Below, piece by piece: positions 1 through 64,000 of a stretch of DNA of 64,000 nt. The notes under the pieces were generated by a model, which worked only from the letters and a program-made list of their open reading frames with translations, did no database searches and had not been told where the DNA came from. This stretch comes from an uncultured bacterium (GTDB lineage: Bacteria > UBP4 > UBA4092), in NCBI GenBank assembly GCA_964644695.1, contig CAZXWN010000005.1, forward strand, positions 1 through 64,000, in the 5' to 3' direction. Each line of letters begins with the position of its first letter. The first letter of the stretch is position 1. The position numbers were made by a program, and so were the translations under genes.

Positions 1-36
1 ACGGAGTTGCTCCGAGCAGGTCCGTGGATGATTCGT
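1..36. repeat. Truncated copy of a dispersed ~50-bp palindromic (REP/MITE-like) repeat
   Basis: acgga-[15-nt loop]-tccgtggatgattcgt matches the right arm of the complete element at 28574-28624. Confidence 0.8.
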
Positions 37-54
37 CGGCAGAAAATGGATATA

Positions 55-93
55 AAAGAAAAACCGGAGAGATTCATTTGAACCTCTCCAGTT
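55..93 (-). terminator. Intrinsic terminator downstream of gspD
   Basis: Minus strand aactggagaggttca-aa-tgaatctctccggtt followed by a T-rich tail, just after the gspD stop. Confidence 0.65.
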
Positions 94-109
94 GATTTAT
101 GGTGATTGA

Positions 110-2443
110 TTATTTACCTTTCTTGCGTTGCTCTTTGATTTCTTCCAGTTTTTTCAGATCCGGTGCAGAGACATTATTTAAATCTTCCGGAGTCCGAATA
201 ACATGCGGAGTCAAGAACACCATCAGCTCCGTTTTTTCCTTGGTCTTACTGGAGGATTGGAAGAATTTACCCACCAGAGGAACATCACCCAGCAATGGCA
301 CTTTAGTAACCGTTTCCGTAAAGTCATCTTTCATCAAGCCGCCAATAATGACAGTTGCACCATCACGGACCATCACTTCAGTTTCAGCCTCCCGGTTAGC
401 AATAACGGGTGCCTCATAGTAAGTCACTTCTTCAATCTTGGAAATAACAGGATGAACATTCATGGAGACATATCCATCAGGATTGATTTTAGGAGTCACC
501 GTCAAAGTAATACCAACATCCTGATAGTTATAAGAATTATAAACAGAGCCTGTATCCGTCACCTGTCTGCTTGTCAGGAAAGGAATCTTCCGACCCACTT
601 TAACCGTGGCTGCGGAGTTATCACTCGTTAAGACTCTTGGAGTGGAAAGAATGTTCAATTTACTGTCTTTCTTCATGGCCTGAACCATAGCTCCGACATT
701 ATCATTTCCAATGGAGTACCTTAACCCACCGTTAAAGAGAGATTGAAGTGAGAAATTCGTCGATGCCATAGAGGTGATGGACTGCCCTAACCAATGTCCC
801 GTAGTCGTAAATAAGCTCCATTCAATTCCCAGTTCGCTGTCATCATTCAATGACCGCTCCGCCACCAGGACTTCAATCAACACCTGCGGCCGGGCATAAT
901 CCAAATCCTGTACCATTTTCTTGATTACTTCATAGTTTCTGGGGGAAGTTAAAAACAGTAATGAGTTAGTGTCTTTATCCGCCTGCACCTGAACCTGTCC
1001 AGCTAAAGTAGAGGTCTTAGCCTGAGCTGCTGTTTGGGTAACTCGAACCTGGTTATTAAAATTATTGGTCCGGGTCGTTCCAGATGTTCCGGAGGTCCCT
1101 GAGGTCGAAGATAACAGGTTGCGGATAATAGTGGCCAGTGCGGAAGCATCACCATGTTGTAAATGAATGACCAGTGTACCTTCCTGCTCAGTGGCATCTT
1201 TATCCAGCTGATCCACCAGCAATGATAATGTTTCCATATCAGCCGATGGGGCGGAAACAATCAGAGAATTCGTCCGTTCATCAACAGAGAACCTTACCTG
1301 TGTCCGAAGTCGTGACTGAACCAGATCTGTTGCTGAAATATCTGTATTTCCTGAATCCTGATTCTGCTGCTGCATTCTTCGGAAGAAAGCACCTGGACCG
1401 CCCCCCATATCAGAAGACTGGGTGGAGGTATTATCCTGTTTGAAAATCGTATTCAAGGTGGACATCAAAGTTGTCGCATCTGCGTTTCTTAAAGTAAAGA
1501 TGCGTATCTGTGTTGAACTCACCTGAGGTGTATCCAGAGCCTTTACGATTTCGGCAATTCTTCGGGCATTAGCGGCACTGTCGGTAATAATCAATGTGTT
1601 GCTCCGGGTATTAGCCGACATATCTGCCCGTTTACTGACCAGCGTTGTCAGGTCTTTTCGAGTCTGATACGCATCCAGATAGGTCAAGGGCAGAACCAGA
1701 GTAATATATTCATCGCTATTGGGAATATCTTCCGGTCTTACGGCTTTTTTGACTGGAACATTAACCGTCTTTGCGGCATCAATAGCGACAATTTTCAGTG
1801 TCTTTTCAGAACGAATTGCTGTATATCCTTTAATTGCCAAAGCAGAGTTCAATACTCCAAAAGCATCTTCCAGAGTCACGGTACCATCACTGATAATGGT
1901 GATATCACCACTGATGTCGGTATCTTTAATAATAGTCAGTCCACTGATTTGATTAAAAAACCGCAGGACCTGGTCAATACTGGCTTTATCAAAATACATT
2001 GAAAACCGTTTTTCATTGTTTGCTCTGTATTGACGGCCATATTCCCGGCTGTTACCGGTAACAACACTACCCGTAGTATTCTGTGATGGAGTTGTTGAAG
2101 TGTTAGGCCCCATATTCGCATTATCATTTACACCCGGCATCATGGAGGTGTTTAAGCCACTGGCATCATTCTCCGCAGACACCTCTATTGCAGGAACGGG
2201 CATTCCTATCGCCTCTGGGGGAGGCGGTGTATCCACATTCATAGCCGGTGGCTGTACTTGGTCACTAGAAACTTCCGGCTCAGCCGTTGTCGTGGCCGGT
2301 GCCTGAGGCTCCCCAGCCGCCGGACCAGCGGAAACGGTCACCTGCAACCCATTATCCGGAGGTGCTTCCTGCGTTTGTCCTTGATAGGGCATCATATTGA
2401 GTGCCACAATTATCACACATAAAAGAAAGGTTCTTAATTTCAC
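110..2443 (-). CDS. gspD: Type II secretion system secretin GspD
   Basis: Signal peptide, N0 and repeated N domains (D..TNSLIV), secretin core (RPQVLIEV, ILSTPRVLTSDN, KVPLLGDVPLVGKFF, ELMVFLTPHVI); last gene of the gsp cluster. Confidence 0.95.
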   Translation of the reverse strand: MKLRTFLLCVIIVALNMMPYQGQTQEAPPDNGLQVTVSAGPAAGEPQAPATTTAEPEVSSDQVQPPAMNVDTPPPPEAIGMPVPAIEVSAENDASGLNTSMMPGVNDNANMGPNTSTTPSQNTTGSVVTGNSREYGRQYRANNEKRFSMYFDKASIDQVLRFFNQISGLTIIKDTDISGDITIISDGTVTLEDAFGVLNSALAIKGYTAIRSEKTLKIVAIDAAKTVNVPVKKAVRPEDIPNSDEYITLVLPLTYLDAYQTRKDLTTLVSKRADMSANTRSNTLIITDSAANARRIAEIVKALDTPQVSSTQIRIFTLRNADATTLMSTLNTIFKQDNTSTQSSDMGGGPGAFFRRMQQQNQDSGNTDISATDLVQSRLRTQVRFSVDERTNSLIVSAPSADMETLSLLVDQLDKDATEQEGTLVIHLQHGDASALATIIRNLLSSTSGTSGTSGTTRTNNFNNQVRVTQTAAQAKTSTLAGQVQVQADKDTNSLLFLTSPRNYEVIKKMVQDLDYARPQVLIEVLVAERSLNDDSELGIEWSLFTTTGHWLGQSITSMASTNFSLQSLFNGGLRYSIGNDNVGAMVQAMKKDSKLNILSTPRVLTSDNSAATVKVGRKIPFLTSRQVTDTGSVYNSYNYQDVGITLTVTPKINPDGYVSMNVHPVISKIEEVTYYEAPVIANREAETEVMVRDGATVIIGGLMKDDFTETVTKVPLLGDVPLVGKFFQSSSKTKEKTELMVFLTPHVIRTPEDLNNVSAPDLKKLEEIKEQRKKGK

Positions 2444-3171
2444 TTTAATTCCTCCTCTTGTTGCTGCCGGCGGCGGCGTAACCGCTCTTCCAGTGATTCA
2501 TTTGCGCCTCCTGTACTGGGGACGCTTCCAGTGATTTGAGTCTGATTTTGTGTATTAGGTTGATTTTGAACTCGACGATTTCGCCGAGAGGATCTACTGA
2601 ATTGATTATCATTTGAAGTAAAGGAGATACCTCCGGAGGACACACTAACAGCAGGTTTCACTGCCACCGGAACGGAGGCACTGCTGATAGTTCCTGGAAG
2701 TTCCACTTCATCACCTACCCGCAAAACGCGTGTTTCACGAGTTGTATCTAAAACAACGGTCAACATTCCTTCGGCGATATTCAATATGCGATAAGCACCT
2801 AACTGTTTATCAACTTTCAGGAACTTCATATCTCCTGTTTCCCGATTCTCCACAGAAACCAGGGCTTCCCGGCCATTGAATCCCGTACCTGTAATAAGTA
2901 GTTTTTGCAAAACCGGAGGTGGCGGAGGCGTTGATTCTTCCTTGAATTCAATGGCTGCAAGTTGAGCCTGCCGCTGTTCCGGTGGAGAGAAAACATCTTT
3001 TTCCTTAATAAAGGCAATCAGGTCCCGAGTCGTGGCAGTTGATAAGGTTTTCGCTTTGGCAGCCGGTTTAGTGGCCTTCTTTACCGGGGCTGTATTTTTT
3101 GAACACCCTGCCGATAAAAGCAGTATTCCAATCAAACAACCGACATAGAGGTTTTGATTCATGTTATTCAA
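2440..3171 (-). CDS. T2SS-associated lipoprotein, GspC/PilP-like position
   Basis: Lipobox LSAGC, proline-rich linker then a small beta domain (LLITGTG..ALVSVEN), lies between gspM-like and gspD. Confidence 0.6.
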   Translation of the reverse strand: MNNMNQNLYVGCLIGILLLSAGCSKNTAPVKKATKPAAKAKTLSTATTRDLIAFIKEKDVFSPPEQRQAQLAAIEFKEESTPPPPPVLQKLLITGTGFNGREALVSVENRETGDMKFLKVDKQLGAYRILNIAEGMLTVVLDTTRETRVLRVGDEVELPGTISSASVPVAVKPAVSVSSGGISFTSNDNQFSRSSRRNRRVQNQPNTQNQTQITGSVPSTGGANESLEERLRRRRQQQEEELK

Positions 3172-3712
3172 CCTCCTGAACAGTCTTTGTCCGACGCGCG
3201 GCAGTGGGAGCTTCCGTTAACACCAATGTACTAAGCGTCACGGTGGCTATCATGACCGATTCTTCACGATTGCTCGCCAATCGGAGTTTATTGACACGCG
3301 TCATCTGCGCGGGTGCTTCAGCCTGCTGGATAAATTTCATCACGCTCTCCAGGCTTCCATTAAATTCCGCATCAAAAGTCATCTCACTGAAAGCCCCTTT
3401 ATTCAGGGAAGTGCCAGGACGAACGGCCGAAATTGCCACACCGGCATCAGTAGCCCACTTCTCGATGTTGGCGAGGATCCTGGCCGTGGATGCCGTTTGA
3501 TTTTCAATCGTGGACTGGGAATACTGAGCCAGCGACGGGTTGGATTTCAGTTTACGGACCTTCACCAGATTTGTTTCAAGGGTACTGATTTTCTTATTCA
3601 CCTGATGCCAGTTATCCAGCAGAGGAATACCCGCAAAATGATATAAGAGAATCAGAATCAATAGTGAAGCTCCGACAGCAATCGTTTTCTTTTCACGAGG
3701 CTTTAGTTTCAT
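3164..3712 (-). CDS. T2SS assembly platform protein GspM/PilO-like
   Basis: L.PREK N-terminus, one TM helix, coiled coil, ferredoxin-like C-terminal domain (FNGSLESVMKFI); operon position. Confidence 0.8.
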   Translation of the reverse strand: MKLKPREKKTIAVGASLLILILLYHFAGIPLLDNWHQVNKKISTLETNLVKVRKLKSNPSLAQYSQSTIENQTASTARILANIEKWATDAGVAISAVRPGTSLNKGAFSEMTFDAEFNGSLESVMKFIQQAEAPAQMTRVNKLRLASNREESVMIATVTLSTLVLTEAPTAARRTKTVQEVE

Positions 3713-5151
3713 GATTGGCCTCCTGTCTTCTTTGTTGTCGATGCAGGTTTTGTGGAACGGATCTTAAGAGATAGACCAAATTCCATCGGATAATCCGCAT
3801 TCTTCCGAGCGCCCCGAATATAAGTCAGTTTGGTTCCGGTAAATTTCCCAGAGTCATTAATCCGGGTCAGTAGTTCAGAGACAGCTTGGCTGGAGCGCGC
3901 CTGCCCCACAATCACGATGTCCCGCGTTCGGTCAAAAGTCATAATGTTCATATAGGCATCATCTCCCCAGATTTCCGATAAAGTTTCCATAATCGGCAAG
4001 ACACTTACCTGGTCTTTCTTGAATTGCTGAAAGCGTCCCATGTCACTCGAAACTTTTTCCAGATGTGTCACGATGCCCTTATATTTGGAATATTCGTTTT
4101 CCAGTTTTCGCAGCTTCATCTGCCGCTGCGCAAGGACACCCCACCCGATAGCCAGAGCAAAAATCAAGACAACAAATCCGGCAATCACTCGATGAATCAT
4201 TCGCGGTGAAGTGACAGGCGCTTCAGTAAAGAGGCGGGGATGAATGAAATCAATATAAAGCCCCGGAGTCGAAGGAAGTAATATACCCGCTGAGGCTAAC
4301 GCCATACGCCCATCAGGCATAGGTAGAGGGGGTTGTATCTGGACAATATCCACTCGATGTTGAAAAAATCGGTCTAATATCTGCAAATCTGTAATTGAAC
4401 CATTTTCAGCACACAACCGATAGGACCATTGATCCACACCCGCAGTGTTTGATGTAATCGCCATCAAACTACGCGTCGTTTCCACAGCAAGTTCGCGCAG
4501 TCTTTCATCAAGAGAAGCACCGCTTAATGTCACATTACGGCAGAACGCCAAGAGATTTCCTTTGCTGATAATAATATCAGCGGCACTTTCCTGTAACCGG
4601 ATATCAACACGATTGGCGGGCGTTTCGGGGAGCAATGAAAATGCTCTCCAGAGAGAAAGACTGTTTACTTCAATCGCATCAATCTTCAATCCGGCGGTTT
4701 TAGCAATCTGCTGGTAGGTTTCCAGCAACTCTTTCCGGAGAGAGAAAACAACAACCTGACGATCTCCGTCATGGGTCGTCCCCGTTATGATGTAATCCGA
4801 AACAACAGAGTCCAAGGGAAGAGTAAGAACTCGTTCTAACTGAAGTTCAATCATCTGCCGATTTTCTTCATCCGTCCCCTCAGTAACAGTCAACTCCGTC
4901 CAAAGCACATGCTGCCGGGGAACACTGAACCGAACAGGATGGCCGGATAATCCTTCCTGCCGTAATACCATCTTGAGCCATTCGCCTAAACCGACAGTAT
5001 TTTCCCAATTTACATTTTCGGGATACGGTATTTTTCTTACCGCTGTAAAAACAGGTGTTCCTCCCCGATTATCCGCTATTGATAATCGGAGACACTTGTC
5101 ATCCAGCTCTATACCTGTCAGGGATGCGTGTGAAGGTTTCAACATACTCAT
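3709..5151 (-). CDS. T2SS GspL-like protein (PilM-like cytoplasmic domain plus PilN-like periplasmic domain)
   Basis: Actin-like N-terminus (TGIELDD..LRL), single TM near residue 325, PilN-like C-terminus (IVGQARS..VSELL). Confidence 0.8.
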   Translation of the reverse strand: MSMLKPSHASLTGIELDDKCLRLSIADNRGGTPVFTAVRKIPYPENVNWENTVGLGEWLKMVLRQEGLSGHPVRFSVPRQHVLWTELTVTEGTDEENRQMIELQLERVLTLPLDSVVSDYIITGTTHDGDRQVVVFSLRKELLETYQQIAKTAGLKIDAIEVNSLSLWRAFSLLPETPANRVDIRLQESAADIIISKGNLLAFCRNVTLSGASLDERLRELAVETTRSLMAITSNTAGVDQWSYRLCAENGSITDLQILDRFFQHRVDIVQIQPPLPMPDGRMALASAGILLPSTPGLYIDFIHPRLFTEAPVTSPRMIHRVIAGFVVLIFALAIGWGVLAQRQMKLRKLENEYSKYKGIVTHLEKVSSDMGRFQQFKKDQVSVLPIMETLSEIWGDDAYMNIMTFDRTRDIVIVGQARSSQAVSELLTRINDSGKFTGTKLTYIRGARKNADYPMEFGLSLKIRSTKPASTTKKTGGQS

Positions 5152-5154
5152 AAT

Positions 5155-6441
5155 TTATAATCCTGCTCCCAGATATGATATATCCCGAAAATATAGATAT
5201 TGAATCGGGATGACGGACCTATCTACCACAGCCATCAATCGCACTTTTCCCTGTCTGCCAGACAATGCCCCAACAGACTGGATAGTAAACTGTGATGACC
5301 GCAGTGTAATTGAATCACTGGCTTTTTTCATACTTGCTTTTCCGATTGCGGATGCCACTTGCCCTAAATCTGTGAAAGGACCTTCGGCGCCGATCCGGCG
5401 TTCTATGATTTTGTCAGCAGCTGTTTCATCTATCCCGGGGATAGCTAACAATACCTCCCGGGGTGCCGTATTAACATTGACCAGTCCAATCAATTTTTCT
5501 CTTTGGGAAGTCGTAATATAATCGGCAATCGCACCAAATTTGGCATTGGTGATTCCATTCACATCCAACAAGTCCGCAATCGTCTGAAATTGTCGGTTAC
5601 GACGCGCACTTATAATGTTCGAAATATCCGAGTTGGTTAATCCATAATTACTGAGTTGCCGTAAATCATTTTGCCGAGCCTGATTGATATTGATACGCTT
5701 GGTTCCATCAAAGGCCTGGTTCCAGTCATAGGAATAAACAGTGATATAGGGATACATTCCCTTATCCAAAGTCCCGTCAGAATTATCCGGAGGGAAACTG
5801 CCATCCCCATCATTCTCATTCGGATCCAAAACACCATTGAGATTTGCGTCTTCTCCATATAACAGGGCCGGTGTCATTCCCTTTACCAGAAGGATTTCTT
5901 CAATCGTATCGAATGGCGCATTTTTACACAGGTATGGCGTTGACAGCTGTGAATAATACTCATCTTTGGCGCCCAATGCAGAGGCTTTAGCTGTCGCACT
6001 GCGCCAGTCAATAATGGAGTCAGCAATAATTTCATCCACACCCGGGAGTTTCATCAGGGTTTCTTTGGATGCTGAGTTTATATTGATTTTGGAATTTTCA
6101 TCCATTAAGCCATACTCCGTTTTATTCTCATCCGTCCGGTTTTCTATAAACAATGTATATGTACCCTCACCACATGCAACCTGGTTAAAATTCTCTTCAG
6201 GTAACCTTAGTTTTCCGGTCAGTGTCCCACGTTCAGTGGAATCACTGGCCAGCAAGGCGATGCTCCATTCAATCCCTGATTTCGCCAACTGCATATTTTT
6301 CATTCGGCTTATATCATTAGCCGCAATCCGATACTCCACTAACATCGTATGACCAAACCCAATAGCCATAGCGCTTAAGATAACAAGCAACCACAAAACG
6401 ACCAATAATATGACACCCCGGTTCGGAGTCATGGTCTTCAT
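5155..6441 (-). CDS. gspK: T2SS minor pseudopilin GspK
   Basis: RG|VILLVVLW prepilin site lacking E5, DENSKININ, IADSIIDWR, KNAPF..IEE; start taken at MKTM (ATGA overlap with gspJ). Confidence 0.9.
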   Translation of the reverse strand: MKTMTPNRGVILLVVLWLLVILSAMAIGFGHTMLVEYRIAANDISRMKNMQLAKSGIEWSIALLASDSTERGTLTGKLRLPEENFNQVACGEGTYTLFIENRTDENKTEYGLMDENSKININSASKETLMKLPGVDEIIADSIIDWRSATAKASALGAKDEYYSQLSTPYLCKNAPFDTIEEILLVKGMTPALLYGEDANLNGVLDPNENDGDGSFPPDNSDGTLDKGMYPYITVYSYDWNQAFDGTKRININQARQNDLRQLSNYGLTNSDISNIISARRNRQFQTIADLLDVNGITNAKFGAIADYITTSQREKLIGLVNVNTAPREVLLAIPGIDETAADKIIERRIGAEGPFTDLGQVASAIGKASMKKASDSITLRSSQFTIQSVGALSGRQGKVRLMAVVDRSVIPIQYLYFRDISYLGAGL

Positions 6442-7067
6442 CCTTTGGGCAACCTGAGTGCTGTCGTGTACCATGCAACGCCTTCATCACTATTGTCATC
6501 CGTGATACCGATGGTGATAGATATTTGTTTCGGTAAAGCAGCTGTATCCGTCCATTCCTCCAGCCATTCACTCCCGTCATAATATTGGAAGTGGAGACTG
6601 ACCACATCAGGAGATATCATCTGCCATGACACATTTTCCGATTCGGGATAAGTCACATACGGATTAACCACCCGTATCAATCCTGTTTTACCCGTATCAG
6701 GCATCGTATCCATGGCATATCGGACAATCATGGAATCTGAAGTAGGTCCGATATTCCAGTCAATCACCTGATTCATGGCAGTGAACTCCAACGTATCCTG
6801 ATACATACTGCCTTCAGAATATGTCGTTGCTGTAAAAGTCCAGTTTGGATACGAACTTGATAAACTCACTGTCATTAAATCACTTTCAATAAAATCCATG
6901 ACCAGCCGGGCTGTCTGATTCTTCCGTGATAGCAGATTCCCTTTACGATTAGACTTCACTCCGGCATTCAATGTTTCATAGATAGCTGTTGCCAATACCA
7001 GGGCAATAATCATGGCTGTTAACAACTCAATTAATGTGAAACCACGATTTCCTCTTAACCCGGTCAT
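6438..7067 (-). CDS. gspJ: T2SS minor pseudopilin GspJ-like
   Basis: G|FTLIELL methylation motif; C-terminal FQYYDG..W...W...LP.I typical of GspJ. Confidence 0.85.
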   Translation of the reverse strand: MTGLRGNRGFTLIELLTAMIIALVLATAIYETLNAGVKSNRKGNLLSRKNQTARLVMDFIESDLMTVSLSSSYPNWTFTATTYSEGSMYQDTLEFTAMNQVIDWNIGPTSDSMIVRYAMDTMPDTGKTGLIRVVNPYVTYPESENVSWQMISPDVVSLHFQYYDGSEWLEEWTDTAALPKQISITIGITDDNSDEGVAWYTTALRLPKG

Positions 7068-7468
7068 TCGCTGCTTCCCTCACTGCTGCCATCCGTCAAG
7101 GAAGTAATACCTCTTTCAGCAAATAACCGCGTCACCGTCAATGAGGTCTCACTGTTATTTCTCTTCCAGTAAACAGACAAATTCATCTGCACTAAATTCT
7201 CTAAATCTGTTGTTTCAACTTCAGCGACCCACCGGTAATCAGGATAATCATCGCCAAAATCACCTTCATCACTTTGCAGAGAAGTGAAAGGTAATGATTC
7301 AAATTCAGCTAATTTTTGTTCCAGTAAAAATCGGGCTACCGTGGACTGGTCTGAAGCACCCATCGCCTTTAATCCGGCAGAAAAAGCCTGAGCAATCAAC
7401 ACCAACCCCACAACCACTAAAGTCATGGCTATCAGGACCTCTACCAATGTAAATCCCCGATACTTCAT
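7064..7468 (-). CDS. gspI: T2SS minor pseudopilin GspI-like
   Basis: G|FTLVEVL, short length, G.F...Y.W motif, position between H and J. Confidence 0.8.
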   Translation of the reverse strand: MKYRGFTLVEVLIAMTLVVVGLVLIAQAFSAGLKAMGASDQSTVARFLLEQKLAEFESLPFTSLQSDEGDFGDDYPDYRWVAEVETTDLENLVQMNLSVYWKRNNSETSLTVTRLFAERGITSLTDGSSEGSSE

Positions 7469-7995
7469 GACTGTTCATCCGTTGTGGCCTGAGAAAGCAT
7501 TTCAACCCGGCCTGTAAGACCATCAACCTCTACCCAGTTTTCATCACCATTATCATTTTTAAAGATCAATGTCGCATTTACAGTGGAACCCCGGGGAGTA
7601 AAATCCATCGTCACTAAGCCCGATTCAACAGGCGGGTCTGTATTTATCTGAATTGAAGACAGGGTAACGGTGGAATCCAGGGAAACCTGATTTCCCCATT
7701 CACCGGGGGGAGATATAAACTGTCCTAAAGTATCTGAGGAATCAGAAATATAGGTCACCCAGAATTTCTGTTGATCCAAATCACTACTGATTCGATACGT
7801 TACCGTATCCAATACAGCACGAGATCGGGCATATCGAGCATAGGCTATCCAATCCTTTGCCGCAGATTCCACCTTTGTCCTACGGGCAAACCCACCAAAA
7901 GAAGGCATCACAGAAATGGCCATGATCAATACAATCACGACAACAACCATGGTCTCAACTAATGTAAAACCCTCATGGTTTTTGCCCAGGTTCAT
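7465..7995 (-). CDS. gspH: T2SS minor pseudopilin GspH/FimT-like
   Basis: G|FTLVE, YARSRAV, F.P.G motif, follows gspG. Confidence 0.8.
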   Translation of the reverse strand: MNLGKNHEGFTLVETMVVVVIVLIMAISVMPSFGGFARRTKVESAAKDWIAYARYARSRAVLDTVTYRISSDLDQQKFWVTYISDSSDTLGQFISPPGEWGNQVSLDSTVTLSSIQINTDPPVESGLVTMDFTPRGSTVNATLIFKNDNGDENWVEVDGLTGRVEMLSQATTDEQS

Positions 7996-7996
7996 A

Positions 7997-8428
7997 TTAC
8001 TTTGATTCTTCCTTTACCCAACTGGTGACATCATCATCAGTACCATCTTCACCATCGGGTCCAATGGAATACAAATCATATCCGGTTGTATTCTGGATAC
8101 CGGGGCATACATAAACATATTCATGGCCCCAGGGATCTTTTGCGATGTCATTTTTGAGATATGGGCCTTTCCAGTTTTTAGGGACTGGATCTGTAGTTGG
8201 TTCTACACGAAGAGCTGCCAAGCCCTGCTCTGTTGTTGGATAACTACCGTTATCCGCTTCATACATATCCAAGGCAGAACCAAACAAACTGCTGACCTGA
8301 GTCTTTGCAGAGGCTTTCCGGGCATCCTCAGTTCGTCCTACAAATCGGGGAAGAACCAACGCAGCCAAAACGCCAATGATAACAACCACTACCAGAATTT
8401 CTACGAGAGTAAAACCTTTATTTTTCAT
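7997..8428 (-). CDS. gspG: T2SS major pseudopilin GspG
   Basis: G|FTLVEILVVV, YPTTEQGL.AL, W.GPYL, DPWG, S.GPDG..GTDDD. Confidence 0.97.
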   Translation of the reverse strand: MKNKGFTLVEILVVVVIIGVLAALVLPRFVGRTEDARKASAKTQVSSLFGSALDMYEADNGSYPTTEQGLAALRVEPTTDPVPKNWKGPYLKNDIAKDPWGHEYVYVCPGIQNTTGYDLYSIGPDGEDGTDDDVTSWVKEESK

Positions 8429-8451
8429 ACCATTCTCCTTCTGTAAAAAAC

Positions 8452-9675
8452 TTATTTAATCATGCTATTTAATGAAAATACGGGTAATAACATGGAGACC
8501 ACAATAAAGCCAACAATCGCTGCCATAATTAAAATCATGCCCGGTTCAAGCAATGAAACAAAGACTCGAACAGCATAATCCACTTCAGAATCATAGGACT
8601 CGGCCACCTTAAACAGGACTTCCTCCAGATTGCCGGCCTCTTCACCCACAGAAATCATCTCAACTACACTAGGGGGAAAGACTTTGCTTAAACGAAGAGG
8701 TTCAGCCAATGATTGGCCTTCCCGAATACTTCCAGCGATCTCCATAATTTCTTTAGATATCACAGCATTACCTGCGGCACCCTGCACCACTTTTAATGCG
8801 GATAACAGGGGAATACCACTCTTGAGCAATGTTGCCAAAGTACGGCAAAATCGCGAGACAGCCATCCGAGTCACCAGACTTTTGATAACGGGGACCTTTA
8901 ACTGGATAGTATCGACTTGCATTCTTCCTGATGGAGTACGAACCCACCGGCGATACCCATATACAATTAATCCGATCAAAATCAGTAGTATTGGCCAGGC
9001 AATACGCAACCATGCACTTAACGATAAAAGTATTTGTGTGGGTAAGGGTAAATCCTGCCCCATGTCTTTGAAGATAGTGGCAAACCGGGGAATAAAAAAG
9101 GTGAGTAAAAAGATCACAGAACCTATCCCAACAATACAAAGAAGTAAGGGATATGCAAGCGCCGTTTTCACTTTACTGACTAAGGCTTGTTCTTTTTCGG
9201 CAAACTCAGCAATTCGCTGAAGGACTGTTTCCAAACTCCCGGAGACCTCTCCAGACCGGACCAAATTGATCTGCAATTCGCTGAAATACCGTTTATGTTC
9301 TGCCATTGCATCCGCAAGATTACTTCCGGATGTTACGGAGGATTTTATCTGACTGATGACATCATGCCATACAGGATTAGTCTGTTGATTAGCCAGGGTA
9401 GTCAGGGAACGTACCAGTGGAACACCCGCTGCCAAAAGGTCCCCCAGCTGCCTCATAAACCTTGCAATTTCGGATTTTTTTACACCATGTCCCCATAAAG
9501 AACTGAACTGCCGCGAAGACTTACTGTCGACATTTCCATTAACTGTTTTTAATTCTATGGGCATAAGCCCCATGCTGGACAAACGGTCCATCACAGCACT
9601 TCTGGAATCAGCAGATAGCACACCAGTCAAGATTTGTCCGGCTTTATTTTTTGCCTTATATTTAAAAGTCGCCAT
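8452..9675 (-). CDS. gspF: T2SS inner-membrane platform protein GspF
   Basis: Two T2SSF repeats (GE.SG.L, ALAYP; GEEAGNL, LEP). Confidence 0.95.
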   Translation of the reverse strand: MATFKYKAKNKAGQILTGVLSADSRSAVMDRLSSMGLMPIELKTVNGNVDSKSSRQFSSLWGHGVKKSEIARFMRQLGDLLAAGVPLVRSLTTLANQQTNPVWHDVISQIKSSVTSGSNLADAMAEHKRYFSELQINLVRSGEVSGSLETVLQRIAEFAEKEQALVSKVKTALAYPLLLCIVGIGSVIFLLTFFIPRFATIFKDMGQDLPLPTQILLSLSAWLRIAWPILLILIGLIVYGYRRWVRTPSGRMQVDTIQLKVPVIKSLVTRMAVSRFCRTLATLLKSGIPLLSALKVVQGAAGNAVISKEIMEIAGSIREGQSLAEPLRLSKVFPPSVVEMISVGEEAGNLEEVLFKVAESYDSEVDYAVRVFVSLLEPGMILIMAAIVGFIVVSMLLPVFSLNSMIK

Positions 9676-9683
9676 CAGCCATC

Positions 9684-11357
9684 CTACTCTTCCCGACTGA
9701 CACGAAGAACTTCTTCAATAGTCGTCAATCCTCGGCGAACCTTATCAATTCCATCGTCCCACAGTGTCTTCATACCTTGCTTGACGGCATACTGCTTAAT
9801 CTCACCGGCAGAATCATGACGCATGATCATCTCGCGTATTGGATCATCCATCATCAGAAGTTCGAAGATACCTATACGCCCTTTATAACCAGTATTCCGA
9901 CAAGACTCACATCCTGCACCATGATAAAAAACGAGATGTTCTTTTCCTTCAATATCCAACAAATCTCGGCGCTGAGGCTCATAGGGTTCTTTACACTTCT
10001 GGCAAATATGTCGCACCAAACGCTGTGCCATAAGACCTTCAACCGAAGAAGCAACCAGATAAGGTTCAATCCCCATATCCACAAGACGAGTCAATCCACC
10101 AGCGGCATCATTGGTATGAAGTGTCGAGAATACTAAATGCCCCGTCAGTGCTGACCGGATAGAAATATCAGCGGTTTCCCGGTCACGAATTTCACCTACC
10201 ATGATAATATCAGGGTCATGCCGTAATATAGACCGAAGTCCCTGGGCAAAATCAAAACCAATCTTTGGCTTAGTCGGTATTTGGAAAATACCGGATAATT
10301 GATATTCCACAGGATCTTCAATAGTAATAATCTTTTTATCCAACGTATTAATCTTGTGTAATGAACCATAAAGAGTCGTTGATTTACCACTTCCCGTAGG
10401 ACCTGTAACCAGAATAATTCCATGTGGCCGAGTAATCAATTTATTGAATCCAGCAAAACATTGCCCATCCATCCCCAAAGCTTCCAGTTCCATAAAGATA
10501 GATCCACGGTCCAATAAACGCATGACAATACCTTCACCATGAATACCGGGAATAATAGACACACGTACATCAATTTCACGGCCGCCAGCGCGAAGTTTGA
10601 TACGACCATCCTGAGGCAGACGTTTTTCTGCAATATTCAGGTCGGCCATAATTTTGATGCGGGAAATGATTGCCTGTTGGAATAACTTCATTCGTGGAGG
10701 AGTCGCAGCAGGATAGAGCATCCCATCAATGCGGTAACGGATTCGGACATCATCTTCCCAAGGTTCAATGTGGATATCACTCGCCCGGTCGCGAACAGCT
10801 TCAATAATAATCTGATTTACGAACTGAATCAGTGAAGCGTCTTCCACCATTTCCAGAGATTCACCATTTTCATCCGTATCTTCTAAGACTTCAAGCTTCT
10901 GTCCGGTTTCTTCCAAGAGTTGGTCCATGGATTCGGCACCAATCCCATAAAACCGTTTAATCAGGCGATCAATATCATGACTTGTAGACACTACTGTCTT
11001 AAGGTCACAATCCAACATCAGACGCAATTCATCTATAGTTTGCAAATTAAAGGGGTCAGATACCGCAATGATAAGAAGTTTGCCCTCTCTTCGAACAGGC
11101 AAGGATTGTCGGGGAACCACCACTTTTGCTGGAACTGACTTCAATACATCCAAATCAATGGACTCTTCATGAAGCTCCATAAACTCCAGATTGAGTAATT
11201 TACATATCGATTGTAAAAGATGTGCCTCATCAACAGTCCCAGAACGAACCAGGACTCTTAACAAACTCTCTTCTTCTGCGTGAGGAACTGTTTTGAGAGA
11301 CAGGATCTGGTCCTCAGTGACCAGACCCTGTCCAACCAAAAACTTTTCAAGATTCAT
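9684..11357 (-). CDS. gspE: T2SS ATPase GspE
   Basis: ASDIHIEP, RLPQDGR, Walker A GPTGSGKST, TIEDPVE, GEIRD, HTND, tetra-Cys motif; start placed at MNLEK after a GGAG RBS. Confidence 0.95.
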   Translation of the reverse strand: MNLEKFLVGQGLVTEDQILSLKTVPHAEEESLLRVLVRSGTVDEAHLLQSICKLLNLEFMELHEESIDLDVLKSVPAKVVVPRQSLPVRREGKLLIIAVSDPFNLQTIDELRLMLDCDLKTVVSTSHDIDRLIKRFYGIGAESMDQLLEETGQKLEVLEDTDENGESLEMVEDASLIQFVNQIIIEAVRDRASDIHIEPWEDDVRIRYRIDGMLYPAATPPRMKLFQQAIISRIKIMADLNIAEKRLPQDGRIKLRAGGREIDVRVSIIPGIHGEGIVMRLLDRGSIFMELEALGMDGQCFAGFNKLITRPHGIILVTGPTGSGKSTTLYGSLHKINTLDKKIITIEDPVEYQLSGIFQIPTKPKIGFDFAQGLRSILRHDPDIIMVGEIRDRETADISIRSALTGHLVFSTLHTNDAAGGLTRLVDMGIEPYLVASSVEGLMAQRLVRHICQKCKEPYEPQRRDLLDIEGKEHLVFYHGAGCESCRNTGYKGRIGIFELLMMDDPIREMIMRHDSAGEIKQYAVKQGMKTLWDDGIDKVRRGLTTIEEVLRVSREE

Positions 11358-11370
11358 GGAAACTCCAGAA

Positions 11371-11943
11371 TTAATTGTTATTATTGGGGCCCATACGATT
11401 ACCAGAACGGTTATCACGATTCCAGGCGTTGGGTCGGGCACCCATGCCCATTCCACCACCCATAGGCACACCGTTGCTGATAATTCCGCGAATCGACAAT
11501 TCTGCTTCTTGTCTAATTGTCAGAACGGATTTCAAATCTGCTTCAGCGGCATCGGTTTTCTTTTTGATTTCCTGACATTTTGCTTTATATTTATCAAGAG
11601 CCAGCTTAACAGCTTTATCATTTCCTGTTTGCTTGAGAGCTTCAGATAAAGCATCTCGATATGTCTGTAATTCACGTGGAGAATTAAATCGTAAATCCAT
11701 CAGAATCTTAATTTTGGGGACTATGACTTTAGCTTCTTCTGCAGTCATAGGAACTCCTGTTGTAGACCGGGCAATTATCATCTCAGTCATACGGGCAGGA
11801 TCAAAGGATCCCATTTGACCACCAGGACCACCCATACGACCACCCTGACGATCTGACTGGTTGTCCATAGGCTGGGCTATTACGAAAGATACTAACAATC
11901 CAACAACTAAACTAAGGGCTAATTTCTTACTGATTTCCATCAC
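11371..11943 (-). CDS. Exported helical protein, Spy/CpxP-like, with Gly/Met-rich termini
   Basis: Signal peptide, GGMG repeats, LT.RQ motif (VLTIRQEA). Confidence 0.55.
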   Translation of the reverse strand: MMEISKKLALSLVVGLLVSFVIAQPMDNQSDRQGGRMGGPGGQMGSFDPARMTEMIIARSTTGVPMTAEEAKVIVPKIKILMDLRFNSPRELQTYRDALSEALKQTGNDKAVKLALDKYKAKCQEIKKKTDAAEADLKSVLTIRQEAELSIRGIISNGVPMGGGMGMGARPNAWNRDNRSGNRMGPNNNN

Positions 11944-12448
11944 GCATTCCTCCTATTGGTGGTTGATTGTTGAAATTGCGTCCTGGAGGCTCTTCCATTT
12001 CCGGCCTTCTTTGTGGACGCCTTTTTTCTATGAACTTTTTAAATTTTTCTTTCTGCTCAGGCTTTAATACTTCCATTAAGTCCTTGTGCGTCGCTGTGTG
12101 TATTTTTCGCATTCGAACACGACCACTTGTCACTTCGCTATATACCTGATTTTTACGTTCTTCCAATATGAGACGTATTTTTTCCTGTTGCTCGGGAGTT
12201 AAGTCTAAAGCTACGGTTAAGTCTTTAATAAATCTCTTATCTCGAAAAATTGGATTATTAGCGTTAATTCCCTGAGGCTGTCCAATTCTGGGACGTTGTG
12301 ACATGTTTCTCTGAAATTGCCGGAATTGGCGAACGGCCATCTGGCGAGTGTAGAACTGTCCAGATATAAATCCAAGACCCATTCCAATTAGAAACAAAGT
12401 AATAAGTAATAGCCAAAACCTTACTCGAGAAGAAATAAACTGAGTCAT
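11927..12448 (-). CDS. Membrane-anchored Spy/CpxP-like (LTxxQ) protein
   Basis: N-terminal TM, LDLTPEQQEKI and VLKPEQKEKF repeats. Confidence 0.7.
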   Translation of the reverse strand: MTQFISSRVRFWLLLITLFLIGMGLGFISGQFYTRQMAVRQFRQFQRNMSQRPRIGQPQGINANNPIFRDKRFIKDLTVALDLTPEQQEKIRLILEERKNQVYSEVTSGRVRMRKIHTATHKDLMEVLKPEQKEKFKKFIEKRRPQRRPEMEEPPGRNFNNQPPIGGMRDGNQ

Positions 12449-12450
12449 GT

Positions 12451-12921
12451 TTATACATCCTCATTAACTAACAAATATGCGGGTTGTGCACTTAAATCCA
12501 GAGTTGTTGAATAATCCACAGTGGAATCTTGTCCTAAAATTGTTTCCGTATTCGTGCCGATATTTTTCATGATGGGTTGTAAAGAGATAACCAGCGCCAA
12601 AACCAGAAGTGCCGAAGAAACAGTCAATGTTACAGGAGGTAACCGGTGCCACATCCACAAGTCTTCCCAGAAAGATAATTTTGCTGGCTGTGTATCCAAA
12701 CGATTCATAATCCCAGCAAACAAATCTCGAGATGGGCCTTGCGGTATAGTATTCTTTACGGACAAACGATATTGCTTCCATATTTCCAAATCGTGTTGAC
12801 ACTTCTGACAGTCAGAAATATGGAGCTCTACCCTCTGTAGGGATTTACCCTTTAATTCACCATCCAGATAAGCAGACAACTGCTTTTTCCAGTACCGATG
12901 CACCCATTTCATGACCATCAC
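12451..12921 (-). CDS. Zinc-finger (zf-HC2) anti-sigma factor
   Basis: LSAYLDGEL..H...C..C, one TM helix, directly downstream of the ECF sigma. Confidence 0.9.
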   Translation of the reverse strand: MMVMKWVHRYWKKQLSAYLDGELKGKSLQRVELHISDCQKCQHDLEIWKQYRLSVKNTIPQGPSRDLFAGIMNRLDTQPAKLSFWEDLWMWHRLPPVTLTVSSALLVLALVISLQPIMKNIGTNTETILGQDSTVDYSTTLDLSAQPAYLLVNEDV

Positions 12922-13541
12922 CTCTCTTTAAACTCCTCATAAAAATCTCTTAATAAGTCCTGTAACATTTCTCGAGCACGGAATAGTCGGGATTTCACGG
13001 TTCCCATCCGACACCCTTGAATCTCAGCAATTTCCTCGTAACTTAATGTTTCTATCTCTTTCAAGTAAACAGCTTCACGATACTCCGTCGGTAGTTGCTT
13101 TATTGCCTCTATTATCTTTAGACGTATTTCCCTCTCAGAATGTTCCTGATCTGGGGTTAATCCTGTTCCAGTGAAATTATCCATCCTATCACCAGTAGAA
13201 TCAACAGGATCCATATTAGAAACATAATGAGAGCGATAACGGTCCCTGGACCGATAAAAGTCTAAACATTGGTTTCGGGTAACTGTATATAGCCAAGTCG
13301 TGATTTTTGAGCGGGATTGAAACTGGTCTAAAGAGTTATAGACTTTAACAAAAATATCCTGAACAGCCTCTTCCGCATCATCACTATTGCGAAGGATTGA
13401 CCATGCAAGCCGATAGACAGTATCAGAATAACGATGATAAAACTCTTCCATAGCTGCCCGGTCACGAAGACGGCAACGTTCCAATAACTGCCGGTCATCT
13501 AAACCGGCCAAATCAGACGGCCTGTAAGGAGTCTTTATCAT
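12918..13541 (-). CDS. ECF RNA polymerase sigma factor (SigW/RpoE-like)
   Basis: DAEEAVQDIF, TWLY.VTRN, LSYEEIAE, GTVKSRLFRAR. Confidence 0.95.
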   Translation of the reverse strand: MIKTPYRPSDLAGLDDRQLLERCRLRDRAAMEEFYHRYSDTVYRLAWSILRNSDDAEEAVQDIFVKVYNSLDQFQSRSKITTWLYTVTRNQCLDFYRSRDRYRSHYVSNMDPVDSTGDRMDNFTGTGLTPDQEHSEREIRLKIIEAIKQLPTEYREAVYLKEIETLSYEEIAEIQGCRMGTVKSRLFRAREMLQDLLRDFYEEFKER

Positions 13542-13600
13542 ATCAGGTCAGTCTTACTGCAACCTTCTTCATTATAAGTGAGTTAACTATAGTCTATTAA

Positions 13601-13630
13601 TAAGACGACTCTAATTATAAATTTGTTCCC
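13601..13630 (-). promoter_or_regulatory. Candidate ECF-sigma (autoregulatory) promoter
   Basis: Minus strand GGGAACAA-N15-CGTCTTA about 60 nt upstream of the sigma gene; resembles the GAAC...(C)GTC/TCT ECF consensus. Confidence 0.65.
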
Positions 13631-13908
13631 AAGCCGGCAGATATCAATAATTCCTTTTATATCAGGGAGTAAAGTATGTTCAAAAAGGAAAAATAATTTA
13701 CCCATACCATTGATGCGTAAATAGAAAATATTTATCATCTGGAAGAACAAATACTAGTTAGGTTACACTATACCCGGAAGGCACCAATAAATCCTATTTA
13801 TTTATTGTAATAATAGATTTTCTAAATACCAAATAAAGGGATCTCTTTATCCACTTAAAGATTGAATAAAAAAATCGAAGAGATCAATACTCTACTATAT
13901 TGGACAAT

Positions 13909-16900
13909 ATGACACCATATAATTGGCTTAGACAGCTAGTATTAACCATTCTTCTAACAGGAATTTGTTATGCCATGCCGCCTCATGATCCTGGGCAGGC
14001 AGTTCGTGAGAGCCTTAGTCTGAATGGGGAGTGGGCTTTTATGCCTATGGAAAGGCCATGGCTTAATTACCCACCAGAAGGCAAATGGGCACCCGAAAAG
14101 ATCAAAGTTCCGTCGCCATGGAATTATTACTTTGACGAGATTGGTGGCCCCTGGCGAGCATATCGAAATTATGATTACCCAGAATATTGGAGGTACTGTC
14201 GTGCCGCATGGTATGAACGTAATATACCCATATCCAACTCCATGAAAGAAAAGGTTCTTAAAGGGGGCCGGATCATCCTCACATTTAATGGAGTCATGCA
14301 TCGTTCTCTGATTATAGTAAATGGCAAGAGAGTGGGAGAGAATCAGGATGGGTATTTACCTTTTTCTTTTGATATAACAGATTTAATTCGACTCGATGAC
14401 TTAAATAAACTGGATGTATATGTCAGTGAGAATCCTCAACCAAAAGGTCAGTATATCTATCCTCCCGGCTCATGGTTTGGATGGCAGGCATTGGGGATCT
14501 GGCAGGATGTTGAAGTATCTGTGGTCCCTCCAGTTCGTGTTGTGGACACCCGAATTATTACTTCAGTACGAAATCAGAGAATTTCTGTACAAACCATCCT
14601 CCAGAATGATAATACTTCTGCATCTTCTGTAACAATATCTCCTGTTATCAAAAACAGCAATCAGACCATAAAATCTCTAAAACCCTATACTCTCACTTTA
14701 GACAGCCATAGCCAAAAGACAATCCATTGGTCAGAGGATTGGAAGCACCCTAAATTATGGTCACCGGAATTACCTCATTTATATACTTTGGAGACTCAGT
14801 TAGAAGGAATATTTGGCAAAGATGTGCAATCCAACCGATTTGGATTTAGAGAGTTTTGGATTGATGGGAAATATTATTATCTCAATAATCACAAGATAAA
14901 ACTCAAAGGGGATGGCTGGCATTTCATGGGGCCAGTCCAACAAAACACAGAATATGCTAGAGCCTGGTACAAAATGGTAAAAAAGGCGGGGGGGAATTTT
15001 GTCCGACTTCATGCCATGCCTTATCCTGAGTTTTATCTTGATGTTGCTGACGAAGAAGGAATGCTTATCATTGACGAGTCAGCCCTCTATGGGAGCCGAG
15101 GGAATCTGGCTTTAGGAGAATCAAGCTTCTGGGATAATTGTCGTGAGCATACTCGACGATTTATTAATCGGGATAAAAATCACCCTTCCGTCATCATATG
15201 GAGCTTAAGTAATGAAGTGGTTTGGCGAGGCGGCTCAAACTCTTTTGCTCCTCTTTTATCCTTGGCATCCACAGCTCAGTCACTTGATCCTTCCCGAGTC
15301 ATTACTTTTGATGAGAACGATTCTGATTTAGGGGGGAAATCACAGACTTATGGGGGACACTACAACTCCATTGAATATTGGAAAAATCGGAATATCCAAA
15401 ATAAACCTTTCCATTTGAACGAATATGGCAGTCTTTATTACAGTGACTGCCATGAACCTTCGTATTTTGGTGGGGAGTCTGTATATCGCAGTTTCACTAA
15501 TCGCCTGGAAAGTGTGGGTGAAGAAATGCGGCGTTATACCTGGTACTTGCGGGAAATGGATGCCGCCTCTTTCTCACCCTGGAATCTGGTTTGGTATTGT
15601 CATCATCCTTTACCGACAATCAGGCAATATCCGGATTGGAACAAACTTCATATTGATATGGGTCTGAAACCTGAAAGCATCGGGCCCAATTCTGTCACAT
15701 TAAACTGGGGATTCACTCCATTCGAGCCACAATCCAAACCAAATCCAGCATGGAGTAAAATCACTCAAGCATATACTCCCGTTGCAGTCCATATTCATGA
15801 ATATAATAATCGCTTTTATTCAAATTCATCAGCGACTAGGACTGTTTATATATTCAACGACCAGCCTAAAAAAGAAAACTTTGAAATCAAATGGGAACTC
15901 AAAAGAAAGAACAGCATTCTTCAAAAGGATTCTTTCGCAATAAAACTGAAACCCTATGGAATGACGACCTCTCCTGTAACACTTTTTCTTCCTGATTATA
16001 AAAATACTGAATCCCTGTCATTCAAGGTCCAATTGCAAAAACAGAATACAGTTATTCATGAAGACAAACAAATCATTGAGGTCTTTCCAAAGGTTTCCTG
16101 GATAAATATTCCCAAAGTGGTTCTATTGGATGACAAAGCGGAAACGGCGTCATTATTTAACCATTTGGGAGTTAAATTTGACACAATCAATACACTAGAA
16201 GAGATAAGTATTCACAGGGGTCAGACTCTTATCGTTGGCGCAAACAGCTTGACTCAGATCCCTTCCTATCAGTTTTTTGCTCACCACAAAATAGAGTCTT
16301 TCCTTCAACAAGGTGGAAGAATAATTTGTTTGGAAAATGCTCTTGGGAATAATCCATCCAACCCCATCAAACGGTTAGATAAATCTGTTAAATTTAGTCA
16401 TCCAGGTGTTCATACACACTCAATACTCACATCATTCAAAGAAAATAACTTGAAAGAATGGGGACCAGATGAAGTCATCACTCGTTCGGTCTTTCCTAGA
16501 ACCAGTCAAGGAAACAGCTGTTCATTGATTGATGTAGGTGATTTTGATGGGGGATTATCCTACTCAACCCTTCTGGAATTTCATCAGGGCAATGGACTCA
16601 TCTTATTGAATCAAATGGATATCATCAGATGTGCCCGTCAGGAACCTGCAGCTGAGTTGTTATTAAAGAATATTTTGGATTATGCGACCCATTATCAGGC
16701 ATCCCCAATAAGAACGTTTAATTATCAAACAGAAAAAGGGACTTCTTTATGGAGCCTGATAACCACCAATGGTTTTACTCAGGATTCCTCTTTAAGTAAT
16801 TCTGAGGTATTAATGATTGATGGACAATCATTGCCCATAATTAAAGCAATGGCCGCCCATCCCAAGGATGTTCAAGAGCGAATCAAATTAGGTTCTGTCT

Positions 16901-17949
16901 TGTGGGTTCAAGAAATCACACCCGATACCCTACCCTATCTCCAACAAATGTTAAACATTCCGATATATGGAGAGGCTTGTCAGGAACAAAATCTCATCAA
17001 GACTGGAAATCACCTTCTGTTGGAAGGGTTAAATGAAAGTGATTTTTGCTGGGCTAACAGTTGGGCATCCGAAAACATTGTAAATTTCACAATATCTATT
17101 GATTCAACGATCCCACACCTGCCTCTGCTTCAAACAACAGATGTGAAATGGGCCTTATATGGAAGTAAGGCTGAACAATTTAAAACAGGATATATGTTAA
17201 GAACTCTCGGGAATTTTGATAAAACTCGATATGGTTTGATATTGATACCCTATGGAAAAGGTCAAGTCATCCTTTCGCAACTGTGCCTGACGAATGCTGT
17301 CAAATATAAATCATCTGCAAATCGCATATTAAATCGGCTTTTAGCCAATATGGATATCCATATCAGTTCGAGTACAAATCAACTGGCACAAGCCCAACCT
17401 TCACTGATTGACGATGCAGGTTTCATCCGTTCATGGTTAATATGTGGGCCCTATAAAAATATCGACGAAAAAACACTCCTGGCCAAAGATTATCTGGAAG
17501 TACCCCTTTATTACTATCCTAAGGAAGGCGCAAAAATTGGGAATAAAACATGGAGAGCTATCAACACAAATCAGTCCCACCTGGATTTCTATGACATTGA
17601 TAGCTTCAAGAATATGAACCAATCTGCGGGATATGCCACAATCTATTTTTATTCCACTAAAAACCTGGAAGCATTACTAGATTCACCCAACATGATTTAT
17701 TTATCGACAGGATATGATGATTCCATCCAGATATCTTTAAACTGGGAAATTGTGCATCAGGACGAACGCAGAGGATTATATCAGGCAGACCGAAAGTTAC
17801 TTGGACCTTTGAAAATCCGTCAGGGTTGGAATATCCTCACCATTAAATCAGCTCATTACAATCGGGATTGGAAGTTCTCCGCAAGACTGGTTCATCAGGA
17901 TGGACGGCCTGTGAAAGACTTAACATATTCACTGGAACCACCCCGATAA
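13909..17949 (+). CDS. Large exported glycoside hydrolase family 2 (beta-galactosidase/glucuronidase-like)
   Basis: Signal peptide, SLNGEW, GYLPF.FDIT, GIWQDV, LWSPE.P.LY, FGFREF, NHPSVIIWSLSNE acid/base motif; long C-terminal extension. Confidence 0.88.
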   Translation: MTPYNWLRQLVLTILLTGICYAMPPHDPGQAVRESLSLNGEWAFMPMERPWLNYPPEGKWAPEKIKVPSPWNYYFDEIGGPWRAYRNYDYPEYWRYCRAAWYERNIPISNSMKEKVLKGGRIILTFNGVMHRSLIIVNGKRVGENQDGYLPFSFDITDLIRLDDLNKLDVYVSENPQPKGQYIYPPGSWFGWQALGIWQDVEVSVVPPVRVVDTRIITSVRNQRISVQTILQNDNTSASSVTISPVIKNSNQTIKSLKPYTLTLDSHSQKTIHWSEDWKHPKLWSPELPHLYTLETQLEGIFGKDVQSNRFGFREFWIDGKYYYLNNHKIKLKGDGWHFMGPVQQNTEYARAWYKMVKKAGGNFVRLHAMPYPEFYLDVADEEGMLIIDESALYGSRGNLALGESSFWDNCREHTRRFINRDKNHPSVIIWSLSNEVVWRGGSNSFAPLLSLASTAQSLDPSRVITFDENDSDLGGKSQTYGGHYNSIEYWKNRNIQNKPFHLNEYGSLYYSDCHEPSYFGGESVYRSFTNRLESVGEEMRRYTWYLREMDAASFSPWNLVWYCHHPLPTIRQYPDWNKLHIDMGLKPESIGPNSVTLNWGFTPFEPQSKPNPAWSKITQAYTPVAVHIHEYNNRFYSNSSATRTVYIFNDQPKKENFEIKWELKRKNSILQKDSFAIKLKPYGMTTSPVTLFLPDYKNTESLSFKVQLQKQNTVIHEDKQIIEVFPKVSWINIPKVVLLDDKAETASLFNHLGVKFDTINTLEEISIHRGQTLIVGANSLTQIPSYQFFAHHKIESFLQQGGRIICLENALGNNPSNPIKRLDKSVKFSHPGVHTHSILTSFKENNLKEWGPDEVITRSVFPRTSQGNSCSLIDVGDFDGGLSYSTLLEFHQGNGLILLNQMDIIRCARQEPAAELLLKNILDYATHYQASPIRTFNYQTEKGTSLWSLITTNGFTQDSSLSNSEVLMIDGQSLPIIKAMAAHPKDVQERIKLGSVLWVQEITPDTLPYLQQMLNIPIYGEACQEQNLIKTGNHLLLEGLNESDFCWANSWASENIVNFTISIDSTIPHLPLLQTTDVKWALYGSKAEQFKTGYMLRTLGNFDKTRYGLILIPYGKGQVILSQLCLTNAVKYKSSANRILNRLLANMDIHISSSTNQLAQAQPSLIDDAGFIRSWLICGPYKNIDEKTLLAKDYLEVPLYYYPKEGAKIGNKTWRAINTNQSHLDFYDIDSFKNMNQSAGYATIYFYSTKNLEALLDSPNMIYLSTGYDDSIQISLNWEIVHQDERRGLYQADRKLLGPLKIRQGWNILTIKSAHYNRDWKFSARLVHQDGRPVKDLTYSLEPPR

Positions 17950-17970
17950 AGGGAGATTATTCAGGAAAGC

Positions 17971-18999
17971 TCATTCACCTAATAACTCAGATACCTTTTG
18001 ATAAACATCATCCACTGTAATTCTATCCATACAGGCATGGTCCCGGGGACAATCTCTTAATAAACAAGGCGAACAGTCAACGGGTTGATGTAATATCCGG
18101 ATGGGATTTAATCCCCAAGGCTGAGTTGATTTGATTTCAACAGAACCAAAGATTGCTACCAGTGGAACACCTAATAATGCCGACAGATGCATCGGACCTG
18201 AATCATTGGAGACAAAAACCTGGCATTTTTTCAAACAGGCTATCATCTCACCCAAAGTAGTTTTCCCAGCCAGATTGACGGCGCCAGGCCCCATGGCTGT
18301 CGCCATTTGGTCCAGAAAGTCATAGTCGGTTTTAGTACCCGGCAATAAAACCTTGACCCCATAATTTTGGATCAGCTTTTGCCCCAGCTCAATATATCTT
18401 TCAGGAAACCATCGCTTTGCTGTACCAAAAGCCCCGGAGGGGTTCATTCCTACAATTCTGTCTGTGGGAGAAACACCTGATTCACTCAACAATTCGGAAC
18501 ATCGTTTTTCCCATTCCGGAAGTACTTTATACGCCGGATAAGATATCTCAGGTTGAACTTCCCAACACTCCAGCAATTTCAAATAATAAGCACGCATATC
18601 AGGAACAGAGACAGGAGGAACCACTGGATGGCTTAACAATAAAGACCTTATTCCATAGCCATAACCGCTGATCAGTGGAATTTTACCAAACTTGAATTCT
18701 AATGCTGTGGGCAATGAATTAGTTAATAAAATACCCGCGTCAAAACCATCGCTTTTTATTAATTGACCTGTTTTTGAAAGACTGGATAAAGTATGTTTTC
18801 GAGGCGCTGACAAAACAGTCTCTATATCTGAACACCCTCTCCATACATCAGAGATAGAATCTCGGGCTAATACAGATAACTTACAATCAGGATATTTCCT
18901 TTTAAGGGATGCGACAACCGGTAAAGACATTACCACATCTCCAACCCAGTTTGGACTGCGCAGAAGAATTTTTGAAGGTGACGATATAATTTTGTCCAC
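17971..18999 (-). CDS. waaF: LPS heptosyltransferase II (GT9)
   Basis: PNWVGDVVM, G.AKRW, NLAGKTTL, SNDSGPMH. Confidence 0.9.
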   Translation of the reverse strand: MDKIISSPSKILLRSPNWVGDVVMSLPVVASLKRKYPDCKLSVLARDSISDVWRGCSDIETVLSAPRKHTLSSLSKTGQLIKSDGFDAGILLTNSLPTALEFKFGKIPLISGYGYGIRSLLLSHPVVPPVSVPDMRAYYLKLLECWEVQPEISYPAYKVLPEWEKRCSELLSESGVSPTDRIVGMNPSGAFGTAKRWFPERYIELGQKLIQNYGVKVLLPGTKTDYDFLDQMATAMGPGAVNLAGKTTLGEMIACLKKCQVFVSNDSGPMHLSALLGVPLVAIFGSVEIKSTQPWGLNPIRILHQPVDCSPCLLRDCPRDHACMDRITVDDVYQKVSELLGE

Positions 19000-19047
19000 T
19001 ACCGGAAACTCGCTTCCTGAAATAAGTAATTCATAGGATTTATTATC

Positions 19048-20169
19048 TCAGGATTTCCCGACATATTGAAAAGGATCGTATCGGACCTGGCTGGTACAGA
19101 CATTTATTCCTGCATTTTGACTAACAATCCATGACTTCAATCGATTCGCCAAATGCGGCATAAACCAGGCTTCTGTTGAATAATGGCCTGCATCCACCAG
19201 CGCTAATTTTCGAAGATCCCAGTCCATTGCCTGATGATATTTAATATCTCCGGTCAACAGGACATCACATCCTCTGGCAAAAGCAGAATTTGCAAAATCC
19301 ATGCCGCTCCCAGTCACAACAGCCGCTTTCTTGACAACAGTGTCAGGCTTTCCCACAAAACGAACACCCTCTGTATCCAATAAAAGACTGATTTGTTTTG
19401 CCCAATCAGCTAAAGACATCAGAGCAGGAAGTTTCCCATACACCCCTCGCGATGCTCCCAGTGATGGATTTTCAAGGCTATAAACATCATAAGCAGGTTC
19501 TTCGTAAGGATGGGCCTGATACAATGCTTTAATGACAGCGGACAGGCAAGCCGTCGGTACAATCATTTCTAATCTTATTTCATCAACAGATTCTTTTTGT
19601 CCGGCTTTTCCAATAACAGGGTGCGAATCTTCACTTCCCTTAAATGTACCTGTACCGGAACTCTGGAAAGAACATTCACTATATTCCCCAATATGCCCTG
19701 CTCCAGCCGCAAATAAAGCTCGACTGACCTTTTCAACAGCCTCGGATGGAACAAAGGTGACAAGCTTCCGATAAGACAGGTTACATACAAAATCCAAAGG
19801 TTTAAGCTCTGACAAATTCAGAGCCTTGGCAAGAGTATCGCAGGTTCCCTGAGGTGAATAATCCAGATTGGTATGAAGACAATAAACAGAAATATCGTTT
19901 TTAAGCAGCTCTTTAATCATCTCAAATCGTGCATCACCCTCTGTCAGCTTCTGAACGGGATTAAATATAAAAGGATGATGGGTCACAATCAGGTTTGCCC
20001 CCTGTTCCAGGGACTCTCGAATCACTTCAGGGGTAATATCCAGGCAAACCAGAATATTCCGGAGTTCAGAGTTACGAGACCCGACTTGAAGACCAACCTT
20101 ATCCCAGGAGTCAGCCAATTGGGGTGGATACCATTTTTCCAAGGTGCTTAAAATATCATTTATCCGCAT
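19048..20169 (-). CDS. Nif3-like dinuclear metal-centre hexameric protein (YqfO type with PII-like insert)
   Basis: WD.VGLQVG, THHP, HTNLD, HPYEEPAYD, GDIKYH, DAGHY.TE. Confidence 0.93.
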   Translation of the reverse strand: MRINDILSTLEKWYPPQLADSWDKVGLQVGSRNSELRNILVCLDITPEVIRESLEQGANLIVTHHPFIFNPVQKLTEGDARFEMIKELLKNDISVYCLHTNLDYSPQGTCDTLAKALNLSELKPLDFVCNLSYRKLVTFVPSEAVEKVSRALFAAGAGHIGEYSECSFQSSGTGTFKGSEDSHPVIGKAGQKESVDEIRLEMIVPTACLSAVIKALYQAHPYEEPAYDVYSLENPSLGASRGVYGKLPALMSLADWAKQISLLLDTEGVRFVGKPDTVVKKAAVVTGSGMDFANSAFARGCDVLLTGDIKYHQAMDWDLRKLALVDAGHYSTEAWFMPHLANRLKSWIVSQNAGINVCTSQVRYDPFQYVGKS

Positions 20170-20402
20170 AGTTTACCTGCTTTCACTCTCAGCCTATACC
20201 GTCATTATAATCTACGGACAGGGGCAAACAGTCAAATCGACATGAAGCTGAACCTAATTATAACCAAACCTATTACATAGGTAATCACTTAAATACCTAA
20301 TTAATGAATGGTTTTCATTAACACAGAATTCATCTGGGGTCATGTTTCCTGAATCCTCAGGTTCGGTTATAATCTATATTTGTGATATATCAGAACGACT
20401 AA

Positions 20403-21746
<1,344 letters not shown>

Positions 21747-21761
21747 TTAATTGAAATCCAT

Positions 21762-21799
21762 AAAATCCTCCGGTATTTCGGTACTGGAGGATTTTTTTT
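21762..21799 (+). terminator. Intrinsic terminator after eno
   Basis: aaaatcctccggta-loop-tactggaggatttt followed by a T run. Confidence 0.85.
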
Positions 21800-21871
21800 G
21801 TATATTGATATTTAAACGGGAATCGCTAAGCCACTGTAACTTGTTATAATAAAAAAATAAGGGATATAAAT

Positions 21872-22897
21872 ATGAGCACACTCACAACAAAACCCAAAGT
21901 GGCAGTCTTTGAATCCATTGACTGGGAGAATGAGATATTTCGGCAGGAACTGGAGGGTTTCGATGTCCAGTTTTTCTCTGAAGAAATTGAAGAGAACCGG
22001 AATACCTCTGATTTAAAAGAGTTCGAAGTTCTTTCTGGATTCATATATTCCCGATTTAACCGAAAAGTGCTGGAACAGCTTCCCAAAGTCCGTCTTATCA
22101 CCACCCGATCCACGGGATTTGACCATATTGATCTGGAATATTGTAAAGAACGGGGAATAACCGTCTGTAATGTCCCAACCTATGGCGAAAACACGGTGGC
22201 CGAACACACTTTTGCCCTGATACTATGCCTGTCTCGAAATGTTCATGAGGCCTGGCTAAGAACTATCCGGGGTGATTTTTCCATGCAGGGTCTCATGGGA
22301 TTTGATTTAAAAGATAAAGTTCTCGGTGTGGTAGGCACAGGACATATCGGACTTCGAGTCATCAAGATAGCCAAAGGCTTTGGAATGAATGTCATAGCCT
22401 ATGACGTAAAGAAAAATCCATTCATGAGTGAATTCCTGGGGTTTAAATATGTCGGACTCGATGAATTACTGCAAAAATCCGATATCATCTCACTACACGC
22501 CCCCTATAATAAACATACCCACCATTTAATCAATCAGGGCAATATTTCCTTAATCAAAAAAGGCGCTTTACTCATCAATACAGCCCGCGGCGGACTGGTT
22601 GAAACTCCCGCATTAATAAAGGCATTGGACGATGGAATTCTGGCTGGTGCTGGATTGGATGTATTGGAGGGTGAAGACCTCATTAAGGAAGAAAGACAAC
22701 TCCTGTCCACGAATTATCCTGTCGATAATTTGAAAATGTTATTATCAAATCATATTCTGTTACGGCGTGATAATGTCATCATCACACCGCATATCGGATT
22801 TAACAGCAGGGAAGCTATTATGCGAATTTTAATGACCACCGCCTCTAACATCAGGGCTTTTTATCAAAATGCTCCCGAGAATGTCGTAGGTGGTTGA
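21872..22897 (+). CDS. D-isomer-specific 2-hydroxyacid dehydrogenase (D-lactate dehydrogenase-like)
   Basis: TRSTGFDHID, VAEH, GTGHIG, INTARG, GLDVLEGE, TPHIG. Confidence 0.9.
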   Translation: MSTLTTKPKVAVFESIDWENEIFRQELEGFDVQFFSEEIEENRNTSDLKEFEVLSGFIYSRFNRKVLEQLPKVRLITTRSTGFDHIDLEYCKERGITVCNVPTYGENTVAEHTFALILCLSRNVHEAWLRTIRGDFSMQGLMGFDLKDKVLGVVGTGHIGLRVIKIAKGFGMNVIAYDVKKNPFMSEFLGFKYVGLDELLQKSDIISLHAPYNKHTHHLINQGNISLIKKGALLINTARGGLVETPALIKALDDGILAGAGLDVLEGEDLIKEERQLLSTNYPVDNLKMLLSNHILLRRDNVIITPHIGFNSREAIMRILMTTASNIRAFYQNAPENVVGG

Positions 22898-22901
22898 GGA
22901 T

Positions 22902-24560
22902 ATGGAATTAATTCAAAAACTGAATTATAAAGATTTGCCTGGATTCTCCCGATTATTTCGGGAATATCAGTATGAATTTGATAATCTCAGAGAATTCTAT
23001 CCAGCGGGAAATCCTCGCGACTTTGGTTCCTACCAAAAACATGCTCAAAGCATCCTCGCCTCAGGTCATCCCCGGGCTGAAGTTGTATCGGTTCTGAATG
23101 AACAAAATCGGAACTGGGGTGCCCATGAGAATGCTCTGGATAACCTCCAAACTCTAAATGAACCCGACTGTTTAGCTATTGTAACGGGGCAACAGGTGGG
23201 GATATTTGGTGGTCCACTTTTCACCCTCTATAAAGCATTAACGACCATCCAGTTATCGAATACTCTGAACCGTGAATATGGATTAAAGACTATCCCTATA
23301 TTTTGGCTGGCAACAGATGACCATGACTTGAAAGAAATCATGGCAGCGACTTGTATTGACCGGGAAGGAAATCTGAAGGGAATCGCCCTTGACCTGAAGT
23401 CCTATCCGGAGGGTATTCCTGCCGGTCAGGCCATATTGAATGAGGATATCGGGCAAGCCATTCAGGATGTACTGGAAGGAATCCCTGAAACCGAATTTAA
23501 GACTGCCCTTCGGGAACGGCTTTGTGAAGCCTACCACCCCGGCCGAACAGCCTCCGATGCTTTTGCTCTCTGGATGATTCCCTATTTATCCTCGTTGGGT
23601 CTGGTGTTTATGGATGGGGCGGATCCCCGATTAAAACGGTTGGGGAAAAAAGTCTTTATCCGGGAGATTCAAGAGAAATCACCTTCCACTCGGGCAGTTA
23701 TGGAAGCCTCCTCCCGACTGGTTAAAAATGGGTATCATACGCAGCTGACCCAAAGGGAAGACGGATGTAATTTGTTCCTTCACAGTCCCGGAAGAAAAGC
23801 CTTGAAACAGGAAGGTGAACACTGGATTGTCAGTGGGGAGAATACCCTTCGGGATACCGATTCACTGATTGAACAAATACGGAAAGCACCTGAATTTGTC
23901 AGTCCCAATGTTGTCTTACGTCCTGTTTATCAAGATACCTTACTTCCTACTCTGGCTTATGTGTCAGGCCCATCCGAGCTGGCTTATTATGCTCAGTTGG
24001 GGGGAGTCTATGAGAATTTCAACCGAGTCATGCCTTTCATATTCCCACGAGCTGGATTGACCCTTCTGGAAAATCGCATTGCTCGGAACATGCAGAAACT
24101 GGGGATTCAAATGACAGATTCCCTGGGAAATATCGAAACAGTCATTACCGATTTATTGAAACAAAGCCTGCCCTCGGAACTGGAACAGGATTTCAATTTA
24201 TTGTCCACTGGAATAAACCAGTTCAACAGCCTGATGAAAAAAAATATTCAGGAATGGGACCCCACATTAGTAAATGCCGTAGAAACAACCTGTAACTCCA
24301 TGAAACATAATCTGGAACAGTTGAATAAGAAAATTATTGCCGCCCACAAAAAGAAAAACGATATCGTTCGTCAGCAGATATATCGGACTTTCATTCATAT
24401 TCATCCTGCGGGAATGTATCAGGAGAGGGTCTTTAATATGATTCCCTATCTGTGTAAATACGGGCCGGGATTAGTGAAAGACTTACTGAATATTATCGAT
24501 GTCAGTGACCCGGAACACCGGGTAGTCATTGTGGGGCAAAGGGAAGGTGAACGGTCATGA
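22902..24560 (+). CDS. bshC: Bacillithiol biosynthesis cysteine-adding enzyme BshC
   Basis: VTGQQ.G.FGGPL.T.YKA, FW.A.DDHD..E, SPNV.LRP.YQ, GP.E.AY.AQL, QER. Confidence 0.93.
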   Translation: MELIQKLNYKDLPGFSRLFREYQYEFDNLREFYPAGNPRDFGSYQKHAQSILASGHPRAEVVSVLNEQNRNWGAHENALDNLQTLNEPDCLAIVTGQQVGIFGGPLFTLYKALTTIQLSNTLNREYGLKTIPIFWLATDDHDLKEIMAATCIDREGNLKGIALDLKSYPEGIPAGQAILNEDIGQAIQDVLEGIPETEFKTALRERLCEAYHPGRTASDAFALWMIPYLSSLGLVFMDGADPRLKRLGKKVFIREIQEKSPSTRAVMEASSRLVKNGYHTQLTQREDGCNLFLHSPGRKALKQEGEHWIVSGENTLRDTDSLIEQIRKAPEFVSPNVVLRPVYQDTLLPTLAYVSGPSELAYYAQLGGVYENFNRVMPFIFPRAGLTLLENRIARNMQKLGIQMTDSLGNIETVITDLLKQSLPSELEQDFNLLSTGINQFNSLMKKNIQEWDPTLVNAVETTCNSMKHNLEQLNKKIIAAHKKKNDIVRQQIYRTFIHIHPAGMYQERVFNMIPYLCKYGPGLVKDLLNIIDVSDPEHRVVIVGQREGERS

Positions 24561-25684
24561 ATATCGGTATAATCTGTTATCCTACTTATGGCGGTTCTGG
24601 AGTTGTCGCCACGGAGCTGGGAATTTCTCTGGCAAAAAAGGGACATCAGGTCCATTTTATCAGTTATGCGGTCCCCTTCCGATTACAGGGCTTTGTCCCT
24701 AATGTTTATTTTCATGAAGTGCCCGTCAGTATCTATCCCCTGTTCAAATACCCTTCTTATGACCTGGCATTATCGGCCAAAATGATGGAAGTGGCGGAAC
24801 AACACAATTTGGATATTTTCCATGTGCACTATGCAATTCCACACGCCGCGTGTGCGTATTTGACGCATCAGATGATGGGAAATAAAAGCCCCAAAGTCAT
24901 TACCACTTTACACGGAACAGATATCACCCTGGTTGGACAGGACAAATCATTTTTCCCCATTACTAAATTCTCTATTGAACAAAGTGATGGAGTAACCGTT
25001 GTCTCCAATTACTTAAAAACGGAGACAGAAAAAGTTTTCGGTATTCAACGGGATATCCGTGTCATACCCAATTTTGTCGATACTGAAGAATTTACCGGAC
25101 ACACCAAAGGATGCCGTAAAAAATATTTCGCTCCCGGTGGGGAAAAAGTCATTATGCATATCTCCAATTTCCGGCCCGTGAAACGGATCCCCGATGTTAT
25201 CCGAATCTTTGAGAAAATCCATGAGAAGATAACCTCAAAACTGGTTTTAGTGGGAGAAGGCCCTGAATTAACCCCAGGACTGGAATTGGCCCGCTCTCTA
25301 GGTATTCAGCAGGATGTCATCTCCATGGGTAAACAGGATTTTCTGCCTGATTTGTTGCCTTGTTCGGATTTATATCTGTTACCCAGTGAAACCGAAAGTT
25401 TTGGTTTATCAGCCTTGGAAGCCATGGCCAGCGGCGTACCGGTAATTGCCTCCCGGGTGGGAGGATTACCCGAAGTCGTTACCGATGGACGGAATGGATA
25501 TTTGTGTGAAATTGGGAATGTGAATTGTATGGCAAATCTGGCGGTCGGTTTATTATCTGACCCGGATAAAAATGCCCAGTTCAGGAAACAGTGCCGGGAA
25601 GATGCGGTCAATAAATTTAATAAAGACCGTGGAGTGGCATTATATGAAGACTATTACAAAGAAATTCTGGGACAGGGGAATTAA
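24557..25684 (+). CDS. bshA: N-acetyl-alpha-D-glucosaminyl L-malate synthase BshA
   Basis: CYPTYGGSGVVATELG, HVHYAIPHA, TTLHGTDITLVG, SNFRPVKR, ESFGL.ALEAM. Confidence 0.96.
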   Translation: MNIGIICYPTYGGSGVVATELGISLAKKGHQVHFISYAVPFRLQGFVPNVYFHEVPVSIYPLFKYPSYDLALSAKMMEVAEQHNLDIFHVHYAIPHAACAYLTHQMMGNKSPKVITTLHGTDITLVGQDKSFFPITKFSIEQSDGVTVVSNYLKTETEKVFGIQRDIRVIPNFVDTEEFTGHTKGCRKKYFAPGGEKVIMHISNFRPVKRIPDVIRIFEKIHEKITSKLVLVGEGPELTPGLELARSLGIQQDVISMGKQDFLPDLLPCSDLYLLPSETESFGLSALEAMASGVPVIASRVGGLPEVVTDGRNGYLCEIGNVNCMANLAVGLLSDPDKNAQFRKQCREDAVNKFNKDRGVALYEDYYKEILGQGN

Positions 25685-25687
25685 TTA

Positions 25688-26395
25688 ATGAAACTGGATA
25701 TATTGGCAGTCGCTGCCCACCGGGACGATGTCGAAATCACCATTGGAGGCACCCTGATTAAATTAGTACAACAGGGATATGCCGTAGGTGTATTAGACCT
25801 GACTCAGGGAGAAATGGGATCCTTTGGTTCTCCTGCCATTCGAGAACAGGAAGCACAGGCTTCCGCCAAGATTCTCGGACTGGTATGGCGGAATAACTTG
25901 AATTTACCCGACTCAGCAATCACCAATACCCGGGAAAACCAGTTAAAACTGGTAAAAATATACAGGGAAGTCCGTCCCGATATTTTGATTCTTCCTTATT
26001 GGAAAGGCCGGCATCCAGACCACACGATCACCCCTAAACTGGCTTATGAAGCCGCGTACCTTTCCGGTTTACGAAAACTGGAAGTGGAGGGCGAGAAACA
26101 TCGGCCTCGAAAAATTGTTTATAGTACCGCTTATCATGATGACAAACCAAGTTTTGTCGTAGATATCAGTGCTCAGATGGATCAGAAACTGGATGCCCTC
26201 AGATGTTATAAATCTCAATTTGAATTACCTCCCGGTGAAGAGATACCGTTCACCAAAACTGATGTGTTTGAAGCCGTCAGGTCCACAAACCGTTTTTATG
26301 GAATGATGATCCAAAAACAATATGGTGAGCCCTATCTAATTAATGAGATGATGGAAATAGATGATTTAACCCAGTTGACGGTTAAGTCTATTTAA
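25688..26395 (+). CDS. bshB1: Bacillithiol biosynthesis deacetylase BshB1 (PIG-L family)
   Basis: AH.DD.E, DLT.GEMG, RHPDH, Y.SQF; follows bshA. Confidence 0.92.
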   Translation: MKLDILAVAAHRDDVEITIGGTLIKLVQQGYAVGVLDLTQGEMGSFGSPAIREQEAQASAKILGLVWRNNLNLPDSAITNTRENQLKLVKIYREVRPDILILPYWKGRHPDHTITPKLAYEAAYLSGLRKLEVEGEKHRPRKIVYSTAYHDDKPSFVVDISAQMDQKLDALRCYKSQFELPPGEEIPFTKTDVFEAVRSTNRFYGMMIQKQYGEPYLINEMMEIDDLTQLTVKSI

Positions 26396-26412
26396 GGTGA
26401 AATAGACAGTTC

Positions 26413-27129
26413 ATGGAAATTAAAGGAAATATCAGCTCAGCAACTTTTATCCGAAGAGATAACCGATTCATAGCCACAGTGAAAATCGGGCATTATCTGT
26501 ATAGTGCACATGTTCCAAACACCGGTAGAATGAGGGAATTACTCCGACTGGGCCGAGAAGTCATGGTCGTTGAAAATATCCAGCCAAATCGAAAAACGGA
26601 TTATGACTTGATATTGGTCAAAATTGCCGGAGGGTGGGCGTGTATTGACTCCCGTATCCCGAATCGGTTATTCAGTGAAAGTTTCAAAGATGAATTATTC
26701 CCCTATTTCCAGGGGTATCAAAACCTGAAAGCGGAAGTCACTTATCGGAACAGCCGGTTTGATTTCTGCCTGTCCAATCCCGAAAAAAGCCAGCGGCGGA
26801 TTCTCCCTGCCAAATATTACCTCGAAGTAAAATCCGTCACTCTCGTCAAAAACCATCAGGCAGCCATGTTTCCGGATGCACCCACTGAACGGGGAACAAA
26901 ACATCTGGAAGACTTGATTATGGCGAGAGAACAGGGACACGGTGCGGGGATCCTGTTTTGTGTCCAGAGGGAAGATGCGGATTATTTCACGCCTCATGAT
27001 GATAATGACCCCGTGTTTGGAGACGCTCTCCGCAAAGCCAAAGCGGCAGGGGTAGATGTGATGGCGTGTCTTTCTATCGTTGATGAACGGGAAATCTATC
27101 TTTCCGAACCCATCCCCGTTGTTCTTTAA
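26413..27129 (+). CDS. sfsA: Sugar fermentation stimulation protein / SfsA nuclease
   Basis: NRF, HVPNTGRM.EL, SRFDF, EVKSVTL, FPDAPT.RG.KHL. Confidence 0.95.
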   Translation: MEIKGNISSATFIRRDNRFIATVKIGHYLYSAHVPNTGRMRELLRLGREVMVVENIQPNRKTDYDLILVKIAGGWACIDSRIPNRLFSESFKDELFPYFQGYQNLKAEVTYRNSRFDFCLSNPEKSQRRILPAKYYLEVKSVTLVKNHQAAMFPDAPTERGTKHLEDLIMAREQGHGAGILFCVQREDADYFTPHDDNDPVFGDALRKAKAAGVDVMACLSIVDEREIYLSEPIPVVL

Positions 27130-27135
27130 TTGATT

Positions 27136-28527
27136 CTATTTTCCGATACAAAATCGGGAGAATATCCTGTCCAATAAATCCGGGGTAGCATTCGCTCCGG
27201 TAATCAATCCCAGATGATGCAGCGATTCTCTCAAATCAGGCGAAATCAGTTCCGGAGAGACTTGATGTGCCAGCCCGTCCCAGATCCGGTCCAAATCAGC
27301 AACGGTTTTTTCTAATAATTCCGCATGGCGAAGATTCGTCACCATGAGAGTCGAAGTAGAATCCGTCACCTGCCCTTCCCGGACCCGGTTTGCCATCGCC
27401 TGCCGTAAATGCGTCAATCCATTTCCAGTCAGTGCCGACAATTCAACGACAGGACAGGAGGGGATTTCCTGACAGGATAACTGGTTCGGTAAATCGGATT
27501 TATTTAATGCGGCAAGGACGGGAGTCTGAGGAGCCAATTCCTTTATCAAGTTCAATAAAGTCTGGTCTTCTTCATCCCAGGGTCGGGATTGATCCAAAAT
27601 CAAGACAATCAGGTCCGCTTGAGAGATAGCTTCCCGGCTTCTCCGAACTCCTTCTTTTTCGACCACATCAGAGGTATGTCGAATTCCGGCAGTATCAGTT
27701 AAAACAAAGGGGATGCCATCAACGACCACCTGTTCTGTAATGGTATCGCGAGTGGTCCCCGGCAAGGGAGTTACAATAGCTCGTTCCTCATCTAACAGTC
27801 GATTCAAAAGACTGGATTTCCCGGCATTCGGTTTTCCAATCAAAACCGTTCGGACTCCCTCACGAATGGCTTTTCCATATCGTGCAGAGGTAAGTAATGT
27901 TTTAATCTTTTCTTTAATGGAAGTGACTTTCTCCAAATCAGATTCATATAAATGGTCAGGAAGTTCTTCCTCAGGAAAATCAATATGTGCTTCCAGTTCC
28001 GCCAGAATATCCAACAGGTCAGATGTATAACTTTTCAAGGTATGTGATAACCCGCCGCCCAGTTGGGATAAAGCCGCTTTTTCAGCAAGACTTGATTGAG
28101 CTTTGATAAGGTCTGCAACGGCTTCCGCCTGGGTCAAATCCATTCGGCCATTCAGAAACGCCCGACGAGTGTATTCACCGGGTTCTGCCAGCCGGGCACC
28201 CTGACGGAGCAATAATTCCAAAATCCGCCGAAGTATAAAAGTCCCACCATGAGCCTGTATTTCAACAAGGTCTTCCCCAGTATAAGTCTGTGGCTGACGA
28301 AAGACAGCTAACATCACCTCATCCAAAGTCTCACCGGAGTCAGGGTCTTGAATATGTCCCACATATAACCGGTTGGACTCACGGGATTCCATCGGAATTA
28401 TTTTCCGACCTTGAAATACCCGTTCCGCAATCAATAATGACTCCGGACCCGATAACCGAAGGATACCGATGGCACCCTCTCCGGGAGGGGTGGCAATAGC
28501 CGCTATGGTGTCTTTTGTATTCAACAT
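27136..28527 (-). CDS. mnmE: tRNA modification GTPase MnmE
   Basis: DTIAAIATP, GKPNAGKSSL, GTTRD, DTAG, NKSD, C-terminal FCIGK. Confidence 0.98.
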   Translation of the reverse strand: MLNTKDTIAAIATPPGEGAIGILRLSGPESLLIAERVFQGRKIIPMESRESNRLYVGHIQDPDSGETLDEVMLAVFRQPQTYTGEDLVEIQAHGGTFILRRILELLLRQGARLAEPGEYTRRAFLNGRMDLTQAEAVADLIKAQSSLAEKAALSQLGGGLSHTLKSYTSDLLDILAELEAHIDFPEEELPDHLYESDLEKVTSIKEKIKTLLTSARYGKAIREGVRTVLIGKPNAGKSSLLNRLLDEERAIVTPLPGTTRDTITEQVVVDGIPFVLTDTAGIRHTSDVVEKEGVRRSREAISQADLIVLILDQSRPWDEEDQTLLNLIKELAPQTPVLAALNKSDLPNQLSCQEIPSCPVVELSALTGNGLTHLRQAMANRVREGQVTDSTSTLMVTNLRHAELLEKTVADLDRIWDGLAHQVSPELISPDLRESLHHLGLITGANATPDLLDRIFSRFCIGK

Positions 28528-28573
28528 ATCCTAACTATTTTACCTGACATCACTTCTTCCCGCTCCCCATCCT

Positions 28574-28624
28574 AAACGAATCATCCACGGACCTGCTCCG
28601 AGCTGCTCCGTGGATGATTCGTTT
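28574..28624. repeat. Complete palindromic repeat: 18-bp perfect inverted arms around a 15-nt loop
   Basis: aaacgaatcatccacgga-cctgctccgagctgc-tccgtggatgattcgttt; related partial copies at 1-36 and 46979-46997. Confidence 0.85.
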
Positions 28625-28685
28625 TACGACAATATAATTAATTACCTTCAGTGGGATTAAATTAATCAGAACACAGAAACATAAT

Positions 28686-28720
28686 AAAAAGCCAGTCACC
28701 TTTATGAGGCGGCTGGCTTT
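28686..28720 (-). terminator. Probable intrinsic terminator
   Basis: aaagccagtcacc...ggcggctggcttt hairpin with an A tract, downstream of the 28751 gene. Confidence 0.6.
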
Positions 28721-28750
28721 AATTTCAGATTATTATTAATCGAAAAACGG

Positions 28751-29302
28751 TTAGTCTTTCATTTTTTCAACGACATCCATGGGGAGGGGCTTTGATTTTT
28801 GGATTTCGATAGCAGATTTTCTTTGTTTTTCATTTGGCTTAAAAGCATCAACCAACTTCATGGTGATATCTACTTTATCGGCATCCGCATATTTAGTCAT
28901 ATTTTCACTATCCCACTTGGAAATGATGGTCTCAAAACCTTCCGCTTTCTGTATCTCAGGAAGAACATTGGGGATATAGAAAAATAAGTCATTCACAGGT
29001 TCGGTACTGAAGGCCTGTTTATGCATTTTTTTCTGCATGCTTTTGCCTATATTTTCCAAATTAGCGGCAACTTTTGTATTTTTAGAATCTTTTGCTTTCT
29101 TGATTTCTTCATTGAGTCCCTTAAGCTGTTTTTCATGGATTGCTGAACCAGCAAAAGCCACAGCCACCGCACGGGAGTCATAAATCCCAATTTTTACCTT
29201 CGGTTTTTCTTCTTTCTCCTGTGCAAAAACAATCTGAGTCATTCCCACGAAAAGACTCAATACCATTAATACGACGGTCGTCACCCATATACTTTTACGC
29301 AT
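28751..29302 (-). CDS. Exported hypothetical protein, possibly Skp/OmpH-like
   Basis: Signal peptide, KIGIYDSRAV strand, Lys-rich helical region, DIT motif near the C-terminus; similarity is weak. Confidence 0.5.
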   Translation of the reverse strand: MRKSIWVTTVVLMVLSLFVGMTQIVFAQEKEEKPKVKIGIYDSRAVAVAFAGSAIHEKQLKGLNEEIKKAKDSKNTKVAANLENIGKSMQKKMHKQAFSTEPVNDLFFYIPNVLPEIQKAEGFETIISKWDSENMTKYADADKVDITMKLVDAFKPNEKQRKSAIEIQKSKPLPMDVVEKMKD

Positions 29303-29376
29303 TCAATAATCCTTTCATTGTTTTACAGTTCGGTCATACCACCTGATTACAGGTCAATATAAATGTTAATTAAAAC

Positions 29377-30330
29377 CTAGTCTTTGATGTGATTCAATAC
29401 AAAATCACAGATATCATCCATCGCCTCTGTGGCTTCCGGGAATAGTGATGCACAGACAGGATAACAATGGAATAATCCTTCCCCAATTTTCAGGGTCACA
29501 TCCACACCCGCTTCTTTTGCTTTCCGGGCAAACTCCACGGAATCATCCAACAGGATTTCATCACCTCCTACAGAAATATACAAGGGAGGCAGCCCCTGAA
29601 GATGACCCAATATTGGAGAAATCCAGGGTTGTCTGGGGTCCTGTTCACCGACATAGTGTTTACTAAAGGCGGTCCAGGTTCCCTCCGGTGACAAACATTT
29701 CTTTGCATTACTCTGATACGACTTTCCAGAACATGTCAGGTCTGTCCAGGGTGAGAGTACCGCGGCTGCAGCTGGCAGGGATATTCCCTTATCCTTCAGA
29801 GCTAACAGGGTCGCCAAAACCAATCCACCACCCGCTGAATCCCCGATAAAAACAATCTTGGAAGCAGAAACTCCCTGATTCAAAAGCCATTGATAGACGG
29901 TGACGGAATCCTCCACCGCCGCCGGATATTGATGTTCTGGGGCAAGCCTGTATTCAAAAAGGAGGGTTTTCAGGGGAGCCTTCTTAAAAAACTTGGATAC
30001 ATGGATCCGGTGGTCAGTACATGAACCGGAGACATACCCTCCTCCATGAAAGAAAAGAATGACTTTATCTTCCGGGGCATTAGAGGGAATGATCCACTCG
30101 GCAGGGATTCCATTGATTGAAGCCGGTTTTATCGTAATTTCTTTAGGAAGAGTACCAAATCGACTGGCACCTTTTTCACATTCTTCCCGAAATTTCAATA
30201 TAGATTCAGTAGTCGTCCAGTCAATCTTCTCTGGTTTTAATCGAAACTTAAATAAGTGACGATTCTTTAATAAAGAAGCGAATAATCGAGCTCGTAAACT
30301 TAACATCTTATGACTCCGATGTATTTTCAA
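29377..30330 (-). CDS. Alpha/beta hydrolase, HSL-family esterase
   Basis: HGGGY, YRLAPEH, GDSAGG nucleophile, E..LDD, H. Confidence 0.93.
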   Translation of the reverse strand: MKIHRSHKMLSLRARLFASLLKNRHLFKFRLKPEKIDWTTTESILKFREECEKGASRFGTLPKEITIKPASINGIPAEWIIPSNAPEDKVILFFHGGGYVSGSCTDHRIHVSKFFKKAPLKTLLFEYRLAPEHQYPAAVEDSVTVYQWLLNQGVSASKIVFIGDSAGGGLVLATLLALKDKGISLPAAAAVLSPWTDLTCSGKSYQSNAKKCLSPEGTWTAFSKHYVGEQDPRQPWISPILGHLQGLPPLYISVGGDEILLDDSVEFARKAKEAGVDVTLKIGEGLFHCYPVCASLFPEATEAMDDICDFVLNHIKD

Positions 30331-30952
30331 AACATTTCATAAGGGCATAAAAATACTTTTCTTCCCCTGTTTTATATAATCCATACCAGGCATCCAACAC
30401 ATCAGCGCTAAATATATCCAACTTTTGAAAAATGTTGTACGCAAACTCAAGGGATGCTGTCCCGCCGGCGGTAATCACCAGATTGTCCGTAACCGCAGGC
30501 TGCTCCACATATAAAGAGGAACCTTTATATTGGGTAGCCTGCAGATATATCAAAGCATTACTGGTATGTTTCACATTATCTAATAGACCCGCCCGAGCCA
30601 TTCCTGCAGTAGCACCACAGATGGCGGCGACAGGAATCCCATGGGAAATAAAGTCTTGTGCTTTCTGGATAACTTCTCCATTGAGCCCTCGATCCCAGCT
30701 GGTTCCTCCCGGCAGAATAAGCATGGCACTCTGAGACAAATCCAATTCATCCAGAGATAAATCCGGAAGAATTCTGATTCCCCCCGCCGTAGTTACAGGA
30801 TCTTTACTCAAACCCACCGTCTTCACACTGTATCGGTTTGGATTTTTCTGGAACATGGGATCATTGATTCCACCCACAGCATAGCTGGCTTCCCAATCCA
30901 CCATCTTATCAAAGACATAGAGATAGACAAATTTCTTCTGTGAAGTATTCAT
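30308..30952 (-). CDS. DJ-1/PfpI family protein (YdeA-like)
   Basis: DWE, LILPGG, AAICGA, ITAGG. Confidence 0.9.
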   Translation of the reverse strand: MNTSQKKFVYLYVFDKMVDWEASYAVGGINDPMFQKNPNRYSVKTVGLSKDPVTTAGGIRILPDLSLDELDLSQSAMLILPGGTSWDRGLNGEVIQKAQDFISHGIPVAAICGATAGMARAGLLDNVKHTSNALIYLQATQYKGSSLYVEQPAVTDNLVITAGGTASLEFAYNIFQKLDIFSADVLDAWYGLYKTGEEKYFYALMKCFENTSES

Positions 30953-31139
30953 ATAAGGGTATCCTGTTGAGAATTAAATAATTAATGTATAACTAATTAT
31001 AATGGATTATCCGTAGCAACCTCATCCGGCAGACCTTTCAAACCGGTCTGATTGGATGGTTAAACAGTTTCTGCTCTCGCGATGAAGGGATTCGCGATAA
31101 TATGCTTTATAATCTTCAGGATACTGTTTTATTAATAGT

Positions 31140-33623
31140 ATGAAGGGAAATACAATGAATCAAAGAAAGTGTTGGCAATCGGACTGGGGTTGGTTGGGTT
31201 TATTGGTTCTGCTGGTCCTGGTATATTTCCATAAATTATGGTTATCGGGTCAGGCTCTCAATGGGGGAGATCTCGTCAATCAGTTTTATCCCTGGAAAGA
31301 ATATTTAGTTAGCTATTTCAAGACAAACGGTTCGGTTCCCTTATGGAATCCTTACACCTTTTCCGGAAATCCCTTTGCAGCCAATTATCAAGTGGGAATG
31401 TGGTATCCCCTGGATTTGATTTTTTTGATTGTAAATCCAGCGATGGCCTTTCAGTTGTCCACCATTCTACATTTCATTCTGGCCGGTTCCTTCATGTATT
31501 TACTGGCACGCCATTGGGGCGTGAGTCGTCCTGCTGGATTTCTGGCTGGCTTTTTGTTCACATTTGGTGGATTCCTGGTCTGCAGAATGCAGGCAGGCAA
31601 CTATACTCTCGTAACAACCTATCCCTGGATTCCCTTGATATTTTATTTCTTTGACCGGTATATTCAAGAACGGAAAGGTTACTGGTTAACGGGATTTGTT
31701 TTAGCCCTCTCTTGTCAGGTCCTGGGAGGACATCCACAGCCCGCATATTATAGTTTCCTGGTTTTAGGATTATATGCCACCTATCGAATCATCACGGATT
31801 GGCAAATCAACAAAGGTTTAGGAGCCCGTCTATTCCCATTGTTCGGATATCTGATGGGAGTGGTTCTTATTGTTTGCGTAACTGCAATACAAATCCTGCC
31901 CACAATGGAATTGGCACCTTTTTCCTCCAGTCGTTCCGGGGGTGCTGCCTATGAATTTGGAATAGCCTCCTCTCTGGGATTAAAACACCTGTTGTTGTTC
32001 TTTTCTCCCTTTATGTTTGGGAAAATCGAGAATAATACCTACTGGCTGGATTATGAAGGATACATAGAAATGTGCGGGTTTACAGGAATCCTGACCCTTT
32101 TACTGGTGGCTGTGGGGATTATGCGAAACCGAACCCGTAAGAATGGATTTTGGATCATCTTACTGGTTTTCTGTTTTTTACTGGCGATGGGAAAATATAA
32201 TCCCATTTACCCTTTTCTTTATCATTTCATCCCTGGTTTGAACCTGTTCCGGTGTCCTGCGCGGTGGCTCATGTATATTCAATTAGCCTTAGCCATGCTG
32301 GCAGCCTTTGGTTTTGACTATTTATTCGATACCTCCAGGGAAGATCTGAAGAAGACCCTGTCTCGTTTATTGATTCCTGCCGGAGTGATTTTCCTGTTTA
32401 TGGCAGGATTTCTGGCCTATCTGTATTGGGATGTGGCCAATGTTCTGAATTGGCTGCAACATTACCAAGCCCTGCAATTTGCAAGCATCTACAATATCCC
32501 CTTGCAGGAAGCTTTAGGACAGGTCCCCTTCTCTGGAATGGAATATCGTTATAATGAGCTTCTTCATTATTATCTGATTGGTTTAGCCGTTTTTGCGGGA
32601 GGTTTACTTCTGCTTGGAATCCTGTGGTATCGGTCCGTTTCTGATAAATACCGTTATTTGATTATTGGATTTGTGGTTCTGGAAGTCTTAAGTTGGTCAA
32701 ACTATATGATGTCATCCGAACCCATGGATCAGTTTAAGCATCGTTTTCAGAAGTCACAGGAGATACAGTTCCTAACAAACGATACTTCTCTTTATAGAGT
32801 TCTCAATCCAGACAGTATCTTATCGTGGAAATATACTACGGAAGAATTTGAAGGACGGCCCAACCGTCTTATGATTCACGGAATCCAGGATACACGGGGA
32901 TATGACCCGACCATTCTTAAACAATATACAGATTTCATTAATGTGCTGCAGGGATTCAAACCAGATTTTCATCAAGGCGGACTCGGAATCATACCCAATG
33001 TCGGAAGATTAAACCCCAATTATCTTAGTTTAATGAATGTGAAATACATCTGTTCCATGCAATATGAACAACCTTCTGTACCCTCTCGATTAGCCTGGGA
33101 CGGCCGAATGAAAATATATGAACTAATGATTCCCCATGACAGAGTCTTTTTTGTTCCGTCAGCAGTAGTTATTTCAGACCGCCTGAAACGATTATCCTTT
33201 ATGAGTTCTCCGATATATCAACCTCGGAACACCGTCGTGTTGGAGTCCAAACCGGACAATATCCCCGACTCTGCTTATCAATCACCAATCAGCTCAAATA
33301 ACACACGTTATGATATTTCCATTCAGGAATTCAAACCGGACCGAATCAAATACCATGCACGGATAACCCAACCGGGATTTATTGTGTTCAGTGAGATTTT
33401 CTATCCGGGTTGGAAATTGTCAGGAAATGGAAAAGAAATCCCCATCTATCGAGCAAATCATACATTTCGAGCTGCTTATTTGACCCCGGGGGATTGGAAT
33501 TTAGTGATGGAGTTCAAACCCAAATCGTTCAAATGGGGTATGCTTCTTTCCATTATTGGATTCATAGCTATCATCAGTATCGGAATTGTCTCCTATTTTC
33601 GAACTCGAAAAAATAAATGTTAA
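31140..33623 (+). CDS. YfhO-family polytopic membrane protein (GT-C-like glycosyltransferase)
   Basis: GD...QFYP, PLWNPY..SG.P, GHPQ, FR.PARW, YPGW; many TM segments. Confidence 0.85.
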   Translation: MKGNTMNQRKCWQSDWGWLGLLVLLVLVYFHKLWLSGQALNGGDLVNQFYPWKEYLVSYFKTNGSVPLWNPYTFSGNPFAANYQVGMWYPLDLIFLIVNPAMAFQLSTILHFILAGSFMYLLARHWGVSRPAGFLAGFLFTFGGFLVCRMQAGNYTLVTTYPWIPLIFYFFDRYIQERKGYWLTGFVLALSCQVLGGHPQPAYYSFLVLGLYATYRIITDWQINKGLGARLFPLFGYLMGVVLIVCVTAIQILPTMELAPFSSSRSGGAAYEFGIASSLGLKHLLLFFSPFMFGKIENNTYWLDYEGYIEMCGFTGILTLLLVAVGIMRNRTRKNGFWIILLVFCFLLAMGKYNPIYPFLYHFIPGLNLFRCPARWLMYIQLALAMLAAFGFDYLFDTSREDLKKTLSRLLIPAGVIFLFMAGFLAYLYWDVANVLNWLQHYQALQFASIYNIPLQEALGQVPFSGMEYRYNELLHYYLIGLAVFAGGLLLLGILWYRSVSDKYRYLIIGFVVLEVLSWSNYMMSSEPMDQFKHRFQKSQEIQFLTNDTSLYRVLNPDSILSWKYTTEEFEGRPNRLMIHGIQDTRGYDPTILKQYTDFINVLQGFKPDFHQGGLGIIPNVGRLNPNYLSLMNVKYICSMQYEQPSVPSRLAWDGRMKIYELMIPHDRVFFVPSAVVISDRLKRLSFMSSPIYQPRNTVVLESKPDNIPDSAYQSPISSNNTRYDISIQEFKPDRIKYHARITQPGFIVFSEIFYPGWKLSGNGKEIPIYRANHTFRAAYLTPGDWNLVMEFKPKSFKWGMLLSIIGFIAIISIGIVSYFRTRKNKC

Positions 33624-33624
33624 A

Positions 33625-33653
33625 TTGACAAACTTTTTGCCTACATCTAAGGT
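33625..33653 (+). promoter_or_regulatory. Candidate sigma70 promoter for the PpiC foldase gene
   Basis: TTGACA-17-TAAGGT. Confidence 0.45.
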
Positions 33654-33699
33654 ATTAAAGATTAATCAGTAACAAACAATTTTGAAAGGATAGAAAGAT

Positions 33700-34641
33700 A
33701 TGAATAAGTCAAATCTGAAAGTACTATCGCTATGTATATTAGCAGCAGGGTTAGTTTCCGCTCCGATTTGGGCAGAAGAGGCACCTGCACCCGCTCCGAA
33801 AACTGTTGAAGTTGTTGCACCAGCACCGGCAGAAAATAAAGTCGTTGCTGATGTAAATGGCGTTAAACTCACCGAAATGGATGTTGAAACATTAGTAGAC
33901 AAATTAAGTCCTCAATTACAGGGTCGATTTGCTACCCCCGAAGGAAAAAAAGAAATCATTGACCACATGATCAATGAATTGTTAATGGAGCAAGCAGCCC
34001 TGAAAAAAGGATTAGATAAAGATCCTAAAGTGGCCGCCCAACTTAATTCAGCCCGTCGTCAAATCCTCGTAGAAAATTTGACTGCAAATGAAATCGTCAA
34101 AACCGAAGTAAAAGATGAACAAGCAAAAAAATGGTACAGTGATAATATTGCTGACCTGATGCAGCCCGAAAAAGTCCGAGCCAGCCACATTCTTCTTAAA
34201 GATGAAGAAACGGCTAAAAAAGTACTGGCCAAAGCCAAAGTCAAAGGTGCTGACTTTGCTAAACTGGCTCAACAGTATTCCGAAGACCCCAGTGTGAAAG
34301 AAAATAATGGGGATTTAGGCTTTTTCACCAAAGACAGAATGGTCGCCGAATTTAGTAAAGTCGCATTCGCTTTAGCTCCGGGTGAAATTTCTGATGTGGT
34401 CGCCACCCAGTATGGTTTCCATATTATTAAATTAGAAGAAAAACAACCCGCTGGCGCGATTCCCTTTGATGATATTAAACCCCAGATTGTGAATAAACTG
34501 AAATTTGATAATTTCATCAAACCTTTACGGGATGCAGCCAAGATTCAGATTATTGAAGAAAAACCCGCAGTTGTGACTCCCGTCGAAAAACCGGCCGCCC
34601 CAGCTGTTGAAGTTAAACCGGCTGAACCAGCCAAAAAATAA
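33700..34641 (+). CDS. Exported PpiC-type peptidyl-prolyl isomerase (PrsA/SurA-like foldase)
   Basis: Signal peptide, VRASHIL, F..LA..YSED, GDLGFF, TQYGFHII. Confidence 0.93.
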   Translation: MNKSNLKVLSLCILAAGLVSAPIWAEEAPAPAPKTVEVVAPAPAENKVVADVNGVKLTEMDVETLVDKLSPQLQGRFATPEGKKEIIDHMINELLMEQAALKKGLDKDPKVAAQLNSARRQILVENLTANEIVKTEVKDEQAKKWYSDNIADLMQPEKVRASHILLKDEETAKKVLAKAKVKGADFAKLAQQYSEDPSVKENNGDLGFFTKDRMVAEFSKVAFALAPGEISDVVATQYGFHIIKLEEKQPAGAIPFDDIKPQIVNKLKFDNFIKPLRDAAKIQIIEEKPAVVTPVEKPAAPAVEVKPAEPAKK

Positions 34642-34666
34642 TTGAATCAGGAGAAAATCAGACCCA

Positions 34667-35608
34667 TTGATTATCACGGTTACAGCCAATCCTCTGATTG
34701 ATCGGACATTAATTGTCAGTGACTTTCAGCCGGGACGAATTCATCGGGCAGAGCAAACCCGTGAAACGGTTGGCGGTAAAGGAATCAATGTGGCGCGAAT
34801 TCTCAAAACGATGGGTGCCTCTGTAACAGCCGTCACCTTCGCGGGTGGTGGATATGGGGACCGTATGGTGGAACTACTTCGACAAGAAGATATTCCAACC
34901 CGGATCACCCGGACATCATCACCAACTCGGTTCCAAGTCAGTATTCAAAGCCGAGGTCAATCACTTCCCACAGATGTGATTGACCCCGGCTCTTTTATTG
35001 AAACAACGGAGAAAGAAGCCCTTATCTCAGAGGTTGAAGAAATCCTCCGGCACGCATCAGATAATATCGAATGGCTGATATTATCCGGCAGTGCTGCCTC
35101 GGGTCCGATGGATGATTTATATCGGCGACTTGCAGAGATTGCCAGTAAATATGAAATCTCCGTATTTTTGGATTCCTATGGAACGATTTTCGTGGAAGGA
35201 TTGAAAGCCAATCCCCTGGCTGTCAAACCGAACTTGGATGAAGCAGAAAAATTATCAGGACTAACACTGGATTCACAAAAGAAACAAATTGATTTTCTTA
35301 AAGAATTACATCACAACGGAGTGAAAATACCCATACTGACTCTTGGGGAAAAAGGCGCTTTACTTTTATTTGAAGACTCCGTATATTGGGGAATCCCTCC
35401 AAAAATAAACACCGTTAATCCGATTGGCTCTGGGGATGCCTTCGTCGGTGCTTTTACTGCGACACGAAGTAAAGGGTGTGAATGGACAGACTGTTTCCGA
35501 TGGGGAGTTGCCGCAGGGACAGCAAATGCTACAGTCTGGGATGCCTGTGGATGTTCTCTTGAATCTATCGAATCTTTTTATCTACAAACAATCATTCAGA
35601 AATTGTGA
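34667..35608 (+). CDS. PfkB-family 1-phosphofructokinase/tagatose-6-phosphate kinase-like
   Basis: TVT.NP.ID, GGKGINVA, KPNLDE, NPIGSGDAF. Confidence 0.9.
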   Translation: MIITVTANPLIDRTLIVSDFQPGRIHRAEQTRETVGGKGINVARILKTMGASVTAVTFAGGGYGDRMVELLRQEDIPTRITRTSSPTRFQVSIQSRGQSLPTDVIDPGSFIETTEKEALISEVEEILRHASDNIEWLILSGSAASGPMDDLYRRLAEIASKYEISVFLDSYGTIFVEGLKANPLAVKPNLDEAEKLSGLTLDSQKKQIDFLKELHHNGVKIPILTLGEKGALLLFEDSVYWGIPPKINTVNPIGSGDAFVGAFTATRSKGCEWTDCFRWGVAAGTANATVWDACGCSLESIESFYLQTIIQKL

Positions 35609-35708
35609 TTAATCACTTGCCTTTTCAAAAAGATATTGGGACAATGAGGAAAAGGGATTTAAGAGGAGATTAACCGAGACACTCCACAAAGGTAAGGGGG
35701 TGGACTGT

Positions 35709-36272
35709 ATGTTCGGATTCTGGAACAAAAAGAAAACGGCTGTCATGATTATACCTCCCAAGCAATTTGACGGTCGGGAGCTTCTCTCACTCAACAGAGC
35801 ATTCAAACAGGCAGGCATAAAAGGCAGTTGTGCCAGCACACATCGCCATGGACCTTTATACGGACTTCATAATGAAAAGATAAAACCCTGCATGACAATC
35901 AGTGAAATTGAACTGGGGGAACTTGATGCATTGATATTGATTGGTGGTTTAGGTGCCATGGAATATTATAATGATCATCAATTGCATCACCTGTTACAAT
36001 CCGCTAACCGTCAGGGGAAAATCCTCGGTGCCATTGATTACTCACCAATCATACTGGCTCATGCTGAGATTCTGCGAGATCGTAAGGCAACAGTATATCA
36101 AACAGAAATCCACAAACTGGAAGCAGCAGGTGCTATTTACACAGGTAATGATTTGGAAATGGATGGGAATATTGTGACAGCAAATGCCCCCGATGTTGCT
36201 GATGAATTCTCTGATATCATTGCCGGATTTGTATTGAAGGGGTATCAGAACGGGGTAACACAACCCGTCTAG
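35709..36272 (+). CDS. DJ-1/PfpI family protein lacking the catalytic Cys
   Basis: DALILIGG.GA, GAIDYSP (normally AIC), KATV, DGNIVTA. Confidence 0.8.
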   Translation: MFGFWNKKKTAVMIIPPKQFDGRELLSLNRAFKQAGIKGSCASTHRHGPLYGLHNEKIKPCMTISEIELGELDALILIGGLGAMEYYNDHQLHHLLQSANRQGKILGAIDYSPIILAHAEILRDRKATVYQTEIHKLEAAGAIYTGNDLEMDGNIVTANAPDVADEFSDIIAGFVLKGYQNGVTQPV

Positions 36273-36296
36273 TAAATTATGTAAGAGAAAGAATTG

Positions 36297-36329
36297 AAAA
36301 CCGTTCTTTGTGTTTTAAGAACGGTTTTT
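36297..36329. terminator. Bidirectional terminator between convergent genes
   Basis: aaaaccgttctt-loop-aagaacggtttt. Confidence 0.8.
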
Positions 36330-36876
36330 AATTGGTAAAAGGAAAAGTATATATTAAGTACGCATCAAAACCCCAACACACTAGAGCAATCAAAAATCCG
36401 ACTAAAACATCAGTGGGATAGTGATATCCCAGATATATTCGTGAGATACCTACCAATCCTGCCAAACCAACAAATAAGAATCCCCAGGAAGGAAAGATAA
36501 CCGTAAGCACCAGCGCCATTGCAAAAGCAGCACAGGTATGTCCGGAGGGGAAAGAATATTGACAGGAAGGAGGTCGCCGGGCAATCACATCTTCCATAAC
36601 CCGGTATGGACGAGGTCGGTTTACAATTCGTTTCAAAACTTGAGCAAGCAGCTGGGATATTCCAAGTGTTAATGAAAGATGTAAACCAATCATTTTTACA
36701 AAATAAGAAGGAACAAAAAATATCAGAGAGAGAGGAAAGATGATGGAGAAGGTTGTAGAACCCAGGTGGGTTATTGTTCGCATCAGCCCATCCAGATAAC
36801 GACAACTTAAAGTGTGATTAAAGAAATAAAATACCCTTGTTTCGCCGCGTTTAATATATCCCGTTATCGGAGACAT
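36328..36876 (-). CDS. PAP2-family phosphatase (possible undecaprenyl-PP/lipid phosphatase)
   Basis: K....RPRP, SFPSGH, SRIYLG.HYP.DV. Confidence 0.93.
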   Translation of the reverse strand: MSPITGYIKRGETRVFYFFNHTLSCRYLDGLMRTITHLGSTTFSIIFPLSLIFFVPSYFVKMIGLHLSLTLGISQLLAQVLKRIVNRPRPYRVMEDVIARRPPSCQYSFPSGHTCAAFAMALVLTVIFPSWGFLFVGLAGLVGISRIYLGYHYPTDVLVGFLIALVCWGFDAYLIYTFPFTN

Positions 36877-37054
36877 GTGTCTTTCATCCTGCGAAAATGT
36901 TTTATGATTATGACATGCTCATTGAAACAATCCGATGTCATTACTGATAAATCGAAATAACATTCACAAGCGTTGTTAACTCTACATTTAATCAACACAA
37001 TGACTCTATCCACTATTTTCTGATTTTACCATATCCCTCCAAAAACTATAAGAA

Positions 37055-37083
37055 TTGACATCAGAATCAGAGTAGGCGAGACT
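37055..37083 (+). promoter_or_regulatory. Sigma70-type promoter of the 6S RNA candidate
   Basis: TTGACA-17-GAGACT about 7 nt upstream of the predicted RNA 5' end. Confidence 0.55.
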
Positions 37084-37089
37084 TAAGTT

Positions 37090-37279
37090 ATGGTTCCCTG
37101 CCATGTACGAACGGACAGTGTTTTTAGAACCAACACCTTTGTACAGGGAGCATAACAGTCCGGAGGAAGCAGGCCTCTTTTAATGAGGAAGCGCGAACCG
37201 GTCACTCGATGTTCCCACTTAATAATGTATACAGGGCCTCTTAAAAACACTCGTAAACGGCATTACGGCGGAGAACCAT
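37090..37279 (+). ncRNA. ssrS: 6S RNA (probable)
   Basis: About 190-nt ORF-free segment whose ends pair (atggttc...gaaccat; tgcc/ggcg; tacg/cgta); has 6S-like elements gaaccaacac, gggagc...gttcccac and an apical cctc/gagg stem. Confidence 0.75.
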
Positions 37280-37341
37280 TTTTTCATATAATCAACTGGG
37301 GCCGCTTTACTTGAACTCTCGAAACCTTTAGGATTAATTCC

Positions 37342-39156
37342 ATGAGTACATTACATCGTTTAGTAAATTATATCCGTCCCTATCGGATACGGGTTTTTCT
37401 TATCAGTATTTGCCTGATAGTTCTGGCAGTATTGAATCTCTTCACTATTGGGTCCCTAATTCCATTAGTGAACCTGTTATTTCCCACCAGTGAAAGAAGC
37501 ATCACACTCATTCCTCCTGTTCTTGAAAAAATGAACTTACCCTATATTCAAGAGTTACAAGCCTATGCCATCAGTAATCGTTGGGAAGTCTTTTTATGGG
37601 CCTGCGGAATCCTGATTGTCATGGGATTTGTACGATTTTTCTTCATGTATATGCAGGAATTTCTACTCCAGTGGTTAGCAGAAAAAATCATGTTTGATAT
37701 CCGCACTCAGCTATATCAACACCTGCACACTTTATCCCTTCGTTTCTTTACTTCAAAAGATACAGGGTCCCAGATGGCTCGAGTCACTTTTGATGTTGAT
37801 GTGATTGGGAAAACACTGACCGCAGGTATTGGCGAGATGGCCAAAGAGCCGCTGATATTATTGAGTTATCTTGTTTTAATGTTTACCTGCCAGTGGAAAT
37901 TAGCCTTGCTTATATTTGTATTCTTCCCCGTTACAGTATTTCCGCTAATACGGATTGGACAAAAAATCCGCAAACAAGCAAAACGATTACAGGAAGAACG
38001 CGCAGTCCTGAATAAGCTTCTCTTGGAAACGTTATCTGGAATTCGGATCGTAAAAGCTTTCAGTACAGAAGAATATGAGAGACAACGCTTTTTAAGCCGA
38101 GTTAAGGATTTGTTCCGAACTACTGTAAAAATCATCCGCTATAGCGCCTTATCCACACCATTAACAGAATTCATTGGAGTTATTGGTGTCGTAGGCACAT
38201 TAACCATTGCTGCATGGTTTGTATATCGTGGAGAATTAAGTCCTGGCGTATTCACCACCTTCATGGCAGCATTGTTATCTTTTTACCAACCTTTGAAAAG
38301 ACTGGCTAATGCCAACAACCAGTTACAACAAGGATTGGCTGGAGCCGAACGGGTATTCTCAGTACTGGATACAAAAACAGAAATCATAGAAAAAACAGAT
38401 GCAAAGGAATTACATAAACCTTCCCAAAACATTCAGTTTGAAAAAGTATCGTTTTCTTATGATACAGGGCACCCAGTCTTATCTAACATCAATGTCACCC
38501 TACCCATCAATAAAGTTATTGCCATTGTTGGACCCAGTGGTGCTGGGAAATCCACACTGGTAAATTTGTTGCCACGCTTTTATGATCCCAGTGAGGGACG
38601 GATACTAATTGATGGAATGGAACTGAAGGACGTAAGCATAAAAAGTCTTAGGTCCCACATGGGTATCGTAACCCAGGACCCATTCCTTTTTGATGATACG
38701 ATATTTAACAATATAGCTTATGGCCAACCTGATTCCGACCCCGAACGGGTCTATACCGCCGCAAGAATAGCCCATGCTCATGATTTTATCCAGCAACTGC
38801 CTCATGGATACCAAACCATGATCGGAGAACGTGGCACTAAACTGTCAGGTGGACAGAAACAACGATTGACGATTGCCCGAGCCGTCTTGAAGAATCCTTC
38901 CATTTTAATTTTTGATGAAGCGACCTCTTCACTGGATGCTGAATCAGAACGGTTAGTACAAGATGCGTTGGAAAAACTAATGGAGAATAGAACCACCTTC
39001 GTCATCGCCCACCGCCTGTCCACAATCCTGAGAGCAGACATTATCCTTGTATTAGAAAAAGGACAGTTAGTAGAAGTAGGTTCACATAAGGAATTACTGG
39101 CGCTGGATGGTCTTTATAAACGGTTATACCAGACTCAATTTGCGGAAATGAAATAG
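37342..39156 (+). CDS. msbA: MsbA-like ABC exporter (fused permease and ATPase)
   Basis: Six-TM domain, GPSGAGKST, LSGGQKQR, IFDEATSSLD, IAHRLST; gene symbol tentative. Confidence 0.8.
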   Translation: MSTLHRLVNYIRPYRIRVFLISICLIVLAVLNLFTIGSLIPLVNLLFPTSERSITLIPPVLEKMNLPYIQELQAYAISNRWEVFLWACGILIVMGFVRFFFMYMQEFLLQWLAEKIMFDIRTQLYQHLHTLSLRFFTSKDTGSQMARVTFDVDVIGKTLTAGIGEMAKEPLILLSYLVLMFTCQWKLALLIFVFFPVTVFPLIRIGQKIRKQAKRLQEERAVLNKLLLETLSGIRIVKAFSTEEYERQRFLSRVKDLFRTTVKIIRYSALSTPLTEFIGVIGVVGTLTIAAWFVYRGELSPGVFTTFMAALLSFYQPLKRLANANNQLQQGLAGAERVFSVLDTKTEIIEKTDAKELHKPSQNIQFEKVSFSYDTGHPVLSNINVTLPINKVIAIVGPSGAGKSTLVNLLPRFYDPSEGRILIDGMELKDVSIKSLRSHMGIVTQDPFLFDDTIFNNIAYGQPDSDPERVYTAARIAHAHDFIQQLPHGYQTMIGERGTKLSGGQKQRLTIARAVLKNPSILIFDEATSSLDAESERLVQDALEKLMENRTTFVIAHRLSTILRADIILVLEKGQLVEVGSHKELLALDGLYKRLYQTQFAEMK

Positions 39157-39175
39157 CCTAAAGCATCAGATAATG

Positions 39176-39213
39176 AAAAATGCCCAGACTTGATAGTCCG
39201 GGCATTTATTATT
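39176..39213. terminator. Terminator between convergent genes
   Basis: aaatgcccagac-loop-gtccgggcattt. Confidence 0.7.
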
Positions 39214-39224
39214 TAAAGCCTTAC

Positions 39225-40196
39225 TTATCCACGCAGATGAGTAATCAAATTCATACAGAATTCATCTTTACCCAGTAATGCATCAGAAGCTAGTTTGAAT
39301 TCATTGATATACTGAACATCAATCTGATTTGGATCAATCATAATAGTGTCACATCCCGAAAGAACAGACAGTACCGTAAGTGTTCGATTCAACAGAATTC
39401 GCTTCGGCATTCCGAAAGAAACGTTGGAGAATCCACCAAAAATATGGACTTCAGGTCCAAACTTTTCCCGGAGTGTTTTGACAGCATCCAGGAAGTGCCT
39501 GCCGTATTCAGAGCCAGCACCAATAGGAAACACAAGGGCATCCAGGAATCTATCTTCCACAGGGATTCCAGCTTTGTCCATGCGCTCCATGAGAACAGAT
39601 AAATTATCGACTCGCTGTTGATCATCTTCCGGCATACCCTCAGCACCAGAAGCATTGGCAATGATTTGGGACTGAGTCTCCCGGGCAAGATCAATAACTT
39701 TCTGCCGGTTTTCTTCCAGGTTGGTAGAGTTTAAGACAGCTTTCCCCTTTGAATTATCATACACAGAAATACCCGCTTCTAATGTATCAGGGTCTGATGA
39801 ATCCAGACAATACCGAGCAGGCAGATTATCTTGCATAACCTTAACCAGCCACTTCATATAGTCCAACCGCTTTTCAGGATAAGGAGAGACTTCATCCACA
39901 CATAAATCTATAATATCTGCACCATTATCCAACTGTTCTTTTGCCAGGGATAGAAGAAACTGGGAATCACCTCGAAGGATCGCTTCTGAAATATAGGGAA
40001 TCTGTCCTGACTGCTGAACAACATCTGACGCAATTGTCTGGGTTAAATCATAAAAGCATTTTTCACCACTGATTGCAATATAATAAAGCCCTTTTTTATC
40101 GCCATCTGTTATCACTCGGGGACTATCAAGTCGTATTTTTCGAGTTGCGTTGATATTTTCACCAATCGTTATCAATGGATTAGGCATGGGTATCAT
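39225..40196 (-). CDS. Pterin-binding methyltetrahydrofolate:corrinoid methyltransferase (AcsE/MetH Fol-domain-like)
   Basis: IGENIN, Q...GA..IDL, CLDSS, LNS, FLD.LVFPI, GFSNVSFGMP.R..LN. Confidence 0.85.
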   Translation of the reverse strand: MIPMPNPLITIGENINATRKIRLDSPRVITDGDKKGLYYIAISGEKCFYDLTQTIASDVVQQSGQIPYISEAILRGDSQFLLSLAKEQLDNGADIIDLCVDEVSPYPEKRLDYMKWLVKVMQDNLPARYCLDSSDPDTLEAGISVYDNSKGKAVLNSTNLEENRQKVIDLARETQSQIIANASGAEGMPEDDQQRVDNLSVLMERMDKAGIPVEDRFLDALVFPIGAGSEYGRHFLDAVKTLREKFGPEVHIFGGFSNVSFGMPKRILLNRTLTVLSVLSGCDTIMIDPNQIDVQYINEFKLASDALLGKDEFCMNLITHLRG

Positions 40197-40242
40197 CCTC
40201 CAGGTATTTTCGAAATTCTCTCTTTTTCACTATAACATACTA

Positions 40243-40270
40243 AAAACCAGAGGATTATCTCCTCTGGTTT
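40243..40270 (-). terminator. Probable terminator hairpin
   Basis: aaaccagagga-ttatc-tcctctggttt. Confidence 0.65.
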
Positions 40271-40285
40271 GGGATTCATGACAAA

Positions 40286-40855
40286 TCAGGCGTTAGGATT
40301 ATCTTGAGTAATCTGGTTATAAAGATTACCGTAAATCCAAGCCATACTGACTGTTATTCCGAAGGGTACAAGAAGAACCCCAATAAATGTGAGGGATATC
40401 AATATTAAGGTCAGTAGAATTCCCAAGGATATGAGTGCCGCTGTTAATACTTCATTGAAATTATGTTTCAGAATATTTTTCATTTCGATGAAGAAAAAAG
40501 CAGCTCTAAATCCTTCCGGAGAGAGGCACTGAATATAAATGATGGGTAATACAAGAGCAAGCAGAATCGAATATAGAATACCCAGGAAACAGGTTACAGA
40601 CAATGGAAAGATAGGGAGTGAATATAATCCCAGAATAATAAACAGATATAGCCCATTTTTAAAATCATCTCTCCATTGGTTCCAATCCGGTAAAGGATTA
40701 TCCAATCCTTTGATAATATTCTGGGCTGTTCTGAATCCATATCCCATAACAGCCAATATGCCGACAACGGTTATGGTCAGCAAAACACCCATAAGTGTTT
40801 TCTTAATCCAATCCTGATCTTCAAATATATAAGTTAATGCCCGACTGTAAACCAT
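40286..40855 (-). CDS. DUF4013-like membrane protein
   Basis: A.TY.FED.DW, GY, LPDW..W...F..GL, several TM helices. Confidence 0.75.
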   Translation of the reverse strand: MVYSRALTYIFEDQDWIKKTLMGVLLTITVVGILAVMGYGFRTAQNIIKGLDNPLPDWNQWRDDFKNGLYLFIILGLYSLPIFPLSVTCFLGILYSILLALVLPIIYIQCLSPEGFRAAFFFIEMKNILKHNFNEVLTAALISLGILLTLILISLTFIGVLLVPFGITVSMAWIYGNLYNQITQDNPNA

Positions 40856-40940
40856 ATAATCCTTCTATTATGACTGGTTTGGCTAATGCTAACATTCAAA
40901 AATGGTTCTCGTCAATCCATGTTTAATTCTAGAATAAATA

Positions 40941-40973
40941 AGAAGGTTTACCCAATGGGCAAACCTTCTTTTT
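40941..40973 (-). terminator. Probable terminator hairpin after the TM2 gene
   Basis: agaaggtttaccc-aat-gggcaaaccttct. Confidence 0.6.
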
Positions 40974-40993
40974 CAAATCAATTCAGATATAGA

Positions 40994-41401
40994 TTAATCG
41001 GATAAGGGATTTCCTTTAGCATCCGTATTAATATTGCCCACTAATATCAAGATTCCCTCAATAAATCCCCACAGACTACCAATCCCACAGGTAAGCATGG
41101 TAACCACTATTTGCAGCACACCAATTCCGACATAACCCAGGTAAAAACGATGGATCCCAAAAGAACCCAGGAATATTCCCAGTAACCCAGCTACAAGTTT
41201 TGATTTACCCGGACCAGACCCAAAATTGATTGAGGTTTGTTTTGCAACCCGAGTGCCACATTTAATACAGATTTCCTGATTGGCATTCGTATTGACACCA
41301 CAATTGGGGCAAAACTGGTTTCCATTTGCTGGCTTCACACCACAAGACACACATACTTCAGCATTTGGGGCGACTTCTTTTCCACAGTTACGACAAAACA
41401 T
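40994..41401 (-). CDS. Double zinc-ribbon plus TM2 domain membrane protein
   Basis: Four CxxCG motifs; KSK.VAGLLGIFLG.FGIHRFYLG TM2 signature. Confidence 0.9.
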   Translation of the reverse strand: MFCRNCGKEVAPNAEVCVSCGVKPANGNQFCPNCGVNTNANQEICIKCGTRVAKQTSINFGSGPGKSKLVAGLLGIFLGSFGIHRFYLGYVGIGVLQIVVTMLTCGIGSLWGFIEGILILVGNINTDAKGNPLSD

Positions 41402-41425
41402 CGATACCCTCCGTGTAATTAAATG

Positions 41426-41920
41426 TTAGAAATTCAGTTTAGCAGCAATATCTGAAATAACTGGAATCTGCCACTTTTCACCATTAACAGCTTTGATAAT
41501 CGCAAATATTGCAAGCACTATCATACCAATATGAACTAATGATAAGGCCATGTTTATCAGAAAACCAATATACGGAATAAAGGCTGAAATAAAACCTACA
41601 ATAAATAATACAACCCAGGCGATACATAACGCCAAGCCTTGTTTTGCATGGAATTGTATAAATTCATCATCTTTCTTCGTTAGCAGAGGAATCAGGCATA
41701 ATATCCCCAGATAAGACAAAATACACATAATGGTATGGTCAGAACTACCGGATGAAACGCCTGCCAGTTTTACACCACACTTAATACATACTTCCTGGGC
41801 AGCCTGAGTCTCAACACCACAATTCTGGCAAAACTGTTTTCCATTGGCGGGTTTGACACCACATCCCATACACACTTCCGCATTAGCAGCGACTTCTTTT
41901 CCACAATTACGACAATACAT
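41426..41920 (-). CDS. Double zinc-ribbon plus DUF4870 (Tic20-like) membrane protein
   Basis: Four CxxCG motifs; LSYLG, F..FHAKQGL, A..GE....P.I. Confidence 0.85.
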   Translation of the reverse strand: MYCRNCGKEVAANAEVCMGCGVKPANGKQFCQNCGVETQAAQEVCIKCGVKLAGVSSGSSDHTIMCILSYLGILCLIPLLTKKDDEFIQFHAKQGLALCIAWVVLFIVGFISAFIPYIGFLINMALSLVHIGMIVLAIFAIIKAVNGEKWQIPVISDIAAKLNF

Positions 41921-42016
41921 AGTATCCCTCCACTAAAGAGATTTTAGTAACCCAATATACATTTATGCGCTAATCGTACCATTGCCAATAAGGTATCGTC
42001 AAGGATGAAGTAACGG

Positions 42017-42457
42017 CTAATGAGGCGCCAGCCAAACAAAAGGAATTATCGGTAAATTTCGCAATATTGTATAAACAATAAAGATGACAAAAATGGCTTT
42101 AACAAATTGAGAGGAATAAAGGATAGCATTGTATTTTGAGGGGTCTTTTCTGTGAAGCAAACAGAAAACACCTACACAAGGAACAGCTATCACGGCTAAA
42201 GCATTATAATGAAACGCTGCCAGCAGATTCCCATGTAAAAGTTGGTAAGATGCCCTGAGACTGCCACAACCCGGACAATACCACCCAGTCAATCGGTGAA
42301 AAACACAAAATGGATAAAATGAAAACTGCGCCGGATTATAAAAAAAGAGTATCCCCAGTGCAAACAGGCAAGACAGGATAACTCCTGCCACACCAAAATA
42401 ATAAAAGAACTTGTTCGGAGGAACTTTTAATCCACTTGTAACGGGAGCAAGACTCAT
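42017..42457 (-). CDS. DUF2752 family membrane protein
   Basis: C.F..LTG..CPGCG..RA...LLHG....AF.YN. Confidence 0.9.
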   Translation of the reverse strand: MSLAPVTSGLKVPPNKFFYYFGVAGVILSCLFALGILFFYNPAQFSFYPFCVFHRLTGWYCPGCGSLRASYQLLHGNLLAAFHYNALAVIAVPCVGVFCLLHRKDPSKYNAILYSSQFVKAIFVIFIVYTILRNLPIIPFVWLAPH

Positions 42458-42840
42458 TCACCAGAAACACTTTTTCTCATAGAATAGAAGGCCATCACAG
42501 CAAATACAATAGTCAGCAGGGCAAGAACTATAGCCGCGACAATACCTGCAATATTCCAACTCAATGCATTTTTAGAAGCTTTCTTAGCTTCTTCTTCCTG
42601 CCGTTTTTCAAGGTATTCATTCACTTTTATGGAATAATACAAAGCGATGATACCCGTTATCGGACAAAAACATATGATTGAAATAACTGAGAAAATCAAA
42701 TAGTTTGAAATACCTGTTGAAGAGAGGACACCTTGTGGAGGTGTTACACCTGACTGGACAGGAGCCTGGGTTGATTGTCCACATTTCGGGCAAAAGGTGC
42801 CATTCTCATCTATCTGGTTTCCACAAAATTTACAAAACAT
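42454..42840 (-). CDS. Zinc-ribbon plus CD225/dispanin (IFITM-like) membrane protein
   Basis: MFCKFCG..FCPKCG; NYL..S..S.ICFCP.TGI.A..YS..V, EA..AS..A. Confidence 0.8.
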   Translation of the reverse strand: MFCKFCGNQIDENGTFCPKCGQSTQAPVQSGVTPPQGVLSSTGISNYLIFSVISIICFCPITGIIALYYSIKVNEYLEKRQEEEAKKASKNALSWNIAGIVAAIVLALLTIVFAVMAFYSMRKSVSGE

Positions 42841-42909
42841 AACAATCCAACCCTCCCATCAGAGATATATGCAGTATATCTAATGAATGGATAGTATAAT
42901 AGTAAGATA

Positions 42910-43665
42910 ATGATGTCAACGACACTTCAGCAATTATGTGAAAAACACTTAATCCCATGGGCAGAGCAATACCTGCCAACCCCCTTTACTCAAACTCAAA
43001 TCGATTTATTTTCAGGTTATCTGCAAATTCTGGAAGAGTGGAATCAAAAGATGAACCTGACTGCCACAGTCGACCAAGAGGAAATGGTTCACCGCCACTT
43101 AATTGATTCCCTGTCTGTATTAAAGGCCATGGATATCCCTCAGGGAGTCCGGGTGGCCGACATAGGGACAGGTGCAGGATTACCCGGTATTCCTCTGAAA
43201 ATAGCTAGACCAGATTTAGATATTTCACTTGTCGAGGCAACAGGAAAGAAATGCATCTTCCTTAAAGAAGCCTTAAAAGTTTTGAATTTAGGTCCTGGAA
43301 TAGAAATACAGTCCAAACGGGTGGAAGTTCTGGGAAAAACTCAAGGTTATAGAGAACGCTATCAAATAGTCGTCAGTCGTGCCCTGGCAAAACTTCCTGT
43401 CGCCATTGAATATTGCCTCCCCCTGCTCCGAAAAGAAGGCTGTTATATTGTTTTACTGGGACGAGATGGAGAAGAGCAATTAAAGAGGGCGGCTCTGGCC
43501 ATCAATCAATTAGGCGGTCAGCAAAAACACTGGGTGGATTTATCGGAGATAACCGGACATTCTGACCGTTACGCATTGGTGGTTGAAAAAATCCGAAAGA
43601 CTCCCCCACAATACCCGCGAAGTCCCGGTTTAGCAAGCACAAATCCAATCATTTCCGATTCGTAA
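42910..43665 (+). CDS. rsmG: 16S rRNA m7G527 methyltransferase RsmG
   Basis: WN..MNLTA, H..DSL, DIGTGAG.PGIPL, SRA, TP..YPR. Confidence 0.95.
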   Translation: MMSTTLQQLCEKHLIPWAEQYLPTPFTQTQIDLFSGYLQILEEWNQKMNLTATVDQEEMVHRHLIDSLSVLKAMDIPQGVRVADIGTGAGLPGIPLKIARPDLDISLVEATGKKCIFLKEALKVLNLGPGIEIQSKRVEVLGKTQGYRERYQIVVSRALAKLPVAIEYCLPLLRKEGCYIVLLGRDGEEQLKRAALAINQLGGQQKHWVDLSEITGHSDRYALVVEKIRKTPPQYPRSPGLASTNPIISDS

Positions 43666-43791
43666 ACAGTGTTAATTTGAACCAGACCCTCCAGTTGTCA
43701 AACTTTACATACGAGACTGGATTCAGTAAACTAATATAGATAAGCCTTTTAATTCCGCACAGAAAATCCAAATCTTATAGAGGTGTTTATT

Positions 43792-44952
43792 ATGGGTGAA
43801 TTTATAGGTAAAAACCGTAAAGCCCGCCGTGCTTATGGATTTGATGAGATAGCCATTGTTCCTGGCGCTCTGACCATTAATCCAAACGAAGTAGATATAT
43901 CCTTCCAGATTCGTGACAAAAAGATTGAGATTCCGATCATGGCTTCCGCCATGGATGGTGTTGTGGATGTTGATTTTGCAGTCGCCATGGGAAAAATGGG
44001 CGGAATTGCCGTATTAAATCTCGAAGGTGTCCAGACCCGTTACGACAATCCCAAAGAAGTTATTACGGAACTGGTTACTTCTGACCCAGATAAATCAACG
44101 GCTTTATTCCAGAAAATGTACCTGCCTCCCGTCAAAGAAGAACTCATTTACAAACGAATCCAGGAAATCAAATCTCAGGGTGTTCCTGCGGTTGTTTCTG
44201 CAATCCCTCAAAAAGCCGCTGCTTATGGCAAGATTGCCGAAGAAGCCGGCGCTGATATCTTTGTGATCCAGTCCACAATTGCTACCGCACGACACTTGTC
44301 CTCAGAATACGCATTTTTCGATATTGCCAAGTTCTGTAAAGACATGTCCATTCCAATCATCTGTGGTAATACTGTCACCTACGAAGCCTCATTAGAATTA
44401 ATGGAATGTGGTATTGATGCGTTGTTAGTGGGTGTTGGACCTGGTGCAGCCTGCACTACCCGTGGCGTCCTAGGAATCGGTGTTCCACAAGTGACCGGGA
44501 CAGTTGATACAGCCGCGGCCCGTGATTTCTTCTTCCAGAGAACCGGTAAATATGTTCCCATCATTACTGATGGCGGAATGAATACCGGTGGAGACATCTG
44601 CAAAGCCTTTGCGGCCGGTGCAGATGCCGTCATGATTGGATCTGCCTTTGCGAAAGCAAAAGAAGCCCCGGGACGGGGTTATCACTGGGGAATGGCCACT
44701 CCTCATCAAAACTTGCCCCGTGGGACACGTATCCAGGTTGGTGTCACGGGAAGCCTCGAAGAAATCCTTCTGGGGCCTGCCCATCTGGATGATGGTACTC
44801 AGAACCTTGTGGGGGCACTTCGGACCTGCCTGGGCTCTGTAGGTGCCAAGAACATCCGTGAAATGCACCTGTGCGAACTCGTTATTGCTCCTGCCATTAA
44901 GACAGAAGGTAAAATCTTCCAGAAGAGTCAGCGCGTAGGTATGGGCAAGTAA
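43792..44952 (+). CDS. GuaB3-family IMP dehydrogenase-related protein
   Basis: ARRAYGFDEIAIVP, ASAMD, GVGPGAACT, DGG...GGD..KA, WGMA; no CBS domains. Confidence 0.88.
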   Translation: MGEFIGKNRKARRAYGFDEIAIVPGALTINPNEVDISFQIRDKKIEIPIMASAMDGVVDVDFAVAMGKMGGIAVLNLEGVQTRYDNPKEVITELVTSDPDKSTALFQKMYLPPVKEELIYKRIQEIKSQGVPAVVSAIPQKAAAYGKIAEEAGADIFVIQSTIATARHLSSEYAFFDIAKFCKDMSIPIICGNTVTYEASLELMECGIDALLVGVGPGAACTTRGVLGIGVPQVTGTVDTAAARDFFFQRTGKYVPIITDGGMNTGGDICKAFAAGADAVMIGSAFAKAKEAPGRGYHWGMATPHQNLPRGTRIQVGVTGSLEEILLGPAHLDDGTQNLVGALRTCLGSVGAKNIREMHLCELVIAPAIKTEGKIFQKSQRVGMGK

Positions 44953-44971
44953 GTCACCTTTTACTGTAATC

Positions 44972-45014
44972 AAAAAAGTCCTGTCGAATCGTATTCGACA
45001 GGACTTTTTATTTT
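44972..45014 (+). terminator. Intrinsic terminator
   Basis: aaaaagtcctgtcgaat-cgt-attcgacaggacttttt. Confidence 0.88.
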
Positions 45015-45069
45015 GTATAAATAAATCATGATTGAAAACAGGGCAAAAGCCCATGCTGTTCATTACAAT

Positions 45070-45100
45070 AAAAAAAACCGGCAGGTTCACTGCCGGTTTT
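45070..45100 (-). terminator. Intrinsic terminator of the outer-membrane barrel gene
   Basis: aaaaccggcag-gttca-ctgccggtttt with an A tract on the left. Confidence 0.8.
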
Positions 45101-45117
45101 CCAATTTACAGAAGTCG

Positions 45118-46350
45118 TTAGAAAGCGACCTTAACTCCACCCTTGACCATCCAGACATCATCTGCACCAATTCCACGGGCGGCAGATAACTTCTCATTAT
45201 CCGGAGTATAATATCCGGCGACGAGTTCTAAGAGAGTATTGTCTGAGTATTGATAAAGAAGGGTAGCATCCACTTCCATACCCAGTGTTTCGTTAGGATC
45301 GACCTGTTTATAATAATAACCATCAATATCAAGAGTCAGCTTGTCAGTGGGGCGAACAGAGAAACCCACATTACCGAACATAATATTACTGACTAAACGA
45401 GTGTTGTAATCCGCAATACGGCCATAACCTTTTTCACTCACATCATCCTGATCAACGTGCCCGATGGGCTGGACAAAATCTTCATCCAGGTAATAGAAAT
45501 TGGCACGAACGGAGGGTTTGATTTCTGAGGCGAAGGTATATTCCACACCAGCTAATCCAGCGATACCTGTTTTCTCACCGGTTAATTCATTGTCCTGATT
45601 GTTGACAGTGAATTCAGCTTTATAGGCCAGTTGTTTTTCCATGAAACTGCCTTTTGCCCGCAATCCACCAATATACATGTGATTATAGAAGGGGAGAATA
45701 ACTCCACTGGGAAGATTAATGACCTGAGCATCAATGAAAGCAGCATAAAAATCAATCTGATGATTTTCAATACCGTTATACATTCCATACATTCCATAGA
45801 CAGCGACATCATCTTCTAGAAGGGGATTATTTTCCCGCATTTTGATATAAAAGAAGTCAATTTTTGTTTCAATCGGAGGAAGAACAGCGGTGAGACTCAT
45901 CCCATCAAATGGCGCATTATTGGGAACCATGAAACCTTCACCAAATTTTGTTTCGTACTGTTTTGGTTCTTCAATTTTGTTTTGGATCATCCAACGACCG
46001 GCACGGAAATAGCCAGGAAAATTAAAGGGCCGTTTTAAAAGAATATAACCTTCGAAAAGGTCAATATTACCTTCATAAGTATTTGCATCAATTCCAATAG
46101 GATTATTGTTGGATCCAAAAGAGTCTTTATATTTCAGGTTAACGCGAGCCATTACATTGTCAGCCAAATCGGCATTCATCCAAAGTAATACTTCGGAATC
46201 CGTAAATTTAGAATCAGGAGCGTCATTACTCGCTATCCACCAGCCACGGGTTTCAAGGGACCCGCCAAATTTAACACCTTCCACAGCGAATGCTGCAGTG
46301 CTGATGGCCAATGCAATTATCAACAGAATTGCAAGCCTTTTATAGTTCAT
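45118..46350 (-). CDS. Outer-membrane beta-barrel protein (alginate-export/porin-like)
   Basis: Signal peptide, amphipathic beta strands, LG.E.D....Y.Y, terminal Phe (GVKVAF). Confidence 0.8.
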   Translation of the reverse strand: MNYKRLAILLIIALAISTAAFAVEGVKFGGSLETRGWWIASNDAPDSKFTDSEVLLWMNADLADNVMARVNLKYKDSFGSNNNPIGIDANTYEGNIDLFEGYILLKRPFNFPGYFRAGRWMIQNKIEEPKQYETKFGEGFMVPNNAPFDGMSLTAVLPPIETKIDFFYIKMRENNPLLEDDVAVYGMYGMYNGIENHQIDFYAAFIDAQVINLPSGVILPFYNHMYIGGLRAKGSFMEKQLAYKAEFTVNNQDNELTGEKTGIAGLAGVEYTFASEIKPSVRANFYYLDEDFVQPIGHVDQDDVSEKGYGRIADYNTRLVSNIMFGNVGFSVRPTDKLTLDIDGYYYKQVDPNETLGMEVDATLLYQYSDNTLLELVAGYYTPDNEKLSAARGIGADDVWMVKGGVKVAF

Positions 46351-46636
46351 GGGTTTAAATCCTTTCAGGGATTTTAATGGTACTACTAAGATTTGTGATC
46401 GAAACGGAAATAATTAGGTAAGAATACGGGGGGGATGGGCTCTGACTTCCACAACTGCGATCCGGGTACCATTTTTGGGATGGAACTCCGATTGGAATTA
46501 CACCTCCTTTCAATCGCAGGCGGACTGGCAGGCCGGGGGGCGGACCATCAGGTCTTATCATTTGCCCCAAGGACATCAATGTGTCCTCGTTTACATCCCG
46601 GGATACCTTTCCGGATATATCTTTTCAATCAAAAAA

Positions 46637-46666
46637 ATTTTACCCTAAACCATGCAATCATGTCGA
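46637..46666 (-). promoter_or_regulatory. Candidate sigma70 promoter giving a ~280-nt leader to the barrel gene
   Basis: Minus strand TCGACA-18-TAAAAT. Confidence 0.45.
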
Positions 46667-46723
46667 TATAAATCATTTTTGTTCTATAATATAAAAATAA
46701 TCCTCATTCTTAATATTTTTGTA

Positions 46724-46751
46724 TTGACTTTTAACCTGAATCGCTTACAAT
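46724..46751 (+). promoter_or_regulatory. Sigma70-type promoter of the candidate sRNA
   Basis: TTGACT-16-TACAAT. Confidence 0.6.
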
Positions 46752-46757
46752 AGTTTA

Positions 46758-46910
46758 CAGTTTGATAGTTAAATCAGAACTTAAAGATGGAAGCCGGGAA
46801 TCTCCCCTGACATCTTAAACCCCTGCATCAAAGGAAGATTCCCCCAATCTTCTTTTTCCCGGCTTCCCCCTCCATTATTAAAAAGGCAGTCCAAAACGGA
46901 CTGCCTTTTT
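46758..46910 (+). ncRNA. Candidate small non-coding RNA (~150 nt)
   Basis: Promoter, 12-bp perfect stem ggaagccgggaa/ttcccggcttcc enclosing an inner gaagatt/aatcttc hairpin, C-rich loops, strong terminator, no meaningful ORF. Confidence 0.55.
46880..46910 (+). terminator. Intrinsic terminator
   Basis: aaaaaggcagtcc-aaaac-ggactgccttttt. Confidence 0.85.
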
Positions 46911-46978
46911 CTATTTACTTATGGATATACCCCCCGAACATCAAAAGCCCTTATTGGACATGGCTGTCTCTGAGGATG

Positions 46979-46997
46979 AACGAAACATCCACGGACC
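46979..46997. repeat. Left arm of the palindromic repeat, running into the assembly gap
   Basis: aacgaaacatccacggacc versus aacgaatcatccacggacc at 28575-28593 (one mismatch). Confidence 0.75.
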
Positions 46998-47097
46998 NNN
47001 NNNNNNNNNNNNNNNNNNNNNNNNNNNNNNNNNNNNNNNNNNNNNNNNNNNNNNNNNNNNNNNNNNNNNNNNNNNNNNNNNNNNNNNNNNNNNNNNN
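46998..47097. other. Scaffold gap (100 N)
   Basis: Run of N. Confidence 1.
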
Positions 47098-47232
47098 AGT
47101 TACAGAAACACCCATCCGTTAGCAGGGTTTATTTATACATGACAAACCCCAAGTTTTGTGGTTTACTATGGATATAGCTATGTGTGTGTGGACCATTTGA
47201 TGATAAGAACCAGATTTATAACAATGATTGAA

Positions 47233-47261
47233 TTGACAAAAACAGGTGTAAGTTCTATATT
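47233..47261 (+). promoter_or_regulatory. Sigma70 promoter
   Basis: TTGACA-17-TATATT, followed by a strong AAGGAGGTG RBS. Confidence 0.65.
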
Positions 47262-47309
47262 ATTTAAAAATCTATAATCATACCCAAATAAAGAAGGAGG
47301 TGTTTTTTA

Positions 47310-48395
47310 ATGAAAAAATTAATTGCTTTTATGGCTATCGCTTTATTCTCTATGACTTCAGCTTTTGCCGCCCACAGTTTTGTAACGACATTCAATTTTG
47401 GATCATATGGCACAAGTTCTTTGTATGCCGCTCAATTCATTGAATTGGATGAAGCTTCTGGAAATTTATGGATCGCTTCCGGTGGTACAGGTAACCCTGA
47501 CATTGCCCACATTTTCACAACGGCAGGAGCTCCAGCTTCATTCTCACCAGTTAGCACTGGACTGACCAGTTGGGGAATTTCCACCAACTTCCGTCAGACC
47601 TCTGGTATTGCCATTGATCGGTCAGTAACTCCACATATGGCTTATGTAGTTTCCGATGTAGGAAGCTATGTGAATTTTATCAGCAAATTCAATGCTGGTA
47701 CTGGTGTTGCTGCTAATGGTATTGATTCTACCCTTGGTAAATGGACCACATTCTCACGTGTTGGTGATATTCAATTTGATAACGCCGGCCGTTTATACAT
47801 GGTCCAGAAAGTTAGCCCGACTGGTGGAGCAACCTGTTTTGTCCTCGACAAAAACACGGGTGCTGCATTAAACTCTGGCAATGCAATCGTTGTTGGTGGT
47901 GGAGCTATTAAACGAGGCATGGGCGTTTCCAGTGATGGAAACACAATTTACCTTGCTGATGAGTCTTTGGATATCCTTTGGAAAGCTACAGGAACTGCTT
48001 CCTCTATCAATTCCACATCCAATGTGACTTACAGCCTTGCGACATTCGTCAACTATGGTAACTCTTCAGCGAACCCAAGTGCTTGCGAAGTTGATGCCAA
48101 TGGTAATGTCTATGTTTCTGTAACTGGTCTTGCTGCTTCTACGACTGGTTTTGTGCGCGTTGAAATCTACAATGCCGCTGGTACTTTAGTAGAAACCATT
48201 GCACCGACTGTTCCAATGGTGGATGGTGCTGCTTTCATGCCAAGAGGTGTTGCTTTCAGCAGTGCTGATGCAATCAATAATGATTTATATGTAGCACGCT
48301 TCATGACTATCAATTGTAATTTAACCAGCTCTGGACCAATAGCCAAGTTCTCGAACTTGTCTGCAGTTTCTAACTGGTCTGATTATTCATTCTAG
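47310..48395 (+). CDS. Secreted beta-propeller-like (NHL/SMP-30-like) protein with C-terminal VSNWxxY motif
   Basis: Signal peptide ending AFA; repeats SGIAID, GDIQFDNAGRLYM, RGMGVSSDGNTIYLAD, EVDANGNVYV, PRGVAF; Ser/Thr/Gly-rich. Confidence 0.75.
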   Translation: MKKLIAFMAIALFSMTSAFAAHSFVTTFNFGSYGTSSLYAAQFIELDEASGNLWIASGGTGNPDIAHIFTTAGAPASFSPVSTGLTSWGISTNFRQTSGIAIDRSVTPHMAYVVSDVGSYVNFISKFNAGTGVAANGIDSTLGKWTTFSRVGDIQFDNAGRLYMVQKVSPTGGATCFVLDKNTGAALNSGNAIVVGGGAIKRGMGVSSDGNTIYLADESLDILWKATGTASSINSTSNVTYSLATFVNYGNSSANPSACEVDANGNVYVSVTGLAASTTGFVRVEIYNAAGTLVETIAPTVPMVDGAAFMPRGVAFSSADAINNDLYVARFMTINCNLTSSGPIAKFSNLSAVSNWSDYSF

Positions 48396-48416
48396 GCTTT
48401 ATAGCTAAGCTATAAT

Positions 48417-48444
48417 AAGGGCGGAAGTTTTTCCGCCCTTTTTT
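48417..48444 (+). terminator. Intrinsic terminator
   Basis: aagggcggaa-loop-ttccgccctt followed by a T run. Confidence 0.8.
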
Positions 48445-48478
48445 ATTTATAAATACATAACTACAAGAGGCTAATAGG

Positions 48479-49663
48479 ATGAAGAAGATATTTTTCACTG
48501 CAGTCATGTTCCTTCCCATGATCGTTTTTGCTGACCCCATATCCATCCATGAATATTATCAGAAGGCTGAACAAGCTATAAAAACAAACGATTTACAGAA
48601 TGCACTTTCAACCTTAAGTACTGCAGTGACTATTTATCCAAACGAAGCAAAGGCATGGTATAACCTGGGGGTAGTTTATAAAAATCTGAATCATGCTGAT
48701 TCCGCTGGGGATTGCTTTTCCAAAGCTATAGAGATAGACCCCAAGATGAAAAATGCCAGATTTAATATGGCAAAAGTCAGGACTCTCCGGTCCAGTAAAT
48801 ATTTTGATTTAGCGAAAGCCATTGATGATTTTGATGCCCTGTTCAAAGATGACCCCACTGATTATCGAATTCTCATTGAACTGGCAGACATCCATTATCG
48901 GCAAAAATCCATGCCCAAATTAAAAGAAACAGCAGAATTAATGGAGAAGTTATCTCCAGAAAGACCTGAAACATATTACTATGCGGGTATGGTAGATGAG
49001 TATAGCGGTAATATTGAAAAGGCTTTGAGTACATATAGCAAAGGTTATATCATTAACCCAAAGTCCGATTTATTAAAAGATAAAGTCTGGGAAAACACGA
49101 TACGGATGGGGCATTTATCCTATCAGAAAGGTAATCTAAAAGAGGCATATCCCTGGTATAAAAAAGCTTTTGAATTTGATTCAGCCCGACCCGAGACATA
49201 CCTTGTTTTAGGTCAAACTGCCATTCTGGCGGGTGATGAACAAACAGCATTACTGGCTTACAGTCGGTTCACTGGATTCAGACCGGATTCCTGGCTTGGT
49301 TACGCCAACATAGCAGATATTATTTCTAAAGATAAAAACCAGCGAGATAAAGCCCTTCATCTCGCTATGGGAGCCATCAGTCTTTCCGGTGACCGATGGG
49401 AACCCAGGGATACTCTGGGTTGGATTTACCTATGTCGTGGAGACATTCCAGAAGCAAAAAAACAGTTTCAATGGATTGCCAACGCTCATAAAGCTAATTG
49501 GACAATACTCACAAAAGGTAACTATCTAAAAGCCCTTAAAGAACTTAAAAAGATGCCCCCGGCATCATATCCTCACCTTTTAGCTCTCATAAAGAAGGAA
49601 AATGCACCTCGAGCCCAATGGCTTGCCCAGCGAGTTAAAACGAATATACCCATTCCAAGATAA
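48479..49663 (+). CDS. Exported tetratricopeptide-repeat protein
   Basis: Signal peptide; multiple TPRs (AWYNLG.VY......A...F.KAIEIDP; DTLGWIY). Confidence 0.88.
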   Translation: MKKIFFTAVMFLPMIVFADPISIHEYYQKAEQAIKTNDLQNALSTLSTAVTIYPNEAKAWYNLGVVYKNLNHADSAGDCFSKAIEIDPKMKNARFNMAKVRTLRSSKYFDLAKAIDDFDALFKDDPTDYRILIELADIHYRQKSMPKLKETAELMEKLSPERPETYYYAGMVDEYSGNIEKALSTYSKGYIINPKSDLLKDKVWENTIRMGHLSYQKGNLKEAYPWYKKAFEFDSARPETYLVLGQTAILAGDEQTALLAYSRFTGFRPDSWLGYANIADIISKDKNQRDKALHLAMGAISLSGDRWEPRDTLGWIYLCRGDIPEAKKQFQWIANAHKANWTILTKGNYLKALKELKKMPPASYPHLLALIKKENAPRAQWLAQRVKTNIPIPR

Positions 49664-49766
49664 TACCCCATAGTTTTAATTAACTTCCATTTTATAAACG
49701 AGAGGTATTCTTTATTCTTGGGCTATAATTTCAGAGAAGAAGAGTCAACAATTAGCGAGGAAGGTT

Positions 49767-50609
49767 ATGGAGATAATTATTGCTGGAAATGCGGGTTTTT
49801 GCTGGGGTGTTAAAAGAGCCATGAAAGCCGCTGAAGACAGCACAGCCGCCAATCAGGGTCCTGTCACATCTCTGGGTCCCATTATTCATAATCCAACGAT
49901 TGTAGAGCGCCTGAAAGAAAAAGGCCTGCATACCGCTAAGACCTTGGATGAAATCAATACCGGTACCGTTCTGATTCGAGCCCATGGCGTTGCTCCGAAG
50001 ACCATGACCGAGATTCAGAAAAAAGGATTGAAGGTCGTGGATGCCACCTGCCCCATCGTAAAAAAATCACAGCGATATGCTCAGCGGTTAACTGAACAGG
50101 GTTACCAGGTTGTGATTATTGGAGATAAGAACCACCCTGAAATTATCGGGATATTAGGGCATACCGATGGCAAAGCCATTGTCATCGATACTCCAGAAGA
50201 AGCGGAAAAGCTGGAGATCAAAGGTAAAATAGGCCTGATTGTACAAACCACCCATTCTGCCGATGAATATCGGAAAATTGAAGATATTCTCCGAAAACGA
50301 GGCGCTGAAGTATTTGTCAGTGATACCTTATGTTTTGAAACCACTCGACAACAGTCCAGTGCGGTAGAGGTATCGCGTCAGGTCGATGTTATGATTGTCG
50401 TCGGTGGGCGTAACAGCGCTAACACCGTTCGGTTATATAATCTTTGCCGCGAAACAGGTGTGGATACCTGGCATGTAGAATCCGCAGAAGAACTTCAACC
50501 CGAATGGTTCATTGGAAAGAATAAGGTTGGTTTGACGGGGGGAGCCTCTACACCGGACTACCTGATCAATGAAGTAGCCGAATGGGTCGCATCTTTACCC
50601 ACCCCATAA
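49767..50609 (+). CDS. ispH: 4-hydroxy-3-methylbut-2-enyl diphosphate reductase
   Basis: AGFCWGVKRA, IIHN, RAHG, DATCP, HPE, QTT, T.C..T..QQ, SANT, GASTP. Confidence 0.96.
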   Translation: MEIIIAGNAGFCWGVKRAMKAAEDSTAANQGPVTSLGPIIHNPTIVERLKEKGLHTAKTLDEINTGTVLIRAHGVAPKTMTEIQKKGLKVVDATCPIVKKSQRYAQRLTEQGYQVVIIGDKNHPEIIGILGHTDGKAIVIDTPEEAEKLEIKGKIGLIVQTTHSADEYRKIEDILRKRGAEVFVSDTLCFETTRQQSSAVEVSRQVDVMIVVGGRNSANTVRLYNLCRETGVDTWHVESAEELQPEWFIGKNKVGLTGGASTPDYLINEVAEWVASLPTP

Positions 50610-50620
50610 CAGCTAAGTCA

Positions 50621-50649
50621 TTGACTTGCATCAGTCAAGATAATATAAT
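50621..50649 (+). promoter_or_regulatory. Sigma70 promoter with an inverted repeat over the -35 box
   Basis: TTGACT-17-TATAAT; TTGACT-N6-AGTCAA palindrome. Confidence 0.65.
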
Positions 50650-50715
50650 ATCAACAGCATAGCCTTGAGCGGGCGGTGTTAAATCTTATAGAAATCCATG
50701 AGGGTTTTGTAAATA

Positions 50716-52041
50716 ATGTCTAACTTTATTAAAACATTTATTATCACTGGTTTTATCGTTTTAATGAGCGTAGCTGGATTTGGTCAAACTGCTGAACAAA
50801 CCATCCGAAATGCAAATTGGTACACTGTTCAGATTGCTCCGGGTCTCAGTTGGAAAACCTGCTCCTTTGCAAGCCTGTTTAATTCCAAACAGGATATTTA
50901 TGTAGGGACTGTCGACTTAAATCAACAAAACATCAAATTGTCGTTCTCCTACACATCAGGAGGAGGAAAGACAGTAAGCACTTATGCTGCTCAAATTCCG
51001 GGAACTATGCTGGCTGTCAACGGAAATTACTATGACACCTCCAATTATATCCCTGTCCAATATATGCGAGTGACCGGATACAGTTATTTACCGGGATACA
51101 AATACAGTGGTACAGGTGCGGTCGTATCTGATTCCACCGGAAGATCAGTCAATGTCCTTTTTAAAAACAATATCGGTGGAAACTGGGCTGCCCTCTCTCA
51201 ACCTAACGTTATGGCAACACTCTATAATCTGATTGAGAATGGCCAGAATACGCTGTCTAATGACACCTATATGGCTTATAACCGGCATCCCCGTACTGTA
51301 ATAGGTAAAACCGCTGACAATAAACTCCTGATTGTTGTCGTTGATGGGCGAACTACTCGTGCGGCCGGGATGACCTTTGCTGAATTACAGGTATTAATGA
51401 AAGCATTGAACTGTACGGATGCGATCAATATGGATGGCGGTGGTTCATCCACCTTCTGGGTTAAGGGGTATGGAACAAACGGTGTCGTTAATAAACCTTC
51501 AGATGGAAGTCAACGAGCCGTAGCCAACGCAATCAACATCGTTCTGACACCTGTTGTGGGTGCAAATGAAACTATCTATGAATCGGCGACTGGTGGACAA
51601 AATAATGCCTATTATACTGAAACAGGTGTTTGGGGCGATAATGCTACAGCCTGTGGGGCAATAGGTGTTACTCCTGGACTGGGAACACGATATGGGTCCA
51701 CTTATACATCTGTCGCAGGTGTAAAAAAAGCCCGTTTTACCCCAGTATTCAGTAAATCCGGTCAGTACAAAGTCTATGCGACATGGCCTGCAGCCGTCAG
51801 CCGACGGGCAGGTATTCTCTATCGGGTCAATCATACGGGTGGATTATCTTCTGTAACAATCAACCAGTCCACTCAGGCCGATAATTGGGTCTTACTGGGC
51901 ACTTATACTTTTGCGCAAGGTAGTGCTGGCTATGTAGAAATCAGCAATGAGAATCTGGACCTCTCGGGAAGTATGTATGCGGGTGCTATCAAGTTTGAAG
52001 AGATTACCCCTTCAAGCGTATCTAACTGGTTAAAATACTAA
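50716..52041 (+). CDS. Secreted phosphodiester glycosidase (NAGPA/DUF2233) with a C-terminal beta-sandwich (golvesin/CBM-like) and VSNWxxY tail
   Basis: AVNGNYY, RHPRT.IG, VVDGR, A.NMDGGGSST, RAVANAI; G.Y.VYA.W, INQ....NWVLLGTY.F. Confidence 0.85.
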   Translation: MSNFIKTFIITGFIVLMSVAGFGQTAEQTIRNANWYTVQIAPGLSWKTCSFASLFNSKQDIYVGTVDLNQQNIKLSFSYTSGGGKTVSTYAAQIPGTMLAVNGNYYDTSNYIPVQYMRVTGYSYLPGYKYSGTGAVVSDSTGRSVNVLFKNNIGGNWAALSQPNVMATLYNLIENGQNTLSNDTYMAYNRHPRTVIGKTADNKLLIVVVDGRTTRAAGMTFAELQVLMKALNCTDAINMDGGGSSTFWVKGYGTNGVVNKPSDGSQRAVANAINIVLTPVVGANETIYESATGGQNNAYYTETGVWGDNATACGAIGVTPGLGTRYGSTYTSVAGVKKARFTPVFSKSGQYKVYATWPAAVSRRAGILYRVNHTGGLSSVTINQSTQADNWVLLGTYTFAQGSAGYVEISNENLDLSGSMYAGAIKFEEITPSSVSNWLKY

Positions 52042-52060
52042 AACTCCGTAAATCATAAAT

Positions 52061-52104
52061 AAAAAAGACCTGCCGGAAACATGTTTCCGACAGGTCTTTT
52101 CTTT
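52061..52104. terminator. Bidirectional terminator
   Basis: aaaagacctgccggaaac-at-gtttccgacaggtctttt. Confidence 0.85.
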
Positions 52105-52112
52105 ATTAAGAC

Positions 52113-53621
52113 TTATTGATTTGCTTTATTGAGCAGGAGTCTAACAAAAGTACGAACCCCTACCCCCGTTCCACCATAGGTATCATATCCCTTGGGTGAT
52201 TCTGAATAGGCCGTTGCTGCTATATCTAAATGAGCCCATGGGATGGGTTCAATAAACACTTCCAGGAATTTAGCGGCCGTGATAGCTCCCCCTTCACGCC
52301 CTCCCGTATTTTTCACATCAGCAATTTTGCTTTTAATTAAATCACCATATTCTTCATCCATGGGCATCGCCCACAGTTTTTCACCTGACTGTTGAGCGGC
52401 TTCCCACAAATCCGCCTCCAAATCTGCGTTATTGGTGAATAAACCCGTGGTAAAAGGTCCCAGGGCAATACTACAAGCTCCAGTCAATGTGGCGACATCA
52501 ATGACAGGGGCGAGCTTCCGAGTCTTTGCATAATGCAGAGCATCCGCCAATATCAATCTGCCCTCAGCATCTGTATTCAAAATCTCAATCGTTTTTCCAC
52601 TCATGGAGGTGAGAATATCCGCCGGTCGGCAAGCATTCCCATCGGGCATATTTTCTGTGGCAGGAACTAATGCGGTTACATTCACTTTCGGCTTTAAGAG
52701 AGCCACAGCCCGCATGGCTCCGATAACAGCGGCTGCACCGGACATATCTGACTTCATTTCGTGCATATTCTGAGCCGGTTTGAGTGAAATTCCACCAGCA
52801 TCAAAAGTCAGTCCTTTTCCAACCAGTCCAGTGGTGACCTTTGAACTCTTATTACCGACATATTCCATAATAATAAAACGAGGCTCCTGGGTGCTTCCTG
52901 CGTTTACTCCCAGTAATCCACCCATTTTCAATTTCTGGATTGCTTTTTTATCCAAGACCGTACATTTCAGACCTGTTTCCTTTGCCATCAACTGACATCG
53001 GCGGCCCAGCTCAGAAGGAGTTAGTATATTGGGAGGCTCGTTCACCAGTTCTTTGGCATAATTAACAGACTCACCCACAATTTGTCCGACCTTAAGATTT
53101 CCCCGAGTCCCTGGAATATCCTGCTCCTCAGGAACAATAATCCCGATGCTGATATCACGGGATTTTACTGCATTACTTTTTCCGGACTGATATTTTTTGA
53201 ATTCGTAAGACCCCATTACCATGCCTTCAGCAAAAGCTGAAACATTCATTGAATTGTCCAGATTTTTTAATTCTGTACCCGGTAGAAGAGTGATGATATT
53301 CTTTGCTTCCCATGCCTTCGCTTTACGAAGGATATCTGAACCTGCAAGCCGCGTCTTATTGGTATCATATTTAGCAGATTTTCCAAGACCCAAAATGACC
53401 AACTTATCCGTTTTCAGTTTACCCAGAGTGTGAATGGAAGTAATTTCTCCCGATTTCCCTGTCAATTCCTTCCGTTTTATCAGCATGGATAAATGTCCAT
53501 TAAGCTTCTGATCAATTTTCTTTAGAACACCCTCTAATGGGGATGTTCCCTCAAATAAATAAGTAAACAATACATCGGCAGGAACTGTTGTAACATCTGC
53601 CTTTTTTACTGTAAACTGCAT
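52113..53621 (-). CDS. pepA: Leucyl aminopeptidase (M17)
   Basis: VGKGLTFDAGG, MKSDMSG, NTDAEGRL, DVATLTGA, WAHLDIA; start at MQFTV. Confidence 0.96.
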   Translation of the reverse strand: MQFTVKKADVTTVPADVLFTYLFEGTSPLEGVLKKIDQKLNGHLSMLIKRKELTGKSGEITSIHTLGKLKTDKLVILGLGKSAKYDTNKTRLAGSDILRKAKAWEAKNIITLLPGTELKNLDNSMNVSAFAEGMVMGSYEFKKYQSGKSNAVKSRDISIGIIVPEEQDIPGTRGNLKVGQIVGESVNYAKELVNEPPNILTPSELGRRCQLMAKETGLKCTVLDKKAIQKLKMGGLLGVNAGSTQEPRFIIMEYVGNKSSKVTTGLVGKGLTFDAGGISLKPAQNMHEMKSDMSGAAAVIGAMRAVALLKPKVNVTALVPATENMPDGNACRPADILTSMSGKTIEILNTDAEGRLILADALHYAKTRKLAPVIDVATLTGACSIALGPFTTGLFTNNADLEADLWEAAQQSGEKLWAMPMDEEYGDLIKSKIADVKNTGGREGGAITAAKFLEVFIEPIPWAHLDIAATAYSESPKGYDTYGGTGVGVRTFVRLLLNKANQ

Positions 53622-53857
53622 AGAAAAAAATCTCCTGTTAATATTTGATTTCACACAAAACAAAAGAATCCACGGAACACATCAAGAAAGTATTTTTCAA
53701 CCGTTATTATTTGTTTTATCTATTATTGATAATACTACAAATACAACTTATGATTTTTATTCTGCCTTCCGGATTTCCGCCAAATCTATAACGAATTTAC
53801 CCCTCTTCAGATGAACAGCCATTTTGAGTTATGATGAATAGGTGAGGTGATATAAAG

Positions 53858-54040
53858 ATGGAAAACGACTTAACCGCTAAAAAAGAACTTAAACTCAAAT
53901 GCGATACCTGTGGAAAAATTGTTACTTCTGTAGCCCGAGTTGTCATTGAAGATACCTATGACCGGTCCATGGCTAAAGCCTTATACAATTGTCCAGAATG
54001 TTTTGCTAAAAAAGAGCAACAGCGGAAACAAAAAGAATAA
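53858..54040 (+). CDS. Small hypothetical zinc-ribbon-like protein (60 aa)
   Basis: GAGGTG RBS; CDTC...CPEC pairs; fills the intergenic space. Confidence 0.7.
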   Translation: MENDLTAKKELKLKCDTCGKIVTSVARVVIEDTYDRSMAKALYNCPECFAKKEQQRKQKE

Positions 54041-54089
54041 TATTAGGTGTTCTTAGTCTACAGACTTTAACAGGATAAGATATCAAGTT

Positions 54090-55301
54090 TTATTTGTTTG
54101 ACGATTTTGGTGGGACGTTCTTTTTTGAGGGGATGCTTTTGGATTCTCTATACAGAGTAGATCGTTGGACAGTGTTTTTTCCGTATTTCTCATTTAGCTT
54201 ATCCAGAGCAGCGGACAGTCTTGTTAATTTCTCCACTTTTTCGTGTAAAAATGAGACTTGTTCTATCTCATCAGAAAAACCTGAAACAGAAACCCCAATC
54301 AAACGAACTGGAAGATTTGATTTCGGAACCGTCTTCCATAAAACCAATACCCTTTCAAATATCAGGTCAGTCTGATCTGTTGGTTCATCCAGTAAACATT
54401 GCCGTGTATAAGTCTTGAAATCAGAATAACGAAGTTTTACTGTGACTGTTTTACCTTTAACACCCTGCTTACGAAGGCGATATGAAACTTTCTCTGTTAA
54501 TCCCAGAAAGGTCGTTCTCAGAACTTCCATGTTCGTCTGATCAAAACTAAAGGTTGTTTCGTGTCCAACAGATTTGGGCGCTGTGTATGGGATAACTTCT
54601 CGATCATCCTGATTATTTGCCAAAGCATGCAGATGGCGCCCAGATGCACCAAACATTTTTTCCATCATATCTATGGGCATCCTGGCAAGCTCGCCCACAG
54701 TTTTTATGTTTAAACGACTCAGGGCCTCATTCATTCGTTCCCCTACACCCCAAAGTACTTTCACCGGTAAGGCCCACATAACTTCCAATTCTTTCTCGGG
54801 GGGGATAATAACAAACCCTTCTGGCTTCTTCATATCGGAGGCAATCTTGGCAAGAAGCTTCGTAGAAGCTAATCCGCAGGAAGCGGTTAGTTTCAATTCT
54901 TCTTTAATACGGGTTTGTATCAGGCGGGCAGTTTTTTCAGCAGGGCCCTGCATAAGTTCTGTCCCTGTCAGATCAATAAAGGCTTCATCGACAGAGACAG
55001 GTTCAACCAGGGGAGAGTATTCTTGAAAGATAGACATAATCTGTTCCGAAGCTTCATGGTATAAATTCATCCTGACAGGCAGAAATATTCCATGAGGACA
55101 TCGCCGGCTGGCTTCATGGATAGCCATTCCAGCTTTAAGACCAAACTTACGGGCTTCATAAGAAGCTGATGAGATGACACCACGGTGTCCCTTCAGTCCA
55201 CCTACAATAACAGGCTTCCCATTTAAATCAGGGTTTTCCCGTCGCTCAACAGCAACGTAAAAACAATCCATATCAATATGAAGTATTTTTCGGAAGGACA
55301 T
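54090..55301 (-). CDS. dinB: DNA polymerase IV (Y family)
   Basis: HIDMDCFY..VE, ASYEAR.FG, SVDEAF.D, LAK.ASD..KP.G. Confidence 0.96.
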   Translation of the reverse strand: MSFRKILHIDMDCFYVAVERRENPDLNGKPVIVGGLKGHRGVISSASYEARKFGLKAGMAIHEASRRCPHGIFLPVRMNLYHEASEQIMSIFQEYSPLVEPVSVDEAFIDLTGTELMQGPAEKTARLIQTRIKEELKLTASCGLASTKLLAKIASDMKKPEGFVIIPPEKELEVMWALPVKVLWGVGERMNEALSRLNIKTVGELARMPIDMMEKMFGASGRHLHALANNQDDREVIPYTAPKSVGHETTFSFDQTNMEVLRTTFLGLTEKVSYRLRKQGVKGKTVTVKLRYSDFKTYTRQCLLDEPTDQTDLIFERVLVLWKTVPKSNLPVRLIGVSVSGFSDEIEQVSFLHEKVEKLTRLSAALDKLNEKYGKNTVQRSTLYRESKSIPSKKNVPPKSSNK

Positions 55302-55325
55302 AATTCCACTGATTAAAACCCTTTT

Positions 55326-55955
55326 TTAATTACATTGACGCAGGACAGCTGTCACCTTGCCTAGAACTCGGAACTCATTGTCTCGGGGAGAAACCATAAT
55401 AGGTTCCATCGCAGGATTTTCAGGTTGCAGCCTAACCGTTCCCTTTTCTCGAAAAAACCGTTTAACAGTTGCTTCATCACCGATCAAAGCAACAATAATA
55501 TCTCCATTACGCACTTCTGAAGTTGGTTGAACCATCACCAAGTCTCCATCCAGGATATGGGCATTGATCATACTTTCTCCCCTCACCCGAAGTGCAAAGA
55601 TTTCTCCTGGTTTTCCAAAATCTTTATCTAATCTGATTCGGCCTTCCAAATTTTCATCAGCTAAGATTGGACTGCCCGCAGCAACCTGTCCAACAATAGG
55701 AATTGACAACGAGTCTGGTATAGAAAAGGCTTCGGGGGGAAGATAACCATCTGCTAATTCCAAATGGCGAGATTTTCGGCTACCCCGTTTTAGGAATCCT
55801 TTTCGCTGGAGGGCGGATAGATGATCAAACATACTGGATGAGGCTATACCAAAATGGTCTCCTAATTCACGAACAGTCGGGGGCATCCCTTGTTCCCGAT
55901 AAAATTCTCGAATAAATTCTAATACCTCAGCCTGTCGTGGAGTTAAGTCTTCCAT
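55326..55955 (-). CDS. lexA: SOS repressor LexA
   Basis: LT.RQ, PPTVREL, VAAG cleavage site, GESM (Ser) and TVKR (Lys) dyad. Confidence 0.96.
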   Translation of the reverse strand: MEDLTPRQAEVLEFIREFYREQGMPPTVRELGDHFGIASSSMFDHLSALQRKGFLKRGSRKSRHLELADGYLPPEAFSIPDSLSIPIVGQVAAGSPILADENLEGRIRLDKDFGKPGEIFALRVRGESMINAHILDGDLVMVQPTSEVRNGDIIVALIGDEATVKRFFREKGTVRLQPENPAMEPIMVSPRDNEFRVLGKVTAVLRQCN

Positions 55956-55976
55956 GAAAATCTCCTTTTTTCAGTA

Positions 55977-56020
55977 TACCTAACAATTGTTATGGTAGCT
56001 AAAACATGATTTTCTGTCAA
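55977..56020 (-). promoter_or_regulatory. lexA promoter with an overlapping palindrome (candidate SOS box)
   Basis: Minus strand TTGACA-17-TACCAT; perfect palindrome TAACAATTGTTA at 55981-55992 over the -10/+1 region. Confidence 0.6.
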
Positions 56021-56106
56021 ACTATTTCCTCCAGTTAACAAGAATGGAATCAACTAAAACAAATAAAAACGCGGAGGTATGACGAAGGATAAAAAAACGG
56101 AACGGA

Positions 56107-57288
56107 TTAGCGGTTGGCAAGCCAGTCCTGAGGATCCAGAGTTGAAGTACCTTTTCGGATTTGGAATTCCAGTTGTGGACCTTCTAATGAACCCGTATCA
56201 CCGACGGCCCCAATATATTGTCGCCGCTTCACAACAGTTCCTTTTTGGGCGGCAATCCCAGACAGATGCATATATAAAGTCATATAACCTTCACCATGAT
56301 CAATAATAATTGTATTCCCTGATCCTTCTAACCATCCGGCATATCGAACCATTCCATCATGTACAGAATACACAGCCGTCCCCACCGGTGCTTTTATCCC
56401 AATGCCATGAGAATATACTTCCACCTGTCCCTCAAGAATTTTATGTTTTCCAGGACTATAGATAACATTCCCACCTGCAACAGGCCAACCTAGTTTTCCA
56501 CGGGATTGAGAGAAATTTCCACCAGCATACCCCTCGGGGAATTTAACCTGCTTTGCCCGTAATTCAGCTAAAAGGTTTTCCAACCGTCTAACAGCAGCTT
56601 GCAATTCTCTAACGGTCCTGTCATATGTAGCTTTATCTGTTCTGATACGACTCAAAAGACTCTGTTTTTGCTTATTCTCACCTTCATATTTTTGTTTTGA
56701 TATAGAAATTTCCTGTTGCTGAGCTTTCTGATATCTAAGCATCTCATTAATACGAAATTCCTGCCGCCTAATCTTGGAAGCTTCATAACGAACATTAGAG
56801 AGGGCCTTGGCATCGGTATATGCCAATATCCGCATATACTGAAAATTGCGAATTTGGGAAGCATAATCTTCACTGGCAAGAATTTGACGGAAAGGGCTGA
56901 TACTCTTAGCCCTATAAATAGACCTTACTCGAAGAGCGAGATATAGTTGATGTTGATTTAAGCGACTTTGCGCAACAAGCAATTCACTTTGAAGTTGCTG
57001 GGTAGTTTGTTCATTCTTATTTACTTCACCCTCAAGACGGTTTAACTGTTGGCTCGAAGACCGAATACGCTGATTAATGCCTTCAATTTGCCTTAGTACA
57101 CTACGTTCTTCTTGTGCAGCTCGTTGTTTATTTAGTTCGGCCTGTCGGATTTTCTCTTGCATGACTTTCAGTTCCGACTCTGTTTTACCAACTGTCGAAT
57201 CTTGAGCCAGAAGCGGCCCACTCACTGAACCTGTGAGTAATACCATTAAAAAGCCTACGATAATACTGCTTTTAAAAAATAATTTCAT
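56107..57288 (-). CDS. envC: Murein hydrolase activator EnvC-like (coiled coil plus degenerate M23 domain)
   Basis: Signal peptide, long coiled coil, L.WPV, IIIDHG, GDTGS; Zn ligands degenerate (GPQLEF); downstream of ftsEX. Confidence 0.85.
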   Translation of the reverse strand: MKLFFKSSIIVGFLMVLLTGSVSGPLLAQDSTVGKTESELKVMQEKIRQAELNKQRAAQEERSVLRQIEGINQRIRSSSQQLNRLEGEVNKNEQTTQQLQSELLVAQSRLNQHQLYLALRVRSIYRAKSISPFRQILASEDYASQIRNFQYMRILAYTDAKALSNVRYEASKIRRQEFRINEMLRYQKAQQQEISISKQKYEGENKQKQSLLSRIRTDKATYDRTVRELQAAVRRLENLLAELRAKQVKFPEGYAGGNFSQSRGKLGWPVAGGNVIYSPGKHKILEGQVEVYSHGIGIKAPVGTAVYSVHDGMVRYAGWLEGSGNTIIIDHGEGYMTLYMHLSGIAAQKGTVVKRRQYIGAVGDTGSLEGPQLEFQIRKGTSTLDPQDWLANR

Positions 57289-58139
57289 TTCAGTTTAATG
57301 TGGCGGAAGGATTCCAGTAAAGTCGCAAGAAAGCTCAGGCATACTCCAGCCAATAATAGACCACCCATCATAGTCCCTGGCATAAAAATGAGATTCTCAA
57401 TTTTTAGGCGGGTCACACTGTAGATAGAATAAAGAAAACACAAGGCTAGACTACTGCCTACTAATCCATAAAAAATAGATTCAAGCAATATGGGAGCTCT
57501 AATGAAAGCAGAAGATGCACCACAGGACTGCAATATTTCAGAATCCTTGATGCGATCAGTAAATGTCATTTGGAAAGCAATAATTGCCAAAACAAGAATA
57601 ATAAATGTAAAAGCTCCACCAACAACCCAGACATAATGACGAATGGTATCCAATGTTTGTGTAATATTACCTAGACTTTCCTGTCCATAATCAACCATAT
57701 CAACACCAGGTATGGAAATAATCGAATCAGCTATAGCTTTCAGATGACCTGGAGCAAAGGCAGTACGGGTTTTTACTTCAATAGTATCTGGTAAAGGATT
57801 GAAACCCAGAATTTCAATTTCTTGACGGATATCGGGTTTCTCGGCAATTTCTTGAAGGGCTTCTTCGCGAGTGATTAATCGAACTTCTGCTGCACCAGGA
57901 ATATTCTTAATTTGCTCCGCTATTGAAGCGGCATCAGACCGACTCCCTTCCTTCAAGAAAACCAATATACCCATTTCCTTCGAAAGGTACTGCTGTGCTG
58001 AATTAATATTAAAAGCGACCCAGCTAAATAATCCCATTACGGAAACAATAACGGCAACAATTAATACCGCACTTATACCCGCGCGTTCATAGCGGGTCAC
58101 ATTCTTCCAAGCTTCTCTACTATAATATCCAATTCGCAT
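57285..58139 (-). CDS. ftsX: Cell-division permease FtsX
   Basis: TM1, large periplasmic loop (EEAL, NPLP, I.GV..V.YG), three TMs, GAS..FIR.P..LE. Confidence 0.85.
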   Translation of the reverse strand: MRIGYYSREAWKNVTRYERAGISAVLIVAVIVSVMGLFSWVAFNINSAQQYLSKEMGILVFLKEGSRSDAASIAEQIKNIPGAAEVRLITREEALQEIAEKPDIRQEIEILGFNPLPDTIEVKTRTAFAPGHLKAIADSIISIPGVDMVDYGQESLGNITQTLDTIRHYVWVVGGAFTFIILVLAIIAFQMTFTDRIKDSEILQSCGASSAFIRAPILLESIFYGLVGSSLALCFLYSIYSVTRLKIENLIFMPGTMMGGLLLAGVCLSFLATLLESFRHIKLK

Positions 58140-58166
58140 GTCTCATTAATCCTTCAAAAACATCCA

Positions 58167-58841
58167 TTACACATCTGCTACAGGATGTTCTATAATTGCC
58201 CCATTTTGAATTTCCACAACTCTTTTTACTCCCAGGGTTTCTGAGGGAAGAGTATATGTAGCAACCAGAATGGTTAATCCACGGCGAACATTTAAGTCCT
58301 TAAACATTTCCACCATGGAATGAACTTCATCCACTGTAAGATACGCAAACGGGTCATCCGCTAACAATATCGCAGGATGAAGTAAAAGTGAACGAGCAAT
58401 GGCTAATTTTTGAGCCTGGCCCCGGGACAATTCTCCAGGCAATGAATCAGCAGCAAACTCCAACCCAAATTGGGACAATACTTCACGGGTTCTTTGATCA
58501 GCTTCCCGCCCAACAGTACCACTGGCATATAGAATATCGGAAAGATTTTCATAAACTGACCGAGTTTGCATAAACTGAGGTTCTTGCGATATCCAACCAA
58601 TTCGGCGACGAAGCAAGGGGATTTCTTTATGGGTCAACTTCGCAAGATCACGACCAAAAACATTAACCTCACCCCGCGTTGCCAATTCATATCGTAGCAG
58701 TAACTGGAATAATACACTGGTTCCACTACCAACGGTACCACCAATCAACACATAATCACCCCGTGGAATATGTAAATTTGCTTCCCGAAGCACTACAGTT
58801 TCAGGTGGAAATACTTTGGTTACATGTTTTAGTTCAATCAA
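58167..58841 (-). CDS. ftsE: FtsE-like ABC ATPase with degenerate catalytic motifs
   Basis: V.K.F, IP.LRRRIG, SVYEN, upstream of ftsX; Walker A GTVGSGTS, signature LSRGQ, Walker B LLADDP, switch ATY. Confidence 0.8.
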   Translation of the reverse strand: MIELKHVTKVFPPETVVLREANLHIPRGDYVLIGGTVGSGTSVLFQLLLRYELATRGEVNVFGRDLAKLTHKEIPLLRRRIGWISQEPQFMQTRSVYENLSDILYASGTVGREADQRTREVLSQFGLEFAADSLPGELSRGQAQKLAIARSLLLHPAILLADDPFAYLTVDEVHSMVEMFKDLNVRRGLTILVATYTLPSETLGVKRVVEIQNGAIIEHPVADV

Positions 58842-58934
58842 GTTTCTGATTCCATTGCAGATATAGATTTTTACCGGGCAGTAGCCCTGATAACATTTAT
58901 AATGATACCTTAATCATACAGGAGGGGCAATGTT

Positions 58935-59795
58935 ATGACCCTACATAGAAACATTATTTTCCTGCTTATGACGATCTATATCTCATGGTCATGGGCAGTA
59001 AATCAAACCACATCTTCTTCCATCAAAGGACCTGTTGCTCCACACCGCCGAGATGTCCCAGGTGCTCGGATATCTATCTCTCTTGGGAAAATATACCAAC
59101 CGGAATACTATCAAACACCTACCGATGGGAAATATTCTCTTGTTGTCTTTTTCCATGGAGCTTCCTGGTGCGCCGAACAAAACTTTTATGACTCTGGTAA
59201 AAAAGCAATTCTACTATCGGTTAACACACTGGATTACATGTCCACTTTTCATAATACCAAACGATTTAATGAATTGTTGACAGAAGTCTCATTGGCCCTG
59301 TCATCAACGTGGGGCATTCCCTCCACATTTAGAAAGGAATTGGTATTAATATCTTTTAGTGGAGGATATTTGGCTATACGGGAAATACTCAGTAATCCTG
59401 AATATTATGATGAAATTGGTGGAGTAGTTTTAGCAGACTCACTCTACACTAGATTCTTGGATGTAGAAAGAACAAAAACTCACCCAGATGATATAGCTCC
59501 ATTTCTCAGATTGGCTCAAGATGCAGCATCATCAAAAAAACAGTTTTGGTTCACTCAACTCTATCCCCCGGAATGGAGATATCGTAATAATTCCACCACT
59601 CGAACAGCTGCTTATCTCTGCGATAAGCTAAAACTAAGTAAAAGACCTCGTAATGAGACTAATACGCTTCGGATGACATTGCTCTATTCTGCTGAAACAG
59701 GGAGATTCCACATCATGGGATATCAAGGGATGACAACCCAAGACCATTTTAATCACTTCTACAATCTATCTGAATATATTAGAAAACTGGAGTAA
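58935..59795 (+). CDS. Exported hypothetical protein, probable alpha/beta-hydrolase fold
   Basis: Signal-like N-terminus, LVVFFHG, LISFSGGY nucleophile elbow, LADSLY, late DH. Confidence 0.6.
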   Translation: MTLHRNIIFLLMTIYISWSWAVNQTTSSSIKGPVAPHRRDVPGARISISLGKIYQPEYYQTPTDGKYSLVVFFHGASWCAEQNFYDSGKKAILLSVNTLDYMSTFHNTKRFNELLTEVSLALSSTWGIPSTFRKELVLISFSGGYLAIREILSNPEYYDEIGGVVLADSLYTRFLDVERTKTHPDDIAPFLRLAQDAASSKKQFWFTQLYPPEWRYRNNSTTRTAAYLCDKLKLSKRPRNETNTLRMTLLYSAETGRFHIMGYQGMTTQDHFNHFYNLSEYIRKLE

Positions 59796-59803
59796 TCCAA
59801 TCG

Positions 59804-61882
59804 CTAATATTGAGTCCAATCATTCACAGGGACAGTTGTTACAGTATCCAGAATCCAGTTATCCGGGTCAAAGACAATTCCCGATATAGTTTTAGATACC
59901 CCTAAGTCCAGGTTAAACTCCTGGGTAGCATATTGGGTATTCCACACATTAACAATTTTTGATGATCCATCACTAAAATTAACTTTAATGTCTATTGGCA
60001 TTATATACTGTGAACCAGATTGTGTTTGACTAATTCTCAGCATCAATCGAGTACTAGAGCCCTGTGTATACTGTCCCCATTGAACATTATATGCAGGTCG
60101 AACTGCCTGATACAGCCATTCATTAAAAAACCAACTTAAAGTGGTATTAGTACTCAACGCATTTTCCATGTGTCTTTGAAAATCTGGTGTTAGTGCATTT
60201 CCATACAACAATGTAGTATCACCAAAATAACTATTTAATCCCTGAAAAAACGATTCGTTACCCATGACTTTGCGTAACATATGAAGTACCCAACCACCTT
60301 TTCGATACACAATAGAGCCACTGAAATTATCTGCACTACTACTTATTATGGGATATGTATCCGCAGTAGTCCAAGCATTCACGTACGTAGAATAAGAATA
60401 TGTTCCATACTGGTTTTCAACCCAGAGCGCTTCGGCATAAGTAGCAAAACCTTCGTTTAACCAAAGATGATCAAAATGTCGCATCGTAATTCCGTCACCA
60501 AACCATTGATGGGATAACTCATGGCAATTAGTTCTACCTCTTCCATCTGGAGATAAAAGACCCGGCCCCAGACTTGTTGCCGTCTGATGTTCCATACTGG
60601 AGGAATCATTATGAGTCGCCACTGTATACTTTTCCTTCAGAAAGGGGTATTCCCCAAACTTACTACTAAAGAATTTGATCATTGCAATGGTTCCATTGAC
60701 ACCATTACCCTCACTGGAAACTCGTTCTGGATATATGTAATTACCTACGGTCATTCGACTATTACCATCCAACGAGGTATAAACTCCATAGAGATATTGA
60801 TAATTAGTACAGGCCACCGAAATCAGATACGATGAAATAGGATAATCCTCTTTATAATGGAGAGTGTGTTGACTACCAGATGTTATGGTCCCAACTAAAA
60901 GACCATTCGATACGGGAAAATAAGATGTTGGACAAGACCAGTATAAGTCACATGTGAATTTGTCATCTGGAATATCTTTACAGGGAAACCACTGCCGGGC
61001 GCCATAGGGTTCGCTAAAAGAATAAACAAGAGGCACAGAGGGTGTTCCATGAGTAGTTCTAATATAAGCGGCACTGAATATTTTATTAGGATCAGGTGTC
61101 CCGGCATAAAATACTCGGACTGTAAACATACTGTACTGTAAAAGGGGTTGTGGTAATCCAATAGATAACCAATCACCAGAAGTACTCCAAGACAAAACAC
61201 TAGTACCGGGACCACGATCGACAGACTTTACAGAAAAACTTCCACCATTATTATCAAAATCTAGAACTATTGTCTGTAAACTATTCGTCGAATCAAGACT
61301 CATTCCTATTAAAGTTGCATTTGCTGTTATTCGGCTACTAGTCATAGTAATCTGGTGGTTAAGAATTAAATGCTTCATGTCATACCGAAGCTGTGAAGGA
61401 TGTGTGGTTGGTTGGACAGAGGCTTTTGCTGGTTTAACACCAAAAACTCGACTGAAATGCGCTTCCTCATCTGTATATTTGAGCTCAAACAGCATAATAG
61501 ATGTCAATAAAACTTTATCCTGCCCGATGGAGGGTTGAATCATCATTTCATTACGACCAGACTTTAGATAATCAGATGGAATTATGTAATAAATCCCGTC
61601 CTCACCTGTAACGGGTCGAATATCCAGTGTATTTCCATTAACAAGAATGGCACCCCATGATTTTCCTGATATTCTCAAACCATATGAGTTTCCAGGTTTT
61701 TGAAGCATTTTGAAAACTATTGGTTGTTCAATCTGAGATGATAAAGGGTCACCTGAATTAAAGGTTATTTGGAGGGGAATATCACGATTAATAGTGTCAA
61801 AATCTAAGGGAATTGCGTATACAAAAACTACTAACCCAATGAGTATTGGCACAGTAAATAAAAGTCTAATCCAATTTTTCAT
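59804..61882 (-). CDS. Secreted M1-family zinc aminopeptidase with C-terminal VNDWxxY motif
   Basis: Signal peptide, EPYGARQWFPC.D.P.DK, SMEHQ, HELSHQWFGD...WLNEGFATY, VY.KG..VLHMLR; start at MKNWI. Confidence 0.92.
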   Translation of the reverse strand: MKNWIRLLFTVPILIGLVVFVYAIPLDFDTINRDIPLQITFNSGDPLSSQIEQPIVFKMLQKPGNSYGLRISGKSWGAILVNGNTLDIRPVTGEDGIYYIIPSDYLKSGRNEMMIQPSIGQDKVLLTSIMLFELKYTDEEAHFSRVFGVKPAKASVQPTTHPSQLRYDMKHLILNHQITMTSSRITANATLIGMSLDSTNSLQTIVLDFDNNGGSFSVKSVDRGPGTSVLSWSTSGDWLSIGLPQPLLQYSMFTVRVFYAGTPDPNKIFSAAYIRTTHGTPSVPLVYSFSEPYGARQWFPCKDIPDDKFTCDLYWSCPTSYFPVSNGLLVGTITSGSQHTLHYKEDYPISSYLISVACTNYQYLYGVYTSLDGNSRMTVGNYIYPERVSSEGNGVNGTIAMIKFFSSKFGEYPFLKEKYTVATHNDSSSMEHQTATSLGPGLLSPDGRGRTNCHELSHQWFGDGITMRHFDHLWLNEGFATYAEALWVENQYGTYSYSTYVNAWTTADTYPIISSSADNFSGSIVYRKGGWVLHMLRKVMGNESFFQGLNSYFGDTTLLYGNALTPDFQRHMENALSTNTTLSWFFNEWLYQAVRPAYNVQWGQYTQGSSTRLMLRISQTQSGSQYIMPIDIKVNFSDGSSKIVNVWNTQYATQEFNLDLGVSKTISGIVFDPDNWILDTVTTVPVNDWTQY

Positions 61883-61960
61883 ATTTTCCTCACAGATAGC
61901 TATTCGACCATCAAATAGATTACAGTCAAGATTATACAACTGGTTCCAATAAAACCCAAC

Positions 61961-61993
61961 AAAAAAACAGGCAGATTAAAACCTGCCTGTTTT
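61961..61993 (-). terminator. Intrinsic terminator after the cold-shock gene
   Basis: aaaacaggcag-loop-ctgcctgtttt with an A tract. Confidence 0.8.
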
Positions 61994-62017
61994 CTGGTTC
62001 AATTACGGATTTATGAA

Positions 62018-62221
62018 TTAGACTACTTTACAGACATTTTCCGCCTGCGGTCCTTTATCTGTTTCACCCACCTCATAATCAACCGTGTCACCTTCTTTCA
62101 GGGTCTTATAACCATCTCCCTGAATCTTACTGTAGTGAACAAAGATATCTTTGCCCGCATCAGTAACAATAAAACCAAATCCTTTTTTGTTGTTAAACCA
62201 TTTCACTTTACCTCTAGGCAT
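62018..62221 (-). CDS. Cold-shock protein (CspA family)
   Basis: GKVKWFN..KGFGFI, DIFVHYS.I, GYKTL.EG, KGPQA.NV; start at MPRG after an AAGGAGGTG RBS. Confidence 0.96.
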   Translation of the reverse strand: MPRGKVKWFNNKKGFGFIVTDAGKDIFVHYSKIQGDGYKTLKEGDTVDYEVGETDKGPQAENVCKVV

Positions 62222-62442
62222 TACTCGTAGCACCTCCTTACGTCCCAACTTATGTAAATTATCCCTTAGGGGTTCCCAATAAAAAAACACAAGAACCGAC
62301 AAAAAGCCATTCGATACCTTGCGTTAATGAAATCAATTATTGTTAGTACTCACTTTCCATAAATCTGACCAAAAATTATCAAAGGTTCCTTAGATTGTCA
62401 AGAGATATTTGTAATTAACGATATTTTTTGTATAGAGTCCAA

Positions 62443-64000
62443 CTATTCTGTAGTTTGAATAGTCCATCGCCTTCCATCTGATATCAACTGGATTCCACCT
62501 TGCAAATCCGTTCTAAACACCTTAATTCCATGGGTAGAAAGGCGAGATAGAGTCTCAGAATGTGGATGATGGAACAGGTTGTTTTTCCCCACTGAAATGA
62601 CGGCAATATCAGGAGACACCTTATCAAGGAATTCATCGGTTGTACCCATCTTCGATCCATGATGCCCGATCTTTAATACATCTGATTTAAGATCCATATT
62701 GGAAGATAGTAGTTCTGTTTCCCCATATCCTTCCAAATCACCAGTTAGCAAAACAGAGGTCTGGTTATATTTGATTTTCAAAACTAAGGATTGTTCATTA
62801 TCAGTAAAAACAGAATTCTGTCCCTCGGGATTCAAGACAGTTATTTCCAAGGGTTCTAAACCACTAGCCTTATTTCCACAAATGGCCTGTTTTATTGGGA
62901 TATTTTTTGACTGGCAAACAGACATAATACTTTTACAATACTCATTTGCACCATCAAGACTTCCATACCCTACCCACACCTCACGGACTGGAATCCACTT
63001 CAAAAGAGATATCAATCCTCCAACATGATCAGAGTCAAAATGCGTTATCATCAAAACATCCAGGGACCGAATCCCTAAACGCCTTAAATATGGAAGCAAT
63101 ATCATTCTCCCTGTATCTCTTGGTTTATCGGGACCCCCATCCACTAGTAACGTTTGATAGTTAGGTGTTTCAATCAAAAGACTATCGCCCTGGCCTACAT
63201 CCAGAACGGTCACTTTTAATTTCTTGCTTTCTAAAGATATTGGAATAACTAAAGCTATTGTAAAACATGTGAAGAGTACAAATGCCAATAGCCATTTTTT
63301 TCTGAGCTTAACATCAATTTCATCAATGTTTTTAGAAAATATCCATACGAAAACACCCATCAGAAAATAGTAAAAAACAGTCCATAACCAGTGCATATCA
63401 GGTATTGATATCCATGAAAAGGGGATAGACACAATAATTTCTGTCACCTTAGTCAGTAAGGATAATGCCAAATAATTACTTCCAGCTAATATCTTTGCGA
63501 GAAGAGGAAATATACCATACAGACAACCAGATATCAGACTGAGTGGTAATGATAAAGATATTATTGGAAGTGCAATCAGGTTGGTAATTAATGTAGCTAT
63601 TGACAGGTAATGAAAGGCATTAATCTGAATAGGTAATGTTCCCAGAGTTGCGGCTAAAGTCACACCGACAGTCCCCTTTAACCAAAGAGGGCCCTTTAAA
63701 TTCTCCATAATAATTGGGCCCAGACTTACAATACCTAAAACAGCCATAAAAGATAATTGGAATCCTGAATCCCACAACGCCATGGGATTTACCAAAAGAA
63801 TCACCCATCCAGCCAAACCCAGTGTTTGATAGGGATCAACATCTCTGCGTAATAAACGCCCCCCGATAAACAATAGAGTCCCCACGGTTGCTCTAGTCAC
63901 TGGGGCTGTCCATCCAACCATCCATGCATAAATCAAAATAGCAGGAACGGCCATTATCCAGGCAGTTCGTCGCTTGAAACCAATGCGTTTTATGCCAACA
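62443..64000 (-). CDS. comEC: ComEC/Rec2 DNA-uptake competence protein (5'-truncated by the window edge)
   Basis: GFQLSF.A, LDVGQGD, THFDSDH.GG, LLTGD, KIGHHGS, N.F.HP, FRTD..G.I. Confidence 0.93.
   Translation of the reverse strand, partial: VGIKRIGFKRRTAWIMAVPAILIYAWMVGWTAPVTRATVGTLLFIGGRLLRRDVDPYQTLGLAGWVILLVNPMALWDSGFQLSFMAVLGIVSLGPIIMENLKGPLWLKGTVGVTLAATLGTLPIQINAFHYLSIATLITNLIALPIISLSLPLSLISGCLYGIFPLLAKILAGSNYLALSLLTKVTEIIVSIPFSWISIPDMHWLWTVFYYFLMGVFVWIFSKNIDEIDVKLRKKWLLAFVLFTCFTIALVIPISLESKKLKVTVLDVGQGDSLLIETPNYQTLLVDGGPDKPRDTGRMILLPYLRRLGIRSLDVLMITHFDSDHVGGLISLLKWIPVREVWVGYGSLDGANEYCKSIMSVCQSKNIPIKQAICGNKASGLEPLEITVLNPEGQNSVFTDNEQSLVLKIKYNQTSVLLTGDLEGYGETELLSSNMDLKSDVLKIGHHGSKMGTTDEFLDKVSPDIAVISVGKNNLFHHPHSETLSRLSTHGIKVFRTDLQGGIQLISDGRRWTIQTTE

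Follow-up and report, generated by a model that had tools for sequence, protein, structure and literature searches.

A short C-terminal tail of 9-11 residues is shared by three exported proteins of different folds encoded in a 64,000-nucleotide stretch of DNA from an uncultured bacterium (hereafter the window), and it recurs on proteins of at least seven unrelated types in a single bacterial lineage. We suggest, on sequence evidence, that this tail may be a sorting label, probably for export across the outer membrane.

A common tail on unrelated exported proteins

The first carrier, a propeller-like exported protein of the SGL/NHL type (six-bladed, 361 aa, 47310..48395, + strand), ends in SAVSNWSDYSF* (48360..48395, + strand), with two residues between W-x-x-Y and the end; its signal-peptide-like start reads MKKLIAFMAIALFSMTSAFA. 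Its match to Pfam SGL is weak (24.8 bits, below the cut-off of 26.3) and is backed by SGL/NHL clusters at 0.95. The second is an exported phosphodiester glycosidase of 441 aa (50716..52041, + strand), in which Pfam places a NAGPA domain at residues 97-275 and a Golvesin_C beta-sandwich at 299-428, and which ends in SSVSNWLKY* (52012..52041, + strand). The third, an exported M1 metallopeptidase of 692 aa with Peptidase_M1_N and Peptidase_M1 domains (59804..61882, - strand), ends in VPVNDWTQY* (59804..59833, - strand). The longest open reading frame of the M1 gene begins at TTG 61939; the ATG at 61882, used in the preliminary description, gives MKNWIRLL..., agrees with a homologue of the same length (P0121, 692 aa, 94% identical) and is likely the true start.

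Common to the three translations is V-[SN]-[ND]-W-x-x-Y, and all three proteins have signal-peptide-like N-termini according to our own crude heuristic, which flags 18 of the 56 gene models in the window. The preliminary description had proposed just this, a tail shared by three secreted proteins with different folds and absent from cytoplasmic ones, and it stands: the Pfam folds differ and, apart from the three, none of the 56 gene models has W..[YF] at most 4 residues from its C-terminus, hence no non-exported one does. A DNA repeat as the source of the shared tail was ruled out, as the stretches coding for the tails show no extended identity (61% on average).

The loosened motif [VILA]..W..[YF] occurs 11 times anywhere in the 56 window proteins, and 3 of these occurrences are terminal vs 0.16 expected (P=4.5e-4). 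Redrawing the final 12 positions of every protein from its own composition gave at least three loosened tails ([VILA]..W..[YF].{0,4}$) in 5e-5 of 20,000 trials. Both chance estimates are generous, since the motif was defined after being seen, and recurrence in relatives, which is independent, is the stronger argument.

Conservation and lineage of the tail

Among the matches listed for the three families, 73 homologues carry the tail, taken as W..[YF] no more than 4 residues from the end: 30 of the 120 listed NAGPA matches, 37 of the 120 listed M1 matches and 6 of the 25 propeller library representatives. Their consensus is [STA]-x-V-x-[DN]-W-x-[LVI]-[YF]-COOH, where the selection regex itself dictates W and Y/F. 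Position W-3 is V or I in 57 of the 73, the aromatic at W+3 is Y rather than F in 61, and in 58 this Y/F is the very last residue, usually preceded by L, V or I. The tail tryptophan is present in 33/33 aligned glycosidase homologues, which were picked by hand. Of two propeller homologues, P0241 (72% identical) has the same tail as the window protein, and P0242 (56% identical) ends in TAVENWMGYSF. Some variation exists: a hydrophobic-hydrophobic-Y variant ends 18 further M1 matches, V..W is kept but the terminal Y lost in 18 M1 matches, and a few homologues (P0025, P0027, P0180) have 7-13 extra residues after the tail. A strict need for a free carboxylate is weakened because the Y is dispensable in some subfamilies and some tails are extended. 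In the M1 clade (108 rows; terminal branch lengths 0.1-0.8 changes per site) tails are found in all subclades, and the linkers flanking the tails vary freely. This wide spread, with V, W and Y conserved amid free linkers, marks a recurrence under selection.

A signal-peptide-like start was called by the same heuristic in 63 of the 73 tailed homologues among the matches listed, and most of the other 10 look to us like truncated gene models. With the non-exported window proteins untailed, the tail does not have the equal frequency in cytoplasmic proteins that would have spoken against a sorting role. Nor is it limited to the three original proteins and their relatives: four more tailed families, namely beta-helix/NosD, FG-GAP/ASPIC, MtrC/MtrF-like multihaem cytochrome and FlgD_ig proteins, were found in two Sumerlaeota loci (L002 and L017). 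One of these (L002, 15 kb) holds four tailed genes, three of which begin with a signal peptide, the fourth being cut by the contig end. Together, the window and the Sumerlaeota loci yield carriers of at least seven Pfam-distinct types with unrelated folds.

Every named carrier of the tail comes from Sumerlaeota/BRC1, in agreement with the similar tails that the preliminary description suggested for this group. NAGPA homologues are tailed in 8 of 11 Sumerlaeota loci, and the tail is found on 0/66 complete NAGPA homologues outside Sumerlaeota. A PSSM trained on the M1 and propeller tails only reached at least 8.5 bits in 11/733 ORFs of Sumerlaeota loci, 0/2584 ORFs of other loci and 3/96 ORFs of the window. 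Flanking genes seldom share the tail; only 3-4 do so in the 11 Sumerlaeota loci, 3 of them at one locus. It is missing from periplasmic residents in the window (PPIase, M23/EnvC-like protein, LTXXQ protein, TPR protein, beta-barrel outer-membrane protein and GspD) and from alpha-2-macroglobulin, Amidase_3 and GH97 proteins of the Sumerlaeota loci. Nor do all likely exoenzymes have the tail: the 1349-aa GH2 protein of the window goes without it, as do several glycosidases with signal peptides from Sumerlaeota loci.

Structure of the tail and known C-terminal signals

AlphaFold2 models were available for the glycosidase and the M1 peptidase, two of the three window carriers. In the glycosidase model (mean pLDDT 89.8; closest solved structures 3ohg and NAGPA 6pki) the last strand of the fold covers residues 424-430, after which pLDDT is ~56 over residues 431-440 and 39 at 441, with one helical turn at 438-440. 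In the M1 model (mean pLDDT 88.9) the last strands, 666-671 and 680-681, lie ahead of the tail, and residues 682-692 are coil, with a mean pLDDT of 57 in the block 681-690 and 48 at 691-692. Thus, in both models pLDDT drops from about 90-95 to 39-57 at the tail, which is predicted to be a disordered appendage outside the fold and forms an integral strand of neither. The earlier placement of the tail beyond the last folded domain of all three carriers holds for these two.

To our knowledge, small bacterial C-terminal sorting signals are either membrane-spanning tripartite segments, which intramembrane sortase-like enzymes cleave, or folded domains, as in the type IX secretion system (T9SS). When the last 44 residues of the three proteins were compared at E<=10, no NCBIfam family matched and the only Pfam match was to the terminal part of Golvesin_C, which precedes the tail, with the proviso that HMMER filters may drop very short matches. 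A literature search found no description of such a tail. A match to an already described sorting family, which the preliminary description had named as refuting its proposal, was thus not seen in these two databases.

Among the criteria that Haft gives for sorting signals (10.1101/2023.06.07.544157), those unrelated to the membrane comprise a site near the C-terminus, several carriers per genome, at least three signature residues, signal peptides and carriers that are otherwise non-homologous, and all of these are seen here. By such criteria, the tail resembles the tripartite signals (LPXTG, PEP-CTERM, GlyGly-CTERM, MYXO-CTERM) in its location at the extreme C-terminus, its signature of ~3 near-invariant residues and its restriction to a lineage (10.1101/2023.06.07.544157). 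Further to that, each genome has several carriers (3 in the 64-kb window, 4 in the 15-kb locus), which bear signal peptides and are otherwise not homologous. Unlike these signals, however, it has no transmembrane helix, only 3-5 residues following W in the window proteins, and no Arg/Lys cluster, ending in Y/F where Myxococcota homologues end in RRRR. An intramembrane sortase-type reader is therefore impossible, nor does the tail imply anchoring to lipid or wall.

In other phyla the place of the tail is taken by known sorting signals. Myxococcota NAGPA homologues have a MYXO-CTERM-type hydrophobic stretch and Arg cluster at this position (JGI annotates two of them as such), and T9SS-type C-terminal domains, PF18962 or FlgD_ig, sit in the tail's place in a separate M1 clade. 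In T9SS the signal is a whole folded domain, a beta-sandwich of some 70-100 residues; like the tail, it is C-terminal and found on Sec-dependent hydrolases, homologous M1 peptidases with PF18962 (Por_Secre_tail) included, whereas the tail is far shorter, disordered in two models and without a match to PF18962 or TIGR04183 in whole proteins or their last 44 residues. The beta-signal of outer-membrane beta-barrels and the Y-x-F ends read by DegS, both recognised in the periplasm, have an aromatic last residue and hydrophobic neighbours, as does the tail. The tail carriers, in contrast to barrels, are soluble folds with the tail outside the last strand (in the two models), and its conserved residues fall at i, i+3 and i+6 rather than alternating; the barrel protein encoded in the window has the C-terminus ...GGVKVAF. 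Type I secretion signals are likewise C-terminal and uncleaved, with acidic then hydrophobic residues in some proteases, but their substrates lack the N-terminal signal peptide that our heuristic detects in 3/3 window carriers and 63/73 homologues.

Possible route across the outer membrane and rival readings

In the window a single exporter of proteins across the outer membrane was seen, a type II secretion system (T2SS; 110..11471, - strand, Pfam), which looks complete, with gspE, F, G, H, I, J and K, a PilM/PilN-like L, M, a GspC/PilP-like lipoprotein and gspD; GspD exceeds the TIGR02517 cut-off of 351 bits with a score of 453.7. Genes for an ECF sigma factor, a zf-HC2/RseA_N anti-sigma factor and an LTXXQ (Spy/CpxP-like) protein, assigned from Pfam and given here as context only, lie directly upstream on the same strand (11927..13541, - strand). 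GspG of the window ends in ...DDVTSW plus 6 residues and its family ends in D-[IV]-x-[SN]-W, with V/I and W spaced as in the tails (V/I-x-x-W). We know of no linear signal in T2SS substrates elsewhere.

We propose, with the balance about even, that the tail is a short linear post-Sec sorting tag of Sumerlaeota-type diderms by which folded proteins would leave the periplasm, the T2SS being the leading candidate route. A carrier would cross the inner membrane via Sec and then fold in the periplasm, where a flexible Pro/Ala/Ser/Thr linker would display the end peptide of 7-9 residues, [STA]-x-[VI]-x-[DN]-W-x-[LVI]-[YF]-COOH, with V, W and Y at i, i+3 and i+6. A receptor might bind this peptide transiently and commit the folded protein to exit, resulting in a secreted or surface-displayed product. 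Such a tag would function like PTS1 with Pex5, the peroxisomal pair in which a tiny C-terminal tag is bound by a soluble receptor and folded proteins of many families pass a translocon; the likeness is functional only, as domain of life, compartment and sequence all differ. No receptor for the tail and no co-occurring machinery behind a sorting role were found in this analysis, and a TPR receptor is not supported, because the TPR protein encoded nearby has no more than 2 true orthologues. The narrower proposition that the tail is the first linear T2SS secretion signal, PTS1-like in delivering folded periplasmic proteins to the Gsp machinery and maybe mimicking the conserved C-terminus of the major pseudopilin, GspG, appears to us rather improbable.

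It may be, alternatively, that proteins cross the outer membrane by any route and that the tail then keeps them at the surface non-covalently by binding an outer-membrane protein, LPS or a surface-layer component. It would then be a dockerin or type-B T9SS C-terminal domain in miniature, alike in function. MYXO-CTERM and T9SS signals, which fill the tail's position in other phyla, end in surface attachment, several carriers (the MtrC/MtrF-like cytochrome, FG-GAP/ASPIC and beta-helix proteins) are expected at the surface, and W and Y generally favour membrane interfaces. A disordered peptide of 7-9 residues, however, would normally bind weakly and transiently, which suits targeting better than stable anchoring, and no anchor candidate was found; we hold this to be unlikely. 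Another possibility is recognition by a periplasmic PDZ-type protease or sensor, much as DegS, DegP or Prc read the Y-x-F ends of outer-membrane proteins. The tail would then act either as a degron or signal for maturation, or as a means of informing the ECF sigma/anti-sigma pair encoded beside the T2SS genes how much exoprotein the periplasm contains. The Y/F-terminal majority of tails, with L/V/I usually before, resembles PDZ ligands. Yet none of the 56 gene models scanned, those of the T2SS included, contains a PDZ domain, conservation is highest at W and at V of W-3 rather than over the final two or three positions, the M1 matches without the terminal Y still keep V..W, and a pure sensor input would not need a conserved tail on many families, so that we regard this as distinctly unlikely.

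The tail could also have no sorting role and be a lineage-typical functional appendage, C-terminal by coincidence, that for instance clamps a glycan or substrate through its aromatic residues, mediates oligomerisation or inhibits its own protein. Two of the three window carriers are hydrolases acting on polymers, and W and Y are typical sugar-stacking residues; even so, this is very improbable for a peptide that is the same on at least seven unrelated folds, cytochrome and propeller included, always terminal behind a variable linker, disordered in the models, and exchanged in other phyla for bona fide sorting signals. Chance resemblance or a gene-calling artefact would be conceivable for a short motif defined after sight, but we give it next to no credence: against the resampling result, the independent recurrence in 73 homologues among the matches listed, and the presence of the tail in loci of named Sumerlaeota genomes with none in the 66 homologues from other phyla, it has little to offer, and the homologue recurrence, the NAGPA lineage counts and the PSSM scan effectively refute it.

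If the tail is a sorting tag, an unstructured, non-membrane peptide of 7-9 residues on Sec-exported proteins of diderms would represent a different design and would imply a new receptor. Should the T2SS be its reader, the tail would offer a handle on the old question of how this system recognises its cargo. With such a tag it would also become possible to predict from sequence the exoproteome of an uncultured phylum with a global distribution, among it peptidases, glycosidases and perhaps an extracellular cytochrome, and the tag might double as a portable export label.

Three window proteins with a common C-terminal tail

Three genes in the window, encoding a propeller protein (47310-48395, + strand), a NAGPA protein with a Golvesin_C domain (50716-52041, + strand) and an M1 peptidase (- strand, stop at 59804), share a short C-terminal peptide of the form V-x-x-W-x-x-Y and end before their stop codons in KFSNLSAVSNWSDYSF, KFEEITPSSVSNWLKY and DTVTTVPVNDWTQY, respectively. 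Checking of each C-terminus placed all three tails exactly where the preliminary description had put them. The different folds claimed there for the carriers are borne out by Pfam, which gives three distinct architectures: a weak SGL match in the propeller protein (24.8 bits vs a cut-off of 26.3), whose identity is backed by SGL/NHL clusters at 0.95; NAGPA (residues 97-275) with Golvesin_C (299-428) in the second; and Peptidase_M1_N with Peptidase_M1 in the third. The N-terminal signal peptides also held up, a signal-peptide-like start being found in 3/3 carriers by a crude home-made rule that also picks out the pseudopilins and, in at least one likely error, a heptosyltransferase (18 of the 56 window gene models in all). 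The longest ORF of the M1 gene starts at TTG 61939; ATG 61882 gives MKNWIRLL..., in agreement with the 692-aa homologue P0121 (94% identity).

None of the remaining 53 window gene models has W..[YF] within four residues of its end. Chance figures are generous, the motif having been defined post hoc: when the 12 C-terminal residues of every one of the 56 proteins were resampled from the composition of the protein concerned (20000 trials), at least three tails of the loosened form [VILA]..W..[YF].{0,4}$ arose in 5e-5 of trials, and [VILA]..W..[YF] occurs at 11 places in the 56 proteins, three of them terminal vs 0.16 expected (P=4.5e-4). We therefore put greater weight on recurrence of the motif elsewhere. 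A DNA repeat as the source of the common tail is excluded, as comparison of the three tail-coding stretches revealed no extended DNA identity.

A run of exactly 100 N (46998-47097), probably a scaffold gap, precedes the propeller gene by ~210 bases and leaves its promoter region, as well as its linkage to a porin-like gene (45118-46350), uncertain. No matches were obtained in the window with Rfam or in a tRNA scan. Three adjoining genes at 22890-26395 (+ strand) encode a BshC match, a GT4 glycosyltransferase and a PIG-L deacetylase; the latter two we take to be of the BshA and BshB types, so that the organism probably makes bacillithiol. Four successive small membrane-protein genes (40994-42840, - strand) carry zinc-ribbon+TM2, zinc-ribbon+DUF4870, DUF2752 and CD225 domains.

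Conservation, carriers and lineage restriction

The preliminary description had allowed that the motif might be limited to these three proteins; it is not, and 73 tailed homologues were pooled from the three families. The NAGPA+Golvesin_C search gave 460 proteins at E<=0.001, and W..[YF].{0,4}$ ends 30 of the 120 listed matches. Read by hand, the best 36 include 27 that fit this pattern and six more that retain the W (DWMHR, DWMNR, IWAVR, NWEVN, and two with 7-9 residues beyond the Y), the tail being absent in three: P0018, and P0034 and P0035, both without Golvesin_C. In A1, the alignment used for modelling the NAGPA protein (33 rows: the window protein, P0002-P0033 minus P0018 and P0024, plus P0036 and P0051), 32 columns are invariant, that of the tail W included; these rows were chosen by hand, and 30/120 is therefore the unbiased figure. 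Among 8000 scored candidates the M1 search gave 2961 proteins at E<=0.001; 37 of the 120 listed matches fit the same pattern, while 18 further ones end hydrophobic-hydrophobic-Y (e.g. GFFLY, GAMLY), which may thus be the minimal common feature of the tails. The W-less endings read G-[FYAM]-[FMC]-[LF]-Y-COOH on proteins of ~1020-1060 aa (P0150, P0156, P0159, P0165, P0169, P0172 and P0176 among them). The propeller tail is present on 6 of 25 library representatives.

The consensus of the 73 pooled tails is [STA]-x-V-x-[DNGS]-W-x-[LVI]-[YF], with V (47) or I (10) at W-3, D at W-1 in 26, L at W+2 in 25, and Y (61) or F (12) at W+3, the Y/F being the final residue in 58. By the same home-made heuristic, 63 of the 73 tailed homologues have a signal-peptide-like start, and most of the ten missed resemble truncated gene models on hand reading. 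A second tail type, ...PVELSxFE(x)I..., is seen at the equivalent position on M1, propeller and NAGPA homologues (P0126-P0130, P0244, P0246, P0248 and L068:10001-11776, the L068 protein being the only one found when the scanned loci were searched for VELSxF tails). In MAFFT its L, F and I fall in the columns of the W-tail's V, W and Y; possibly it represents a sister variant of the tag. P0126-P0130 form one clade of the M1 tree (support 99), adjoining the window's own subclade.

The carriers are not limited to the three families either. In high-GC Sumerlaeota loci, searched via stop-to-stop ORFs of >=100 aa and assigned with Pfam, tails were found on a beta-helix/NosD protein (L002:3-3059, ...SSMWVLY), an FG-GAP + ASPIC/UnbV protein (L002:10740-12344, ...SDGWVLY), an MtrC/MtrF-like multihaem cytochrome (L002:9008-10780, ...PSAWTIY) and a FlgD_ig protein (L017:2514-4127, ...GDSWTKYE); three of the four have a signal peptide at their start, and the fourth is truncated at the edge of its contig. 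Locus L002, the Ca. Sumerlaeia MAG contig JAHCAW010000078.1, bears four tailed genes within ~12 kb (positions 1-12344): the beta-helix, NAGPA, cytochrome and FG-GAP/ASPIC genes. A tail on the MtrC-like cytochrome is a hint of electron transfer at the cell surface in the lineage. A tail PSSM trained on 43 M1 and propeller tails only scored >=8.5 bits, its threshold, on 11 of 733 Sumerlaeota-locus ORFs vs 0 of 2584 ORFs of other loci, and on all three window tails, two of which are closely related to the sequences it was trained on. The tail is absent from residents of the periplasm and outer membrane, both in the window (PpiC/SurA-like PPIase, M23/EnvC-like, LTXXQ, TPR, beta-barrel and GspD proteins) and in the Sumerlaeota loci (alpha-2-macroglobulin, Amidase_3, GH97). 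It is also absent from some likely exoenzymes, namely a 1349-aa GH2 protein of the window, a GH57/CBM protein and a rhamnosidase, so that the tag marks a subset of exported proteins.

The link to Sumerlaeota (BRC1) suggested in the preliminary description is borne out by source names: every source-named tailed match in the NAGPA and M1 lists comes from that lineage (labelled Candidatus Sumerlaeota, Sumerlaeia, Sumerlaeaceae, Ca. Sumerlaea chitinivorans or candidate division BRC1). The closest homologues of the window proteins share 94-98% and 56-68% identity with them. A contig scan with a generic pattern gave at least 80 loci, 11 of them Sumerlaeota-labelled and 69 from Bacteroidota, Planctomycetota, Myxococcota and others. 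The loci listed include no close relative of the window organism, whose closest named relatives are Sumerlaeota. G+C is 42% in the window vs 52-67% in six measured Sumerlaeota loci, and we therefore assign the organism to the vicinity of Sumerlaeota only. The NAGPA homologue is tailed in 8 of the 11 Sumerlaeota loci, the remaining three ending ...ENWEVN, ...VSVSTFSME, or without a tail. In other phyla, none of 66 complete NAGPA homologues among the loci listed has the tail, and three more run off their contigs.

In other lineages this position looks different. Their NAGPA homologues terminate directly at the end of Golvesin_C (...ADAVKFELQ), and those of Myxococcota have a hydrophobic stretch and an Arg cluster in place of the tail, two of them being MYXO-CTERM proteins by JGI naming. 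In an M1 tree (FastTree, 118 of the 120 listed matches, two of <560 aa being dropped and the last 15 residues removed before alignment), a clade of 10 rows (support 100) stands apart and includes the eight proteins that have a T9SS-type C-terminal domain; tails of the W type and the hydrophobic-Y type are scattered over every subclade of the remaining 108 rows. Judged from these sequences, the tail occupies the position at which other phyla put recognised sorting signals.

The tail in structure models and beside described signals

That the tail lies outside the fold, rather than forming an integral strand of it, is supported by the models of two of the three carriers. The AlphaFold2 model of the NAGPA protein built with A1 (mean pLDDT 89.8) has its last strand at 424-430; pLDDT falls from 95 over 421-430 to 56 over 431-440 and 39 at residue 441, and a helical turn at 438-440 is the sole secondary structure of the tail. 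In the M1 model, built with A2, an alignment of 35 hand-picked rows (mean pLDDT 88.9), the last strands are at 666-671 and 680-681, and residues 682-692 are coil, with a mean pLDDT of 57 for 681-690 and 48 for 691-692. The tail is thus an appendage and belongs to neither modelled fold.

A C-terminal sorting signal is a known concept. As the preliminary description had it, the described signals differ from this one: no NCBIfam or Pfam model covers the tail, even at E<=10 (last 44 residues). In Haft's work, small sorting signals are characterised by terminal position, several copies per genome, signature residues, signal peptides, unrelated carriers, a TM helix and a basic cluster (10.1101/2023.06.07.544157). 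Like these, the window tail is near the C-terminus, occurs several times per genome, has signature residues, and sits on otherwise unrelated carriers with signal peptides; unlike them, it has neither a transmembrane helix nor a basic cluster (10.1101/2023.06.07.544157). It does not qualify as a T9SS domain, a barrel beta-signal or a T1SS signal. A full-text literature search, with subscription journals and supplements outside its scope, found no description of such a tail, and the available part of the Sumerlaeota genome paper reports chitinases with signal peptides and mentions no sorting signal (PMC8092238). A short, unstructured, membrane-segment-free design on diderm Sec substrates fits none of the described classes tested.

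Candidate readers and a possible sorting mechanism

A full set of T2SS genes is present in the window (110-11471, - strand; Pfam/NCBIfam), with GspD (453.7 bits on TIGR02517), GspE, F, G, H, J, K, M, a PilM/PilN-like L and a GspC/PilP-like lipoprotein; GspI (7064-7468) is assigned from position and an N_methyl match only. The GspK-like minor pseudopilin (5155-6474, - strand) has three HHH_3 helix-hairpin-helix stretches (E=7e-28) between its T2SSK domains. Directly upstream of gspE, head-to-tail on the same strand, genes for an ECF sigma factor, a zf-HC2/RseA_N anti-sigma factor and an LTXXQ (Spy/CpxP-like) protein (11927-13541, - strand) suggest an envelope-stress module coupled to the T2SS genes.

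The major pseudopilin GspG (7997-8428, - strand) ends in ...DDVTSW with six residues after it; this W is also where the Pfam T2SSG profile terminates, and DDIGNW of the solved GspG 3g20 aligns with DDVTSW. This family end, D-[IV]-x-[SN]-W, is similar to the core of the exoprotein tails ([VI]-x-[DNS]-W) and has the identical V/I-x-x-W spacing. It is only a lead, since we roughly put at ~0.1 the chance of finding one further match of this kind in 56 proteins. As a receptor we rejected the periplasmic TPR protein encoded between two tailed genes (48479-49663): with just two true orthologues (95% and 42% identity), it cannot serve as the conserved reader of a lineage-wide tag. The other matches of 60 in its search are generic TPR proteins, none named Sumerlaeota in a word-indexed search of limited reach.

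The tail could instead be a ligand of a PDZ protease or stress sensor. It does end in Y/F on most carriers; no PDZ domain was found in the 56 scanned window gene models, and the loss of Y with V..W kept in 18 M1 matches, together with the 7-13 extra residues that follow a few tails, points against a strict free-carboxylate ligand. A surface-docking tag is another, less likely explanation; a disordered peptide of 7-9 residues resembles a targeting motif more than it does a stable anchor, and its binding to a receptor would accordingly be transient. The tail might also be a functional appendage without a sorting role; its recurrence on unrelated carriers, its position outside the modelled folds and its exchange with known sorting signals speak against this.

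We favour a post-Sec sorting tag, which would be read as a short linear motif. MYXO-CTERM and GlyGly-CTERM proteins, with signals at the equivalent position elsewhere, travel by the T2SS, and the T2SS is the sole exporter in view here; both point to it as the candidate exit route, by which the tag would direct its carriers out of the periplasm.
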